From: a virus
Lineage: Duplodnaviria; Caudoviricetes
Strand: one strand, 5' to 3'
DNA length: 51,606 bases
IMG/VR virus record: IMGVR_UViG_3300049136_000115
Location: 1 to 51,606 of that record
Shown here: positions 1 through 51,606 of the stretch, one piece after another
Numbering within the stretch: the stretch's first letter is position 1
Layout of the letters: the number at the start of each line of letters is the position of its first letter
Program-made: the position numbers and the translations under genes
The notes under the pieces: model-generated
What the model was told of the DNA's origin: nothing
The model's database searches: none
Seen by the model: the letters and a program-made list of their open reading frames with translations, nothing else

Positions 1-189
1 TCACGACGGGTCCTTGGCTTGCTGGTGGCACGTACAGCCGCACCGCCGTACCAGCAGGATCCCGCGCGAGTAGGGCAGCGGGATGTCGCTCGTCTGGCGG
101 CACTCGCGGTGCAGAGTCCGGTAGTCCGGGCGCTGCGCGAGCCGGCACTCGGCAGACAGCTCCTGCGCCGCGGTGCCGGCCGCCGTCAC
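1..189 (-). CDS. Small Cys/His-rich hypothetical protein (62 aa)
   Basis: GTG at 189 overlaps TGA of the upstream ORF (GTGA); CGCTCH motif. Confidence 0.6.
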   Translation of the reverse strand: MTAAGTAAQELSAECRLAQRPDYRTLHRECRQTSDIPLPYSRGILLVRRCGCTCHQQAKDPS

Positions 190-713
190 GACTCGTCGTC
201 GCCGGTCAGGCAGCCGCCCACCATCGCCAGCGACAGCACGTGGGCCGGCTTGCACAGGAGGTCCGGCTCGGTCATCGGCACCGCCCAGTACGAGGCCAGC
301 GGGGTCCGCTCTTCGAGCGTGGTGAGGTCGACGCGCGGCACGCCCAGGTAGGTGCCGTCTCCCAGGCATTCCACGACCGGCGCCTGCCAGGTGGCGGCGG
401 TGCCGGGCGGCACGAGGGCGTAGTAGCGGTGACAGCCGGGGTCGTGGATGACCGGGCCGCCGCAGAGGTAGTCGGCCAGGCGCTCCTCAACGACGGCGGG
501 GTTGTCGCTGGCAGCGGCGACGTGAACGATGAGTTTGGGGAGTCGGACCGCGTCGAAGCGGCGTCCCAGCGGGATCATCGCGAGCTTCGCGGTGTCCCAC
601 TCGTGGCGCGCCGTGTCCGGCGACGGGTGCGCGGCGGCCAGCCACCCCGACACCGTCGCTAACAGTGCGGGTGTGGATGTGCGGGTCCCGTCCGGGACCG
701 TAGTCTTTGCCAT
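186..713 (-). CDS. Hypothetical protein, primase/polymerase-like fragment typical of actinomycete XRE neighbourhoods; contains a TTA codon
   Basis: GAGGAG RBS; GRRFDAVR...GPVIHD...YYALVPPG motifs; TTA at 660-662 (codon 18). Confidence 0.7.
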   Translation of the reverse strand: MAKTTVPDGTRTSTPALLATVSGWLAAAHPSPDTARHEWDTAKLAMIPLGRRFDAVRLPKLIVHVAAASDNPAVVEERLADYLCGGPVIHDPGCHRYYALVPPGTAATWQAPVVECLGDGTYLGVPRVDLTTLEERTPLASYWAVPMTEPDLLCKPAHVLSLAMVGGCLTGDDES

Positions 714-865
714 GTCGACGCTCCTCAGTAGCGTTGGCCGGCCCCGGAGTCGTTAGCGCGGCTGCCGGGGCGCACTCGCCAGAAGAGCCGCAGACCCCGA
801 TGGGCGGGTCGCTGCGCCACTCTGACTAGGTGTAAGTACAGAGTGACGCTCTGAGAAGCGTGGAA

Positions 866-895
866 CGCTCACAGATATGTGAGCGCTGTGAGCGT
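866..895. promoter_or_regulatory. Putative operator upstream of 186..713
   Basis: Palindrome CGCTCACA-GATA-TGTGAGCG (866-885) plus an adjacent extra TGTGAGCG half site. Confidence 0.5.
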
Positions 896-896
896 G

Positions 897-2081
897 CTAC
901 AGGCCGATCCAGGCAGCCATGTGGCTGAGGGTGTCCGGCGTCCGCCGCGCCAGGTGCACCAGCCCGGTGATCGTCTCTCGGGCGCCCGGGTGGTAACGCG
1001 TCTGTTCCGGCGCCATCTTCCGCGCACTGACCAGGTGCTCAAGGGCCTTGCCGGTGTACCCAGTCTCCATCTCGGCGCGGGCTTGGTCGATGAGGAAGTG
1101 GGCGCGGCGCGACGTGGCGAGCTGCGTGGGCAGCTTCATCTTGCGGGCCTGCTTGAGGGCTTCGTCGTACTGGCGCATCTCCACGGCTGCGGACATCTTG
1201 TGCAGGGCCACATTGGCCGGGCCGAAGGACAGCCAGTGCACTTCGGAGGCGTCCCCGATGCGCTTGGCGATCCGGCGGGCCTCGCCAAGGTGCACGTTGA
1301 CGGCCGTCTGGTCCTCGGCTCGTGCCGAGATGACCGAGGCGCCGAGGTGCAGCTGCCCGGCGACGGCCAGGGCCTCGCGGGTCTCCTCTGCCTGCCCGAC
1401 GACGCTGTGCCCGGAGGCGACGAGCCGCTGCCCGATCCGGTACTCACCCTCGCGGAAGTACACCAGGGCGCGCATGTACTGGCGTACGGCGGCCAGACAG
1501 GGATCCGAGGCACGCTCAGCCGCCCAGTCCATGCGGTCCAGGGCGACAGCGGACAGGTCGTAGTAGCCGAGCTTCACGCTGATGTCGTGCGCAGTCCGGT
1601 ACGTGGAGGCGAGCGCCTGCCACAGCTCTGTCGACGGCGTCGACCAGGCCGCGTGAGTGAGTTCGGCGATCAGGCCCGGCAGCTTCCGGGCAGCGTTCCG
1701 CAGATGCGTTGCCCGGACGTCCTCGCACAGCTGGTCCGCGCCTGCGATGAGCTGGTCCGCCGGCCGGGCGGTCAGGTCCGGGTTGGGACCGAGGTCGTAC
1801 AGGTCGAGCGATTCACGGATGGGCCGCACGAGTTCGGCGAGCCGGTCGCGCTGCAATTCGGTCACGTACGGCTGCCCGGTCAGGACCGTCACATCGACGT
1901 GGAGGACCTTCGCGCAGGCGGCCACGAAGTCGGCGGTCGCCGGGCGGGCTCCGCATTCCACCTGGTTGAGCAGGCTGTAGGAGTAGGGCAGCAGGTCGGC
2001 CATCTGGCGTTGCGTGAGCCTGGCCAGTCTGCGCTGTTCCTTGATGCGCGCACCCGTGTGGTTGTCGTCCAGGAGAGGCAT
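897..2081 (-). CDS. XRE-family HTH regulator with C-terminal helical/TPR-like domain
   Basis: N-term GARIKEQRRLARLTQRQMADLLPYSYSLLNQVECG; C-term APEQTRYHP typical of Streptomyces XRE proteins; start taken at MPLLDD. Confidence 0.88.
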   Translation of the reverse strand: MPLLDDNHTGARIKEQRRLARLTQRQMADLLPYSYSLLNQVECGARPATADFVAACAKVLHVDVTVLTGQPYVTELQRDRLAELVRPIRESLDLYDLGPNPDLTARPADQLIAGADQLCEDVRATHLRNAARKLPGLIAELTHAAWSTPSTELWQALASTYRTAHDISVKLGYYDLSAVALDRMDWAAERASDPCLAAVRQYMRALVYFREGEYRIGQRLVASGHSVVGQAEETREALAVAGQLHLGASVISARAEDQTAVNVHLGEARRIAKRIGDASEVHWLSFGPANVALHKMSAAVEMRQYDEALKQARKMKLPTQLATSRRAHFLIDQARAEMETGYTGKALEHLVSARKMAPEQTRYHPGARETITGLVHLARRTPDTLSHMAAWIGL

Positions 2082-2200
2082 ACTGGTCTCCGTTCTAAGC
2101 ACCCACTTGGAACAGTACCCGCGCCCGACGGCGTTGGTGCACCCTTCCGCCCCCGACTCCTCTGTAAGCGGGGGCGGTTGCGTGTGATCGGATAGCCCGC

Positions 2201-2749
2201 ATGACGACAACACGCCCAGTCCTGTACCTGTTCGGATCCGCCGCGCCGCCCGTCTTCGACGTCGACCGCGTCATCCGGGAGGCGCAGGACCGCGGCTTCG
2301 ACGTGTGCCTCGGTCTCACCCCGACCGCCGCCCGGTGGCTCGCGCCTCAGCTCGCTGACCTGGAGCTGCTCACCGGCCACGCCGTGCGCAGCGACTACAA
2401 GATGCCTGGCGAGCCGGACGTGTGGCCAAAGGCGGACGTCATCGCCGTGGCGCCGGCCACCTTCAACACGGTGAACGCGTGGGCGCTCGGCATCACTCGG
2501 GACTTCGTCGTCGGCGTCGTGGCTGAAGGCATCGGGAAGGGCATCCCGCTCGTGGCCATGCCGTGCGTCAACGCGGCGTACGTGCAGCACCGGCAGTTCG
2601 AGCGGAGCATCACCGAGCTGCGCGACATGGGTGTGCGGGTCCTGTACGGAGAGGGCGGCTTCGTGCCGAACCAGCCCGGCCAGGGCAAGCCGAAGGAGTA
2701 CCCCTGGCACCTGGTCCTCAACGCCGCCCTGGAGGCCGTCGCCCGGTAG
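2201..2749 (+). CDS. HFCD-family flavoprotein (PPC-decarboxylase-like fold)
   Basis: LTPTAARW and ADVIAVAPATFNTVNAWALGI motifs; divergent from the XRE gene. Confidence 0.85.
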   Translation: MTTTRPVLYLFGSAAPPVFDVDRVIREAQDRGFDVCLGLTPTAARWLAPQLADLELLTGHAVRSDYKMPGEPDVWPKADVIAVAPATFNTVNAWALGITRDFVVGVVAEGIGKGIPLVAMPCVNAAYVQHRQFERSITELRDMGVRVLYGEGGFVPNQPGQGKPKEYPWHLVLNAALEAVAR

Positions 2750-2777
2750 GCGGTCAGGCCTTCTGAAACCGCGAAAT

Positions 2778-2805
2778 GCCCCCACCGCCCGGAGGCGGCG
2801 GGGGC
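2778..2805. terminator. GC-rich hairpin between convergent genes
   Basis: GCCCCCACCGCC-CGGA-GGCGGCGGGGGC. Confidence 0.5.
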
Positions 2806-2821
2806 TCGGGTGGTGAGCGGA

Positions 2822-3175
2822 TCAGCTGGCGATGAAGAGTGCGACGACGGCGACGGCCACCGCGGCTACAGCGGCCAGCGTGCTGACCACGGGCAGCGGG
2901 AAGCGGCGGCCCTCCAGAGCGTCGACCTTCTCCCGCAGTGGCTTCACCTCCTCGTCGCGGATCTTCTGGAAGCCGGCCTCCATGTCGGCGCGGATCTTGT
3001 CGACCTCGGCTTCCATGTCGGCGCGCAGCCTCGCCAGCTCGGCGTCGGTGCGCGTGGTCCGTTCGACGAGGATGCCCAAGGTGCCCTTGATGTTCTCCAG
3101 CCCCTTGTTGATCTCCCCTCGCAACTTCTCGAGCTCGATCGCGATGTTCGTCGTCGGGTCCGGGGCCGCGGTCAT
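2822..3175 (-). CDS. Lysis-cassette coiled-coil membrane protein
   Basis: Coiled coil with 11-aa repeats (RADMEA x2) and C-terminal TM helix; follows the holin. Confidence 0.75.
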   Translation of the reverse strand: MTAAPDPTTNIAIELEKLRGEINKGLENIKGTLGILVERTTRTDAELARLRADMEAEVDKIRADMEAGFQKIRDEEVKPLREKVDALEGRRFPLPVVSTLAAVAAVAVAVVALFIAS

Positions 3176-3357
3176 GCCGGGTCCCTGGGCTCCCGGTTCG
3201 GCACCTTCCAGACGGCGCCGAGCGCGGCGAGCGCGACCAGCCCAGCGATGACGCCCTCGGCGGACGTCAGGGTGCCGTCCTGCACGGCGGTACCGAGCGA
3301 GCCGGCCCCTGCGGCAACGGCAGCCACGACCGCCTTCCAGTAGGGGGAGATCCTCAT
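3172..3357 (-). CDS. Holin (2 TM)
   Basis: 61 aa, YWKAVVAAV...VWKVPN, immediately after endolysin. Confidence 0.8.
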   Translation of the reverse strand: MRISPYWKAVVAAVAAGAGSLGTAVQDGTLTSAEGVIAGLVALAALGAVWKVPNREPRDPA

Positions 3358-3360
3358 AGC

Positions 3361-4362
3361 TCAGCCCTCCTGCGGCTTGCTGACGGTGATGTCGACGTGG
3401 AGGCCCGCGAGCTTGGCCACGAGCGCGGCCTGGAGCGCGGCGGGGTCCAAGGCGGCCAGCAGCGCCTGGACCTGTTCCAGGCGCGCGACGGCTTCCCGGC
3501 TGTGCTCGGCGGTCGTCTGGAGCGTGTACGCCGGCGTCCAGCTCTTGTTCACCTCGTAGTCCGTGTTCGCGTACGGCGGGCGGGCGGCCGGGATGACGTC
3601 ACGGCCCCAGATGCGGTCCAGGTCGCCGCCTTCGAGCGCGCCTCCCCCGGCGAGCAGCTTCCCCACCACGGCGTCAGCGACCCGCTTCACGTCGTCGTCG
3701 GTCAGGGCCACTTCGTCCTCCTGCGTGTCGGGCCAGGCGCCGGCGGGCAGCGCGAGGCATGCCGCGAGGTCGCGGCGGAACGTCTTCATGTCGAAGCCGC
3801 GCGGGTCGGACTTCCAGTCGGACCACTCCAGGTGGCCGATCGCCGACTTCGGGCCCCAGCCGTGCGCGCGGCAGATCGCGGCGGTGGCCTTCACCATGGC
3901 GACGTACTGGACGCGCGGCCACGGGTCCTTGCCGTCGCCGAGGTTCTCGCACTCGAAGCCGTAGAAGCGGGCGTTGCCGTCGACGGCGCCGGCGCTGCCC
4001 TGGTGCTGGTTCGTGCGGGGCGGGTAGTCGCCGTACGACTCGTTGATGACGGCCATGAGCACGTCCGGGTCGCCGCCGCCCGCGTGGTTGGCGCGGCCGT
4101 TGCCCGTCAGGTGCACCGTGCCGTCCTTGGTGATGCAGCCGGTCGAGAGCGGGCCGGGCAGTTCGCTGTGCCCGCCGTAGATCAGGCTCACGACGTCGGT
4201 CTTCGGCCCGGTGACGGTGTGGTGGATCACCACGCCGTTGACCGGTCCCCACGCGCCCACGTGGTTGCGGTTGTTGGTGCGCCAGGACCGCACCTCGCGG
4301 ACGGTGCAGCCCTCGCTCCGGAGCACGGCGACCAGGCGGTCAGCGGACAGCGGGGCGGCCAT
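3361..4362 (-). CDS. Endolysin, N-acetylmuramoyl-L-alanine amidase (Amidase_2)
   Basis: VVIHHT, ANHAG, GFECEN, IGHLEW..KSDP motifs; start MAAPLSAD overlaps upstream stop. Confidence 0.92.
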   Translation of the reverse strand: MAAPLSADRLVAVLRSEGCTVREVRSWRTNNRNHVGAWGPVNGVVIHHTVTGPKTDVVSLIYGGHSELPGPLSTGCITKDGTVHLTGNGRANHAGGGDPDVLMAVINESYGDYPPRTNQHQGSAGAVDGNARFYGFECENLGDGKDPWPRVQYVAMVKATAAICRAHGWGPKSAIGHLEWSDWKSDPRGFDMKTFRRDLAACLALPAGAWPDTQEDEVALTDDDVKRVADAVVGKLLAGGGALEGGDLDRIWGRDVIPAARPPYANTDYEVNKSWTPAYTLQTTAEHSREAVARLEQVQALLAALDPAALQAALVAKLAGLHVDITVSKPQEG

Positions 4363-4625
4363 CACACACACTCCGACCAGGTGCCGGGCTCGGTGCCCTG
4401 GTGGCGGGACGTCGCCCACATGGTGTCTTCGCCGTCCAGGAGCACCTTCAGGTTCGCGACGTCGGCCGGGTTCCCGGGGAACGTCTTCACCACGACCGCC
4501 GGGTAGCGGTCGCCCTCGCGGACGAAGTTCCCGTTCAGGCCGTGCTGGTGGCGCTGCTGGGTGATATGCCGGGCGTCGTCCTCGGTCAGCCGGTACATCA
4601 CGACGCGGCCGGGCGTGGGGACCAT
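4362..4625 (-). CDS. Hypothetical phage protein (87 aa)
   Basis: GGAGG RBS, MVPTPGRVVMYRL, coupled to endolysin. Confidence 0.75.
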   Translation of the reverse strand: MVPTPGRVVMYRLTEDDARHITQQRHQHGLNGNFVREGDRYPAVVVKTFPGNPADVANLKVLLDGEDTMWATSRHQGTEPGTWSECV

Positions 4626-4636
4626 GTCAGCCTCCC

Positions 4637-4876
4637 TCAGTCCGTGGGGGTGAAGTCGAGGTAGTACTGCTTGCCCGGCTCGAAGACCACGTCCGGGTTG
4701 TCGACCTGGAGCGTGAGGGTCCCCGACGGGGTGGCCTTCGCGTACCGCCGGTCCTCGGGGGTCTCCGGGTCGTACACCGCCATGAACTCGTAGGAACGCG
4801 TGACGTGCTCCGCCTCGGGGCCCCACTTCTTGTGCGTCTCGAAGGTGCAGCGGAACTTGGCTCGTACGTTCGCCAT
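4637..4876 (-). CDS. Hypothetical phage protein (79 aa)
   Basis: Good codon usage; VRAKFRC...ATPSG...YYLDFT. Confidence 0.8.
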   Translation of the reverse strand: MANVRAKFRCTFETHKKWGPEAEHVTRSYEFMAVYDPETPEDRRYAKATPSGTLTLQVDNPDVVFEPGKQYYLDFTPTD

Positions 4877-4900
4877 GTCGGCCCTACTTTCTTGGGTTGG

Positions 4901-5113
4901 TCATCCTGCGATCAGGTGGTGAGCGAGCCAGGCTCAGAACCCGGCGATGACGGCGACGCCGACCGGACGCCACGGCCGGGCCGGCTTGATGCCGGCCGCG
5001 GCACGCAGCAGCACGGACGCGGTGTCGCCCTTGCGGCGGTTGGCGATGGCGAGCGCTTCGAGAACGGCGAAGCTCCCGGCGGGCACGGCCCACAGCCACA
5101 GGGGAAAGTCCAC
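4901..5113 (-). pseudogene. Small membrane protein with in-frame TGA at 4934-4936 (not in ORF track)
   Basis: Hand translation MDFPLWLWAVPAGSFAVLEALAIANRRKGDTASVLLRAAAGIKPARPWRPVGVAVIAGF*AWLAHHLIAG*; stop falls inside the second TM helix. Confidence 0.55.
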
Positions 5114-5120
5114 GGCGTAC

Positions 5121-5480
5121 CTACTTCACGGTCAGGGTGTCGGGGGCCTTGCGGATGATGTTCTCGCCGGGCCGGGTGCCGACGGCCTGCGTCGTCACCA
5201 GGACCCACCGGTGATAGGTGCCGGGGGCGAGCGCCAGGTCGGCGCCGGCCGCGGGACCGATCTGCGCGACCACGTCGATGACGCCGCCCTGCGCGAGCGG
5301 GTTGGCCGGGTCGCTCGCGCCGTCGATGAGCTGGACGGTCGTGAAGTCCGTGACCTGCGGAATGTAGTTGGCGTCGGTGGTGTGGTAGACGCCGACGGCG
5401 GTGACCTGGGTGGGCCCGCCCCTCGTGAACGTCAGCTCGTTGAAGGTGTATTCGGTGGCGGTGTTGTAGAGCTCCGGCAT
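5121..5480 (-). CDS. Virion-associated beta-rich protein
   Basis: In the tail module; Ig-like composition. Confidence 0.7.
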   Translation of the reverse strand: MPELYNTATEYTFNELTFTRGGPTQVTAVGVYHTTDANYIPQVTDFTTVQLIDGASDPANPLAQGGVIDVVAQIGPAAGADLALAPGTYHRWVLVTTQAVGTRPGENIIRKAPDTLTVK

Positions 5481-6358
5481 CACGGCTCCCTGTCAACGAT
5501 CGTGCCGGCCACGTGCAGGCTGAGCCCTGTGGGCCCAACACCGGTGTGCACGATGCGGGTCGGGCCGACGGACACCGTCACGTCCTTGGCGCTGGACTGG
5601 AAGATGCCGCCGAAGTCTGCCGTCAGGCCTCCGAGGACGCCGCCCAGGCTGGTGCGGCTGACGATGCGCCCGGTGCCGGCGGCGTCGGCCGCGGCGAGGG
5701 CCAGGGCGGCGGACGTGTCCGATTCCAGGCTGGCGGTCAGTGCGGCGGTGGGGCCTCCGAGCTCCACGGTGAGACTGCCGGACAGGCTGCCAGAGTCGAC
5801 TCCGACGGTGTGGACGCGCATGTCGCCGCCACCGCCGCCGCTGAAGAACGCGTTGACGAAGTGGACCTGGACGTTCGTCAGGTCCCAGGCGGGCAGGGGC
5901 ACGATGCCGCCCCCGCTGAAGGAGAACGGGTTCGTCCACGTGATGCCGTCGCTGCTGGATTCCAGCAGCACGTCGGTCGCGGTGGTGCGGATACGGCACC
6001 ACCGGTGGTTGGCGTCCGACCAGGGCTCGAAGCCGTCCTCGGCGCCGACGAAATAACCCAGCGACGTACCGTACCGGCCGTAGTGGATCTCCTGCCCGCT
6101 CACGCCGGTGCCGATCGAGCAGTACTGCTCCACGCCCGCCACCGCGGCGCCGGTGAACGTCCACTCCCATGTGAAGCTGTCCTCGGCGAAGTCCCGCGAC
6201 GGCGGCGTGAAGCCGAGGAAGTTCGCGTAGGCGCACGACGGGTCCAGCACCACGTAGCCGTCTCCCAGGGTCTGCGTGACGCCCACGGAGTCGTTCCACA
6301 GCGTCGTGTTGAGCCCGTCGCCGTCGAACGCATCGTGCAGCGTGCTCAGCTTGGCCAC
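5480..6358 (-). CDS. Minor tail protein, possible lectin-like/receptor-binding domain
   Basis: Trp/aromatic-rich beta domain (HRWCRIR, ESSSDGITW) in tail module. Confidence 0.7.
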   Translation of the reverse strand: MAKLSTLHDAFDGDGLNTTLWNDSVGVTQTLGDGYVVLDPSCAYANFLGFTPPSRDFAEDSFTWEWTFTGAAVAGVEQYCSIGTGVSGQEIHYGRYGTSLGYFVGAEDGFEPWSDANHRWCRIRTTATDVLLESSSDGITWTNPFSFSGGGIVPLPAWDLTNVQVHFVNAFFSGGGGGDMRVHTVGVDSGSLSGSLTVELGGPTAALTASLESDTSAALALAAADAAGTGRIVSRTSLGGVLGGLTADFGGIFQSSAKDVTVSVGPTRIVHTGVGPTGLSLHVAGTIVDREP

Positions 6359-6364
6359 GGCGCG

Positions 6365-6775
6365 TCACCCGGAGGCGGGCATCGTGATCGTGCCGTCGGT
6401 GATCTCCACGTCCAAGCCGGTCGACACCGCGGTCGTGTTGACGATCAGGTCGGCGCTGGAGATGCCCACGGAGCCGTCGATCCGCGCGACCCCGTCGGAG
6501 TCGAGGATGCGGAACCAGCTCGCGGTGCCGTCGGCGACGGCCGTCGCCGACCGGGGCGTGCCCGCCAGCGTCGCCACCCCACCGGCCGCCGCGGTGAAGG
6601 CGGGGTCGGCGAGGGCCAGTTCGGCAAGCAGCGTGCCGGTGGCAGCCGCGTCCGGGCCGGCGGGCTGCGTGCCGGAGCGGATCTGGAGTTTGCCGCCTGC
6701 CGCGCCCGCGTTGACCAGGGCCGTGATGGCGTCGGCCGCGGCGTTGCGGGCCGCTGCGGAGATGAAGACCGTCAT
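6365..6775 (-). CDS. Virion structural protein
   Basis: ARNAAADAI...GTASWFRI; Ala/Gly/Thr-rich. Confidence 0.7.
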   Translation of the reverse strand: MTVFISAAARNAAADAITALVNAGAAGGKLQIRSGTQPAGPDAAATGTLLAELALADPAFTAAAGGVATLAGTPRSATAVADGTASWFRILDSDGVARIDGSVGISSADLIVNTTAVSTGLDVEITDGTITMPASG

Positions 6776-6789
6776 TGTGGCGTGCCCTT

Positions 6790-7551
6790 TCAGGCCTGGT
6801 AGGTGGTGACGATGACGACGCCGTTGCCGCCGGGCGATCCGGCGACCGCGGCCTGGGAGGGGCCGTTGGAGGGGCCGGAGGCGCCGCCGCCGTATTTGCG
6901 GCCGTCGAAGCCGGAGGTGGTGCCCGAGGCCACACCGGTGGCGCGGCGCTCGGCGCCCAGGAATGAGCCGCCGCCGTTGTTGTACTTCACGGCCGTGCCG
7001 CTGATCACCTGGCCGTTGCAGCCGTCATTGCCGGGGATGCGGAGGGAGCCGCCGGTGCCGCCGCTGCCGCCGTTCGAGCCGCCGATGCTGACGGCGCCGC
7101 TGGTGGCCTGGCCACCTCCGCCGCCACCCCCGCCCACGGCGGTGATCAGCGAGCCGAAGCTGCTGGTACCGCCCGTACTGCCGGTGTTTTCGCCTGCCGC
7201 GCCGCCGTTGCCGCCCGCGCCCACCGTGACAGCCACCGTGCTCGACAACGCCGACGCCACGAACCAGCCCTCGGCGTATTCGCCGCCCGCGCCGCCACCG
7301 GCGCATGCGGACTGCCCGGAGGCTGTCGCGGGGACGCCGCCGGAGCCGCCGCCTCCTCCCTGGACCTGGACGTGAACGAAGAGCGCACCGCTCGGCTTGG
7401 TCCACGTGCCGGACGTCTCGAACACCTGCTGGTCGACGCTGCCGGCGATCGCGGCGTCAGCGCTCGCGGCGAGGGCCGCGAACCACTCCCACAGCCGGAC
7501 GTTGTCCGTGCTCTCGGGGTAGGTGATGCCCTTCGACGTCTCCTGGCTCAC
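6790..7551 (-). CDS. Glycine-rich minor tail/fiber protein
   Basis: SGTWTKPSG, GGGGG, YGGGASG, GNGVVIV glycine-rich domain; GTG overlaps upstream stop. Confidence 0.85.
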   Translation of the reverse strand: MSQETSKGITYPESTDNVRLWEWFAALAASADAAIAGSVDQQVFETSGTWTKPSGALFVHVQVQGGGGGSGGVPATASGQSACAGGGAGGEYAEGWFVASALSSTVAVTVGAGGNGGAAGENTGSTGGTSSFGSLITAVGGGGGGGGQATSGAVSIGGSNGGSGGTGGSLRIPGNDGCNGQVISGTAVKYNNGGGSFLGAERRATGVASGTTSGFDGRKYGGGASGPSNGPSQAAVAGSPGGNGVVIVTTYQA

Positions 7552-8366
7552 GCGTCTCTCCTCCACGAGATCGTCAGGGTCCAGGCCGCGGACCATGAGG
7601 CCCTGCCGGCGAGGCGGATGTACGGGCTGTCGGAGCCGATCGAGATGGCGAGGCCGCCGCGGGTGCCGTCGACCATGGCCTGCGCCCAGCTCTTGGGGAT
7701 CGCGAAGGCGTCGTTCGTGGCGCTGACCGCGAGAGGCGGCCCGGACGTGGTCTCATTCAGCGTCGGGAACGAACCGGGCCGGGTGGACTGGGTGACCAGG
7801 CGCAGCGTCGGGATACGGGCAGCGAAGTCACCGGCCACCAGGCGGCGCAGCCTCAGCGTGGCCTGGGTGACGGTCGCCCCGGCGATCGACCTGGGCTTGG
7901 AGCCGTAGAACGCGAAGCCGTGGTTGCGGCCGAACGAACTGCCGCTGTAGCGGCCCTGGTAGGTGTCGGCCGATGTCGAGCTGCCGATGTCGGTGCGCCA
8001 GCGGCCGTCGCGCCACGTGGAGGTGGCGACCGGGGTGCACACGAGAGTGCCGGTCTTCGTGACGGGCTTCGGTGCGGGTGGCGGGTCTCCGCTGTCCGGC
8101 GGGGGGTTGTCGGGGTCATCGGCGGGCGGGCCCGGCGGGACGATCGGCCCGCTGGGGAGGACGCCGGCCACGTAGTACACGGAACCGACGCGGGTGATGA
8201 GCAGCGGGTCGCCCTTGGCGACGGTGATGCCGATGGTGACGCGGACTGCGATCTGGATGCCACCCACGTCCGCGAGGCAGGCGCCGCCGGACACGGCGGT
8301 GACGGCAACGCCCACGAGGGAGCCTTGTCCGGCGAGGGAGACACGCAGGCCAGCGGAATCCGGCAT
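7548..8366 (-). CDS. Minor tail protein
   Basis: Position; two domains with Pro-rich linker. Confidence 0.75.
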   Translation of the reverse strand: MPDSAGLRVSLAGQGSLVGVAVTAVSGGACLADVGGIQIAVRVTIGITVAKGDPLLITRVGSVYYVAGVLPSGPIVPPGPPADDPDNPPPDSGDPPPAPKPVTKTGTLVCTPVATSTWRDGRWRTDIGSSTSADTYQGRYSGSSFGRNHGFAFYGSKPRSIAGATVTQATLRLRRLVAGDFAARIPTLRLVTQSTRPGSFPTLNETTSGPPLAVSATNDAFAIPKSWAQAMVDGTRGGLAISIGSDSPYIRLAGRASWSAAWTLTISWRRDA

Positions 8367-8376
8367 CCTCGCCCCC

Positions 8377-9462
8377 TTACAGGACTCGGACGGAGAGGGT
8401 CATCTCTCCGGGCGTGTACGGCAGGGTCAGTGACTCGATCATCGCGGGGGCGCTGCTGAGTCCCCGGCCGGTCACGGACACCACGTCACCGGTCATCAGT
8501 CCGGGGTGCGGCACAAGCCTCACGTCGACCTTCCGCGAGGCGGTGCGCCTCATCCGGGTCAGGGTCGTGCCGGCGGCGTTGCGGCACTGCTGCACGGTCT
8601 TCAGCAGCAGCGACGAGTAGACGTACGGCACGGGCAGCGGGCTGAAGTCCCCGCCCACCCGGTAGGGGCTGGTCGTGTCGTAGGCGACACCGCGCAGCGG
8701 GGTGCCCTCTTCGTCCTCGCCCTGGGCGACGACTACGTTGAACGCGCCGTCGCGGGTGGTGTTGGACTGCCAGCGCACCACGGTCCCGCCGACACCGTCT
8801 GTCAGGTCCAGTACCGGGCTGCCCGTGTCGACGACCGGCTCTACGAGCAGGAAGCCGTCCTCGGTGACCCGGCAGTCCGCCGGCCATGCGTCCAGGACCT
8901 CGTTGAGGGCTCCGAGCCGGTCTTCGTCCCATTGCATTCCGGCCGGGACTGCCCGGTCCACGAGCGTCCCGTCGAACACGACGGTAAGCGCCGGTTCGAC
9001 CAGGCCTCGCACAGTGGAGACGATCGTCTCGCCATCCTGCCAGCGCGGCTGGTAGGGGGCGACGAAGCGGGCCTCCTCGATGAGGGTGAGCAGGCCCTGC
9101 GCGGTCACGGACACGCTGTCGCCGTCGGTCTGGCTGTCGGTGATGAGGAACCAGCCGCGGTCGATCCACTCGAACTGGCCGCGGCCGACGTCGACGCCGT
9201 AGGAGATGTGCAGCTGCTGCCCGTACGCGGCGAGCGGATGGTCGGGGTCGGCGCCGGGTTCCCAGTCGAAGCCCCGGTCGCGGCGCGGCACGGTCAGCGA
9301 CACCCGCTCTGGCACGTTCAGGGACCGGTCGCGTTCCTCGGAGCCGTCCGCCACGGGCACGTCGTCGGCGAGGAGTTCACCGCCCCGCCACACCGAGGCG
9401 CGGACCTCCATGCGGAAGGACCGCTGCACGACGGCGAGGGCTTCCGGCGTCATCTCCAGCAC
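8377..9462 (-). CDS. Minor tail (baseplate hub-like, DUF5047-like) protein
   Basis: HPLAAYGQQLHI, FNVVVAQGE; position two genes after tape measure. Confidence 0.78.
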   Translation of the reverse strand: MLEMTPEALAVVQRSFRMEVRASVWRGGELLADDVPVADGSEERDRSLNVPERVSLTVPRRDRGFDWEPGADPDHPLAAYGQQLHISYGVDVGRGQFEWIDRGWFLITDSQTDGDSVSVTAQGLLTLIEEARFVAPYQPRWQDGETIVSTVRGLVEPALTVVFDGTLVDRAVPAGMQWDEDRLGALNEVLDAWPADCRVTEDGFLLVEPVVDTGSPVLDLTDGVGGTVVRWQSNTTRDGAFNVVVAQGEDEEGTPLRGVAYDTTSPYRVGGDFSPLPVPYVYSSLLLKTVQQCRNAAGTTLTRMRRTASRKVDVRLVPHPGLMTGDVVSVTGRGLSSAPAMIESLTLPYTPGEMTLSVRVL

Positions 9463-9463
9463 G

Positions 9464-10939
9464 TCAGCCGCCGAAGTCGTAGATCGCGACGTCCAGGAGG
9501 CTGCCGGGGGTGAAGGCGTCGGCGAGGTCCTGGAGGGTGGAGAAGTTGTCGGCCAAGTCCTGAAGGGTGAACCCTGCGGCCTCCAGGACGTCGGGCCAGG
9601 CTTCGACCTTGACGACGTCCAGGTTCCAGAAGCGGATCTCGTCGAACCAGCGGGGCTCTTCACCGTCGGTGGGAATGGCGTAGTGCCCGTCCAGGCGCGG
9701 CGTCACGGTCGCCCGGCGGATGAGGACGATGCCCTCGGTGGCTTCGTCCAGGACCTCGTTGAGGGCGTCCCCCGCCTCATCGGTGAGGGTGCGCACGGTC
9801 AGCTGCCCCGACTCCTTCGAGCGGCGGCGGCTCACGACGACGTTGCGTCCGCCGACGTTGAAGGTGGTGGCGTCGCGGCTGCGCTGCTTCTCCGGGTAGG
9901 CCTGCAACGTGACGGCCGCTCCGAGGCCGCGCACCGCGTCAGAGATGACGTCGGAGCCGACGGTGGTGGTGACCGGCGCGGACGACACCAGCGACTCGTC
10001 TCCGAGGCTGTCGACCAGGCGGGCCGTGTACGTGACAGGCACCCCGAACGGCTGCTCGCCGTCGACGCGCACGAGGGCGTCCTGCCCAGTGACATCGACA
10101 GCGGTGGAGCCGCGCAGCTCCTGGAGCTGTCCGCCGACGCTGCGGTAGACCGTGGCGCTGGCCACGTCCCCGGCCAGCATCTCCGTCACCGCGATCAGGG
10201 TGCGGGGCGGGAACACGTTCTGCGGGGTCGCGGTGACGACGCCCTTGGGGACGTTCTCCCGCAGCCGCAGCACCCCGGCGACACCGGTGTGGGCGCCGCC
10301 CAGCGTCGCGGTGACGGTCGGCTGCTGCGCCCCGCTTCCCGTGGACACCGTGCTGGTGGCCGCCGACAGGCGGGCGGTGTTGCCCGCGGTGATGGCGTCA
10401 TCCGCGCGTTCCGTCGCCGCGGCGAACGTCAGGCCAGGCGCGGTGACGGCCTGCGCGGACATGCCCGCCGCACTCGACCGCATGCCGTAGCCGAGCACCA
10501 CGAAGTCCCCCGGCCGCCACGTCACCGCGTCCTGCCCGGCCGCAGAGAACGCCGTGCCCGCCGACGTGTCGTCACCGGACGACGACGCCCACAGCCAGCC
10601 CGTTCCGGCGCTGCGGGACAGCGTGAAGATCCGCCCGCCGATGAGGGAACCCGTCGCGACCGGGATGCTCACGGTCGGCGCCGAGTCGGCCCCGGTCAAC
10701 TCCCGCACGAACCACGTCAGCCGGCGGGGCCCGCTACCGGAGCCGAAGGTGTCGCCACCGCCGGACAGAGTGCCCGCACGGGTCCAGCCCGCCGGCGTGG
10801 ACGGCGTCATCTCGTCGGGGTGCCCGGACACCACCAGGAGCACGGCGAGCTCCGCGGCGGCGGCCCCGCCCGGCAGCGCGGGGGTGATCGTGTTGGCATG
10901 CTGCGCGAGGGCCCCGGCCGCGACGAAGGAGATACCCAT
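9464..10939 (-). CDS. Minor tail (distal tail-like) protein with N-terminal extra domain
   Basis: ATG overlaps tape-measure stop; directly follows TMP. Confidence 0.78.
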   Translation of the reverse strand: MGISFVAAGALAQHANTITPALPGGAAAAELAVLLVVSGHPDEMTPSTPAGWTRAGTLSGGGDTFGSGSGPRRLTWFVRELTGADSAPTVSIPVATGSLIGGRIFTLSRSAGTGWLWASSSGDDTSAGTAFSAAGQDAVTWRPGDFVVLGYGMRSSAAGMSAQAVTAPGLTFAAATERADDAITAGNTARLSAATSTVSTGSGAQQPTVTATLGGAHTGVAGVLRLRENVPKGVVTATPQNVFPPRTLIAVTEMLAGDVASATVYRSVGGQLQELRGSTAVDVTGQDALVRVDGEQPFGVPVTYTARLVDSLGDESLVSSAPVTTTVGSDVISDAVRGLGAAVTLQAYPEKQRSRDATTFNVGGRNVVVSRRRSKESGQLTVRTLTDEAGDALNEVLDEATEGIVLIRRATVTPRLDGHYAIPTDGEEPRWFDEIRFWNLDVVKVEAWPDVLEAAGFTLQDLADNFSTLQDLADAFTPGSLLDVAIYDFGG

Positions 10940-13900
10940 CAGCCGTGCCGCCTCCCGACCTTCTGCCGGTACGCGGCCTCGTCCTGCGCCTTGCGGATCT
11001 TCGGTTCGACGGTCACGCGGATCAGGTCCTTCAGCGTGGGGTCGTCGAAGTGCACGTGGACGTCCACGGCACCACCCGCCCCGCCTTCCGCAAGGGTGCG
11101 GAGCGTGTCCCACTGGGGCGGGGTGAAGACGGCGGCGGGCTCGCTGATGCCCATGCCGTTGTAGGTCAGGGACAGGCCCGGCGGGAGCATGCCGCCGTTG
11201 TCGTAGCCGCCCGGCCGCGTCATCACGTTGATCCAGTTCTGGCCGTAGCGGTTCATCGCGTAGTTGATGCCGGCGTAGATGTTGGCGAGCGGGTCGTAGA
11301 TACCCCGCCCTTTGAACGGGCCGGCGTACGCATTGAACGTGGACCCGATGGTCTGCATGAGGCCGCGAGACGGGTCGCCGTTCTTCGCGTTGATGTCCCA
11401 CAGGTTGATGGCCCTGGGGTTGCCGCCCGACTCCATCTGGATGCGTTTCAGCACCGGCCCGAGCGCGGACGCCGGCGCGCCGAGCATGGCCAGCACCTGG
11501 GACACGAGCGGCGCCCACTGCTGCACTCCCTTGCCGCCGCCCCCGCCGCCGAACAGGCCGGAGAAGATCCCGCCCAGCTTCGAGCCGAGACTGCCGAGCG
11601 CCCGAAGTGCCTTGCCGGGCAGGCTCGTGATGGACACCAGGCCCTTGGACACGATCGACCCCAGCGCGGACGGCATGTCCCCGAAGATCTTCTTCGCGAT
11701 CTGGGTGCCGTTGCTGGTGGCGAGGCCCTTCACGAGACCGCCCACGAGGTGCTTGCCGATCCACGCGAACACGGTGCTGGGGCTGCGGATGCCGAAGTGC
11801 CGCTTCACCGCACCGACAATCGGATCGATCAGGTTCCTCTTGATCCACGAACCGATGCCCTTGACGGCGCCGACGATGCCGGACTTCAGGCCGGAGATGA
11901 GCTGCCTGCCGCGCGTCGTCAGCCACGTCCCGGCGCGGGTGAACCGCGACGTGACCGGGCTGATGACGTTCCGGTTCGTCCACGAGCCGACGCCGCGAGC
12001 GCCGTTGACAATGCCGTTCTTCAAGCCGGTCACGGTCTGCCGTCCCCGCGAAAGAAGCCAGGACCCGGCGTTGGTGAAGCGTGAGGTGACCGGCTGGACG
12101 ATGGTGCGCGTCGCCCAGGCGCCGATACCCCGCACCCCGTTGATGACGCCGTTCTTCAGGCCGCTCACGGTCTGCCGTCCCCGCGTCAGCAGCCACGACC
12201 CGGCGTTCACGAACCGCGACGTGACGGGCTGAACGATCGTGCGCGTCGCCCACCCGCCGATGCCGCGCACCCCGTTCACGATGCCGTTCTTCAAGCCGAC
12301 GACGGTGTCCCGGCCCCGGGTCAGGAGCCACGAACCGGCGTTCTTGAAGGCGTCGATGGCGGGCCGGCCGACGCGGTTCATCACCCACGAGCCGAAGCCG
12401 CGCGCCGCGTTGCTGATGCCGCGGCCCAGGCCCCGCACGAGCGCGACACCGTGATCCCACAGCCAGCGTCCCGCGCCGGCGAACCGGCGCACGATCGCCT
12501 CGATGACGCGGACCGTGAACCTGCCCAGGCCTTCCGCGCCGCGGATCAGCCCGGGGCCGATGCCGCGGACCAGTCGGATGGCGGCCTCACCGAGCCGTCC
12601 CGCGTAGGCGACGATGGCCAGCGAGAAACGGCCCGCCCAGTCGCCGATCGCGCGTGCCGCCCCCGGGAAGATGCGGCCCAGGCCTTGCAGGATGCCGCGC
12701 CCGAATCCGGCGAGCAGCTTGCCCGCCCAGCCGACCAGCCACTTCGAGAACCGCGTGAAGATCCCGAAGCCCCAGGACAGCAGCCTGCCCAGAAACGGGA
12801 TCTTCGCGAGGGCCTGCCCGATCGCCCCGACCCACTTGGCGGGCAGGAACGCCAGGAACAGGATCGACAGGAGGACTTCCTGCCAGTGGTCCGCGAGACC
12901 CTTCAGCATCCCCGCGATGTCGAAGTTGATCAGGCCGACGACGAAGCCGACGAGCAGCGACGGCACGAACTTGCCGATCGCGATGCCGAGCCCCACCCAG
13001 TCGATCTTGGCGAGGATGCTGCCGAAGGCGATCGTGAGCTTCGCCGCCATCTCCCCGGCGTTCTGCATGGCGTTGGCGAGGCCACTGCCGATGCTGCTGC
13101 CGACCTCGCCCCAGTTGATGCCGCGGATGCCGCCGGTGACGGCGTCACGGATCTGCTGGCCGATCTGCGCCGCGCTCGACTTCGGCAGCAGCTGCGGCGC
13201 CTGGTCGACGCGCGGCATCGACACGTCGACCGTGCCTTGGCCCCTCAGCCCGGCGAAGAAGTCGCTGATCGTCTCCTTGGCGTCGCTGAACCCCCGCTTG
13301 ATCTTCTCGATGGGGACCATGTCACCGACGACGCGGGTGAAGCCTGCGACCGCGGGGATCGCGGTGTTCCCGAAGAAGTTGACCAGGTTCTGTTCGACCG
13401 TGCGCTTGAAGACTTCGATCTCGTGGCGCGGCCCCGAGTGAATGGTCTTGCCCATCTTCGCCGCGGCGCCCTCAACCCTGCCGAGGGTGTCGACGGCCTT
13501 GGACGGGTCCATCGCGAACAGCGCCTCGCCCAGGTCCTCAGCCTGGGTTCCGAACAGGGCGACCGCGGCCTGGCTGCGCTTGACCGGGTCCTCGATGCCA
13601 CGCAGCCGGTCCAGGGTGAGATCCAGGACCCCGTTGGCCGCCGCCCCGCCCTCCGCGAACTTGCGGGCCATCTCGTCGGCGTTGAGGCCCAGCATCTTGA
13701 AGCCGTCGGCCGTGAGCGTGCTGCCGTCAACGGCCCGGATGCTGAACTCCTTGATCGCATCAGCGGCGATGTCGGAGTCGCGGGCACCGGCGCGGATGGC
13801 CTGCGAGAGCAGGCCCATCGCCTCGGCACCGTCCAGGCCTGCCTTGCGGAACTGCGTGCCGTACTCGTTGACCGTGTCGAGCAGGTCGTCGGCCTTGTTG

Positions 13901-14433
13901 GCGCCGGTCTGGAAACCGCGGGTGAGGACGTCGAACGCCTCGGTGGAGTCCTTGACCAGGCCAGTGCGGATCATCTGCGCCGCGGCGTTGGTGACGCGCG
14001 GCATGTCCTGCCCGAAGACGTTGGCAAGGTCCAGCGCCTTCTTGGAAATCGACTCCAGCTGCTTGTTGGTGGCATCCGGCGGCACCAGCCCGGACTGCGC
14101 CGCCGTCTTGATGGCGTCGGCGGCCTGCTGGAAGCTGTCGGCGATGCCGTGGCTGTAGAGCGAGCCCGCGATCTCGCCCTGCCGCTTCGCGACGGCGTCG
14201 GTGGTGCCGAGCTGCGCCTGGAGCTTCGACTTGATGTCGAGCTGGTCGAATGCGGCGGTGAAGGACTCCGAGACCAAGGCGCCGAGCCCGGCGAAGCTGA
14301 CGCCGATCGCTGCCGCGGCGGCGGCCATCCTCGCGTTGAGCTGCCCGGCGGCCTGCCCCACTTGGTCGAACACAGGGGACGCCTGGTCCCGGGCGAACAG
14401 CGTGAACCCGAAGCGCTGCGTGGGGGTGGACAT
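10939..14433 (-). CDS. Tape measure protein with C-terminal lytic transglycosylase (SLT) domain
   Basis: 1164 aa; DLLDTVNEYG, DAIKEFSIR, ALFGTQAEDLG; ESGGNPRAINLWDINAKNGDPSRGLMQTI. Confidence 0.95.
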   Translation of the reverse strand: MSTPTQRFGFTLFARDQASPVFDQVGQAAGQLNARMAAAAAAIGVSFAGLGALVSESFTAAFDQLDIKSKLQAQLGTTDAVAKRQGEIAGSLYSHGIADSFQQAADAIKTAAQSGLVPPDATNKQLESISKKALDLANVFGQDMPRVTNAAAQMIRTGLVKDSTEAFDVLTRGFQTGANKADDLLDTVNEYGTQFRKAGLDGAEAMGLLSQAIRAGARDSDIAADAIKEFSIRAVDGSTLTADGFKMLGLNADEMARKFAEGGAAANGVLDLTLDRLRGIEDPVKRSQAAVALFGTQAEDLGEALFAMDPSKAVDTLGRVEGAAAKMGKTIHSGPRHEIEVFKRTVEQNLVNFFGNTAIPAVAGFTRVVGDMVPIEKIKRGFSDAKETISDFFAGLRGQGTVDVSMPRVDQAPQLLPKSSAAQIGQQIRDAVTGGIRGINWGEVGSSIGSGLANAMQNAGEMAAKLTIAFGSILAKIDWVGLGIAIGKFVPSLLVGFVVGLINFDIAGMLKGLADHWQEVLLSILFLAFLPAKWVGAIGQALAKIPFLGRLLSWGFGIFTRFSKWLVGWAGKLLAGFGRGILQGLGRIFPGAARAIGDWAGRFSLAIVAYAGRLGEAAIRLVRGIGPGLIRGAEGLGRFTVRVIEAIVRRFAGAGRWLWDHGVALVRGLGRGISNAARGFGSWVMNRVGRPAIDAFKNAGSWLLTRGRDTVVGLKNGIVNGVRGIGGWATRTIVQPVTSRFVNAGSWLLTRGRQTVSGLKNGVINGVRGIGAWATRTIVQPVTSRFTNAGSWLLSRGRQTVTGLKNGIVNGARGVGSWTNRNVISPVTSRFTRAGTWLTTRGRQLISGLKSGIVGAVKGIGSWIKRNLIDPIVGAVKRHFGIRSPSTVFAWIGKHLVGGLVKGLATSNGTQIAKKIFGDMPSALGSIVSKGLVSITSLPGKALRALGSLGSKLGGIFSGLFGGGGGGKGVQQWAPLVSQVLAMLGAPASALGPVLKRIQMESGGNPRAINLWDINAKNGDPSRGLMQTIGSTFNAYAGPFKGRGIYDPLANIYAGINYAMNRYGQNWINVMTRPGGYDNGGMLPPGLSLTYNGMGISEPAAVFTPPQWDTLRTLAEGGAGGAVDVHVHFDDPTLKDLIRVTVEPKIRKAQDEAAYRQKVGRRHG
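11810..12490 (-). repeat. About five 135-bp (45-aa) tandem repeats within TMP
   Basis: FxNAGSWLLTRGRQTVxGLKNGxxNGxRGIGxWATRTIVQPVTSR units spaced 135 bp; limits approximate. Confidence 0.85.
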
Positions 14434-14436
14434 GGG

Positions 14437-14697
14437 TCACCCCCTGCGCTGCGCGGCTTCCTCTGCCTTGACGGCCTGGTCGATCGAGTTGCAGAAGTCG
14501 AAGAACACGGACGCGGGCAGCTCCCACGCCGCGTGGTAGGTCAGTCCGAAGTGCCTCCAGAGACGGGCGGCGTAGTGGCGGACCATGCCGTCGATTCCGC
14601 CGTACTCGGGGCCCCATTCGGGATCGTCATCGCCGTCGGCACCGGCCCCGGCACCGGCATAGGCCTCGGGGCCGGGGGCGGGTCCGCCGGTTTTCCC
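14437..14697 (-). CDS. Tail assembly chaperone G-T extension via -1 programmed frameshift
   Basis: GGGAAAA at 14697-14691; -1 frame open to TGA 14437-14439 just before TMP ATG (TGGPAPG...RHYAARLWRHFGLTYHAAWELPASVFFDFCNSID...RRG). Confidence 0.85.
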   Translation of the reverse strand, partial: GKTGGPAPGPEAYAGAGAGADGDDDPEWGPEYGGIDGMVRHYAARLWRHFGLTYHAAWELPASVFFDFCNSIDQAVKAEEAAQRRG

Positions 14698-15017
14698 ACC
14701 GGCCCGCCGGCGGCCTGGGCTGCCGCCTGCTTCACCTTGGCGGCCTGCTCCTCTTCGGCGTCCGGCTTCATGTCGAACCCGTCGAAGTCCAAGTCAATTT
14801 CGTCAAACGGGATGATGATGTTCTGCCTGCGGTGCAGCAGGTCCAGCAGGGCGGCCATCGCGTCGGGGTCGCCGTCGTTCAGGGCCGGCTCCAGGGTGCG
14901 GGCCGTCAGCCCGGTGAGGCGCTTGATGCGCCGCAGCTCCAGCAGCGTGGGCTCGCTCATCACCCAGTGGTGGGCGGTGCCGTTGCAGTTCCGGCAGGCC
15001 ACGATCGTGACGATCAC
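14541..15017 (-). CDS. Tail assembly chaperone (G)
   Basis: Between tail genes and TMP; contains slippery GGGAAAA. Confidence 0.8.
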   Translation of the reverse strand: MIVTIVACRNCNGTAHHWVMSEPTLLELRRIKRLTGLTARTLEPALNDGDPDAMAALLDLLHRRQNIIIPFDEIDLDFDGFDMKPDAEEEQAAKVKQAAAQAAGGPVGKPADPPPAPRPMPVPGPVPTAMTIPNGAPSTAESTAWSATTPPVSGGTSD

Positions 15018-15033
15018 AGGGGGTTCTCCTTGC

Positions 15034-15543
15034 TCAGTTCAGGCGCCGTTCGACGTCCTTCAGCGCCTGACGCACCGCGCCGTTCAGGCGCGGCATGTGG
15101 GGCTTGATGGTGTCCCACCACCAGTTGGCGGGCGCGTACTGGTTGACCCAGCGGCGCTTGTTCCCGAAGACGGGGTGCCTCAGGCGGCCTTCATTCAGCT
15201 GCACGACCACGCCCTTGGTGATGTCTTCGGGCAGCCGCTTGGCGTCCAGCCAGATCTTCGCGCCGGACCCGCTGGTCACCGACAGGCGGATCGCTTGCGC
15301 GATCGAGGCGCGCAGCGGCCTGGCGGTCGGCGACGGGCCGCCCCGGGACCGACCGGCCGGACTCCGGATCGGCAGCGTGCGCGCCCGCTGCTGGAGGTCG
15401 CGGTGGATCGGGCGTGCGGCCCGCCGGATTCGCTCGTTGACCGCCTTCTTCAGATCCCCCCGGCCGGCCTGTCGCAGGCGGCGCTGGAGTGTGCTCAGGT
15501 CTCTCGTGTTCGCGATCCAGAAGTCCCGTTGGCGCGTCGCCAT
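15034..15543 (-). CDS. Basic neck/tail-completion (HK97 gp10-like) protein
   Basis: Arg-rich; LRHPVFGNKRRWVNQ..WWWDT motif. Confidence 0.65.
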   Translation of the reverse strand: MATRQRDFWIANTRDLSTLQRRLRQAGRGDLKKAVNERIRRAARPIHRDLQQRARTLPIRSPAGRSRGGPSPTARPLRASIAQAIRLSVTSGSGAKIWLDAKRLPEDITKGVVVQLNEGRLRHPVFGNKRRWVNQYAPANWWWDTIKPHMPRLNGAVRQALKDVERRLN

Positions 15544-15546
15544 GTC

Positions 15547-16029
15547 TCAGGCCGGGATCGCGGCGTTCTCGGCGGGCTCGCTGGTGACGGCGAACTGCAC
15601 CTGCACCTGGGCGGCGTCCTCCATCGCCCGCAGCTTCACCTGCGAGGTGACCCGCACGGGGAACACGTCCATCTTGCGGCCCGCGGTGTCGCCTTCGTCC
15701 ATCCACACCACGAACCCGTCGGTGCCGCGGGTGAGGAGGTCTCGCACGTCGGTGCCGGTACGAGATGCGTACAGGGTGAGGCTGGAGTCGTCCGCCGAGA
15801 TCGCCCCGTCGATCTTCGAGTTGAACTTCGAGCCGAGCGTGGGGGTGTCGACGGTCGCCGACACGATCTGCCAGCCGTCGACCGCGCCGACCTCCACCGA
15901 CAGCTCCGTGCCGGCGTTCAGCTCGGCACGCGTGGGGGCTGCCTTGTTCGCGATCGTCGGCACCCAGCTGACCTTGGTCAGGCCGCGCCGGTAGTACCGG
16001 ACCGACGCAGCGATCGGAGTCGCGGGCAT
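15547..16029 (-). CDS. Major tail (tube) protein
   Basis: WVPTIANKAAPTRAELNAGTEL...MDVFPVRV...FAVTSEP. Confidence 0.88.
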   Translation of the reverse strand: MPATPIAASVRYYRRGLTKVSWVPTIANKAAPTRAELNAGTELSVEVGAVDGWQIVSATVDTPTLGSKFNSKIDGAISADDSSLTLYASRTGTDVRDLLTRGTDGFVVWMDEGDTAGRKMDVFPVRVTSQVKLRAMEDAAQVQVQFAVTSEPAENAAIPA

Positions 16030-16032
16030 GGG

Positions 16033-16242
16033 TCACTCTCCTTCAGGGGTGCGCCGGCGCTTGCGAGCGGGCAGCGGGTTGAGGGGGGCGGTGTCGGCCT
16101 CGAGGTCGTCGGCCGGTGCCGGTTCGGGAGTGTCGACGACGACCCACCCGGCGGAACGGTGGTGCGGCACTGCGGACGGGGCGACGCGGATCGTCTGGTC
16201 GTCGGGCAGGTCGGGGTGCCGCATGCGGACGGTGTCGCTCAT
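16033..16242 (-). CDS. Hypothetical protein (69 aa)
   Basis: Coupled start; MRHPDLP...SAGWV. Confidence 0.7.
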   Translation of the reverse strand: MSDTVRMRHPDLPDDQTIRVAPSAVPHHRSAGWVVVDTPEPAPADDLEADTAPLNPLPARKRRRTPEGE

Positions 16243-16583
16243 GACGGCAGCCCCCGGAACACGGCCACGGTCACGGAGGTAGCCGCGCTGTAGGTGATGC
16301 CGCAGCGGCCGGTGGCCGGGTTGCGGTACCGGTCGGTGATCGGGATTGTCACCTCGCTGCCGGCCGGGACCGCGACGGCCCGGTCCTGCACAGTGAGGTC
16401 GCCGTCGACGGTTTCGGGCGTGGCCAGGGTGACCGTGATCGATGCGCCGCTGCCGTTCTTCACGGCGAGTTCGACGCCGGCGCCTGTGGCGCAGTCGTCG
16501 CCGGCGCCGGCAGTGGCGGCCACGAACTTGTCGTCTCGTCGCAGCCCCGTCAGCGGGATCACGTTGGTGGTGAGCGCAGCCAT
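16239..16583 (-). CDS. Virion structural protein
   Basis: AGGAG RBS; VKNGSGASITVTL beta-rich. Confidence 0.75.
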   Translation of the reverse strand: MAALTTNVIPLTGLRRDDKFVAATAGAGDDCATGAGVELAVKNGSGASITVTLATPETVDGDLTVQDRAVAVPAGSEVTIPITDRYRNPATGRCGITYSAATSVTVAVFRGLPS

Positions 16584-16640
16584 GGCTCTCCTGTTCTGGG
16601 TGGACGGCGGCTCAGGGCGCCGGGAAGGGGCGGGGCGGGG

Positions 16641-17090
16641 CTACGTGAAGGACTCGGCGCCGACGGTGAGCACGAGCCGGGTCTGGAGGCCGTCGGTGGT
16701 CTGCGGCTGGTAGAGAGTGCTGCCGCCGATCGCGGCCTGCATGCCGGGCAAGCCGAGGCTGGGGTCGGCGGCCAGGACACGGCGGATGACACCGGCGATC
16801 TCGTAGATGCGGCGCCGGGCGGCCTGCACGTTGCCGTCGCCGCGCCGCACCAGCAGCGTCACCGGCAGCTCGATGCGTTCCGCCCGCGAGGTGCCCAGCG
16901 CCGCCCACTGCTCCTCGGTGCTGGCGGCGTGGAACTCGCCCTCGGGGTCGCCGTCGTAGCCGATCAAGACCCACTCGTCGCGCCGGTCCTCGGTGACCAC
17001 GGGGCCGTCGTTGACGCCGACTCCGGACAGGTCGTCGTCGGTGGCGAGCCGCGCCGTCAGCGCGTCGATCAGGTCCGGTGCTCGGGACAT
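16641..17090 (-). CDS. Tail terminator-like protein
   Basis: Start overlaps adaptor stop; VNDGP...LAADPSLG motif. Confidence 0.7.
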   Translation of the reverse strand: MSRAPDLIDALTARLATDDDLSGVGVNDGPVVTEDRRDEWVLIGYDGDPEGEFHAASTEEQWAALGTSRAERIELPVTLLVRRGDGNVQAARRRIYEIAGVIRRVLAADPSLGLPGMQAAIGGSTLYQPQTTDGLQTRLVLTVGAESFT

Positions 17091-17917
17091 CAGGCCAGTC
17101 CCGGGGGCAGCCGGTCGGGTTCCAGCAGCTGGAGCGCGCGGTTGGGGATGGCGTAGCCGATGCCCGCGACGGGCTCGGTGACGGAGTAGTCGTCGGCCCC
17201 GGCGATGACCGGTCCGCGCAGGGCGCCGCGCTGGGTGCGCCACAGGTGCTGGAGGATGATCCGCCCCGCCTGCGTGATGTTCGCGGCGACGTGGGCGCGG
17301 CCGACGGTGTAGGTGATGCGCAGCGGCCCGTACAGCAGACCGCCGTCCTTGCGCTGCACGATGCCCGTCTCGCCGTCCAGGTCCAGGCTGGCCGGGTCGT
17401 ACGAGGTGCCCGAGTTGAGGACCGGCACCAGCGACACGAGCGTGAGCGCCGGGATCTGCCGCAGCACCCGCATGGCCGCGCAGCCGAAGGTGTGCCGTTC
17501 GGTCACGGTGCGGCGGGCGACCGGACCGACGAAGTGCTCCACCACCATGGTGGTCGCCGCGGACCAGTCCCGGATCTCCTCATCGTCGCCGGTGGAGTCG
17601 GCGGGGATGTTCAGGTGCTTCTTCGCGTCCGCCTGCGAGAACAGGAACCCCGGGTCGGCCGGACGCACGTGCAGGACGTCCGTGTAGACGGAGGCAGGGC
17701 TGGTGAACTGCCAGTGCACGACGTGCCGGCCGGGCTGCGTCGTCACGTAGTCGACGCTGTACTTGCCGGTCTGCGCAGGCGGGTTGCTGACGGCCGGGGA
17801 CGTGGTGGTGCCGTCGGGCAGGGTGACGGTGAGCGTGACCGATCCGGCGTTCACCAGGGTGCCGCCCGCGTCCGTGCAGCTGGCGGCCAGGCGTACCGCG
17901 TCCCCGAGATCGATCAC
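17090..17917 (-). CDS. Head-to-tail adaptor with N-terminal Ig-like domain
   Basis: ADAKKHLNI...ITYTVGR...IILQHLW...IPNRALQLL. Confidence 0.8.
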   Translation of the reverse strand: MIDLGDAVRLAASCTDAGGTLVNAGSVTLTVTLPDGTTTSPAVSNPPAQTGKYSVDYVTTQPGRHVVHWQFTSPASVYTDVLHVRPADPGFLFSQADAKKHLNIPADSTGDDEEIRDWSAATTMVVEHFVGPVARRTVTERHTFGCAAMRVLRQIPALTLVSLVPVLNSGTSYDPASLDLDGETGIVQRKDGGLLYGPLRITYTVGRAHVAANITQAGRIILQHLWRTQRGALRGPVIAGADDYSVTEPVAGIGYAIPNRALQLLEPDRLPPGLA

Positions 17918-17931
17918 GACTCAGCCCCTGT

Positions 17932-18345
17932 TCAGGTGTGGCTGACCGGGCCGCGGCGGGGCTCACCGAGCAGCACGACGGCGCCGAGCGTGCCGCCGCC
18001 GGTCGCGCCTGCGGTGGTCACGGAGACGCGCAGGTAGCGGCGGACACCGATGTAGCCGATGACGAACAGCTTGTCGTCGTCGGCGACACCGATGGCGGGC
18101 TCGGTGCCCTGGAGGAACGCGTCCGCGACGGCGGTGAACGTGGTGCCGTCGTCGGAGTCCTGCACCTCGATGGTGTGCGTGCCGTCGGTGATGGTGCCGG
18201 TGTGGACGACCACCATGGCGGTGCGGTGCATGTTGCCGCCGACGTTGCGGTCGACGGCAGTGCCGTTGACCGTGGCGTTCGCTGTGCGCGACGCGATCGC
18301 CAGCGACGCACGCGGGGTGACGTTGGTGTAGACGCTGCGCCTCAC
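17932..18345 (-). CDS. Virion protein (capsid-adjacent)
   Basis: EVQDSDDG..FT, GYIGVRRYLRV. Confidence 0.75.
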   Translation of the reverse strand: MRRSVYTNVTPRASLAIASRTANATVNGTAVDRNVGGNMHRTAMVVVHTGTITDGTHTIEVQDSDDGTTFTAVADAFLQGTEPAIGVADDDKLFVIGYIGVRRYLRVSVTTAGATGGGTLGAVVLLGEPRRGPVSHT

Positions 18346-18644
18346 GGCTTGCTCCCCTCCTGGCTGCTCTTGCTCTTGGAAGCCGTGGTGCGGCGAGTCG
18401 TCGGCTGCTTCGTCAGCGACCGCTTCTCGCCCGGCGTAGCGCTCGCCTGCTCGACCGCTGCCCGGCCGCGCGGGGCCGCACGGCGCGCACGCCGTTTGGC
18501 CATGTAGTCCTCAACGGTCTCGAACGCGGTCGGCCGCGCCTGGAAGACGTCCTCGCTGTCGTCGACGAGGTCTCCGACGGCGATGCTGACCCGGGCCCCG
18601 TTGATGCGGGCCACGAATGCCTCGTGGCACCTGTAAGTAGCCAT
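18342..18644 (-). CDS. Hypothetical protein
   Basis: GAGG RBS; VEQASATPGEKR motif seen after actinophage capsid genes. Confidence 0.75.
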   Translation of the reverse strand: MATYRCHEAFVARINGARVSIAVGDLVDDSEDVFQARPTAFETVEDYMAKRRARRAAPRGRAAVEQASATPGEKRSLTKQPTTRRTTASKSKSSQEGSKP

Positions 18645-18664
18645 GCGTGATTCACCTCTCGGGG

Positions 18665-18695
18665 GACGGGAGCCCGCTCGTGGCGGGCTCCCGTC
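18665..18695. terminator. 13-bp hairpin after major capsid gene
   Basis: GACGGGAGCCCGC-TCGTG-GCGGGCTCCCGTC. Confidence 0.7.
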
Positions 18696-18702
18696 AGTTG
18701 GG

Positions 18703-20172
18703 TCAGCCGGTCTTGTCGAGCATCCGGAACGCGCCGTCGTTCACCGAGTCGGCGCCGACCCGGTAGTACGCGTACCAGCCGCGCTGACCGGTCGGCCGAC
18801 GGTTCGCGCCCACCAGGTGCGGGATGAACTCCACCGTCATGCCCACGCGGTCGGCGATCACGTAGTTGCTGAAGTCGCCGTAGATGAGGACGTAGTTGGA
18901 CTGCGCTGCCGCGATCGCGCTGTCCATGTTTTCGGCCTCGTACGCGTTCCGGCCCAGAAGCTGCGGCGGCACGTCCGCGCCGAGGCGCTCCCACGCCTGG
19001 GTGTTGGCGTCCGACAGCTGCCGGATGTCGTTGTAGATCGCCCGGTTCGCCATCCAGGAGGCGTTGCCCCGGTAGCGGGCGGGCAGCGCGTCGTCCAGCG
19101 CGTACACGTCCGCCAGCGCCAGCGACGTGCCGGCGATGTTCACCTCGGAAGAGGTGCCGGTCAGGGCGGTGACGATGCCGGTCGGCTGGCCGGCGCCGGT
19201 GCCGAGGGCGAACGCCGCCGCCTCCAGCGTGTCCTTGCCCATGGCGAGCAGGCGCCCGACCTCAGCCGTGACGTTGGCCTCGTCGGACAGGGCCTGGATG
19301 GAGATCGGCACGAAGCCGTCCGCCTGGTGCACGGGCACGGTCGGCTGGTTGAAGCTGGGGGCGTTGTCCCCGGCCTCCGAGCCTTCGGCCGCCCACCGCC
19401 ACGACACCTCGCCGGCAGAGACGCCGTTCCACACGTCGCCGGTCGCCACGACCTGCCGGGCCACGCGGCGGATCTCGTTGAGGGACCCCGCCGACGTGAT
19501 GATGACGGTCGGGTCCAGCTGGAACGGGACCAGATAGCCACCGGCGTTGTCCGTGAGGGACATGGCCCGTTCCAGGGCCCGCTGCTCCTCCGGGGTGACC
19601 ATGTGGCCGCGGCCCCGGGCGAGCTTGGACCAGGCCCGCACGTAGTCGGGGCTGGACGTGGCCAGGCACAGCCGGGCGATGGTCGACTTGTCGTCGTCCC
19701 ACCGCTCGATGATGTCGGTGCCTGCCGCCCGCACCTGGTCGTTCGCGCCGGCCATCTTCTCGATGGCCGACAGCGCGCGGGCCCGCAGCTCGGTCCCGAC
19801 CTCGGCCTGCGTGCGGCCGAACGTGCGGACTTCGGACAGGTCCCACGGGTTGCGGAACCGCCCGGCTTCCACCGAGTCCGGGTGCAGGATCGGGTCCAGG
19901 TCGTAGCCGTCACGGGAGTTGAGCGGTGTGCCGCCCTCCACCTTCACCGCGGCCGGGCCACGCTCGGTGGCCTGCGTCGCCGAGCGGACCCGCTCCAGGG
20001 CGGCCTTCCGCTCCAGCTGGCGACGGTGGTTGTCGACCTCGGCGAACTCGCGGGTCAGCTCGTCGAAGAGCTGCTCGTCTTCCGAGGTCAGGTCGTCCTT
20101 GTCGCCGAGCCTCTCAAGCTCGGCCTTGATGTCCTTCAGGCGGATTACCGCCTGCGAGTGACTGAGCTCCAT
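18703..20172 (-). CDS. Major capsid protein, HK97 family with N-terminal delta domain
   Basis: AGGYLVP, GTGAGQPTGI, LLGRN, YGDFSNYVIADR, YYRVG; start MELSHSQ. Confidence 0.95.
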   Translation of the reverse strand: MELSHSQAVIRLKDIKAELERLGDKDDLTSEDEQLFDELTREFAEVDNHRRQLERKAALERVRSATQATERGPAAVKVEGGTPLNSRDGYDLDPILHPDSVEAGRFRNPWDLSEVRTFGRTQAEVGTELRARALSAIEKMAGANDQVRAAGTDIIERWDDDKSTIARLCLATSSPDYVRAWSKLARGRGHMVTPEEQRALERAMSLTDNAGGYLVPFQLDPTVIITSAGSLNEIRRVARQVVATGDVWNGVSAGEVSWRWAAEGSEAGDNAPSFNQPTVPVHQADGFVPISIQALSDEANVTAEVGRLLAMGKDTLEAAAFALGTGAGQPTGIVTALTGTSSEVNIAGTSLALADVYALDDALPARYRGNASWMANRAIYNDIRQLSDANTQAWERLGADVPPQLLGRNAYEAENMDSAIAAAQSNYVLIYGDFSNYVIADRVGMTVEFIPHLVGANRRPTGQRGWYAYYRVGADSVNDGAFRMLDKTG

Positions 20173-21169
20173 CAGTCGTCTGCCTTTGCGCGATGCGCGC
20201 AAGCTGCTCATCCATGAGGCCGGTGATCTCGCGGATCTGGTCCTTGAGACGGCTGCTGCGCGGAGACGTTGACGGGTGCTCTGTGGCGAGCGGCGCGTCG
20301 GGAATGGTCGGCGGGTGCTCTTCCGTGAGCGGCGCGCCGGGTGTTGCGGTGGTGCGGTCGGCCAGGTGCCCGTCGGCGGGCGGCGTGGCGGCCGGGCCGG
20401 TGTCCCCGTCGGGGGTGCCGGCCTCGGAGTCGAAGAGCAGTGCGCGCGCGACGTGGGCGCGCAGCTGCGGGTCATCGAGACGGTCGCGAAGGGCGGCGGC
20501 GTCGGTGGCCAGGGAACGGCGCACCTCGCGCACCATGCGCGCGTCTCGGGTGATGTCGGCGACGAGCGCGCGGGCCCGCACGTCGACCGTGGTCTGCGGG
20601 TAGGCCGGGAACACGACGGGTCCCAGCTCCGGCATGCGGACCTCGATCAGGGTCCGCTCCAGGGGGCCGCGGTCGCCCGGGTCCCACAGCAGGTGCGACA
20701 GCTCGTCGGGCTTGACGAGCTTGCCGGCGTTGTCCCGCCACTCGTCACGGATCACGGTGAACCGGAACGACATGCCCTTGATGGAGCGTTCGGCGATGGC
20801 GTCCCGTACGGGCTGGATCAGCCAGTTGTCCGACAGCCGTGCCCGCACGTAGAGGCCCTGGTCGTCCTCGCTGAGCTGCTCGATCGCCCCGATCGGGATG
20901 CTGCCGATGAGCGGGTGACGGCCGTGGTCGAACTGGAGGACCGGAGTGTTCTCGCGGATGGTCTTCCGGAAGGCACCCTTGCGGATCTTCTCGCTGAAGG
21001 TGCCTTCCCACGAGTCGATCTCGGTGGGGGTGTCGAAGACGGCGCCGTACCCTTCCAGGGTGCGGCCGTCGCTCTCGCCGTCCGCGTCGCCGTCGGCGCG
21101 CAGGAAGGTGAAGGGGGCGGTGCGCAGCAGCCCTTCGCGCGGCGCAGCCTGCATGGTGACAGCGGACAT
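20114..21169 (-). CDS. HK97-family prohead protease
   Basis: LEGYGAVFD, GAFRKT, QFDHG, GMSFRF, ELGPVVFPAY. Confidence 0.92.
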   Translation of the reverse strand: MSAVTMQAAPREGLLRTAPFTFLRADGDADGESDGRTLEGYGAVFDTPTEIDSWEGTFSEKIRKGAFRKTIRENTPVLQFDHGRHPLIGSIPIGAIEQLSEDDQGLYVRARLSDNWLIQPVRDAIAERSIKGMSFRFTVIRDEWRDNAGKLVKPDELSHLLWDPGDRGPLERTLIEVRMPELGPVVFPAYPQTTVDVRARALVADITRDARMVREVRRSLATDAAALRDRLDDPQLRAHVARALLFDSEAGTPDGDTGPAATPPADGHLADRTTATPGAPLTEEHPPTIPDAPLATEHPSTSPRSSRLKDQIREITGLMDEQLARIAQRQTTDGAQSLAGGNPPEGHQGRA

Positions 21170-21171
21170 CA

Positions 21172-22515
21172 CTACTCCTGATCGCTGCTCGCGTCGGGTG
21201 CGGGCGTCGGGGCGAGTTGGGGGACTTGGCCGCTGCCGGGCAGCTGGAGCTGCACGGAGTACAGCCCGGAGTGTTCGAGCAGGGACCAGTCCTCGGCGTC
21301 GACGGCGCGGCGCACGCTGTCCGGGGTGAATCCGGCGTCCACGAGGGCCCGGATGGTCTGCGCCTGGCTGGCCTGGATCTCGGCGGCGTCCTTGCGGTCT
21401 TCGCGCAGGAAGGGCACGCCGCGCGCGTCGTACCAGAGCCGCACGGCGCTCGATGCGGCGGTGCCGGAGGCGCGGACGATGCGGGCCAGGGAGCCGGCGG
21501 CGTTGGCCCACAGCGGGTGCATGGTGCCGTCGGCGAATCGGCGGCGGGCTTGGCTGTAGTTGGAGTACGTGGCGGCGGCCAGGCCCTCGGACAGGCCCAC
21601 GATGACCGGCGGGACACCGGCAGCGGCGGCGATGCGGGTTTCGCCGGCGCCCTGCACCTTGGTGAAGTCCAGCTCTTTCATGTTGGAGCCGACGACGGTG
21701 ACGTCCGCGCCGCCGCCGACGTACATCGTCTTGCCGGCGTTGCCGGGGCCCTTGTGTTCGGCGTCCATGCGGGCCTGGAACTTCGCCAGCGCGTCGGGCT
21801 TGACCTCCCGGTCGAAGCTGACGATGACGTTCGGGGTGGCGCGGTTCTCGAACAGCGCTTCCTTGTGCGCGTTCATGAGGTTGTCGTTGCGGGCGTCGCG
21901 CGTCAGCGGCGTCATCCACGACATGCCGCGGAAGGAGGCGAGCGGGTCGGGCTTCGGCGCGAAGTGCGCGACCTCGTCGGCCAGGAGCGGCACCGGGTCG
22001 CCGCCGGGCTCGGTGTAGAGGTAGCCGAGCCTGCGCCAGCCGAGGTGCCCGCCGCGCAGCCGGATCGGCTCGGCGATGATCTCGACCCAGTCCGGGCGCA
22101 GCCGCACCAGCTGCCCGTCCACGGCCGTCCAGTAGCTGTTGCCGGCCAGGTCGGCGTCCTGGACCATCCGCGTGAGGAGGTCCTGCGTGGTACCGCCCAC
22201 CCACGGCTCTTCCAGCAGCGCCAGTTCCCTGGTGCCGAACAGCTCCGACGGACGGCCGTTCATCAGCCGCTGCCACTGGAACCGCACCGAAGAGAACACG
22301 TCCTGACGCACCGACAGGCACGCGAACAGGACGCCGTTCGTGGCGGCCTGGACGGCGTACCCGGTGAAGTCCGCGGGCGCCTTCTCCGAGGCCTGGCCGG
22401 GCATCGTCTGCTGCATCCGCGCGACGCTGTACGTGTTGCCCGCGTACGAGACCGCCTGGACGTAGTCGTCGATCGTCGTGATGGATCGGCGGGCCGCCCG
22501 CCACAGGCTCACCAC
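21172..22515 (-). CDS. Portal protein (HK97 family)
   Basis: DLAGNSY, LRPDWV, RGMSW, IAAAAGVPP, TYSNY. Confidence 0.93.
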   Translation of the reverse strand: MVSLWRAARRSITTIDDYVQAVSYAGNTYSVARMQQTMPGQASEKAPADFTGYAVQAATNGVLFACLSVRQDVFSSVRFQWQRLMNGRPSELFGTRELALLEEPWVGGTTQDLLTRMVQDADLAGNSYWTAVDGQLVRLRPDWVEIIAEPIRLRGGHLGWRRLGYLYTEPGGDPVPLLADEVAHFAPKPDPLASFRGMSWMTPLTRDARNDNLMNAHKEALFENRATPNVIVSFDREVKPDALAKFQARMDAEHKGPGNAGKTMYVGGGADVTVVGSNMKELDFTKVQGAGETRIAAAAGVPPVIVGLSEGLAAATYSNYSQARRRFADGTMHPLWANAAGSLARIVRASGTAASSAVRLWYDARGVPFLREDRKDAAEIQASQAQTIRALVDAGFTPDSVRRAVDAEDWSLLEHSGLYSVQLQLPGSGQVPQLAPTPAPDASSDQE

Positions 22516-22757
22516 GTGCGCGGCCTCCCGTCATCAGCGCCGGGATCGGCGACGTCAGCGACCAGCAGGCAGTAGGCGGCGAGCAGGACCCCGGCCACGA
22601 TCAGGGCGACCGGCAGCCCCCAGCCCAGTCCCGTGCCGGTGGCGATGAGGCCGCCGCCCGTCCACGTGCCGATGCGGCTGCGGGTGAGGCGGGTGAGCCG
22701 GGGCCGCCGGCGCTTCGGCCGCCCGGCCGGCGGGGTCTTCAGGCGAAGGCGACCCAT
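22509..22757 (-). CDS. Small membrane protein between terminase and portal
   Basis: Basic N-term then hydrophobic hairpin. Confidence 0.7.
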   Translation of the reverse strand: MGRLRLKTPPAGRPKRRRPRLTRLTRSRIGTWTGGGLIATGTGLGWGLPVALIVAGVLLAAYCLLVADVADPGADDGRPRTW

Positions 22758-24268
22758 GGTTCGACCTCCTCAGGCTCGATGCGCGGCAGCGCGAGGAAGA
22801 CGGCCATGACCATGGCGATACAGGCGTCGATGTGGCGGCGGGACTTGCCCTTGGACAGGCGCCAGCCGCGGTCGGTGTCGCGGGTCGCGGCGGCCAGGAC
22901 GTGGTCGGTGAGCACCGGGTCGTTGCCGTGCACGAGAGTGCCGTCGGTGATAGCCCGGTAGGAGTCCTGGCAGGCAGGCACCATGTGGTTCGCGGACTGC
23001 GGCATCTCCGCCATCGGCAGGCCTTCGTCCAGGAGCACCTCGGCGCTGCGCTGGAAGTACGCCGGGTCGTAGGCGATCGTGATGAGGTTCAACTGCCGGT
23101 GCTTGCGCCGCAGGTGGTTCTCCACGGCCGCGACGTCGATCGTGGCGCCCTTCTCCGGCGTCCACACCTTCGCCTGGACACGGACCTTGCCGTCCGCCCC
23201 GAGCTGGGCGACGACGACGGCCACGCTGTCGTGCTTGTACGCCATGTCGACCGCCGCGTACGCGGGCAAGTCAGGGTCCAGAGCGACGTCCCCTGCGCAG
23301 GCCTCCCACGCGCCGGGCGGTAGCCACGACTCATCCGCGCGGGTCCACTGACCCAAGTTGTAGCGCCGGTACTCGAACTCCGGGACCTGGTAGTAGCGGG
23401 CCACGGTGTCATCGACCCGCACGAACGCCCCAGCAGCAGGGTTCGCGGCCAGCACAGCGGCGCGCAGCTGCTCGGGGTCCTGGAGGTCGAAGTCGCCGTC
23501 GCGGACGCCGTAGTGGACGAACAGGAACCGCGGATCGTCGATCTTCCCGGCGTTGACCTGGTAGCCGTACAGGTGCTTGCGGCCCGCCAGCGAGTCCAGA
23601 TCGGCGCCGGGCGTGGTCGTGTTCAGGACCAGCGAGTTCGCTCGCTTGATCAGGCCGTTCGCGATGACCAGGTGGACGCGTTCCTTGTTGCCGACCCACT
23701 CGTGGATCTCGTCAGCCGCGAACATGCTCGGACGGGGGCCGTCGTTGGTGCCGGCCGCCGCTGCGATCCGGTACGCGCGGCCGGGCCCGTTCTTCACGAG
23801 GATCTCGGTGTCGAACGCGTCGACGTGGTGGCTCAGCGTCGGCGACTCGGTGCAGCAGTTCCGCATGTCGCCGAACAGCAGGTCGGCCTGTTCGAACGAG
23901 GCCGCGCCGACGGGGATGATCGGTGAGCCCTTCGGCCCGAACAGCGGCGGCCCCAGCAGCTCGAAAAGCATCACCCAGGCGCTGAGGGGGGTCTTGCCGT
24001 TGCCCTTGGGGACCTCGAGCATCGCCTCACGGAACCGGCGCTCCCCGGTCTGTGGGTTGTACTCGTACAGCCAGTACAGGAACTGCTTCTGGAACCGCAG
24101 CAGCCGTACGGGCTGGCCGAAGTAGTCGCCCTCTCCGTACACACAGTGCTTCTCGATCCACCGGCAGACGATCGGCCCATGCGTCGGCCAGCCCAGCGAA
24201 CGCGGCGCGCTAAGCGGTCTCGCCGTCGATGACGTCTTGACCTGCGATGACGTCGAAGCGGGGGTCAT
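22739..24268 (-). CDS. terL: Terminase large subunit
   Basis: Walker A VPKGNGKT, Walker B FAADEIH, nuclease AVDMA, YDP, HIDACIA. Confidence 0.95.
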   Translation of the reverse strand: MTPASTSSQVKTSSTARPLSAPRSLGWPTHGPIVCRWIEKHCVYGEGDYFGQPVRLLRFQKQFLYWLYEYNPQTGERRFREAMLEVPKGNGKTPLSAWVMLFELLGPPLFGPKGSPIIPVGAASFEQADLLFGDMRNCCTESPTLSHHVDAFDTEILVKNGPGRAYRIAAAAGTNDGPRPSMFAADEIHEWVGNKERVHLVIANGLIKRANSLVLNTTTPGADLDSLAGRKHLYGYQVNAGKIDDPRFLFVHYGVRDGDFDLQDPEQLRAAVLAANPAAGAFVRVDDTVARYYQVPEFEYRRYNLGQWTRADESWLPPGAWEACAGDVALDPDLPAYAAVDMAYKHDSVAVVVAQLGADGKVRVQAKVWTPEKGATIDVAAVENHLRRKHRQLNLITIAYDPAYFQRSAEVLLDEGLPMAEMPQSANHMVPACQDSYRAITDGTLVHGNDPVLTDHVLAAATRDTDRGWRLSKGKSRRHIDACIAMVMAVFLALPRIEPEEVEPWVAFA

Positions 24269-24749
24269 CGTCGTCCTCGCCCCCCGTCATGAACTCGGAG
24301 TTGAGGTCGGCGAGCGACTTCGCGGCTTCACCGAGCGTCACGCCCAGCGACAGCCGGGCCCGCGGCGAGAGACCGAACCGGTCCTCGAGCTGCCGCACTT
24401 CGGCCTGTACCAGCTGCATGTGCTTCAGCAGCGGGTTCATCACGGTCTGGTCCCGGTAGCCGCGCACCATGTGCCCCTGCTTCCGCACCGCGGTGTGCGA
24501 CCGCTCCAGGTCGTCGTACAGCCGGTACAGCCGCTCCAGCGCGGGCAGATCGGACACCGGGTCGGCCAGCTGCGCCACCGGCGACGCCCAGTACGCCGCC
24601 CACCGGTCCCGCACGCTCTTCAAGAGCCCCGCCGGCGGCGCCGGCACCTCCGGCAGGCCGGCCGCCTCGGGGACGACGTCCAGGTTCTTCGCCGAGTTAC
24701 GGCGCTGCCGCTTCTCCGGGTCCTTCGGCGCTGGTCCTCTCCCCGCCAC
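24210..24749 (-). CDS. terS: Terminase small subunit (P27 family)
   Basis: GRGPAPK N-term; NPLL...EDRFGLSPRARLSLG. Confidence 0.9.
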   Translation of the reverse strand: MAGRGPAPKDPEKRQRRNSAKNLDVVPEAAGLPEVPAPPAGLLKSVRDRWAAYWASPVAQLADPVSDLPALERLYRLYDDLERSHTAVRKQGHMVRGYRDQTVMNPLLKHMQLVQAEVRQLEDRFGLSPRARLSLGVTLGEAAKSLADLNSEFMTGGEDDDDPRFDVIAGQDVIDGETA

Positions 24750-24969
24750 CAGGACCACCTCCCGCTGCCAGTAGCCGTTCTCCCGCCGGCTCCAGCCAGG
24801 GACGCACCAGCGAGACGCCGTACTCCAGCAGCCCGGCGCGAACGTCTCGGCTGAAGGCCGCAGCGACGACCTTCGCCGGATAGCGGTCGGCGAGGTACTC
24901 GAAGGCCCGGAACCGGTGGTCGCGCACAGCCGCCAGCACCTCGGACGTAGCCAGATCGGATCGCTTCAC
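24697..24969 (-). CDS. Hypothetical protein (90 aa)
   Basis: GTG overlaps HNH-kinase stop, GGAGG RBS; YPAKVV..GLLEYGVS. Confidence 0.6.
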   Translation of the reverse strand: MKRSDLATSEVLAAVRDHRFRAFEYLADRYPAKVVAAAFSRDVRAGLLEYGVSLVRPWLEPAGERLLAAGGGPGGGERTSAEGPGEAAAP

Positions 24970-25763
24970 GCCGTCGTGCCTCCCGCCTGCCGGCTGCGCA
25001 GCACCTCGTCTGCCGGGTCCGGCTCGTACCGGTCGAACCACCTGCGGACGTACTGCTGCCACTGCGGCGGACGCTCGTTCATCGCGCGCAGCAGGCACGT
25101 CTCTTCGGGCCACCACAGCACCACGACCCGGGCTCCGTACCGGTCCCGGTAGTACGCCCGGCGCTTCCGCTCCGGCGCAGTCGAGATGACCCAGCAGCGG
25201 CGCACCTGGTGGTTGCCGAGCAGCAGCCGCTCCAGCGCGGCGTCGCGGGCCTCGGTGACGATCGGCAGGTGCGCCTCGATGAACTCGTAGGTGCCCGCCA
25301 GCGACATGGCCTCGCTGAGCGCGTCCAGGTCCAGGACCAGGTCGTCGGGGTCGGCGTGCTCGCTGATGTACCGGTTCTTGCCCGCGCAGGGCGGCCCGGC
25401 GACCAGGACCACTTCGAAGCCGGGCGCCCGGGTCTGCGCCATCGATGAGCCGCGAGCCGAGTTGCACGACCGGCACAGCACGCGCAGCGGTCCGCTCTCC
25501 GGGCCGCCGGCACCGACGGGCACCTCGTGGTCGGCGGTGAGGTTCTCGGCGGGGTGAGGATCACGCTGCCAGCCGGGACAAACCCACCCGAACTGTTCCA
25601 CGTAGGCGCGGACCGCGTCCGCCCGCCGGATTCGCTCCTGCCGGGTGTATCCCTGCCGCGCCCGGGGGCCGGCCACCACCCGGCGCCGCCCGCCCTGATC
25701 GCAACGGGGGCACTGCCCTCTGACGGGCAGTCGGCAGCCGGGACAGATTGACGGCGGACGCAT
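24966..25763 (-). CDS. HNH endonuclease fused to P-loop kinase/AAA-like domain
   Basis: CPGC..CPRC; LTADHE...LCRSCNSARG; VLVAGPPCAGKN, LVLDLD. Confidence 0.85.
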   Translation of the reverse strand: MRPPSICPGCRLPVRGQCPRCDQGGRRRVVAGPRARQGYTRQERIRRADAVRAYVEQFGWVCPGWQRDPHPAENLTADHEVPVGAGGPESGPLRVLCRSCNSARGSSMAQTRAPGFEVVLVAGPPCAGKNRYISEHADPDDLVLDLDALSEAMSLAGTYEFIEAHLPIVTEARDAALERLLLGNHQVRRCWVISTAPERKRRAYYRDRYGARVVVLWWPEETCLLRAMNERPPQWQQYVRRWFDRYEPDPADEVLRSRQAGGTTA

Positions 25764-25799
25764 GATCACCGCCTGGCGTGAGGAGGTCCGATCCGAGCC

Positions 25800-26150
25800 C
25801 AGAGCTGCATAGCCGTGCATGGATATGCAGCGCATAGGTATGCGGCTAATCCGCTGGCCTTCGCTTCGCCGGATTAGGGAGAGGCTCCAGACCCGTACAG
25901 GATCATTTTCAGCAGCGGAGCGGGGTCGCCGGGCTCTGCTGCGGCCTCGACGGCCGGCCGCCCCCCTCCCACGCCCCGCGCGGTGACGGTGCGTGGCGCT
26001 GCGCGGGGCATGGTGACTGTCCGTCGCCTATGCATAGGTCACGCATGGATGCGCGCATGAGTATGCGATGCATGGTTATGCGTCGGGTCGGGTGGCTCGG
26101 ATGCTCCTGCATGCGTATGCAGTCGGGTTGTGCATGGTCGTGCGGTCTGC
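25800..26150. other. Putative packaging (cos/pac) region with ATGC/GCAT-rich repeats
   Basis: Non-coding gap between two HNH genes upstream of terS; dense TGCAT/ATGC clusters at 25806-25843 and 26008-26136; palindrome CCTATGCATAGG 26027-26038. Confidence 0.55.
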
Positions 26151-26216
26151 TTCGTCCGTGTCTGCTCTGCGGTCAGGGTGTTGGGGCGCAGCGGCCGGGT
26201 GCAGGGGCTGCTCGCG

Positions 26217-26492
26217 TTACTGGCCGGCCCGCAGGGCTGCTGCTCGGCTGTCCTTGCAGATGCGGTGGGCGAGGCGGCTGTTGGTCCGGTCGACCGGGTT
26301 GCCGCCGAGCCACAGCGGCTGGACGTGGTCGACGGTGCGGGACCAGGGGTGGGGGGTGCCGTCGTAGGCGGGGTCGGCGTAGCGCTGGCAGATCCAGCAG
26401 TCGGTCTCTTCCGCGCAGACCTGGGCTTCGACGCGGGCTCGGCGCATGTCGGCGAGGGACTGGCGGGGGTTGTAGGCGAGGACCCCTGGCAC
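26217..26492 (-). CDS. Second HNH endonuclease, possibly degenerate
   Basis: CWIC...TVDHVQPLWLGG..N.RLAHRICK (CN replaced by CK); GGAGG RBS. Confidence 0.7.
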   Translation of the reverse strand: MPGVLAYNPRQSLADMRRARVEAQVCAEETDCWICQRYADPAYDGTPHPWSRTVDHVQPLWLGGNPVDRTNSRLAHRICKDSRAAALRAGQ

Positions 26493-26514
26493 CGCGGTCA
26501 CCCCTCCGGACATG

Positions 26515-26546
26515 CCCGGGGCCCGGCTTTTCGGCCGGGCCCCGGG
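26515..26546. terminator. 13-bp hairpin in late-operon leader
   Basis: CCCGGGGCCCGGC-TTTTCG-GCCGGGCCCCGGG. Confidence 0.6.
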
Positions 26547-26607
26547 GTTGCTGATGGTGGTGGGCGGGGGTGTTGAGACCATCCCGACAGCGGTGCCACC
26601 GTCTCAC

Positions 26608-26636
26608 AGAATGAACGGCGCGCTGATCTCTGTCAA
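26608..26636 (-). promoter_or_regulatory. Putative late-operon promoter
   Basis: TTGACA-17 bp-CATTCT on minus strand, upstream of packaging genes. Confidence 0.6.
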
Positions 26637-26647
26637 GCAGGTGCAGG

Positions 26648-26887
26648 TCAGACCCCTTGACAGGCGGCCTGCTTGACCTCTTGGCGGTGTACGGTGTCGG
26701 CGATGTCGGCCAGGTCCCAGAGGGCGAGGGCCTGTCCGCGGCTGGGGTTGGGCATGGAGCCGGCCGGGGTGACGCCGCGGCGGCGCGCCCAGTCGCGGAA
26801 CTGCTTGGGCGTCATGGCGAGGCTGTAGGCGGCCTGGGCGGTGGTGACGAGGGGCCGACCGTCATGGCCGGTAGGCGTGGTGCTCAC
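26648..26887 (-). CDS. MerR/excisionase-like HTH protein, candidate late regulator
   Basis: LVTTAQAAYSLAMTPKQFRDWARRRG...LWDLADI. Confidence 0.7.
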   Translation of the reverse strand: MSTTPTGHDGRPLVTTAQAAYSLAMTPKQFRDWARRRGVTPAGSMPNPSRGQALALWDLADIADTVHRQEVKQAACQGV

Positions 26888-26948
26888 GCGTCCAGTGTGC
26901 AACTACCAGTCGTACCAGTGATCTACCAGCTGCTCCCAGATTGGTAGA

Positions 26949-27707
26949 TCACTGCTTGCCGGATTGATCGGCCGGGTCTGTCAGGTCCTCAATGCCGGCC
27001 TCGGTCGCAATGCGTTGCAGCTCGCTGCTCCATGGCTCGCCTGCAAGTAGGCGGTTGAACGAGGACATGGCGGACCAGGCGAGCACGAGGGCGATGTACG
27101 GGGCGCGACCGTCCGGGCCGGGGGCGTCCTCGGGATAGCGGGGCTCGCTGAGCAATTCGACGGTGTTGGTGCCGGAGTCCGCGAAGAAGCGTTCTGCCGA
27201 CGTGAGGGTGGGGTGGGAGAGCAGGCTCTCCCCTGCGTAGATGGCGTGCAGTGGTGCGCCGATGCGCTTCAGCAAGTGTCCGATGTTGTTGTATGTCTGT
27301 GCCGGGTTCGAGGGCAGAACGGTTGCCTGGACCGCGTCGGCGATGGTGGCGTTGTAGGTGATGCCCGCGCTGTCGGCGGCCTCCCGGAGCTTCTGCTGCT
27401 TGTACTGGAGCGCGTGGTTCATGCTGTCCACGGCGTCCGGTCCGTCTTCGGCCAGCCACCAGATCTGCGCTGTGTGCTCCAGCATGCTGCGCCGGTTGGG
27501 GGCGGTTTCGTGGCCGAAGCCGTGCCGGTGAAGGAGAACGACCGCGTGGGCCTGGCGTTGCACCGTGGCGAGCAAGCCCCAGGCCACGAACAGCGGGCGG
27601 GCGTCGCTGTGGGCCGGCGTGGGGTTGCTGAGGCTGTCCATGAGCTGCGCGAGGGCGTCGAGCCCTCGGTAGGCGCGCTCGTTATCCTCCGTCGGATCGT
27701 TGGTCAC
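26949..27707 (-). CDS. DUF5677-like (HEPN-related) moron protein
   Basis: AVVLLHRHG..E..PNRRSMLEH..QIWWL and Y..ES.LSHPT motifs; less GC3-biased codons. Confidence 0.6.
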   Translation of the reverse strand: MTNDPTEDNERAYRGLDALAQLMDSLSNPTPAHSDARPLFVAWGLLATVQRQAHAVVLLHRHGFGHETAPNRRSMLEHTAQIWWLAEDGPDAVDSMNHALQYKQQKLREAADSAGITYNATIADAVQATVLPSNPAQTYNNIGHLLKRIGAPLHAIYAGESLLSHPTLTSAERFFADSGTNTVELLSEPRYPEDAPGPDGRAPYIALVLAWSAMSSFNRLLAGEPWSSELQRIATEAGIEDLTDPADQSGKQ

Positions 27708-27716
27708 GTGGATGCC

Positions 27717-28367
27717 CTACTTGATGGCGCCGGTCCAGTTGGGGTCCTCCCCGAGGAAGCTGCCGTCCTCGAGCCACTCCTTGTCCATGCGGGACACGGT
27801 GAACAGGACATCCTTGCCGTCGCTCTTGGCGAGGGTGTAGTCGGACGTGAACGTGGCGTCCCGGCCCGGGGCGAGGCGGCCGGTCATCAGCTTGGAGCCG
27901 AGCTCGACGTAGATGGTCTCGGTCTGGCCACCGGTGGTGGCGCCCTGGGCGTCGTAGCCGAAGCCCTCCAGGTCGTACGGCTTCTTCGTGCCGTTGGTGA
28001 TGGTGAAGGTAACCCGGAACGCGGTCCGGTCGGCTTCCGGACGGTCGTCGTACTCGCCGAAGCGGGTGATGGTCTTGATGCTGTCGACCTTGACCTTGAG
28101 GCCATCGGTGTAGGCGAAGGTGTCGCCGACGGACAGCTCCGTGTCGGGCTGCTCTTCAGCCGCAGGGCTGGCGCTTGAGCACTGCTCGGTCCATTCGGCC
28201 TGCGTGAGGCCGGAGTCGGGCCCGCAGTCGGGCGTGCTGGAGGCCGGCGCGCTGGCGGCCGCGGTGGCGCGTTCGGCTTTGCCCTGCGACGGCTCATCCG
28301 CGCTGCAGCCGGTGAGGGCGGCGGCGAGGATCGCGATGGTGGCGAGCGTAGTGGTTCTGGCGTGCAT
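27717..28367 (-). CDS. Lipoprotein with Ig-like (DUF4352-like) domain
   Basis: Lipobox LTGC; ELSVGDTF..DGLKVKV, FTITNGTK, GRLAPG. Confidence 0.8.
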   Translation of the reverse strand: MHARTTTLATIAILAAALTGCSADEPSQGKAERATAAASAPASSTPDCGPDSGLTQAEWTEQCSSASPAAEEQPDTELSVGDTFAYTDGLKVKVDSIKTITRFGEYDDRPEADRTAFRVTFTITNGTKKPYDLEGFGYDAQGATTGGQTETIYVELGSKLMTGRLAPGRDATFTSDYTLAKSDGKDVLFTVSRMDKEWLEDGSFLGEDPNWTGAIK

Positions 28368-28505
28368 GGTCCCCCCAAGGACGGTACTGACTGCCCGTCA
28401 TTGTGGGGCACGGCGAAGATGATGGATGTGCTGTGCATGGTTCGTGGCGCAGCTGTGACACGAGCGAGCCGAGGATTCGGCAAGGAGCCGGGCATCATCT
28501 TGGCC

Positions 28506-29030
28506 ATGAGCACCGAGGTACTGGTTGGCGTCATCGGGCTGTCAGGGGCACTTGTGGGCGCCGCAGCAGCCTTTGCGGGCGTGGTCTACCAGCAGAAGCA
28601 CCAGGAGAAGATGGCCAGGTCCCAGCGGCGCGATGCTCTGGCGCAGCAGGCAGTGGACACACTCATGGCGGAGCTGGAGGAGGCACGGAGGCTGGTGTGG
28701 TCCGTGCCTGGAGATGCGGAAGAACCCCCCGACCTTCCGGAGCGCCTCCGGCGCCACATTGACGTGATCCGGCTGGCAGTTCTCCGGATTCCACACCAGG
28801 AACTGCGCGAGGCCATAGACGCGGCGTGCATGGTGGAGTTCGGCCGCTTCGAAGGATTTCAGGAACACGTTGGGCTGCCAGCACCGCGGATCGTCGTCAA
28901 TGCGATGTGCTGGGACGCGCAGAAGTGCCTTGGCGCCTACCTACGTCAAGAGAAGCTGCCTGAAACGACCTTCCTCTTCGAGGCTCGGGACTACTTCCAC
29001 TCCATGATCCACCCCGTGATCAACCGATAG
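28506..29030 (+). CDS. Opposite-strand moron, N-terminal TM helix plus helical domain
   Basis: MSTEVLVGVIGLSGALVGAAAAFAGVVYQQ; own terminator; atypical codons incl. ATA at 28815. Confidence 0.75.
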   Translation: MSTEVLVGVIGLSGALVGAAAAFAGVVYQQKHQEKMARSQRRDALAQQAVDTLMAELEEARRLVWSVPGDAEEPPDLPERLRRHIDVIRLAVLRIPHQELREAIDAACMVEFGRFEGFQEHVGLPAPRIVVNAMCWDAQKCLGAYLRQEKLPETTFLFEARDYFHSMIHPVINR

Positions 29031-29032
29031 TG

Positions 29033-29072
29033 AGCGAGCCCCGCCACGGTCGGCGTCGTGGCGGGGCTCGCT
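29033..29072. terminator. 16-bp hairpin between convergent units
   Basis: AGCGAGCCCCGCCACG-GTCGGCGT-CGTGGCGGGGCTCGCT. Confidence 0.8.
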
Positions 29073-29076
29073 GGCT

Positions 29077-29166
29077 TGGAGGAGGCCCGGGGTTCGACCC
29101 CAGCCGGGAGCACGGCGTTCGCGCGGGCCTCCAGAGACCGTCCGGTGTACGGCCGGCTAGTGCTCC
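29077..29166 (-). ncRNA. Candidate structured, tRNA-like RNA
   Basis: GGAGCAC/GTGCTCC closing stem with three internal hairpins, then GGGG-TCGAA-CCCC hairpin and TCCTCCA. Confidence 0.3.
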
Positions 29167-29202
29167 ATCCCGCCCCTAGCGCACGCCGGTTACCGAGGGC
29201 TC

Positions 29203-29706
29203 TCAGCCCTGCGAGGGGCGTCCCGCCGCCTGTTCTCGTCGGTACCGCTGGAGCTCACGCCGGTACAGCACGAGGTCCAGTCCATGGACTGTGACGGCGA
29301 GAACAATAGCCGTAGCGAGGTAGCTCCAGATTCCCGTGTACCAAGGGTTCAGGTACCGATCAACGAGGAGGGCGGACAACCAGATGCCCATGTTCAGCCT
29401 GCCTTCACGGTCGAAGACCGCCGCGACGAGGCTCCGAGCCAGCCTGGCACGTTTTGGGCGGTACAGGCGCCGCACGCTCGTCATTGCACTCACGAGGAGG
29501 GTGAGCGCAGCGAAGAGCTTGAGGATCTTCCCGGGGCGGTCCTGGAGCCCGGCGGCCCACTCTTCCTCCAGGCGCTCACGGACCGTGGGGTCTGGTACGC
29601 AGCGTGCCGCGAGTCGGATCACCTTGCGGGCGAGCCAGGGGCTGATGTCGCAGAACTCGTTGATGACGAGTCCGAGGACGATCGCGGTGACGAGTTCGGT
29701 GCTCAC
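29203..29706 (-). CDS. Membrane protein partner of PadR regulator
   Basis: Coupled to PadR gene; PWLARKVIRLAA...RERLEEEW motif and several TM segments. Confidence 0.78.
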   Translation of the reverse strand: MSTELVTAIVLGLVINEFCDISPWLARKVIRLAARCVPDPTVRERLEEEWAAGLQDRPGKILKLFAALTLLVSAMTSVRRLYRPKRARLARSLVAAVFDREGRLNMGIWLSALLVDRYLNPWYTGIWSYLATAIVLAVTVHGLDLVLYRRELQRYRREQAAGRPSQG

Positions 29707-30050
29707 CAGGCCGCTCCCAAGTGCCGCATGAACCCGAGGGCGGGGCCCAGCTTGGAGCCCCGGCGAACGGGCAGCTGGCCGCGACGCTCCTGGACTATGG
29801 CTCGAGCGGACGTCACGCCGTCCGGGGTGAGCTTGTAGAAGCGCCTGCGGGGTCGGCCGGCCTCCGGGTGCTCGGTTTCCCAGCGGCTTTCCACCCAGCC
29901 TGCCTCTTCGAGTCGGAGCAGGATCGGGTACACGCTGCCCGTAGGTTTGCCTGCCGCTTTGGCAACGGCGAAGCCGTGCAGTTCGTCGCCGGGGATGAGG
30001 ACTTCGAGGACATCGAGAGTCGCCCCAGTGATCTTGAATGGGGTCTTCAT
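29703..30050 (-). CDS. PadR-family transcriptional regulator
   Basis: HGFAV...GSVYPILLRLEEAGWVESRWE...RPRRRFYKLTPDG. Confidence 0.92.
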   Translation of the reverse strand: MKTPFKITGATLDVLEVLIPGDELHGFAVAKAAGKPTGSVYPILLRLEEAGWVESRWETEHPEAGRPRRRFYKLTPDGVTSARAIVQERRGQLPVRRGSKLGPALGFMRHLGAAW

Positions 30051-30055
30051 GGACC

Positions 30056-30087
30056 TAACTCTAGCTATATAGAGTTAACGGTGTCCA
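30056..30087 (-). promoter_or_regulatory. Leaderless promoter with overlapping palindromic operator
   Basis: TGGACA-18-TAGAGT, 7 nt before ATG; TAACTCTA-N6-TAGAGTTA (30056-30077). Confidence 0.72.
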
Positions 30088-30092
30088 GCTGA

Positions 30093-30488
30093 TCACTCAC
30101 TCGACTTCCGGTACGCACGGCGCCCGGCGAGGGCCTGGGTGATGGTGGCGCCGGTCCAGCGGTGCGCGCGGCCTTCGGTGTCGTCGGGGGCGGGCCAGCG
30201 GTCCTTGGAGCGTTCGGCGCGGATGGTGGCGGCTGTGATGCCGGTGAGGTCTTCGATCTCGCGGGCGGTGTAGAGGCGGTGGGGCTCCAGCTCGACGGCG
30301 GGCCGCTCGATGTTCTCGGCGATGGCCTGGTCGACGGTGGCCGGGTCGAAAAGCAGGAACTTGCCGCGCTTGCCGATCGGATCGGGCCACGCGGGGTGGC
30401 GTGCCCAGACGTTGCGTACCCGGTGCTCGCTGCGGCCGTGGCGGGCGGCAATCTCGGCGTACGTCTCGCCGTTCGGGGTGTCTACCAT
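30093..30488 (-). CDS. Double-HTH (AlpA-like) DNA-binding protein
   Basis: TYAEIAARHG...WPDPIG and YTAREIEDLTGIT...WPAPD duplicated HTH. Confidence 0.72.
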   Translation of the reverse strand: MVDTPNGETYAEIAARHGRSEHRVRNVWARHPAWPDPIGKRGKFLLFDPATVDQAIAENIERPAVELEPHRLYTAREIEDLTGITAATIRAERSKDRWPAPDDTEGRAHRWTGATITQALAGRRAYRKSSE

Positions 30489-30599
30489 GGTGGTGTCCGT
30501 CCCTTGTGGATGGTTGGTGACCGGCGGGGGTTTTCCGGCGGGCGCTTCGGCTCCTGTGGGCTTTGGCCCGGCCCCCGCTGGTCGTCTCGGCTTACGGGC

Positions 30600-30628
30600 G
30601 AGGCCCCCGGCTGGCTGCCGGGGGCCTC
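30600..30628. terminator. 12-bp hairpin after 30635..31015
   Basis: GAGGCCCCCGGC-TGGCT-GCCGGGGGCCTC. Confidence 0.6.
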
Positions 30629-30634
30629 GGCGTG

Positions 30635-31015
30635 TCACTCCTCCCGCGAGCGGATCAGTTCGCGGGCCGCGGCGCCGAGTGCTTCACCGCCGGTCACGAG
30701 GTTGATCCTGATCTCCAGGCTCACGATGTGTTCCCCGGTCTCCATGTACCGGCTGAACAGGTGGGCTGCGGAGAGCCAGTGGAGGCACCCTCCCCAGATC
30801 CCTGCCTGAAGGTCTTCGCTGATCGGTTCGTCCTCGATGACTTCGGTGACCTTGGTGACGGCCTGGATCATCTCCTGGCCGTGGAGGGTGTTGTCGGCGA
30901 AGTCGGGGAGGGTGATCGGGATCGGGAGGAACCCGCACACCCTGGTGATCAGGGTGTAGATCCCGAGGATGGCGATTCCCAGGTTCTGGGTCTCCCGCTC
31001 GGACTCATCAGACAT
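30635..31015 (-). CDS. Hypothetical acidic protein (126 aa) with own promoter
   Basis: GAGAGG RBS; start MSDESE. Confidence 0.75.
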   Translation of the reverse strand: MSDESERETQNLGIAILGIYTLITRVCGFLPIPITLPDFADNTLHGQEMIQAVTKVTEVIEDEPISEDLQAGIWGGCLHWLSAAHLFSRYMETGEHIVSLEIRINLVTGGEALGAAARELIRSREE

Positions 31016-31090
31016 AGTGTCCGTCCTCTCTTGAGTTGTGGTGGTTGGTGAAGGTCTTGGGGTTTCCGGCCCCTCGTTCCTTCTGTCTCT

Positions 31091-31120
31091 ATTATGGACC
31101 ATTCACGCATCGTTTTGCAA
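31091..31120 (-). promoter_or_regulatory. Housekeeping-sigma-like promoter
   Basis: TTGCAA-18-CATAAT in AT-rich patch. Confidence 0.65.
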
Positions 31121-31177
31121 CACTTTTGGCGGGAAAATGGCCCCAACTTCCATGCGAGCCGGGGCCGTTGCAGCAGC

Positions 31178-31585
31178 TCACGCAAGCTGCCAGCCGGACA
31201 GCCGGTAGTCGACCCCGACCTCAGCCGTCAGCCGCCGGCCCGGCAGCTGCCCCGGCTCCAGGCCCACCGCCTCGGCGATCTCGGCGGCCGGGTAACGCTC
31301 CGACTCGCCCTGCTCATCAGGCGGCACGTCGGCGACGACTTCGGCCTGGTCGCCGAACAGCAGCACGACACGGACGGTGACACGCTCGCTCATGACGGAA
31401 TCTCTCTGGTTCGCGGGCAGTTGGGTGTCGCAGTCGGGGCACAGGTAGGCCAGCAGCTCGCCGTCGACGACGCTGCGCACCTCCACGGGCTCGTGGTGGC
31501 GGCAGGCGCCCCGTATCCACTCCGAGGGGCCGCCCATGGTCGGGATCTCGATCCACTCGAAGCGGGGGTCGTCAGGGGCGCTCAC
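31178..31585 (-). CDS. Hypothetical protein; CRH/CPDC zinc module in frame with a 71-aa domain starting at ATG 31393
   Basis: GTG 31585; second Met (MSERVTVRV) could be an independent start. Confidence 0.6.
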   Translation of the reverse strand: MSAPDDPRFEWIEIPTMGGPSEWIRGACRHHEPVEVRSVVDGELLAYLCPDCDTQLPANQRDSVMSERVTVRVVLLFGDQAEVVADVPPDEQGESERYPAAEIAEAVGLEPGQLPGRRLTAEVGVDYRLSGWQLA

Positions 31586-31601
31586 GGTCTCATCCTGCCT
31601 T

Positions 31602-31991
31602 CTACGTGGGGCCTTCCTGGGCGTGCTCGTTGGTCGCGGTGAAGTGGTCGGCCATGGCGCGGATCGCGGCGCGCGCGACAGCGACGTTCTCCCGTGGCGT
31701 GTCGGGCCTGGCTCGGACGGCGCGCAGGACGGCGAGGGCCTGGCGCAGCGGCTCGTCAAGCACGAGGACCAGGCGGTCGTCGTCCGGCGCGGTCTCCGGC
31801 GCGGCGGCGGCCGGTTCCGGCGCGGCCTCGGCGTCTTCCTGGCGGATCGCTTCGAGGTCGCGGCGGATCGCGTCCTTGCCGACCCCGATCTGAGCTGCGA
31901 TCTTCCGGGTGCTGAGTGTCGGGTCCTGCTCGATGAGCTGGCGCACGAGGGCGCGGCGCGTGGCGACGGTCATGGCGGGCGGCTGGCTCAC
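31602..31991 (-). CDS. HTH DNA-binding protein
   Basis: LSTRKIAAQIGVGKDAIRRDL. Confidence 0.78.
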   Translation of the reverse strand: MSQPPAMTVATRRALVRQLIEQDPTLSTRKIAAQIGVGKDAIRRDLEAIRQEDAEAAPEPAAAAPETAPDDDRLVLVLDEPLRQALAVLRAVRARPDTPRENVAVARAAIRAMADHFTATNEHAQEGPT

Positions 31992-32674
31992 GTCGCCTCC
32001 CCCTCGGTGTCGCCGGTGGCGCACGCCGGCGCGGTGATGTCGCGCCAGCCGTCGGCCCACGCCCCTTCGGTTGCGGAGAACAAGCGCCAGGCGTCGTCGT
32101 CGAACCGTAGCCAGCCGAGCGCGGCCCGCTCGCCCGTCTGCGGGTTGGTGGTCACGGCGTCGCAGCGGAACGACCAGGCGCGGTGCGCGTACGTCCGGCC
32201 GGGCTGGAAGAAGTCTGGAGTGGACTCGCCCTCGTGCGGCTGGCTGCCGCCGCTGGTGTCCTTCTCCATCTCGGCGGCCCACTGGGTGAGCCGGGCGGCG
32301 GCATGCGTGATGCCGTCGCAGAAGATGGCGCGGCTGACGTGCTCGGTCCGCTCGCGCAGGAGCCGGATCGCGTCCTGGCGGCGCACCTCGTTGGCGTACG
32401 CGCGCAACTGGTCGGGAGTGGCATCGGCCTTACGGCTGCACTTCTCCCCAGCCTTCTCCCGCAGCCGCCCGGCGGCGGCCCGCAACACGCAGGAGTCACA
32501 GCCGCCGCAGCCGCAGTCGTCGTCCACGTCGACGTCGGCGGCGGCCTCCAGGAGCGCCGCGGCGCGGACCTCGTCGCGGTACGCGTTCAGCATCTGCTGA
32601 GCCTGCTCGTGCGTGACGGGCCCGCCAGCGACCGGAGCGACCAACGCGCTGAAGATGGGCCGTCGCGCGCTCAC
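31988..32674 (-). CDS. Hypothetical mosaic phage protein
   Basis: Coupled GTG; CGCGGCDSC and PDFFQPGRTY modules. Confidence 0.7.
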   Translation of the reverse strand: MSARRPIFSALVAPVAGGPVTHEQAQQMLNAYRDEVRAAALLEAAADVDVDDDCGCGGCDSCVLRAAAGRLREKAGEKCSRKADATPDQLRAYANEVRRQDAIRLLRERTEHVSRAIFCDGITHAAARLTQWAAEMEKDTSGGSQPHEGESTPDFFQPGRTYAHRAWSFRCDAVTTNPQTGERAALGWLRFDDDAWRLFSATEGAWADGWRDITAPACATGDTEGEAT

Positions 32675-32871
32675 CGGGTCACCGCCTCCGGCTGACGGGC
32701 CAGCTGTGCGGTGCGGTCGGCGGGGCACCAGTCGCCGGCGTCGTCGCAGCGCCAGCCGTGCCGCAGGCGTGCCTTCAGGCGGGCGTGCGCGGCGTTGCGG
32801 GTGCTCTCCACCGTGACCTTGGCGCGGCAGCCCCGGCGGTCGCAGTACAGCGTGTGGGCGTAGCCGATCAC
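32671..32871 (-). CDS. Small zinc-finger-like protein
   Basis: CDRRGC...GW...DWCP. Confidence 0.65.
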   Translation of the reverse strand: MIGYAHTLYCDRRGCRAKVTVESTRNAAHARLKARLRHGWRCDDAGDWCPADRTAQLARQPEAVTR

Positions 32872-33161
32872 TGGTCGCCGCCCTTCTTCCGCTTCGGCTG
32901 CCACACGGCCGCCACGTCGACCCACGCGTTGTAGTCCTCCAGCGGCATCCCGCCCGCGTCGGAGGCGTTGTCGTTGAGGGCCGTCGCGGCGGCGTTGGCG
33001 AGGACGGCCTGCACGAGCGCGGCGGTCAGGTCGGCGCTACGGCGGGCGAGGCGCTCCTCGGTGGACAGGTGGGCCTTCCAGCCGGTGTCGGCGTTCATCC
33101 AGTGGTCGGCCTGGTCGGCGAGGCGTTCGGCCTCGCGGTAGTGCTCGGGTCCGGTGGCCAT
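32868..33161 (-). CDS. Hypothetical phage protein
   Basis: MATGPEHYREAERL; coupled start. Confidence 0.75.
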   Translation of the reverse strand: MATGPEHYREAERLADQADHWMNADTGWKAHLSTEERLARRSADLTAALVQAVLANAAATALNDNASDAGGMPLEDYNAWVDVAAVWQPKRKKGGDQ

Positions 33162-33718
33162 CAGGCGCACGCTCCCTCGGTGTCGAGCCGTGCCGCCCAT
33201 TCGGCGAGCGCGGCGAAGTCGTCGTCGGTCAGGCCCTTGCTCGGGTCGACCCAGTGCAGGAGCGCGGGCCCGTCGTGGTGCCGGGCGACATACTCGCGGT
33301 CGACGTCGAGGATCTGGTCGTCCACCCAGGCGAACGGCCGCCCGGCCGCGTACTCCACGACCCGCCACGTCTTGACGTAGGTGCCGTCGGGCCGGATCAC
33401 GGTCTGGTCGCCGAACTCGATGACGAGCAGGTCCTCGTTGGGGAGGCCGATGCGCCAGCCGATCCACTCGTTCGCGTCGTGCTCCCACGTCGTCGCCCAC
33501 ACCAGCTCGAACGGCAGCGCCTGGAGCGCGGGGCCGTGGGCCGGGTTGAGCCACACGCGCAGGGGCTTGACTCGGTGTTCGGGCAGGCCGCCGTGCTGGG
33601 CGATCCACCCGTCGGGCTTCATGCGGTGCGTCTGGTAGCCGGCCGGGCGGCGGTGCGGCGGCGCATCGAACGGGTTCAGCGGCCCGTCGACGTCCAGGAG
33701 CAGCAGAGGCTTGGCCAC
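33161..33718 (-). CDS. HAD-superfamily phosphatase (HAD_SAK, RNA-repair-like)
   Basis: LLLDVDGPLNP, LVWATTW, K, FAWVDD motifs. Confidence 0.88.
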   Translation of the reverse strand: MAKPLLLLDVDGPLNPFDAPPHRRPAGYQTHRMKPDGWIAQHGGLPEHRVKPLRVWLNPAHGPALQALPFELVWATTWEHDANEWIGWRIGLPNEDLLVIEFGDQTVIRPDGTYVKTWRVVEYAAGRPFAWVDDQILDVDREYVARHHDGPALLHWVDPSKGLTDDDFAALAEWAARLDTEGACA

Positions 33719-33723
33719 GGCAC

Positions 33724-34098
33724 TCAGTCCTCGAACTCGGGCAGGCCGCGGGTGTCCAGGCCCATCGGCGAGCTGGCGGCGTGCATGCGGTCCAGAGCCC
33801 AGCTCAATCCCCTTGCGAGGGTGGCGGCGTCGCCGACGAGGGCACGCAGTTCGGTCACAGCCGGCTCGGGGTCCCCGCCGCCGTCGACGAGCACGCGGCC
33901 CTGATCGTGCGTGTGCTCCACGGGCCGCATGGTCTGCTCGATGGCCTGCGGCAGCATGCGCACGAGGTAGGCGAGGGAGCCGATCGCGTCGTAGGCGTGC
34001 GGCGGGTACTGCCAGCCGTCGCCGGTGCTGATCGTGTCGTGGTTGAACTGGCGGATGAGGTCGCCGGCCTGCGAGGCGGTCCGGCCAGGTGTCGTCAT
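33724..34098 (-). CDS. Hypothetical helical protein
   Basis: GGAG RBS; IRQFNHDT...LPQAIEQ. Confidence 0.72.
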   Translation of the reverse strand: MTTPGRTASQAGDLIRQFNHDTISTGDGWQYPPHAYDAIGSLAYLVRMLPQAIEQTMRPVEHTHDQGRVLVDGGGDPEPAVTELRALVGDAATLARGLSWALDRMHAASSPMGLDTRGLPEFED

Positions 34099-34193
34099 GG
34101 TGTGCTCCGGTGGGTGGTTGGGGCCCGGCGGCGGGAAGCGAGTCTGGCGCCGTAGCGCGGTCGCGTGTCCGGCCGCCGGGCGGTCTGCGGGGG

Positions 34194-34832
34194 TCAGTGG
34201 ACGCGGAAGCCGCCGCGCCGCTGGGCGCGCTCCAGGTAGGAGATCCACTTGAGCCAGTGGTCCAGTTCGCCCCCGGCGGACGTGATGATCACCTTGACCT
34301 CGTCGCCGCTGTGGGTGCGGTACGACTCCAGCGCGGCGGCGATCTCCTCGGGGGTGACCAGCCAGCCGTCGTTCGAGCCGAACTTGTGCAGCGCGATCCC
34401 GAACGGCGGCTCGGGGTGCCACGCGAGGTGCGCGTCAAGCTGCTTCACGTAGGCCAGCGCTTCCGGCTTCACCGGCAGGTCCGATCCGTCGGCGGGCGCC
34501 TCAGCGGCCTTGATGTCCTCCCAGGTGATGCCGTCCGGCTCGTGCGGCCACGGCGGCAGGGAGTAGCCGTCGGCCACCATGCCGAGCTGGGTCATGATCT
34601 CCCGGTAGCGGGACATGCCCCAGCCGTTCAGGCGGAAGTACGAGGTGTCGGCGCTCTCCAGGGCGTCCAGCGCCTTGGTGACCTTCGCCTGCGCGGCGAT
34701 GTAGTCGGAGTGGGTGCGGGGCACGGTGAGCGCGTCCCTGGCCTTCACGGCCTCGTTGAACGCGGCCTCTCCCTCGGCGGCCTTGGCCGTCTCGGTCTCG
34801 GGCGTCGTCTCGATGTACATGTCGTAGCCCAC
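34194..34832 (-). CDS. Hypothetical phage protein (212 aa)
   Basis: AAGGAG RBS; MGYDMY, YFRLN, KFGSNDGWLVTPEE, GGFRVH. Confidence 0.8.
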   Translation of the reverse strand: MGYDMYIETTPETETAKAAEGEAAFNEAVKARDALTVPRTHSDYIAAQAKVTKALDALESADTSYFRLNGWGMSRYREIMTQLGMVADGYSLPPWPHEPDGITWEDIKAAEAPADGSDLPVKPEALAYVKQLDAHLAWHPEPPFGIALHKFGSNDGWLVTPEEIAAALESYRTHSGDEVKVIITSAGGELDHWLKWISYLERAQRRGGFRVH

Positions 34833-34862
34833 GGCGGGCTCCTTCGGTTCGGTCCTGGGGAG

Positions 34863-34935
34863 TGGCGCCGACGGGACTCGAACCCGCGCACTGCGACTTA
34901 TAAGATCGCTGCTCTGCCAACTGAGCTACGGCGCT
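34863..34935 (-). tRNA. tRNA-Ile (anticodon UAU), 73 nt, A1-C72 mismatch, CCA not encoded
   Basis: AGCGCCG TA GCTC AGTTGGCA GAGC A GCGAT CTTATAA GTCGC AGTGC GCGGG TTCGAGT CCCGT CGGCGCC A. Confidence 0.9.
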
Positions 34936-34959
34936 TCGGTGTTGAGTTGTGAGTTGTGC

Positions 34960-35038
34960 GGGCCGCGCCCCGTAGGGGGGAGTCGGGGCGCGGCCCTGGT
35001 GGCGGCCGGGTCGGGGGAAGGAAGGTGGCCCGGCCGCC
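34960..35038. other. Two GC-rich hairpins upstream of the tRNA
   Basis: GGGCCGCGCCCCG/CGGGGCGCGGCCC (34960-34996); GGCGGCCGGG/CCCGGCCGCC (35001-35038). Confidence 0.55.
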
Positions 35039-35048
35039 GGTCTCGGGG

Positions 35049-35294
35049 TCAGCCGGAGGCGGCGGAGCGGGTGATGGACTGGCGGCGGGCGTGGTGCGGG
35101 CCGGACAGCTCGCCCCACGGGTCGACCAGCGCGAACCGCACGTCCGCGAGGCCCATGCGGTCCATGGCGCGGCAGATGCCGCAGGGGCACGGGAGGGCGA
35201 GCCACAGGCCGTGCAGGTCCGTGATCGAGCCGTGGTAGATGACCAGGTCGCCGGGCTCGATCAGGTCCAGCGAGCGGAACAGTGTGTCCGACAT
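35049..35294 (-). CDS. Small hypothetical protein with CPCGIC motif
   Basis: GGGGAG RBS; MSDTLFRSL. Confidence 0.7.
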   Translation of the reverse strand: MSDTLFRSLDLIEPGDLVIYHGSITDLHGLWLALPCPCGICRAMDRMGLADVRFALVDPWGELSGPHHARRQSITRSAASG

Positions 35295-35332
35295 GGCTCC
35301 CCCTTCGCGGTTGGTGTGGGCGGTGGTGCGGG

Positions 35333-35677
35333 TTACGGGTGGCTGCGGAGCGGGCCCCCGGTCGGGGTCCAGCGCATGGCGTCGCCGCTGCCGTGCCATG
35401 CCGGACCGGTGTGCCGGGCCGGGGTGACCGGGCGGGCCTGCCCGGCGGTGCAGCCGTACAGCTCCCATGCGCGGGCGAGGATGTGCTGCTCACTCGGCGC
35501 GTAGGTCATGACCTGGCGGAAGCGGCCGTTGATGAACCGGAAGGCGCGGCCCGGCTCGCGGCCGTAGGTCTGGCGGTAGATGCGGGCGGCCACGCGACCG
35601 AGCGGGGAGCCGTAGTTCCAGTCGGCCGGGAGACCGCGGCGAACGAGGTATTCGGCGACGGTGATCCTGCGGTTCAT
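35333..35677 (-). CDS. Hypothetical protein (114 aa), first gene after internal promoter
   Basis: MNRRITVAEYL...GSPLGRVAARIYR. Confidence 0.7.
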   Translation of the reverse strand: MNRRITVAEYLVRRGLPADWNYGSPLGRVAARIYRQTYGREPGRAFRFINGRFRQVMTYAPSEQHILARAWELYGCTAGQARPVTPARHTGPAWHGSGDAMRWTPTGGPLRSHP

Positions 35678-35728
35678 GGCACCCCCTGCGTGGTCTACCG
35701 GGGCCGATAACCCGGCCCCATGTAGAAG

Positions 35729-35757
35729 ATTGTACTAGGAAGTACGAGTCTCCACAA
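35729..35757 (-). promoter_or_regulatory. Promoter probably driving the 35677-33161 unit including tRNA and HAD gene
   Basis: TTGTGG-17-TACAAT in AT-rich island, followed by leader hairpin GGGGCCG/CGGCCCC. Confidence 0.65.
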
Positions 35758-35827
35758 GATAGATGTCCTACTTTCTTTGACACCTCTGGCCCCACCCGCT
35801 CGCAGGCCCTCCCACGACCGCGCCCCG

Positions 35828-36394
35828 CTACGCCGTGCGGTTCACCGTGAGCAGGTACAGCCGCTGCCCCTCGTACCGGGCCGGCGCCCCCGTCTCCCCG
35901 TCCTCACAGCCGTCGTTGATGCACCACGCCCGCGGCCGATCGTCATCGGCACGGCCGTACACGGTGCGCTCCCCGCACGCCAGGCACAGCGCGTGCCGGA
36001 AGTGCACGGACGGCCCTCGCAGCCCCAGCACCGTGAGCACCGTGCCGTGCCAACGGCCCACGATCCGGGACACCTCCGGCACCTCGTCGGCGGCCTCGGC
36101 GCCGGGCGGGATCGCCTTCAGCGCCCGGTCCCAGCGCTGTGTGTGCAAGGACCGGCGCAGCCGCATGTCCAGGCCGATGGCCTCCACCTTGATGCGCTGC
36201 GACCACGACACGGCCTCCAGCGACGTCGGCGGCCGGGACCCGGGCGGGGCGTGTCCGCCGTCGGCCGGCTGCCGGGTGCGCAGGCCAAGGGTGTCGAGGC
36301 GGTGGATGAGGCCGGGGCCGCCGTCGCCGGGGTGCTGGTCGTCGCCGGTGTAGCGGTCGACGAGGTCGGCGACCAGGGCGTCAAGCGTCTGCAC
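35828..36394 (-). CDS. Hypothetical protein with C-terminal zinc ribbon
   Basis: GGAGG RBS; PPGSRPP, CLAC...CINDGC. Confidence 0.7.
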   Translation of the reverse strand: MQTLDALVADLVDRYTGDDQHPGDGGPGLIHRLDTLGLRTRQPADGGHAPPGSRPPTSLEAVSWSQRIKVEAIGLDMRLRRSLHTQRWDRALKAIPPGAEAADEVPEVSRIVGRWHGTVLTVLGLRGPSVHFRHALCLACGERTVYGRADDDRPRAWCINDGCEDGETGAPARYEGQRLYLLTVNRTA

Positions 36395-36674
36395 GCCGGC
36401 CCTCCAGGACGATGGTGGGCAGCGTCGCCTTGCAGTCGGCGCACTTCCGGCTGGCGACCGGCGTGCCATCACCGAGCCGGAACGGGGTCTCCTCCCACGA
36501 GGCGTGCGCGCACTCCGGGTCCGGCTCGTCTCCGATCTCGAAACCGTGCCAGTTCACGGCGGTCAGGTTCGCGGCGACCTCGGCGACGACGACTTCCGCA
36601 ACGCGCGTACCGACCACGGACGGGGCGCTGTCCGTGGCAAACGTGAGCGTGACGCTGACCTGCTTCTCAGGCAT
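36381..36674 (-). CDS. Hypothetical protein with CAH/CADC motif
   Basis: AAGGAG RBS; coupled to Thg1 stop. Confidence 0.7.
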   Translation of the reverse strand: MPEKQVSVTLTFATDSAPSVVGTRVAEVVVAEVAANLTAVNWHGFEIGDEPDPECAHASWEETPFRLGDGTPVASRKCADCKATLPTIVLEGRRADA

Positions 36675-37482
36675 CAGGGTTCTCCTTGCGGTGGTTCTCG
36701 TTGACGGGGGCAGATCGCAGCATCGGTAGCGTGGGGATGACGTCGGCGAGCCATGAGCCGGGTTCGGTGGTGAAGTGCGGGGCCGCAGCGGTCTCCCACC
36801 ACGAGCGCATCGCGGTGGTGTGGACGGTCTGCTTCGTCCGCTTGTCGACGTATTCGACGGGCCGCTCCCCGGTGCGACGCACGGCGACGCGTCCGCGTTT
36901 GCAGCCGTCCGGGTAGTCGTTCCAGTTCACTCCAGCCTCTGACCACAGCAGCTCTTGCATGCCTCCCGTGGAGACGCCGTGCAGCCGTCGGTGCGAGAAG
37001 TGCGCCTGCGCGGCCATGGAGATGCTGTTGCGTACCGCGTCGCGCTGCCGCCACAGGAAGTAGTTCGCCACCTCCACCGGGTCCGACAGCGTGAACACGC
37101 GCGAGTCGAACAAGGCACGGCCGGGCCGGCGCTCGTTGAGGACGGCGGTGGCGAGCGCCGCTGTAATGCTGAGCTGCTTGGCAACCACGCCACCGAACCA
37201 CGGCTCCGTCTGCTCGCTCGCGAAGTCGATGACGAGGACGCTGACCTCGTCTGACTGGGTGTAGGCAAACACGCTGCCGGTGATCTCCTGGCAGAGGGCC
37301 TCGGCGACGGTGTCCATGTCGGTCATGAACGCCTCGTCGAACGGCTTCTCCGCTCCGCGCAGGTATGAGTGGAAGGCGCGGCCGTCGACCCGGATCACCG
37401 TGTAGGTGCGGCGCGGGAGCACCGCGCGGTAGGCGGCCTCGTGCCGCTTCATCCGGTCGCCGAGCGAGGTGCTGTCGCTCAC
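36667..37482 (-). CDS. thg1: Thg1-like protein (tRNA-His guanylyltransferase / 3'-5' polymerase)
   Basis: LGDRMK, IRVDGRAFHSY, YTQSDEVS, FDSRVF, YFLWRQRDAVRNSI, NWNDYP..KRG. Confidence 0.95.
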   Translation of the reverse strand: MSDSTSLGDRMKRHEAAYRAVLPRRTYTVIRVDGRAFHSYLRGAEKPFDEAFMTDMDTVAEALCQEITGSVFAYTQSDEVSVLVIDFASEQTEPWFGGVVAKQLSITAALATAVLNERRPGRALFDSRVFTLSDPVEVANYFLWRQRDAVRNSISMAAQAHFSHRRLHGVSTGGMQELLWSEAGVNWNDYPDGCKRGRVAVRRTGERPVEYVDKRTKQTVHTTAMRSWWETAAAPHFTTEPGSWLADVIPTLPMLRSAPVNENHRKENPDA

Positions 37483-37841
37483 AGATGCGTCTCCCCTCGT
37501 GCGAGGACGCGCGCGGCTTCCTGCTCGGCGGCCCGTTCGGCGACGTCGTAGCCCAGGTACTTCGTGAGCTGGGCGAGGACGGGCCGGGCGCTCGCGCCGC
37601 CTCGCTTCGCGGCGATGTTCACCAGGTCTAGGAACAGCGCGGTGGGCACGAGCTGGTCGCCGGGCCATTCGACGCGGGCGCCGTGGTAGCCGTTCAGCAG
37701 TTCCTCCAGCGACGTCGCGCCGGTGGCGAACCCGTACTCGGGGTCGTCGATCACGAACACGCGGCCGGAGGGGAACTCGGCGCCGTCGAGGACTTGGCCG
37801 TTGTGGTGCAGGCGGAAGCCGCGGGTGAAAGCGGGTTGCAT
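37479..37841 (-). CDS. Hypothetical protein
   Basis: AAGGAG RBS; LDGAEFPSGRV. Confidence 0.7.
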   Translation of the reverse strand: MQPAFTRGFRLHHNGQVLDGAEFPSGRVFVIDDPEYGFATGATSLEELLNGYHGARVEWPGDQLVPTALFLDLVNIAAKRGGASARPVLAQLTKYLGYDVAERAAEQEAARVLARGETHL

Positions 37842-37858
37842 GGAGTTCTCCTTGGCGG

Positions 37859-38059
37859 TCACTGGCCGCACCTGGGGCAGGGCTGGTCTACGAGGTCGAG
37901 GCAGACGACGCAGGTCAGCTCTTCGTCGTCGTCCGCCCATTCCGAGTCGGTGACGTTCGTGCCGCACAGGGCTCTGTCGGGGTCGCAGTGGCAGACCGAG
38001 TGCGTGAGGTCGTCGGCTGCCTGCTCGGTGGCCGCACGCTCCGGCGCAGGCGCGGTCAC
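37859..38059 (-). CDS. Small Cys-rich protein
   Basis: HSVCHC..ALCG...CVVC...CPRC. Confidence 0.7.
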   Translation of the reverse strand: MTAPAPERAATEQAADDLTHSVCHCDPDRALCGTNVTDSEWADDDEELTCVVCLDLVDQPCPRCGQ

Positions 38060-38370
38060 GACTCGCCCCTGTCACTCACCCAGTCCGCCGGCGGCGGGAG
38101 TTGCAGCAGGGCCGTGCGGTTTTCGGAGGCCGGGAAGTCCTGGTCGTCCGGGTCGACGTACTTGTTGCCGTCCGCGTTGCGCAGGTACGCGGTGTAGCGG
38201 ATGACCAGGCCGAAGGCGCTGTCCTCGATGGCCATCTCCGAGTGCACCGGGACGTCGTCCGGTTTGATGTTGTTGGCCCGCAGCCACGCCTGCACGGCGC
38301 GCATGCCGTCCGGTGTCCGGCACAACCGCTCCCACAGGCCGTGGCAGTCGATGACGAGACGTTCGCTCAC
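38056..38370 (-). CDS. Hypothetical protein
   Basis: AWLRANNIKPDDVP; coupled. Confidence 0.7.
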   Translation of the reverse strand: MSERLVIDCHGLWERLCRTPDGMRAVQAWLRANNIKPDDVPVHSEMAIEDSAFGLVIRYTAYLRNADGNKYVDPDDQDFPASENRTALLQLPPPADWVSDRGES

Positions 38371-38633
38371 GGGCGTGTCACCTCCAGGCGGCGTCGGCCG
38401 CCGCGGTCCTGCTGCGTGGCGACGACGTGGTAGCCGTCGGCCCGCAGCTCAGTGGTGATGGCGGTCAGCTGGTCGGCTTCGCCGGGCCCGTCGTAGAAGA
38501 CGTTGACCTGCCGGGGGCCGGCCTGGGCGACGCGGAAGCCGGGGTCCCAGTCGCCACCCTCGAACTCGCTGAACTCGTGGCCCTGGTCGATGAGGAGCCG
38601 TTCGACCGACGCGGCCCGGATACGGCGCGCCAT
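38367..38633 (-). CDS. Hypothetical protein
   Basis: MARRIRAAS; GGAG RBS. Confidence 0.68.
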   Translation of the reverse strand: MARRIRAASVERLLIDQGHEFSEFEGGDWDPGFRVAQAGPRQVNVFYDGPGEADQLTAITTELRADGYHVVATQQDRGGRRRLEVTRP

Positions 38634-38635
38634 GC

Positions 38636-38935
38636 TCAGGGCTCCCTGTAGTGGACGGCGAAGCCGGGCAGACCCATGCCGAAGTCGGGGTCGGCTGAGG
38701 CCGGGCGCAGCGGGGCGCGCAGCTCGGTCTCGTCGACGCTGCACATCGGTTGCCGGGGCGAGGACCCGGCGGGGACTCCCGTCCAGCGGAAGGGCTCGCC
38801 GCAGTCGTGGCAGTTGACCTTGATGTCGGCGTGGTAGCCGACCACGGTCGGGTCGTTGTCGGACGCAGTGACCCGGTTGACCTCCACGTAGGCGTCAAAG
38901 TTCTCGTGCGGACACGGTCGGTCGGGGTTGACCAC
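38636..38935 (-). CDS. Hypothetical protein with CPH/CHDC zinc motif
   Basis: GGAGG RBS; CPHENF...CHDCGEPFRW. Confidence 0.7.
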   Translation of the reverse strand: MVNPDRPCPHENFDAYVEVNRVTASDNDPTVVGYHADIKVNCHDCGEPFRWTGVPAGSSPRQPMCSVDETELRAPLRPASADPDFGMGLPGFAVHYREP

Positions 38936-38936
38936 G

Positions 38937-40163
38937 TCAGGCCTCCTTCGCGAGCTGGCGGGCGTTGAGCACGTGTCGCACCCACTGGGCGTCGGACTCT
39001 GCGACGTGGGCGCCACCGGATCGGGCGACGTGGATGGTGGTGGCCTCACCGTCGCCGTCGCGGGCCGGGCCGACCCACGCCGACCACGGCTGGCTGCCAC
39101 CGGTCGGGCTCTGGTGGCCATCCGGGCAGTGCGGGCACTCAGCGCGTTTCTGCCGGGCGTCGACCACACGCCCGGCGACCGTGAGGTTCCGGCCGCGGGT
39201 GTCAACGCCGACGTGCTCCAACAGGCTGCGGATGCCGCCGGGTGCATCCGGCTCGGCATCGGGCACGGGGATTCCGGGGCCGCCCTCGCGGATCTCGGGG
39301 TGCTGCTCGCGTATGTGGCCGTCCATCAGGGCGCGCGGGATGAGCGGACAGCCCTCGCAGTAAGGGCACGGATCCCGCACCTCGATCCCGGTCAACGGGC
39401 CCTGGTTCGGCGGCCCCTGGCTGGCGGTGGCCTTACACGCGGTCCGGGCGGACCTCCCTTCAGTGGGAGGAAGCTGACCGACGATGCATCCACCTTCGCC
39501 GGGGTGCTCGTACGCGCAGTGCCCGCACTTCACGCAGGCATGGTCAGGGTTCGAGCAGCTGCTCACCGCCCGGCCGTGCTCCGGCTCGCCATCGCCCGCC
39601 AGAGAAGCGCGCAGGTCGGCCGCCCACGAGGGCTCCGGCCCGGTCCATGGGATGACCGGCTGGGTCGGCGGCTGGGCGGTTCCGATCGGGCTGAACTTGG
39701 TGCCGTCAGCCGTCTCGTGCTCATCGTGCGGCCCGCGCTTGATGCATGGGCCGCCGGAGACGATGCCCGACAGCATCGGCATCAGTCGATGGTCGCACTC
39801 GCCCGCGTCGTCCAGCTCGTCGCGGAGTTCAGCGCCGGCGACCCGCACGAGGAACTGCGATGCCTCATGGGCGGCCTGCCAGCGGTCGGCGAGCAGGTAG
39901 GCCCGGCCTGCTGCGGCGCGCGCCTGCTGGTCGGCCTGGTCGGCCTGGTCGGTCCAGACGACGCGGGTGGCGCCGTCGTGGCCGTGTACCGAGAGCATCA
40001 GGTCGAGGCTGTCCCACACGGCGGTGGAGGGGCGTTCGCGCCAGCGGAGGACGACGCTGCCGTCCGGCCACTGCACGCCGTCGGCCACGTCCCCGGCGCC
40101 GGACACGCCGGTCACGTCGGTGTCACGGCGGAGGACGAACAGGCGGGGTATCGCGGTGCTCAC
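38937..40163 (-). CDS. Mosaic multi-module hypothetical protein (408 aa)
   Basis: N-term FVLRRDTDVTGVSGAGDVADGVQWPDG module plus several Cys/His modules. Confidence 0.72.
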   Translation of the reverse strand: MSTAIPRLFVLRRDTDVTGVSGAGDVADGVQWPDGSVVLRWRERPSTAVWDSLDLMLSVHGHDGATRVVWTDQADQADQQARAAAGRAYLLADRWQAAHEASQFLVRVAGAELRDELDDAGECDHRLMPMLSGIVSGGPCIKRGPHDEHETADGTKFSPIGTAQPPTQPVIPWTGPEPSWAADLRASLAGDGEPEHGRAVSSCSNPDHACVKCGHCAYEHPGEGGCIVGQLPPTEGRSARTACKATASQGPPNQGPLTGIEVRDPCPYCEGCPLIPRALMDGHIREQHPEIREGGPGIPVPDAEPDAPGGIRSLLEHVGVDTRGRNLTVAGRVVDARQKRAECPHCPDGHQSPTGGSQPWSAWVGPARDGDGEATTIHVARSGGAHVAESDAQWVRHVLNARQLAKEA

Positions 40164-40801
40164 GCCTCGGTCACCGCCTCGTAGCCGGCGGCGAGGGAGG
40201 TGTACTTGTCGCGGGTGGCGGTGTATTCCGCGACGTACCTGCGGGTGTCGTCGTCCTCGCCGTGCTGGTCAGCCAGCCCCTTCCAGGTGTCGACGTTTTT
40301 CTGCGCCTGTGCGGCGAGTTCGCGCAGCGCCTGGGCGACAGCGGCCGGGGTCGCCCAGGTGTCGTCGGTGACGATCGGGCTGTCGCCGTACACGCACTCG
40401 CTGATGTAGCTGCGCAGGGCGTTGAGCCGCATGAACGCGCGCCGGTCGTAGAAGGCGGCCTTGTAGAAGACGGCGACGCGGCGGCGGCGCAACTGGTCAA
40501 CGACGTACGACCACATGTGGTGGTCGGAGGCTTCCCGCGTCCAGCCTTCGGGGAGCGTGGCCGGGCGGAACAGCGGGTCGCCAGGATCGGCCTCGCCGAA
40601 GGTGAAGCCGAGGGCCTCGAAGTCCGCCTGGTCGTCGCCGTTCAGGTCTGCGGGCAGCTGCTCGGAGTTGACGACCTGCGCCTGCCCGGCGCGCTCCTGG
40701 TCGTCGATGGCCTGGCCGCTGCCGCCGGGTCCCGTGCTCGCGGCCAGGAACGACAGCGCGTTCGCCGGGTCCTTCATGCTTTCGGTGGTGTTCTCAATCA
40801 T
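40160..40801 (-). CDS. Hypothetical phage protein
   Basis: QERAGQAQVV, ATLPEGW, FYKAAFYDRRA. Confidence 0.78.
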   Translation of the reverse strand: MIENTTESMKDPANALSFLAASTGPGGSGQAIDDQERAGQAQVVNSEQLPADLNGDDQADFEALGFTFGEADPGDPLFRPATLPEGWTREASDHHMWSYVVDQLRRRRVAVFYKAAFYDRRAFMRLNALRSYISECVYGDSPIVTDDTWATPAAVAQALRELAAQAQKNVDTWKGLADQHGEDDDTRRYVAEYTATRDKYTSLAAGYEAVTEA

Positions 40802-41027
40802 CGTGGGAGTCCTTGAAGTCGTCGATGGTGGTGAGGGAAGCGAGTTGGCGGCGGCCGTCTCGCAGGGCGTGGCGCCGCTCTCGGCGGCCGGCCAGCGCCT
40901 CGTGCAGGCGGGCCGCGACGGCGTACAGGGCGAGCGCCAGGAGCACGAAGAGGGCCAGGCCGACGGTGGCGGCGAGGCCTCCGAGGAAGCCGACGGCGAA
41001 GACCTCCCAGGTGGTCAGGGCCGCCAT
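40794..41027 (-). CDS. Small membrane protein
   Basis: Long hydrophobic helix; coupled. Confidence 0.68.
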   Translation of the reverse strand: MAALTTWEVFAVGFLGGLAATVGLALFVLLALALYAVAARLHEALAGRRERRHALRDGRRQLASLTTIDDFKDSHDD

Positions 41028-41275
41028 CAGTCACCACCTCGGCGCTGGCGAGAGTCCAGGTAGGCGGCCCTGAGCGATGCCACGGCGAACAGGCCGGCGA
41101 CGGCGAGCCACACGATGGCGCCGGGCTTGTTGTCCCGGTAGGCCTCGCCCATCGAGCCGGACAGGCAGGCCAGGCACAGCAGGCCGAAGAACCAGCCATC
41201 GGTGAGGTCGAAGCACAGCAGTAGCAGCACGGCCAGGAGCGCGAGCGCGATGCCGGCCAGGTTGAGCGGGGACAT
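41027..41275 (-). CDS. Small 3-TM membrane protein
   Basis: MSPLNLAGIALALL; coupled to WhiB stop. Confidence 0.68.
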   Translation of the reverse strand: MSPLNLAGIALALLAVLLLLCFDLTDGWFFGLLCLACLSGSMGEAYRDNKPGAIVWLAVAGLFAVASLRAAYLDSRQRRGGD

Positions 41276-42102
41276 CAGGATCCCTGGGGTTCGTAGTGGT
41301 CGATGGACGGGACGGTGGTGACGCGGCGGATGCGGCCGGGGGGGATGGCGGCTCGGCCGTCGGCGAGGTCGTCGAGGAGCTGCCGGCGGTTGTGCTCCTC
41401 GTTGGCGATGAGGCCGAGCCGGTCGCGGGCGGTGCGGACGGCCTTCACGCCGATGCCGAGGCGGGCGGCGATCTCGCTGTCGGGGAGGGCTTGGGCCCAC
41501 AGGTCGTAGACGGCGCGGCCGCGTTGGCGGGCACGGCGGGCGGCGCGGTCCTGCGCGTAGGCCCGGCGGCATCCGTCGCAGGCCCGTTCGTCGCGGCGCA
41601 GGTGCCGCCGGTACCCGGCCGGTGAGGGGCACAGGCTGGGCTCCGGTGTGGCAGCCTGCTCGGTCTCCTTGCGGCGCTTCAGCTCCTGGACGTACTCGCG
41701 GTTGGCGGCCTTGCAGGGCTCGCAACGGCACCCAGACCGGTAGCGGGACCGCGTGCCGTGCCGGGCCTGCTTCCGCTTGCGCTGCGAAGTGTCACCGGTG
41801 GTGTCCGGCTCGGGATCGACCGGCGGCTTCTGCACGGTGGGGTCCAGGTCGTAGCGCTCGCTGGGGGTGAGTCCGGCGATGACCGCGTCGTCCCGCGCGT
41901 ACACGCTCATGCCGCGCTCCCGGCCCGTGACCCACGACTGGCAGGCGACGAGGACGGGGCAAGCGAAGCATGTCCGCTTCGCCTCGGCCTCGTCCTCCGC
42001 CTTGAAGAACATGTCCGGGTCGGCGACGTCGCGGCACCGGGCGCGGGCCTGCCAGTCCAGGGGGCGGGCCGCGGTGTCGGGGACGGAGTTGGTGTACGCC
42101 AT
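41275..42102 (-). CDS. whiB: WhiB-family (Wbl) regulator with extra zinc-finger and HTH domains
   Basis: WQARARC...PDMFF...AKRTCFACPVLVACQ...AGLTPSER; HGT..Y..GCRC; C-term DSEIAARLGI. Confidence 0.85.
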   Translation of the reverse strand: MAYTNSVPDTAARPLDWQARARCRDVADPDMFFKAEDEAEAKRTCFACPVLVACQSWVTGRERGMSVYARDDAVIAGLTPSERYDLDPTVQKPPVDPEPDTTGDTSQRKRKQARHGTRSRYRSGCRCEPCKAANREYVQELKRRKETEQAATPEPSLCPSPAGYRRHLRRDERACDGCRRAYAQDRAARRARQRGRAVYDLWAQALPDSEIAARLGIGVKAVRTARDRLGLIANEEHNRRQLLDDLADGRAAIPPGRIRRVTTVPSIDHYEPQGS

Positions 42103-42105
42103 GGC

Positions 42106-42498
42106 TCACCGCGCCGGGTACTCGTCGCCGATGGCCGTGGTGTTCCACACATCCGCGCTGACGCACACCTCGTCGCCGGAGTCGAGCTCCAGCTCCCAGC
42201 ACTCGGGCCGGTGGTCGGCGACCTGGCGGGTGCCGTCTGTGACGGTGCGGCAGTCCTCGTACGTGGACGTGGTCTTGCCGACGCGGCGGCTCTTGGTGGT
42301 GCACTGCTGCCTGGTCTTCGGCTCGGTGCGCCACGTCGTCCGGGCCTCGTCGTGTTCCTTGCCGGTGACCGTGCCCTCCGGGCCGGGGGTGCCGCAGCCG
42401 GCCAGCAGGACGACCGTGGCCGCCGCAGCGACGGCGGCCCTGACTACGCGGCCGCAGATGCACGGGTAGTACCGCTTGCAGCGGGGGCAGACGTTCAC
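42106..42498 (-). CDS. Putative lipoprotein
   Basis: Lipobox LLAGC; ECWELEL...VCVS..W. Confidence 0.7.
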   Translation of the reverse strand: MNVCPRCKRYYPCICGRVVRAAVAAAATVVLLAGCGTPGPEGTVTGKEHDEARTTWRTEPKTRQQCTTKSRRVGKTTSTYEDCRTVTDGTRQVADHRPECWELELDSGDEVCVSADVWNTTAIGDEYPAR

Positions 42499-43238
42499 GG
42501 CAGGAGACCCTTCGCGCGGGCCTGCGGCACCCACTGCCCGAACTCCCGGGTGATGCCGTCGTACAGGTCGCTGTCGGGCACGTTCTTCGGGGAGCGTCCG
42601 GCGTGGAAGTAGCTCGCGTTGTCCAGGAATCGGCCGCGCATCGTGTCGAGCTCGGTGAGGAAGCGCACCTTGGACGGGCCAAACCCGACGAAGGACCAGA
42701 ACACAGGGAGCTTGCTGGACTGCACGAGTTGGAGGCGGACGTCGTCGGGGTCCTGCGGGGCCCCGTCGGTCTGGAAGATGACCAGCGCCGGGTCGGTGGA
42801 CCGGCTGTCGACGTAGTGCTCGATGACGCGGCGCATCGCGATCGTGTACTGGGTGCCGCCCATCGTGAGGTCACCGCCGTGCAGCTGGTGCTGCTGGGCG
42901 AGGACGCCCTGATAGCTGTCCAGGCTGACGTCGACGGTGGGGTACGGCTTGCTGTCGAACATGATCAGCGGAACCACACCGTCGTCGTCGACGGTCACGG
43001 ACAGTCCGAGCGCCTGGTCGGCGAGGTGCTGCACGCTGCCGTTGCCGAAGTACGGGCTCATCGAGTACGAGCGGTCGACGACCAGGTACACGGCCGCGCG
43101 CAGCCCGGACAGGCCGTTCTTCTCCAGCGACACGGTGGCCGTCTTCGCGAGCGAGACCAGCGCCGCGGGCACCTTGTCGAGGCTGATCGCCGGGGTGTGC
43201 GGGGCGGCCGGGGCCGCGTTCTTGTTGCGGTTGAACAT
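42495..43238 (-). CDS. vWA-domain protein (TerF-associated vWA-like)
   Basis: MIDAS VVDRSYSM, GGTQY, FQTDG, FWSFVGFG, LDNA. Confidence 0.85.
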   Translation of the reverse strand: MFNRNKNAAPAAPHTPAISLDKVPAALVSLAKTATVSLEKNGLSGLRAAVYLVVDRSYSMSPYFGNGSVQHLADQALGLSVTVDDDGVVPLIMFDSKPYPTVDVSLDSYQGVLAQQHQLHGGDLTMGGTQYTIAMRRVIEHYVDSRSTDPALVIFQTDGAPQDPDDVRLQLVQSSKLPVFWSFVGFGPSKVRFLTELDTMRGRFLDNASYFHAGRSPKNVPDSDLYDGITREFGQWVPQARAKGLLP

Positions 43239-43309
43239 CGGTTGCTCTTCTCTCTGTTGGGACGCCCGCCGCCCGGCCGGTGGCATCCGGACGGCGGGCG
43301 GGTTTGGGG

Positions 43310-43759
43310 TCAGCTCGGCTGCGTGCCCGGGCTGAGGGCGAACGGCGTCTGACCGAGCGGGACGGGGCGGCTCCCGGTCGGGGGCTTGTCGCCGTGTGGG
43401 GGCAGCGGTCGGACCGCACGGGCATTCGCCAGCTGCGCCTCCAGCGCCCTGTTCGCCTCGCGCAACTGCGTCAGCTCCCGCAATTGCTCTTCGAGTTCGG
43501 CGATCCGCACGCTGGCCTTCTCCAGAGCGGCGGCCTTGTCGTTGCGGTCTGCAGTGACGGCGTCGTACTCGGAGGCGAGGCCGACCAGCTTGCAGCCAAG
43601 GTCTTCGGCTGCCGCCTCGTGGCGGGCGGCTTCGGCCCGGAGCGCTGCTCGCGGCACGACGTGCCGGTGCAGGCCGCGCCCGGCCGGGGCCACAGCGATC
43701 GTGACGGCGGCCGTGCCCACGACGCCGGCGGAAAGGAACACGTACGCGATCACGCTCAC
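43310..43759 (-). CDS. Membrane-anchored coiled-coil protein
   Basis: N-term TM then heptad repeats; coupled GTG. Confidence 0.68.
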   Translation of the reverse strand: MSVIAYVFLSAGVVGTAAVTIAVAPAGRGLHRHVVPRAALRAEAARHEAAAEDLGCKLVGLASEYDAVTADRNDKAAALEKASVRIAELEEQLRELTQLREANRALEAQLANARAVRPLPPHGDKPPTGSRPVPLGQTPFALSPGTQPS

Positions 43760-43995
43760 GCCGCACCGTCCTTCGCTTCGGACGGGCACCACGGGCAGTT
43801 GGCCTTGAGGCAGACGGCGCCACGCTCGATGGACAGCTCGTGGCAGGCCGTCTCGTTCGCGTGCTGGAGGTCGGCCACGCGCTTCTCCAGGGCGCGGCTG
43901 CGGTCCCGCTCGGCGGCCAGCTTCACGCGCAGCCGGTTTGCCTGTGCGTCGCTGAGCCGGGTGCGCCAGCGGCGTATGTAGCTCGGGGCGGTCAT
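43756..43995 (-). CDS. Hypothetical coiled-coil protein
   Basis: MTAPSYIRRW; C-term CLKANCPWC. Confidence 0.65.
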   Translation of the reverse strand: MTAPSYIRRWRTRLSDAQANRLRVKLAAERDRSRALEKRVADLQHANETACHELSIERGAVCLKANCPWCPSEAKDGAA

Positions 43996-44336
43996 GTCGT
44001 TCTCCGGGTGGTGTCGGCCGCCTCGAGGCGGCGGGAGAAGGCGGCGAAGTCCTCGGTGAACCCCGAGGCGATGGACTCGCGGAAGTCGCGTGCAGCGCAC
44101 GCGGCTTCGTCGGCGTAGCGGACCCACAGATCGGCGCCGTCCTGGGTGAGCCGCACGTCGGCGGCGTACCCCCCTGCGGGCCGGTAGGCGGGCAGGCGGT
44201 CGCCGGTGCGGACCTGGAGCGCGGCGGATACGGCGCTCGCTCTGCTGCCGTACGTGCCGGCGAGCACCCACTGGCCGGGCATCTGCCGGGCCTGCTCGGC
44301 GGCGTGCCGGTGGTCGGCGTGCGGGCGTTGCTTCAT
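43992..44336 (-). CDS. Hypothetical protein
   Basis: PGQWVLAGTY...AYRPAGGY..LWVRY. Confidence 0.7.
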   Translation of the reverse strand: MKQRPHADHRHAAEQARQMPGQWVLAGTYGSRASAVSAALQVRTGDRLPAYRPAGGYAADVRLTQDGADLWVRYADEAACAARDFRESIASGFTEDFAAFSRRLEAADTTRRTT

Positions 44337-44743
44337 GCGCGCCTCCCCGCCGTCGGGATGTTCTCGGGGAGCGGGGTGAGCATGCGGATGCCCTCGAACG
44401 GAGCGCGCGAGAGCAGTTCGCCTTGCCCGGGCGGCGTGGGGATCGGCCGCGGGTTCGGGTCGGGGTCGTCCTCGCCGCGGAACTCGGTGCAGCGGTACTG
44501 GTCGGCGATGCCGTACCGGCCGTGCTCGTCGCGCGGCCCGTCCAGGAACTGCGCCGGGGTGCGACCCACGAGGGTGATCAGGACTAGCGGGCAGCCCTGC
44601 GCGTCGTTGCCCTGTCGCGCGGGCTTGTCGTGGATGCACTGGTCGCAATTCGCGGCCATCCACCCGTAGCCCTCGTCGCCGTTGGAGAAGGCCGGACGGT
44701 CGTGGGACTCCGCGAACAGCCGGTCGTAGTCGTCGGGGCTCAC
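44333..44743 (-). CDS. Hypothetical protein
   Basis: AFSNGDEG..WMAANCDQCIHD. Confidence 0.72.
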   Translation of the reverse strand: MSPDDYDRLFAESHDRPAFSNGDEGYGWMAANCDQCIHDKPARQGNDAQGCPLVLITLVGRTPAQFLDGPRDEHGRYGIADQYRCTEFRGEDDPDPNPRPIPTPPGQGELLSRAPFEGIRMLTPLPENIPTAGRRA

Positions 44744-45072
44744 CGGCCATCACCCCGCGGGCCGGAGGGTACCCGGGCGATGTGTTCGCGCAGGATGCCG
44801 GTCTTCACGTCGTAGTCCTGTGCCCGCGCCCAGTTGGCGTGCGGGAAGGCTTCGCGGAGGATCATCGCGGCCTGTTGGTGGAGGCCGCCGTCGTACAGCG
44901 GGACCTCGCGGCCGTGGATGCCGATGACCATGGCGACCCACTTCTTGCCTTCCGGCCAGTTCACCCGCGTGATGCGGACCTCTTTCACGCTGCGCCCCAT
45001 GAGGACGTACAGCTGCTGGTCCAGGGCGGCGCGGGTGGCGGCGGCCGCGTGGTGTTCCTTGGGCGCGGTCAT
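44740..45072 (-). CDS. Hypothetical protein
   Basis: AFPHANWARAQDYDVKTG; coupled. Confidence 0.7.
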   Translation of the reverse strand: MTAPKEHHAAAATRAALDQQLYVLMGRSVKEVRITRVNWPEGKKWVAMVIGIHGREVPLYDGGLHQQAAMILREAFPHANWARAQDYDVKTGILREHIARVPSGPRGDGR

Positions 45073-45491
45073 ACCGAACCGCCCGGGTGGAAGCAGGAGC
45101 AGACGTCGGCCATGAGCCGCTGGTACGAGGCGACTGTGGCCGGGGTCCAGCGGTGCTGCGGGCCGGCGTAGGCCTCGCGGAACCAGCGGTCGCACACGGC
45201 GAGCAACTGCTGCTCGCGGTCGGCGTCGCGCGCGGTGGTGCCGCCGTCGGCCGGAGTGCAGGCCTCGGGGTGGTCGGCGGCGAGGCGGGCGAACGCGTCC
45301 TCGAGGGCGGGGTTGTCCCAGGCGTGCCGGTGCGGGTCGGTCACCGGGCGACGCAACCGGGCCTGCTCGAAGTACGTGTCCAGGGCGCGGCGGGAGTGCC
45401 GCAGCCGGAACGCGTCCCAGCGGGCTCGCAGGCCGGTTATCGGGTGGGTAGTGCGACGGCCGATGTGCATCGTCGCGGTCATCGCCATCAC
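45069..45491 (-). CDS. Hypothetical protein
   Basis: GAAGGAAG RBS; coupled to next gene. Confidence 0.65.
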   Translation of the reverse strand: MMAMTATMHIGRRTTHPITGLRARWDAFRLRHSRRALDTYFEQARLRRPVTDPHRHAWDNPALEDAFARLAADHPEACTPADGGTTARDADREQQLLAVCDRWFREAYAGPQHRWTPATVASYQRLMADVCSCFHPGGSV

Positions 45492-45500
45492 TTCCTTCGG

Positions 45501-45818
45501 TCAGTCGGTGTCGGGTGTGGTGTGCAGGGCTGCGCGTACTGCGGCGGCCCCGCGTTGTGCGGTCTCGGGTCCGGGCGGGTGCCGGCGGGAACGCCACGCG
45601 TCCGGCAGGCCTGCGAGCAGGTCTGGGGGTTCGGCTTCGGGGTCGGCGATCAGGTGGGCGACGGCGACGACCAGGCGGCCGAAGGCCATGTCCTCGCGGT
45701 AGCGGAGCTGTGCGAGGACGTCGCGCAGTTGGTCGCTGGGCCAGTCGGGGCGGGCTGCGGCGGCGAGGGCGAGCAGCTGGCCGGTGGCCGGGCGGGGCAC
45801 GCTGGTGTCGGCGTTCAT
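45501..45818 (-). CDS. Hypothetical protein downstream of replication initiator
   Basis: LAAAARPDW motif; coupled. Confidence 0.7.
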   Translation of the reverse strand: MNADTSVPRPATGQLLALAAAARPDWPSDQLRDVLAQLRYREDMAFGRLVVAVAHLIADPEAEPPDLLAGLPDAWRSRRHPPGPETAQRGAAAVRAALHTTPDTD

Positions 45819-47062
45819 CCGGGCCTCCCGGATGGAAGGGCCGGAGGCTGCGGGCGTCCGGGAGGGAGCTGGTAGGGCTCGTGGATGCCGAGCTGCCGTT
45901 CCCGCTCGTCGAGTTCGCGTTCGAGGCGGCGCAGAGCGGCTGTGGCGGCGCGGTCGTCAGCGCACACGGCGCACTCGGCGTCGGTGTGCCAGATCCGGCC
46001 GGACTCGCAGGCGACCAGGCTGCACCCGTGACGGACAACGGCCGCGCCGAGCAGCCAGCGGCCCGGGTCGCGGATCGTCTCGGTGGACGCGAAGCGGCGT
46101 TCCAGGCGGGCGCGCAACCGTTCCGGTGTCTGCCCCTGGTCGAGCTGGCGGCCGATTTGCCGGGCGGCTTCACGGACCACGTACGGCGACAGGCCGGGCA
46201 GCAGCGCCTTCACCGGCTCGAGGACTCGCCAGATCCGCGGAGCGAGAGTCAGCTGTGGCCCCGTGTAGGCGCGCTGGAAAGTTCGGGGAAGCGGAGGGTT
46301 TTCCACAGCCCCTCGCGCTACTACCTGCTCTCGCCTACGGCGGATATCCGAGGCGGCAGTGGGCGGATCATCCGGTGAGTCAGTCGGGTGGTGTTCCTTA
46401 TACGCGAGGGACCCGTCTTCAAGATCCGCAGCCGATCCCTCTTCAGTGTCCGCAGTGAACGCGGGCTGCGAGGGCTCGTCGTGGACGGTGTAGACGTGGC
46501 GGCCTCGGTACCCGGCGCGGCGGTCCACGCTGATCCAGCCGAGCCGCTCGAGGTCGCGGAGGATGCGCCGCACCGACCGGGTGTCGAGCGCCACGCCGGC
46601 CTTCTGGCCGGAGCGGTGGCGCAGGACGCGCGCCAGTTCGGCGAGCGTGATGTCGTGGCCTGTCGCGGTGGCGTACGCCAGCGCGGCGTAGGCGCGTAGC
46701 TGGCGCGGGCTGAGTGACTCGGCGGCGCGCGACGGCACCCACGCACCGTGCTCACGTCGGTGGTTGGTGGCGCGGATGCGGCGCACGGCCGTCCAGCCGG
46801 TGCCGCCCGGCCGGGTGCGCCGCTGGCTCGTGAGCTCCACGACGTCGTCGTCCGGCGCGGGCCGCATCAGCTGGGTGAGTGCGCGCTCGACGGTGGAGCG
46901 CGCCAAACCGAGCAGGCCAGAGAGGTAGGAGACCCCCGCCTCACAGCCGGTGTCGCGCCGGTCGAGCGCCGCGATTTTCACGTAGACGGGCAGCACGCTG
47001 TCGCTGTACGAGCCGACGATGACGCGTAGCGGGACACGGACTCGCTGAGGCATGGGGGTCAC
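45815..47062 (-). CDS. Putative replication initiator (tandem winged-HTH)
   Basis: GVSYLSGLLGLARSTVERALTQL; VRRILRDLERLGWISVD; IRDPGRWLL; AAGGGAGG RBS. Confidence 0.72.
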   Translation of the reverse strand: MTPMPQRVRVPLRVIVGSYSDSVLPVYVKIAALDRRDTGCEAGVSYLSGLLGLARSTVERALTQLMRPAPDDDVVELTSQRRTRPGGTGWTAVRRIRATNHRREHGAWVPSRAAESLSPRQLRAYAALAYATATGHDITLAELARVLRHRSGQKAGVALDTRSVRRILRDLERLGWISVDRRAGYRGRHVYTVHDEPSQPAFTADTEEGSAADLEDGSLAYKEHHPTDSPDDPPTAASDIRRRREQVVARGAVENPPLPRTFQRAYTGPQLTLAPRIWRVLEPVKALLPGLSPYVVREAARQIGRQLDQGQTPERLRARLERRFASTETIRDPGRWLLGAAVVRHGCSLVACESGRIWHTDAECAVCADDRAATAALRRLERELDERERQLGIHEPYQLPPGRPQPPALPSGRPG

Positions 47063-47092
47063 CTCCCTTCAGGGCTCGATGGGTTGAGGGGC

Positions 47093-47248
47093 TCAGTCGT
47101 CGAAGATCAGCAGAGTGGCGATGCCGAGCCACGTCGCAACGGCGGCGAGGACGGCAGCGATCCCTGTGAGATGGCCGTCCGAGGTGAGGCCGTAGGTGAC
47201 GGCACCGGAGATGCCACCGAGGCACAGGCCAGCGAGGAACACAGCCAT
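47093..47248 (-). CDS. Small 2-TM protein (51 aa, not in ORF track)
   Basis: MAVFLAGLCLGGISGAVTYGLTSDGHLTGIAAVLAAVATWLGIATLLIFDD; ATG overlaps upstream TGA. Confidence 0.68.
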   Translation of the reverse strand: MAVFLAGLCLGGISGAVTYGLTSDGHLTGIAAVLAAVATWLGIATLLIFDD

Positions 47249-47757
47249 CAGTCGCCCCCGTCTCCGAGCGCGCCGTCCAGGGCTGCGGTCATGCCGTCGG
47301 CGAGGGTCTTCATCTCGTGCAGCACCTCGCTGACCGTGAGGTTCGGGGTGTGCAGCACGCGGCGGGCGTACGTCGCCCAGTGGGCGAGGCCAGCCCGCAG
47401 ACGCGCGGTCTCCAGGTAGGCGAGCTGCCCGCCGGTCAGGCGCAGGGTGGACTCGTCAAGCTCCAGCTGGCCGGCGTCGTCCAGCGTTCCGCGGGCCGTG
47501 CGCTGGAGGTGCAGGAACCTGAGCGCCTCCCGGACGTAGCCCTCCTGCGACTCGTTGGGCAGCTCCAGGTGCGTGATGCGGACCTTGACCGACGCTTCCT
47601 TCTCAGTGCCCGGGGCGGGCTCGATGCGCTCGATCGCGGCGAACTCGCCGATGAACAGTCGCCGGGAGGCGGGCACGTCGTACACCGGGCGGATGTGCGG
47701 CTCCAACGCCTCCTGGGCGCTCGCCGACACCTTGGCGTCGAACTTCAGCTGCGTCAC
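47248..47757 (-). CDS. Hypothetical phage protein
   Basis: AAGGAG RBS; VTQLKFDAKV. Confidence 0.72.
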   Translation of the reverse strand: MTQLKFDAKVSASAQEALEPHIRPVYDVPASRRLFIGEFAAIERIEPAPGTEKEASVKVRITHLELPNESQEGYVREALRFLHLQRTARGTLDDAGQLELDESTLRLTGGQLAYLETARLRAGLAHWATYARRVLHTPNLTVSEVLHEMKTLADGMTAALDGALGDGGD

Positions 47758-48242
47758 GACTCGGACTCCTTGCTGGGTGTGGTCTGGCGCCAGATACGGA
47801 TGACGGCGCCGGGGTGGGCAAGCGCGTCGGCGCCCGTGAGCACATAGGCCTTGGCGGCGAACACGGCGGTGACGCGGCTGTCGTCCGCGAACACCCCCGC
47901 GTCGGTGAGGGCGTCCTGCGTCGAACGGATCAGCTTGTCGAGATCGGGCTTGCCGGTCGGATGCGCCGGAGCCGAGGCCTTCACCGTGCCGGCGTTCCGG
48001 CCCGTCCCGTAGTGGCCCTTGGACCGCCGGAAGGTGAAGACCACCTCCAGGCGCACGGCCTCGTTGAGCGGCTTCCACCCGTCGTCGTGGGCGAGGGCGT
48101 CCAGCGCGGCGTGCTTCACGGCCTCGCGCCACGGCTTCACCGCAGGCGACGACTCGTACAGCGCGCCCGCCCGGTTGCGGGTCTTCGAGCCCTGCGGCGC
48201 CGGGGTGCCGTGCACGGTAAGCAGGAACACAGGGGCAGTCAC
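47754..48242 (-). CDS. rusA: RusA-family Holliday junction resolvase
   Basis: GTPAPQGSK, KPWREAV, KPDLDKLIRSTQDALT..DDSRV. Confidence 0.92.
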   Translation of the reverse strand: MTAPVFLLTVHGTPAPQGSKTRNRAGALYESSPAVKPWREAVKHAALDALAHDDGWKPLNEAVRLEVVFTFRRSKGHYGTGRNAGTVKASAPAHPTGKPDLDKLIRSTQDALTDAGVFADDSRVTAVFAAKAYVLTGADALAHPGAVIRIWRQTTPSKESES

Positions 48243-48601
48243 GGCGTCTCACCGCCGTGCGCGCGCCGGTCCAGGACGTCGGCGGTGTACTGGAGGACGG
48301 CCGCCACGCTGGTGCCGCGCAGGTCGTTCAGCTCAGCGAGCACACCAACCGATCCGCTGGTCGCCAGCAAGACGGTGGCAATGTCGCTCGCCGGGAGATC
48401 GACGACCTCTGAGATGTCGTCGGCGAGCGCACGAGCGGCCTCGCTCAGGAAGTGGACGCGGGCGGTGTCGGTGTTGCGCCGCCGGTTCTCACGGATCGCG
48501 TCGAGCATCCCCTGCCGGGAGTACTGCTCTTTGGTGAAAGCCTTGATGCCGCGCTCCGTGAAGGCGCGGGCGAGCGCGTCAGCCTCTTCGGACCTGTTCA
48601 C
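48239..48601 (-). CDS. Hypothetical protein
   Basis: Coupled at both ends. Confidence 0.68.
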   Translation of the reverse strand: MNRSEEADALARAFTERGIKAFTKEQYSRQGMLDAIRENRRRNTDTARVHFLSEAARALADDISEVVDLPASDIATVLLATSGSVGVLAELNDLRGTSVAAVLQYTADVLDRRAHGGETP

Positions 48602-49041
48602 TCCAGTGGCTCCTGCCTTGTTGTGCCAGGGCCGGGCGTAACCGTCTGGCGTGCGGACTGGGGCCCGTACGGCGCTGGCCGGATCTCAGGAGCGGGGGTC
48701 TGCCGTCGTGACGGCTCCTCCCCGGCCATGGCTCCCGTCACGTCGGTGCTCACGTCGACATCGGCGGGCGGCTTTGACGCCGTACGGGTGGTCTGGGGCT
48801 CGCCCGGAGCAGGCGGGGTCACCGGAGCGTTCGAAGACTCCTCTCCCGCCTTCGCTCCCGCGACGGCGCTGCGGACGCCGGCGGGTGGCGTTGACTCCGG
48901 GCGAGCGGTCTGGGACCCGTCCGGCGCAGGCGGGGTCTGCGGAGCAGAGGAACGGACGTGCTCCTCTCCTGCCTTGGCTTCCACGTCAGCCCTCGTGCCG
49001 GGGGCTGGGGACGGCTTTGACGCCGGACGGGTGGTCTTCAT
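48598..49041 (-). CDS. Low-complexity 147-aa ORF overlapping the structured-RNA array
   Basis: Start and stop overlap neighbours; three ~40-aa Pro/Ala/Thr repeats that mirror the RNA units. Confidence 0.5.
   Translation of the reverse strand: MKTTRPASKPSPAPGTRADVEAKAGEEHVRSSAPQTPPAPDGSQTARPESTPPAGVRSAVAGAKAGEESSNAPVTPPAPGEPQTTRTASKPPADVDVSTDVTGAMAGEEPSRRQTPAPEIRPAPYGPQSARQTVTPGPGTTRQEPLE
48664..49032 (-). ncRNA. Tandem array of three structured RNA units with kink-turns
   Basis: Units 49032-48915, 48906-48798, 48788-48664; each closed by a different perfect 11-12 bp stem; conserved junction motifs UCAAMGCC, AGCSAW, RGA-GGAG...CUCC-NNN-GA; CCCAGACC linkers. Confidence 0.75.
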
Positions 49042-49508
49042 CGCAGCGTCACCGTCCGGATCGTGATGCCGGGTGTGGGCGCGGTACGGGCGTGCTCGGC
49101 GATCTCCCGCATCTGCTCAGCCCACGACGGGGACAGCTCGCGCGGGGTCTGCCCGGCGAGGGCCTTGAGGACGTCGCCGTGCACGGTGTCGAGGTACTCG
49201 GCGGGATCGGGCAGCGAGCCGATCTCGATCAGCCCCAGCGCCGTGTTGTCGGGGTTCCAGCCGGTGAACACGACCGGCCCGGCGTACGGCTGCACCACGG
49301 CGCCGAGCGCGGCCAGCACGCACGAGCCGACCACGTTGCGCGGGTACCGCTTCGGGAAGAACAGGCCGACGTCGTTGACCCAGCCGGCCACCGCGAGGCC
49401 CGGCAGGTTGACGCGCGCCCGACCCTCATGCCCGATGACCGCAGCCCAGTCGAGTTCGCCGTCGTGCTGGGTGAGTTCGCCGTCGGCGGCGATGACCGCG
49501 TACCTCAC
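49038..49508 (-). CDS. Hypothetical protein (DUF3846-like)
   Basis: YAVIAADG, GWVNDVG, RNVVGS, YAGPVVFTG. Confidence 0.68.
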   Translation of the reverse strand: MRYAVIAADGELTQHDGELDWAAVIGHEGRARVNLPGLAVAGWVNDVGLFFPKRYPRNVVGSCVLAALGAVVQPYAGPVVFTGWNPDNTALGLIEIGSLPDPAEYLDTVHGDVLKALAGQTPRELSPSWAEQMREIAEHARTAPTPGITIRTVTLR

Positions 49509-49873
49509 CGCCGGCCCCCGATCCGGGCGCGGTTGCCGGGCCGGTTGACGGCGGGGGCCGTGCCGCGTCGGAGCTTGGCGACGGGCACCCAGACGCGCCA
49601 GGTGAGGTCGTATTCGTTGTCCCACGTGGCGAACACCATCGGCACGTCGTGCCACTCACCCCCAAGGCACACGGCCGTCACGCCGCCGTCGAACATCCCC
49701 GGCACGTGCTCCGCCTGGTCGAGGGCAACGGTCCCCCCACGGCCGCCGACGTGGACGACGCGAGAGCCGACGGGGAACTGCTGGGCAAGGGCCTGAAGGC
49801 GATCGCGTACCTCCCACCACTCGTGCCCGGTGGGCACGACGCGGCCTCGGTAGGCGAGCGTGCGGGCGTTCAT
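49505..49873 (-). CDS. Hypothetical protein
   Basis: FPVGSRVVHVGGRGGTV; coupled. Confidence 0.65.
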   Translation of the reverse strand: MNARTLAYRGRVVPTGHEWWEVRDRLQALAQQFPVGSRVVHVGGRGGTVALDQAEHVPGMFDGGVTAVCLGGEWHDVPMVFATWDNEYDLTWRVWVPVAKLRRGTAPAVNRPGNRARIGGRR

Positions 49874-50523
49874 GACGCCGTCCTCTCTGCATGGTCGTGG
49901 GTGCCGACGAAGCGGGCGCGGACGCCGTGTTGGCGTCCTTCGGTGAAGGCCTCTGCCTCCCAGGCGCCCGCTGGCCGGAAGGCGGTGATGCCGCCCGAAC
50001 GCAGCCGCCAGGCGTTCTGCCGGGCCGTAGGCCCGCTGTCGCAGACGACGACTGTCCGCCACTCGCCGGGGTTCTGACGCAAGAGCTCGGCAGCCTCCCG
50101 GTAAGCCCTGCGGGTCTCGCTGTTGGTCGGCTGGTGGGGCACGTCCGGCAGCTGTAGTGCCGCTCTCGGGAACCAGCCGTGGAGCAGGCAGATGGCCACA
50201 GCCTGAGCCGGGGTACGCGCTCCGACCCGGCCCACGGCCGCCTCTCGGTGCTTTCGCACTGTGTTGTGATGGAGGCCGAGGTCCTCGGCGATCGCGCGGC
50301 CCGTCTGCCCGTTGGCGGTGGCGATGAGGATCTGAAGCTGACGCCGCGTCAGAGGGCAGTCCCAGCGGGGCTCCCACTCCAGGCGCGGGCCACTGCGGAG
50401 CCGGTCGACCTCATCGAGCAGCAGCCGGATGTTCCGCGCGCCGGGCGCGTTCGGCGACCGCTGGATCGCCTCCCGAAGGTTGGCGATCACGAGAGAGCTG
50501 AGTTCACCGGCCACGGGACTCAC
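49870..50523 (-). CDS. LuxR-type HTH protein with extra C-terminal domain
   Basis: PLTRRQLQIL..ANGQT..AIAEDLGL..NTVRKH...VGART..QAVA; C-term NPGEW..AFRPAGAWEA resembles 43992..44336. Confidence 0.8.
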   Translation of the reverse strand: MSPVAGELSSLVIANLREAIQRSPNAPGARNIRLLLDEVDRLRSGPRLEWEPRWDCPLTRRQLQILIATANGQTGRAIAEDLGLHHNTVRKHREAAVGRVGARTPAQAVAICLLHGWFPRAALQLPDVPHQPTNSETRRAYREAAELLRQNPGEWRTVVVCDSGPTARQNAWRLRSGGITAFRPAGAWEAEAFTEGRQHGVRARFVGTHDHAERTAS

Positions 50524-50812
50524 CGCCCTCGCCGCGTTCCAGCCGCTCCATGCGACGTCTCAGGGACTCGATTTCGTCACGCTGCCGGGAGACCTCGCCG
50601 ACATAGCGGGGCAGGGCCTCGCGGGCGTGGGAGATGAACTCCACGACCGAAAGCCGCTCGCTGTCGACCCACGTCTCCAGGAACGCGATGGGGCCGACCT
50701 GGTCGGGCAGGCCGCCGTGCTCGTTGGGCTCTACCGTCCAGGGGCCCACGGGGGCGTCGGCCACGATGCGCTGTGTCGTGCGCAGGTACTCGGGGTCTAT
50801 CGGCTCAGGCAC
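50504..50812 (-). CDS. Hypothetical phage protein
   Basis: PVGPWTV...EFISHAREALPRYVGEV.R motif. Confidence 0.72.
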   Translation of the reverse strand: MPEPIDPEYLRTTQRIVADAPVGPWTVEPNEHGGLPDQVGPIAFLETWVDSERLSVVEFISHAREALPRYVGEVSRQRDEIESLRRRMERLERGEGGESRGR

Positions 50813-51032
50813 CGCGCCCACCGTCCTCGGCATCGAGTGCGGCGAGGACCTGGCGCAGGCTCTCCTCCAGGGCGCCGAACATGCCGGCCACGATGTTGCC
50901 GGGCGTGGTGTCGACGTCCAGCGCGTTCGCCTCAGCCAGGATGTGGCGGGCCTGCTCGCGGGCGATGTCGAGGGGCGGCACGAACGTCGGCCGCTGGGGC
51001 ACGAGTTCGGTGTGTGCGATGCTGGATTGCAT
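50805..51032 (-). CDS. Hypothetical protein
   Basis: GAGG RBS; GALEESLRQVLAALDAE. Confidence 0.68.
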   Translation of the reverse strand: MQSSIAHTELVPQRPTFVPPLDIAREQARHILAEANALDVDTTPGNIVAGMFGALEESLRQVLAALDAEDGGRGA

Positions 51033-51110
51033 CGGGCCCACCTCGTTCCTCTCAGGTGATGGGTGGTTGGGCCGAGGGCTCGCCGGGTGCACGGCGGGCC
51101 CTCATTGCTG

Positions 51111-51245
51111 TCAGGCGGCTGATCTGGCGGGCAGCGTTTCCCTGCGCGGCTCTGTCCGCATCAGTGCACGGAGGTGCTCACGCTGTTCGGGGGTGAACGG
51201 CGGCCAGTCGTCGACCAGCCGGCGGATGTACTCCTCGCTGGTCAT
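51111..51245 (-). CDS. Small protein (44 aa)
   Basis: IRRLVDDWPPFTPEQREHLRALM motif; coupled. Confidence 0.65.
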   Translation of the reverse strand: MTSEEYIRRLVDDWPPFTPEQREHLRALMRTEPRRETLPARSAA

Positions 51246-51364
51246 GCGCTGCCTGCTTTGAACTCGCGGTCCGCCCCGCACGTGCGGCACTGGGCCCGCC
51301 AGAGGGGGTTTCGGTGGCCGCAGTTGCACACCCACCGGCACGCGGCGTCGATGCGGGCGCGCAT
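51242..51364 (-). CDS. Small RanBP2-like zinc-finger peptide (40 aa)
   Basis: WVCNCGHRN...CRTCG; ATG overlaps Cro stop. Confidence 0.6.
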   Translation of the reverse strand: MRARIDAACRWVCNCGHRNPLWRAQCRTCGADREFKAGSA

Positions 51365-51606
51365 CAGGCCACGCTCCGCGGGACCTGCGGTTCGGCCTGG
51401 TCGTCGGGCTCGGGGAGCAGCAGGTCGTGGACTTCGCACTCGAGGACTTCGGCGATCGCCTTGAGGTTTCCCGGGGAGAAGCCAGCTTTCCCGCATTCCA
51501 CGCTGCTGAGGTGGCTCACGCTCACGCCGGCCTTCTTCGCGAGGTCCGTGACGCTGAGCCCCGCCGCTATCCGCCGACGGCGGAACTCTCGGGGGTCTTC
51601 GTTCAT
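51364..51606 (-). CDS. Cro-like XRE HTH regulator (start at window edge)
   Basis: RRRRIAAGLSVTDLAKKAGVSVSHLSSVECG; first gene of early operon. Confidence 0.85.
   Translation of the reverse strand: MNEDPREFRRRRIAAGLSVTDLAKKAGVSVSHLSSVECGKAGFSPGNLKAIAEVLECEVHDLLLPEPDDQAEPQVPRSVA

Follow-up and report, generated by a model that had tools for sequence, protein, structure and literature searches.

A tandem array of predicted three-way-junction RNAs with kink-turn arms in a Streptomyces-type phage, and single relatives in other phages

The array and its surroundings

The DNA analysed here (the window) is a whole virus record, IMGVR_UViG_3300049136_000115, of 51,606 bases and 70.7% G+C, in which the called genes all lie on one strand across ~51 kb. 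PHROGs assignments among its 66 ORFs include Cro-like, RusA, replication initiator, terminase, portal, capsid, tail and endolysin genes, every one of them encoded by the minus strand. We infer a temperate Streptomyces-type phage, the attribution to Streptomyces being made because the closest relatives of the array sit in named Streptomyces genomes. The array lies ~2.3 kb behind cro, in the following setting.

51364..51606, minus strand: Cro-like HTH gene heading the operon (PHROGs and Pfam scans)
49038..49655, minus strand: upstream gene, start uncertain, DUF3846-like (a language-model lead only)
48598..49041, minus strand: 147-aa array ORF spanning all three units, overlapping the upstream stop with its start and the next start with its stop
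48915..49032, minus strand: unit 1, 118 nt; P1 of 12 bp plus U.G, P2 arm, P3 arm with predicted kink-turn; 3b.3n is C.A
48936..48967, minus strand: predicted kink-turn of unit 1 with its capping hairpin; the non-bulged strand runs from 48967, the bulged strand is 48944-48936
48907..48914, minus strand: linker between units 1 and 2, 8 nt
48798..48906, minus strand: unit 2, 109 nt, predicted fold as unit 1; 3b.3n is C.A
48844 (non-bulged) and 48827 (bulged), minus strand: predicted kink-turn of unit 2
48789-48797, minus strand: linker between units 2 and 3, 9 nt
48664..48788, minus strand: unit 3, 125 nt, predicted fold as unit 1 with the first P3 pair swapped to U-A; 3b.3n is U.G
48721 (non-bulged) and 48692 (bulged), minus strand: predicted kink-turn of unit 3
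48239..48601, minus strand: ORF downstream of the array, a 120-aa gene with no assigned function
47754-48242, minus strand: RusA-like resolvase gene (PHROGs and Pfam scans), in the downstream early-gene block 45815..48242
45815-47062, minus strand: replication initiator-like gene (PHROGs and Pfam scans)

The array ORF has a weak codon bias (GC3 0.76), no match in PHROGs and nothing above the cut-off in Pfam. A unit follows the upstream DUF3846-like gene in 5 of the 5 Streptomyces genomes that have this gene (401 searched), and in L140, L183, L187, L202 and L207 the array ORF is joined in frame with homologues of the 120-aa gene (judged by eye and from a blastp cluster). Elsewhere in the window, a gene of the Thg1 family of tRNA-His guanylyltransferases (36667-37668, minus strand) lies near a tRNA gene (34863-34935, minus strand), and there is a weak HAD_SAK_2 match of the RNA-repair type at 33161-33718; together these are possibly a tRNA repair set. 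The early region also encodes a vWA-TerF-like protein (PF10138, E 3e-52; 42495-43229, minus strand).

In the array a predicted RNA fold, a Y-shaped three-way junction one arm of which bears a kink-turn, is repeated three times head to tail. Three minus-strand units of 118, 109 and 125 nt had been set out in a preliminary description, and the sequences it gave for P1, P2, P3, the GA/GA elements and the linkers are all correct as written. Its P1 and P3 stems can be lengthened: a further U.G pair extends P1 at the junction (in 42 of 42 aligned units), and P3 gains an A-U pair, which is U-A in unit 3. Segments that it listed as conserved within each unit have the sequences that were reported and are partly paired, giving a G-C and a Y-G pair at the base of P2. 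A repeat finder places the units at spacings of 117 and 126 nt. Units 1, 2 and 3 fold with z-scores of -4.4, -5.1 and -2.5 (200 shuffles each), and the opposite strand with -3.1, -3.6 and -2.5; the minimum-energy folds of units 1 and 3 taken alone leave the P3/kink-turn arm incomplete, so that this arm rests on the alignment. At 48602-48663 of the window (minus strand), the place taken in relatives by a 3' hairpin and YqaJ, a short stretch just ahead of the next ribosome-binding site echoes the first bases of P3 and is perhaps a deletion scar or the remnant of a fourth unit.

A shared fold and an open frame

Arrays of 1-4 units were collected by pattern scans of viral contigs and genomes. Fifteen of 18 genome loci from these scans match the later model (14 Streptomyces, 1 Actinomycetota); the genome matches L199, L200 and L205 are due to chance. 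That the units keep a common fold through compensatory changes in their stems, as originally proposed, is borne out by an alignment (A1) of 42 distinct units: 26 of 35 pairs change on both sides, and 92.6% of 1466 pair cells are paired, versus 82.4% after shuffling and 34-46% with slid partners, kinship among the sequences being uncorrected for in these covariation counts. RNAalifold recovers the named structure together with the U.G pair at the junction in 42/42, and P1 covaries in a wider set of 60 sequences as well (89.9% versus 69.1%). The order of the predicted fold is P1 (11-13 bp), a short purine-rich joint, the variable P2 arm, one or two bases, and then P3, stacked on P1 and bearing the kink-turn ~8 pairs from the junction, followed by a capping hairpin. 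The variable arms are paired and occupy 20-45 and 18-30 nt around the fixed junction. Since the search patterns prescribed the junction, along with parts of P3 and the kink-turn, some of its conservation is a product of the search; the outer part of P1, P2 and the third C-stem pair were left free, and these covary. Tandem copies keep different P1 stems, and therefore each unit closes on itself. Kissing between arms was rejected, loop-loop pairing (mean 2.13 bp in 62 units) being no better than with shuffled partners (2.21 bp).

The assignment of a kink-turn by sequence also stands. In the canonical stem, columns 84-113 and 85-112 are G-C in 42/42 units and 86-111 changes on both sides in 19. 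Among 62 distinct units (the 2 weakest of 64 rows having been dropped) the 3-nt bulge is followed by 1b.1n = G.A in 62/62 and 2b.2n = A.G in 58/62, with part of both fixed by the search patterns. The next position, 3b.3n, is C.A in 39, C.C in 9, U.G in 5, C.U in 3, G.G in 3, C-G in 2 and U-A in 1. PMC4382518 describes the same arrangement, a 3-nt bulge and then G.A and A.G pairs beside a C-G stem, and gives the rule that the identity of the 3b.3n pair predicts whether a kink-turn folds in Mg2+ without protein; by this rule 59 of the 62 are predicted to do so. The kink-turn is a motif, not a family; in the present units it accompanies a new three-way junction as an accessory and is attached in either orientation.

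On the sense strand G.U cells outnumber A.C cells by 132 to 52, or by 70 to 52 if the invariant pair is left out. Because this excess is modest, it is chiefly the kink-turn and the sense orientation that favour RNA over single-stranded DNA. Both strands fold better than shuffles, as would be expected of an element acting as DNA or propagating selfishly with no function as RNA, whether a single-strand hairpin signal or an in-frame palindromic insertion, of which the Rickettsia palindromic elements are examples. Such an element would have little reason to keep the tandem G.A pairs and the 3-nt bulge at the frequencies just given, or an invariant U.G pair that works solely in the sense strand.

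In 32 of 33 Streptomyces-type arrays no stop interrupts the frame through the units. A start codon stands no more than 30 nt before unit 1 in 32/33, and in all 32 arrays that have one it overlaps the stop of an upstream ORF of at least 50 codons. Read-through of a stop codon into the unit was rejected, since the other two frames hold stops in 23/33 and 17/33 arrays. The two variable arms keep phase in 58/62 and 57/62 units. At least 10 arrays have a frame that continues into YqaJ, and 3 have one that continues into RusA (identified by motif tags, and by Pfam for one YqaJ); in the others it runs into homologues of the 120-aa neighbour or ends soon, as in the window. A four-unit array upstream of YqaJ with 127-nt spacing (L186:5988-6496) has an internal stop, the only broken frame of the 33. 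Selection on the peptide sequence was likewise rejected: substitutions in P1 fall on all three codon positions and alter residues. The earlier proposal that selection acts on the RNA and not on the peptide thus holds for the peptide's sequence but not for its reading frame, which is itself conserved. As judged from these comparisons, then, conservation covers pairing and frame but leaves out the peptide sequence; because the frame is conserved, the array RNA is probably translated through.

A small fixed core with freely varying arms, lying between phage genes and sometimes in tandem, is also what might be expected of a new small self-cleaving ribozyme, or of an RNase-processing signal, that cuts polycistronic phage mRNA; bacterial self-cleaving ribozymes cluster near certain gene classes, according to PMC5737381. 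However, up to four cuts inside the coupled YqaJ/RusA frame would cost the gene, and the frame is kept in 32/33 arrays. There is no match to an Rfam ribozyme, and PMC5737381 states that conserved motifs with 3' terminators did not self-cleave. We consider a cutting element very unlikely.

Single units, their sites and the hairpin behind them

The junction core of the arrays is also present singly, between genes, in ~95 other phage records, collected by a metagenome scan and by looser viral scans with the same junction (61 units collected earlier and 35 distinct new matches to a tight pattern). In the looser scans 39 of 245 pattern combinations have a P1 of at least 8 pairs, with a second peak at 12-13; the tight pattern, run over all viral contigs, finds 58 records, in 46 of which P1 extends at least 3 pairs past the pattern. 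A first search pattern was discarded as too loose (~4100 matches, with model R2 blank in 100 of 120 of those loci, a result that also serves as negative control), and ~27 similar 51-nt viral matches were set aside as a chance match to an unrelated gene start. Three isolated Arthrobacter phages carry one unit each (Ranunculus, at 50068-50205 of PQ362686.1, 51.6 bits; MellowYellow, 41.4; BruhMoment, 34.2), all outside the training sets, between recombinase-like and exonuclease genes; for comparison, unit 1 of the window, itself in the training set, scores 110.4 bits. When array and single units were compared by blastn with annotated phages and plasmids, only Arthrobacter phages matched. Most unit-bearing contigs have 65-77% G+C and a few 48-61%; those with the units L536, L757 and L771 have 48-52%, and their hosts may be non-actinobacterial.

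Single units are mostly intergenic and lie on the sense strand. A stop codon on the same strand falls within 20 nt of the unit start in 22 of 58 units versus 1 on the other strand, and within 150 nt in 37 of 58 versus 10. Upstream genes include capsid, minor head, terminase, RecT, recombinase, primase and a tRNA; downstream genes include scaffold, adaptor, HNH, terminase, exonuclease and tape measure. By regular expression, the kink-turn has the orientation found in the window in 18 of 61 single units and the reverse in 13, none being recognised in 30; the reversed motif recurs in 18 of the 35 new units versus 3.3 by shuffling.

Several single units have features of their own. One (L492:2906-3099) starts 14 nt past a tRNA gene, between minor head and scaffold genes. 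That of MellowYellow (L452:2296-2431) keeps the junction core, but its P3 arm is long and branched and shows no clear kink-turn; in this phage and in Ranunculus a U-run follows P1. A blastn search with the unit region of Ranunculus (L453) matches 20 places, one of which matches the model, and another repeat may be present there. DUF433 and PIN-domain genes, a toxin-antitoxin-like pair, lie downstream of a single unit that has a 16-bp hairpin (L278:159-2158). In 14 of 55 single units (L714-L771), versus 3.2 after shuffling, the P2 arm contains the palindrome CAUG, counted in the set in which it was noticed; it is a lead, and nothing firmer, to loop dimerisation.

Each phage searched whole has one site. 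This is so in 10/10 whole phage records searched with R2 (records chosen for holding a unit), the single weak extra match lying inside a long ORF and having no long P1, and it is so in the window and in Ranunculus. The site itself differs between phages: it may follow capsid genes, RecT/recombinase genes or a tRNA, lie between minor head and scaffold genes, or precede HNH, terminase, exonuclease or tape-measure genes. In 5 Streptomyces genomes R2 finds only the prophage arrays and one unit before a tape-measure-like gene, model R1 with strict filters matches in 6 of 151 Streptomyces genomes, and a strict pattern finds no copy in 401 Actinomycetota genomes. A universal host copy that the phage RNA might mimic was therefore rejected for the genomes searched (R2 in 5 Streptomyces, the strict pattern in 401 Actinomycetota). 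The changing site, often adjoining recombination genes, would suit the DNA-level or selfish element considered above; a dispersed selfish repeat does not fit, because there is one site per genome, and the neighbours share no mobilising gene. Of the explanations considered this kind strikes us as the most improbable.

A hairpin of 12-17 bp, mostly U-poor, often stands close behind the last unit. Within the next 55 nt, a stem of at least 9 bp is present in 20 of 36 arrays, where 1.5 would be expected, and in 11 of 59 single units, where the expectation is 2.2. The stem covaries: among 18 arrays selected because they have it, 9 of 14 pairs change on both sides. In Streptomyces, stems poor in U mark the 3' ends of RNAs (PMC8269248). 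The window has neither this hairpin nor YqaJ, and its three units are intact.

The hairpin, or else a ribosome-binding site and start within 70 nt downstream (25 of 61 single units), is where a local mRNA switch would act: by detecting a ligand or protein, or by delaying the ribosome, the junction would gate termination at the hairpin or translation of the next gene. Self-folding kink-turns are typical of riboswitches (PMC4382518). The downstream genes share no function, however, and a metabolite riboswitch does not fit for that reason; the tandem riboswitch was accordingly the least supported of the three functions first proposed for the array. An informal look noticed no strand common to unit and hairpin, and the window keeps three intact units with no hairpin to gate. 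An anti-Shine-Dalgarno-like loop, present in 26/61 units of the discovery set with a motif list chosen post hoc, occurs in 2 of the 35 new units versus 1.5 expected and was dropped; the loops are at most pyrimidine-rich. A local switch is, all told, an unlikely account of the units.

Known systems and possible roles

The array is not a member of any Rfam family, nor is it a put element or a TIGR-Tas array, in keeping with the first reading of the sequence, in which no family was recognised. Rfam 15 finds only a tRNA in the window, the best match to the array reaching 15.8 bits versus a threshold of 64, and only tRNAs or nothing in 44 related loci (17 + 20 + 7). The literature searched contains no description of the junction RNA, the alignments of PMC10690425 and the supplement of PMC5737381 lying outside the comparison. 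The three readable files of PMC10690425 contain none of six core motifs; the junction RNA may be among the unnamed candidates of that paper. The RNA class and its architecture are apparently uncatalogued, and the function may yet fall into a known kind.

TIGR-Tas arrays (PMC12045711) similarly comprise tandem phage RNA units with variable palindromic closing stems and short linkers. They have paired 8-12-nt spacers between the motifs called boxes C and D, which the junction units lack; an array here has only 1-4 units, and most relatives are single. No Nop-domain (Tas) gene is found among the 66 window ORFs in PHROGs or 49 in Pfam, the neighbours of other loci having been partly scanned. Four known multistem RNAs of unknown function are, like the junction units, conserved and backed by a terminator-like stem. 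Three of the four go with one protein domain, whereas the junction units go with phage operons generally, have no Rfam match and can lie in a reading frame.

The put element of phage HK022 is a further known system to compare. According to PMC9378689 it is an RNA of ~70 nt with two stem-loops, located at or within ~270 nt of a promoter, which acts alone and over 10 kb. Like it, the units are structured phage RNAs that lie in sense orientation in an early operon of lambdoid type and have no known protein partner. They might accordingly be cis-acting antiterminators, the nascent RNA binding RNA polymerase and carrying it through the terminators of the lytic operon, with several copies serving as several loading chances before the ribosome arrives. 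A single sense-strand site per phage, a terminator-like stem often directly behind the unit, and window genes that run on one strand over ~51 kb, none of them matched to an antiterminator family in PHROGs or Pfam, would all suit such a role. Put is two-stem, promoter-near and non-tandem, whereas the units are three-way junctions of 109-125 nt in up to four copies, in a kept frame ~2.3 kb behind cro or in the middle of late operons. Moreover, the reading frame of the arrays stays open and coupled, and a ribosome following behind should unfold RNA that is bound to polymerase. On the coding strand of the window from 33000 to 51606 there is no U-tract terminator to be overcome, by a scan that misses U-poor ones. 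Antitermination is a possible role, on the doubtful side.

The best explanation, to which we give a probability of roughly 0.4, is that the units are gene-like RNAs left over from the lytic transcript that bind a host factor. A model is provided by the exoribonuclease-resistant RNAs of flaviviruses, viral three-way junctions, also arranged in tandem, that leave a stable RNA after decay of the remainder; unlike these, the units have no pseudoknot or loop-loop pairing that could be found, and their virus is a DNA phage of bacteria. The unit RNA would outlast decay of the lytic transcript, its ends defined by the long P1 stem and by the 3' hairpin in those cases that have one; once released from the mRNA it would act in trans, its conserved junction binding a host protein or small ligand, and extra tandem copies would raise the dose. 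The element would be RNA rather than single-stranded DNA. In the Streptomyces lineage the module would have settled just behind a coupled start codon, after which the downstream gene could be made only by translating through it; the frame may be kept while residues drift because the downstream gene needs this translation.

This explanation is preferred because the junction is fixed and the arms are free, because the fold is predicted to form by itself, and because there is one movable site, placed just behind stop codons. The protective 3' stem, the tolerance of translation and the amplification to four self-closing copies count in its favour for the same reason. Against it, the searched genomes hold no host RNA to mimic, the window does without the 3' hairpin, and a put-like element would equally account for a single site per genome among genes of the same orientation. 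No read from three raw RNA runs falls on the locus L168, a result too thin to weigh on either side. A bolder variant sees in the units a widespread counter-defence device of actinobacterial phages, made of RNA alone, which would sequester a host immune protein or a signalling nucleotide: a movable cassette with one site per phage, which Streptomyces prophages would have multiplied to four copies, these serving also as the coding start of recombination genes. We regard this variant as decidedly unlikely in its specifics.

What emerges is a structured RNA class of ~33 arrays and ~95 single copies, absent from Rfam and present in isolated, growable Arthrobacter phages, hence directly testable. 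Should any of the leading proposals hold, its function would be new to actinobacterial phages within the literature searched, whether that is a trans decoy, an antiterminator that needs no protein or a new ribozyme. The arrays also present a complex RNA fold inside a coding frame and fused to several unrelated genes, an arrangement that RNA screens confined to intergenic DNA would miss.
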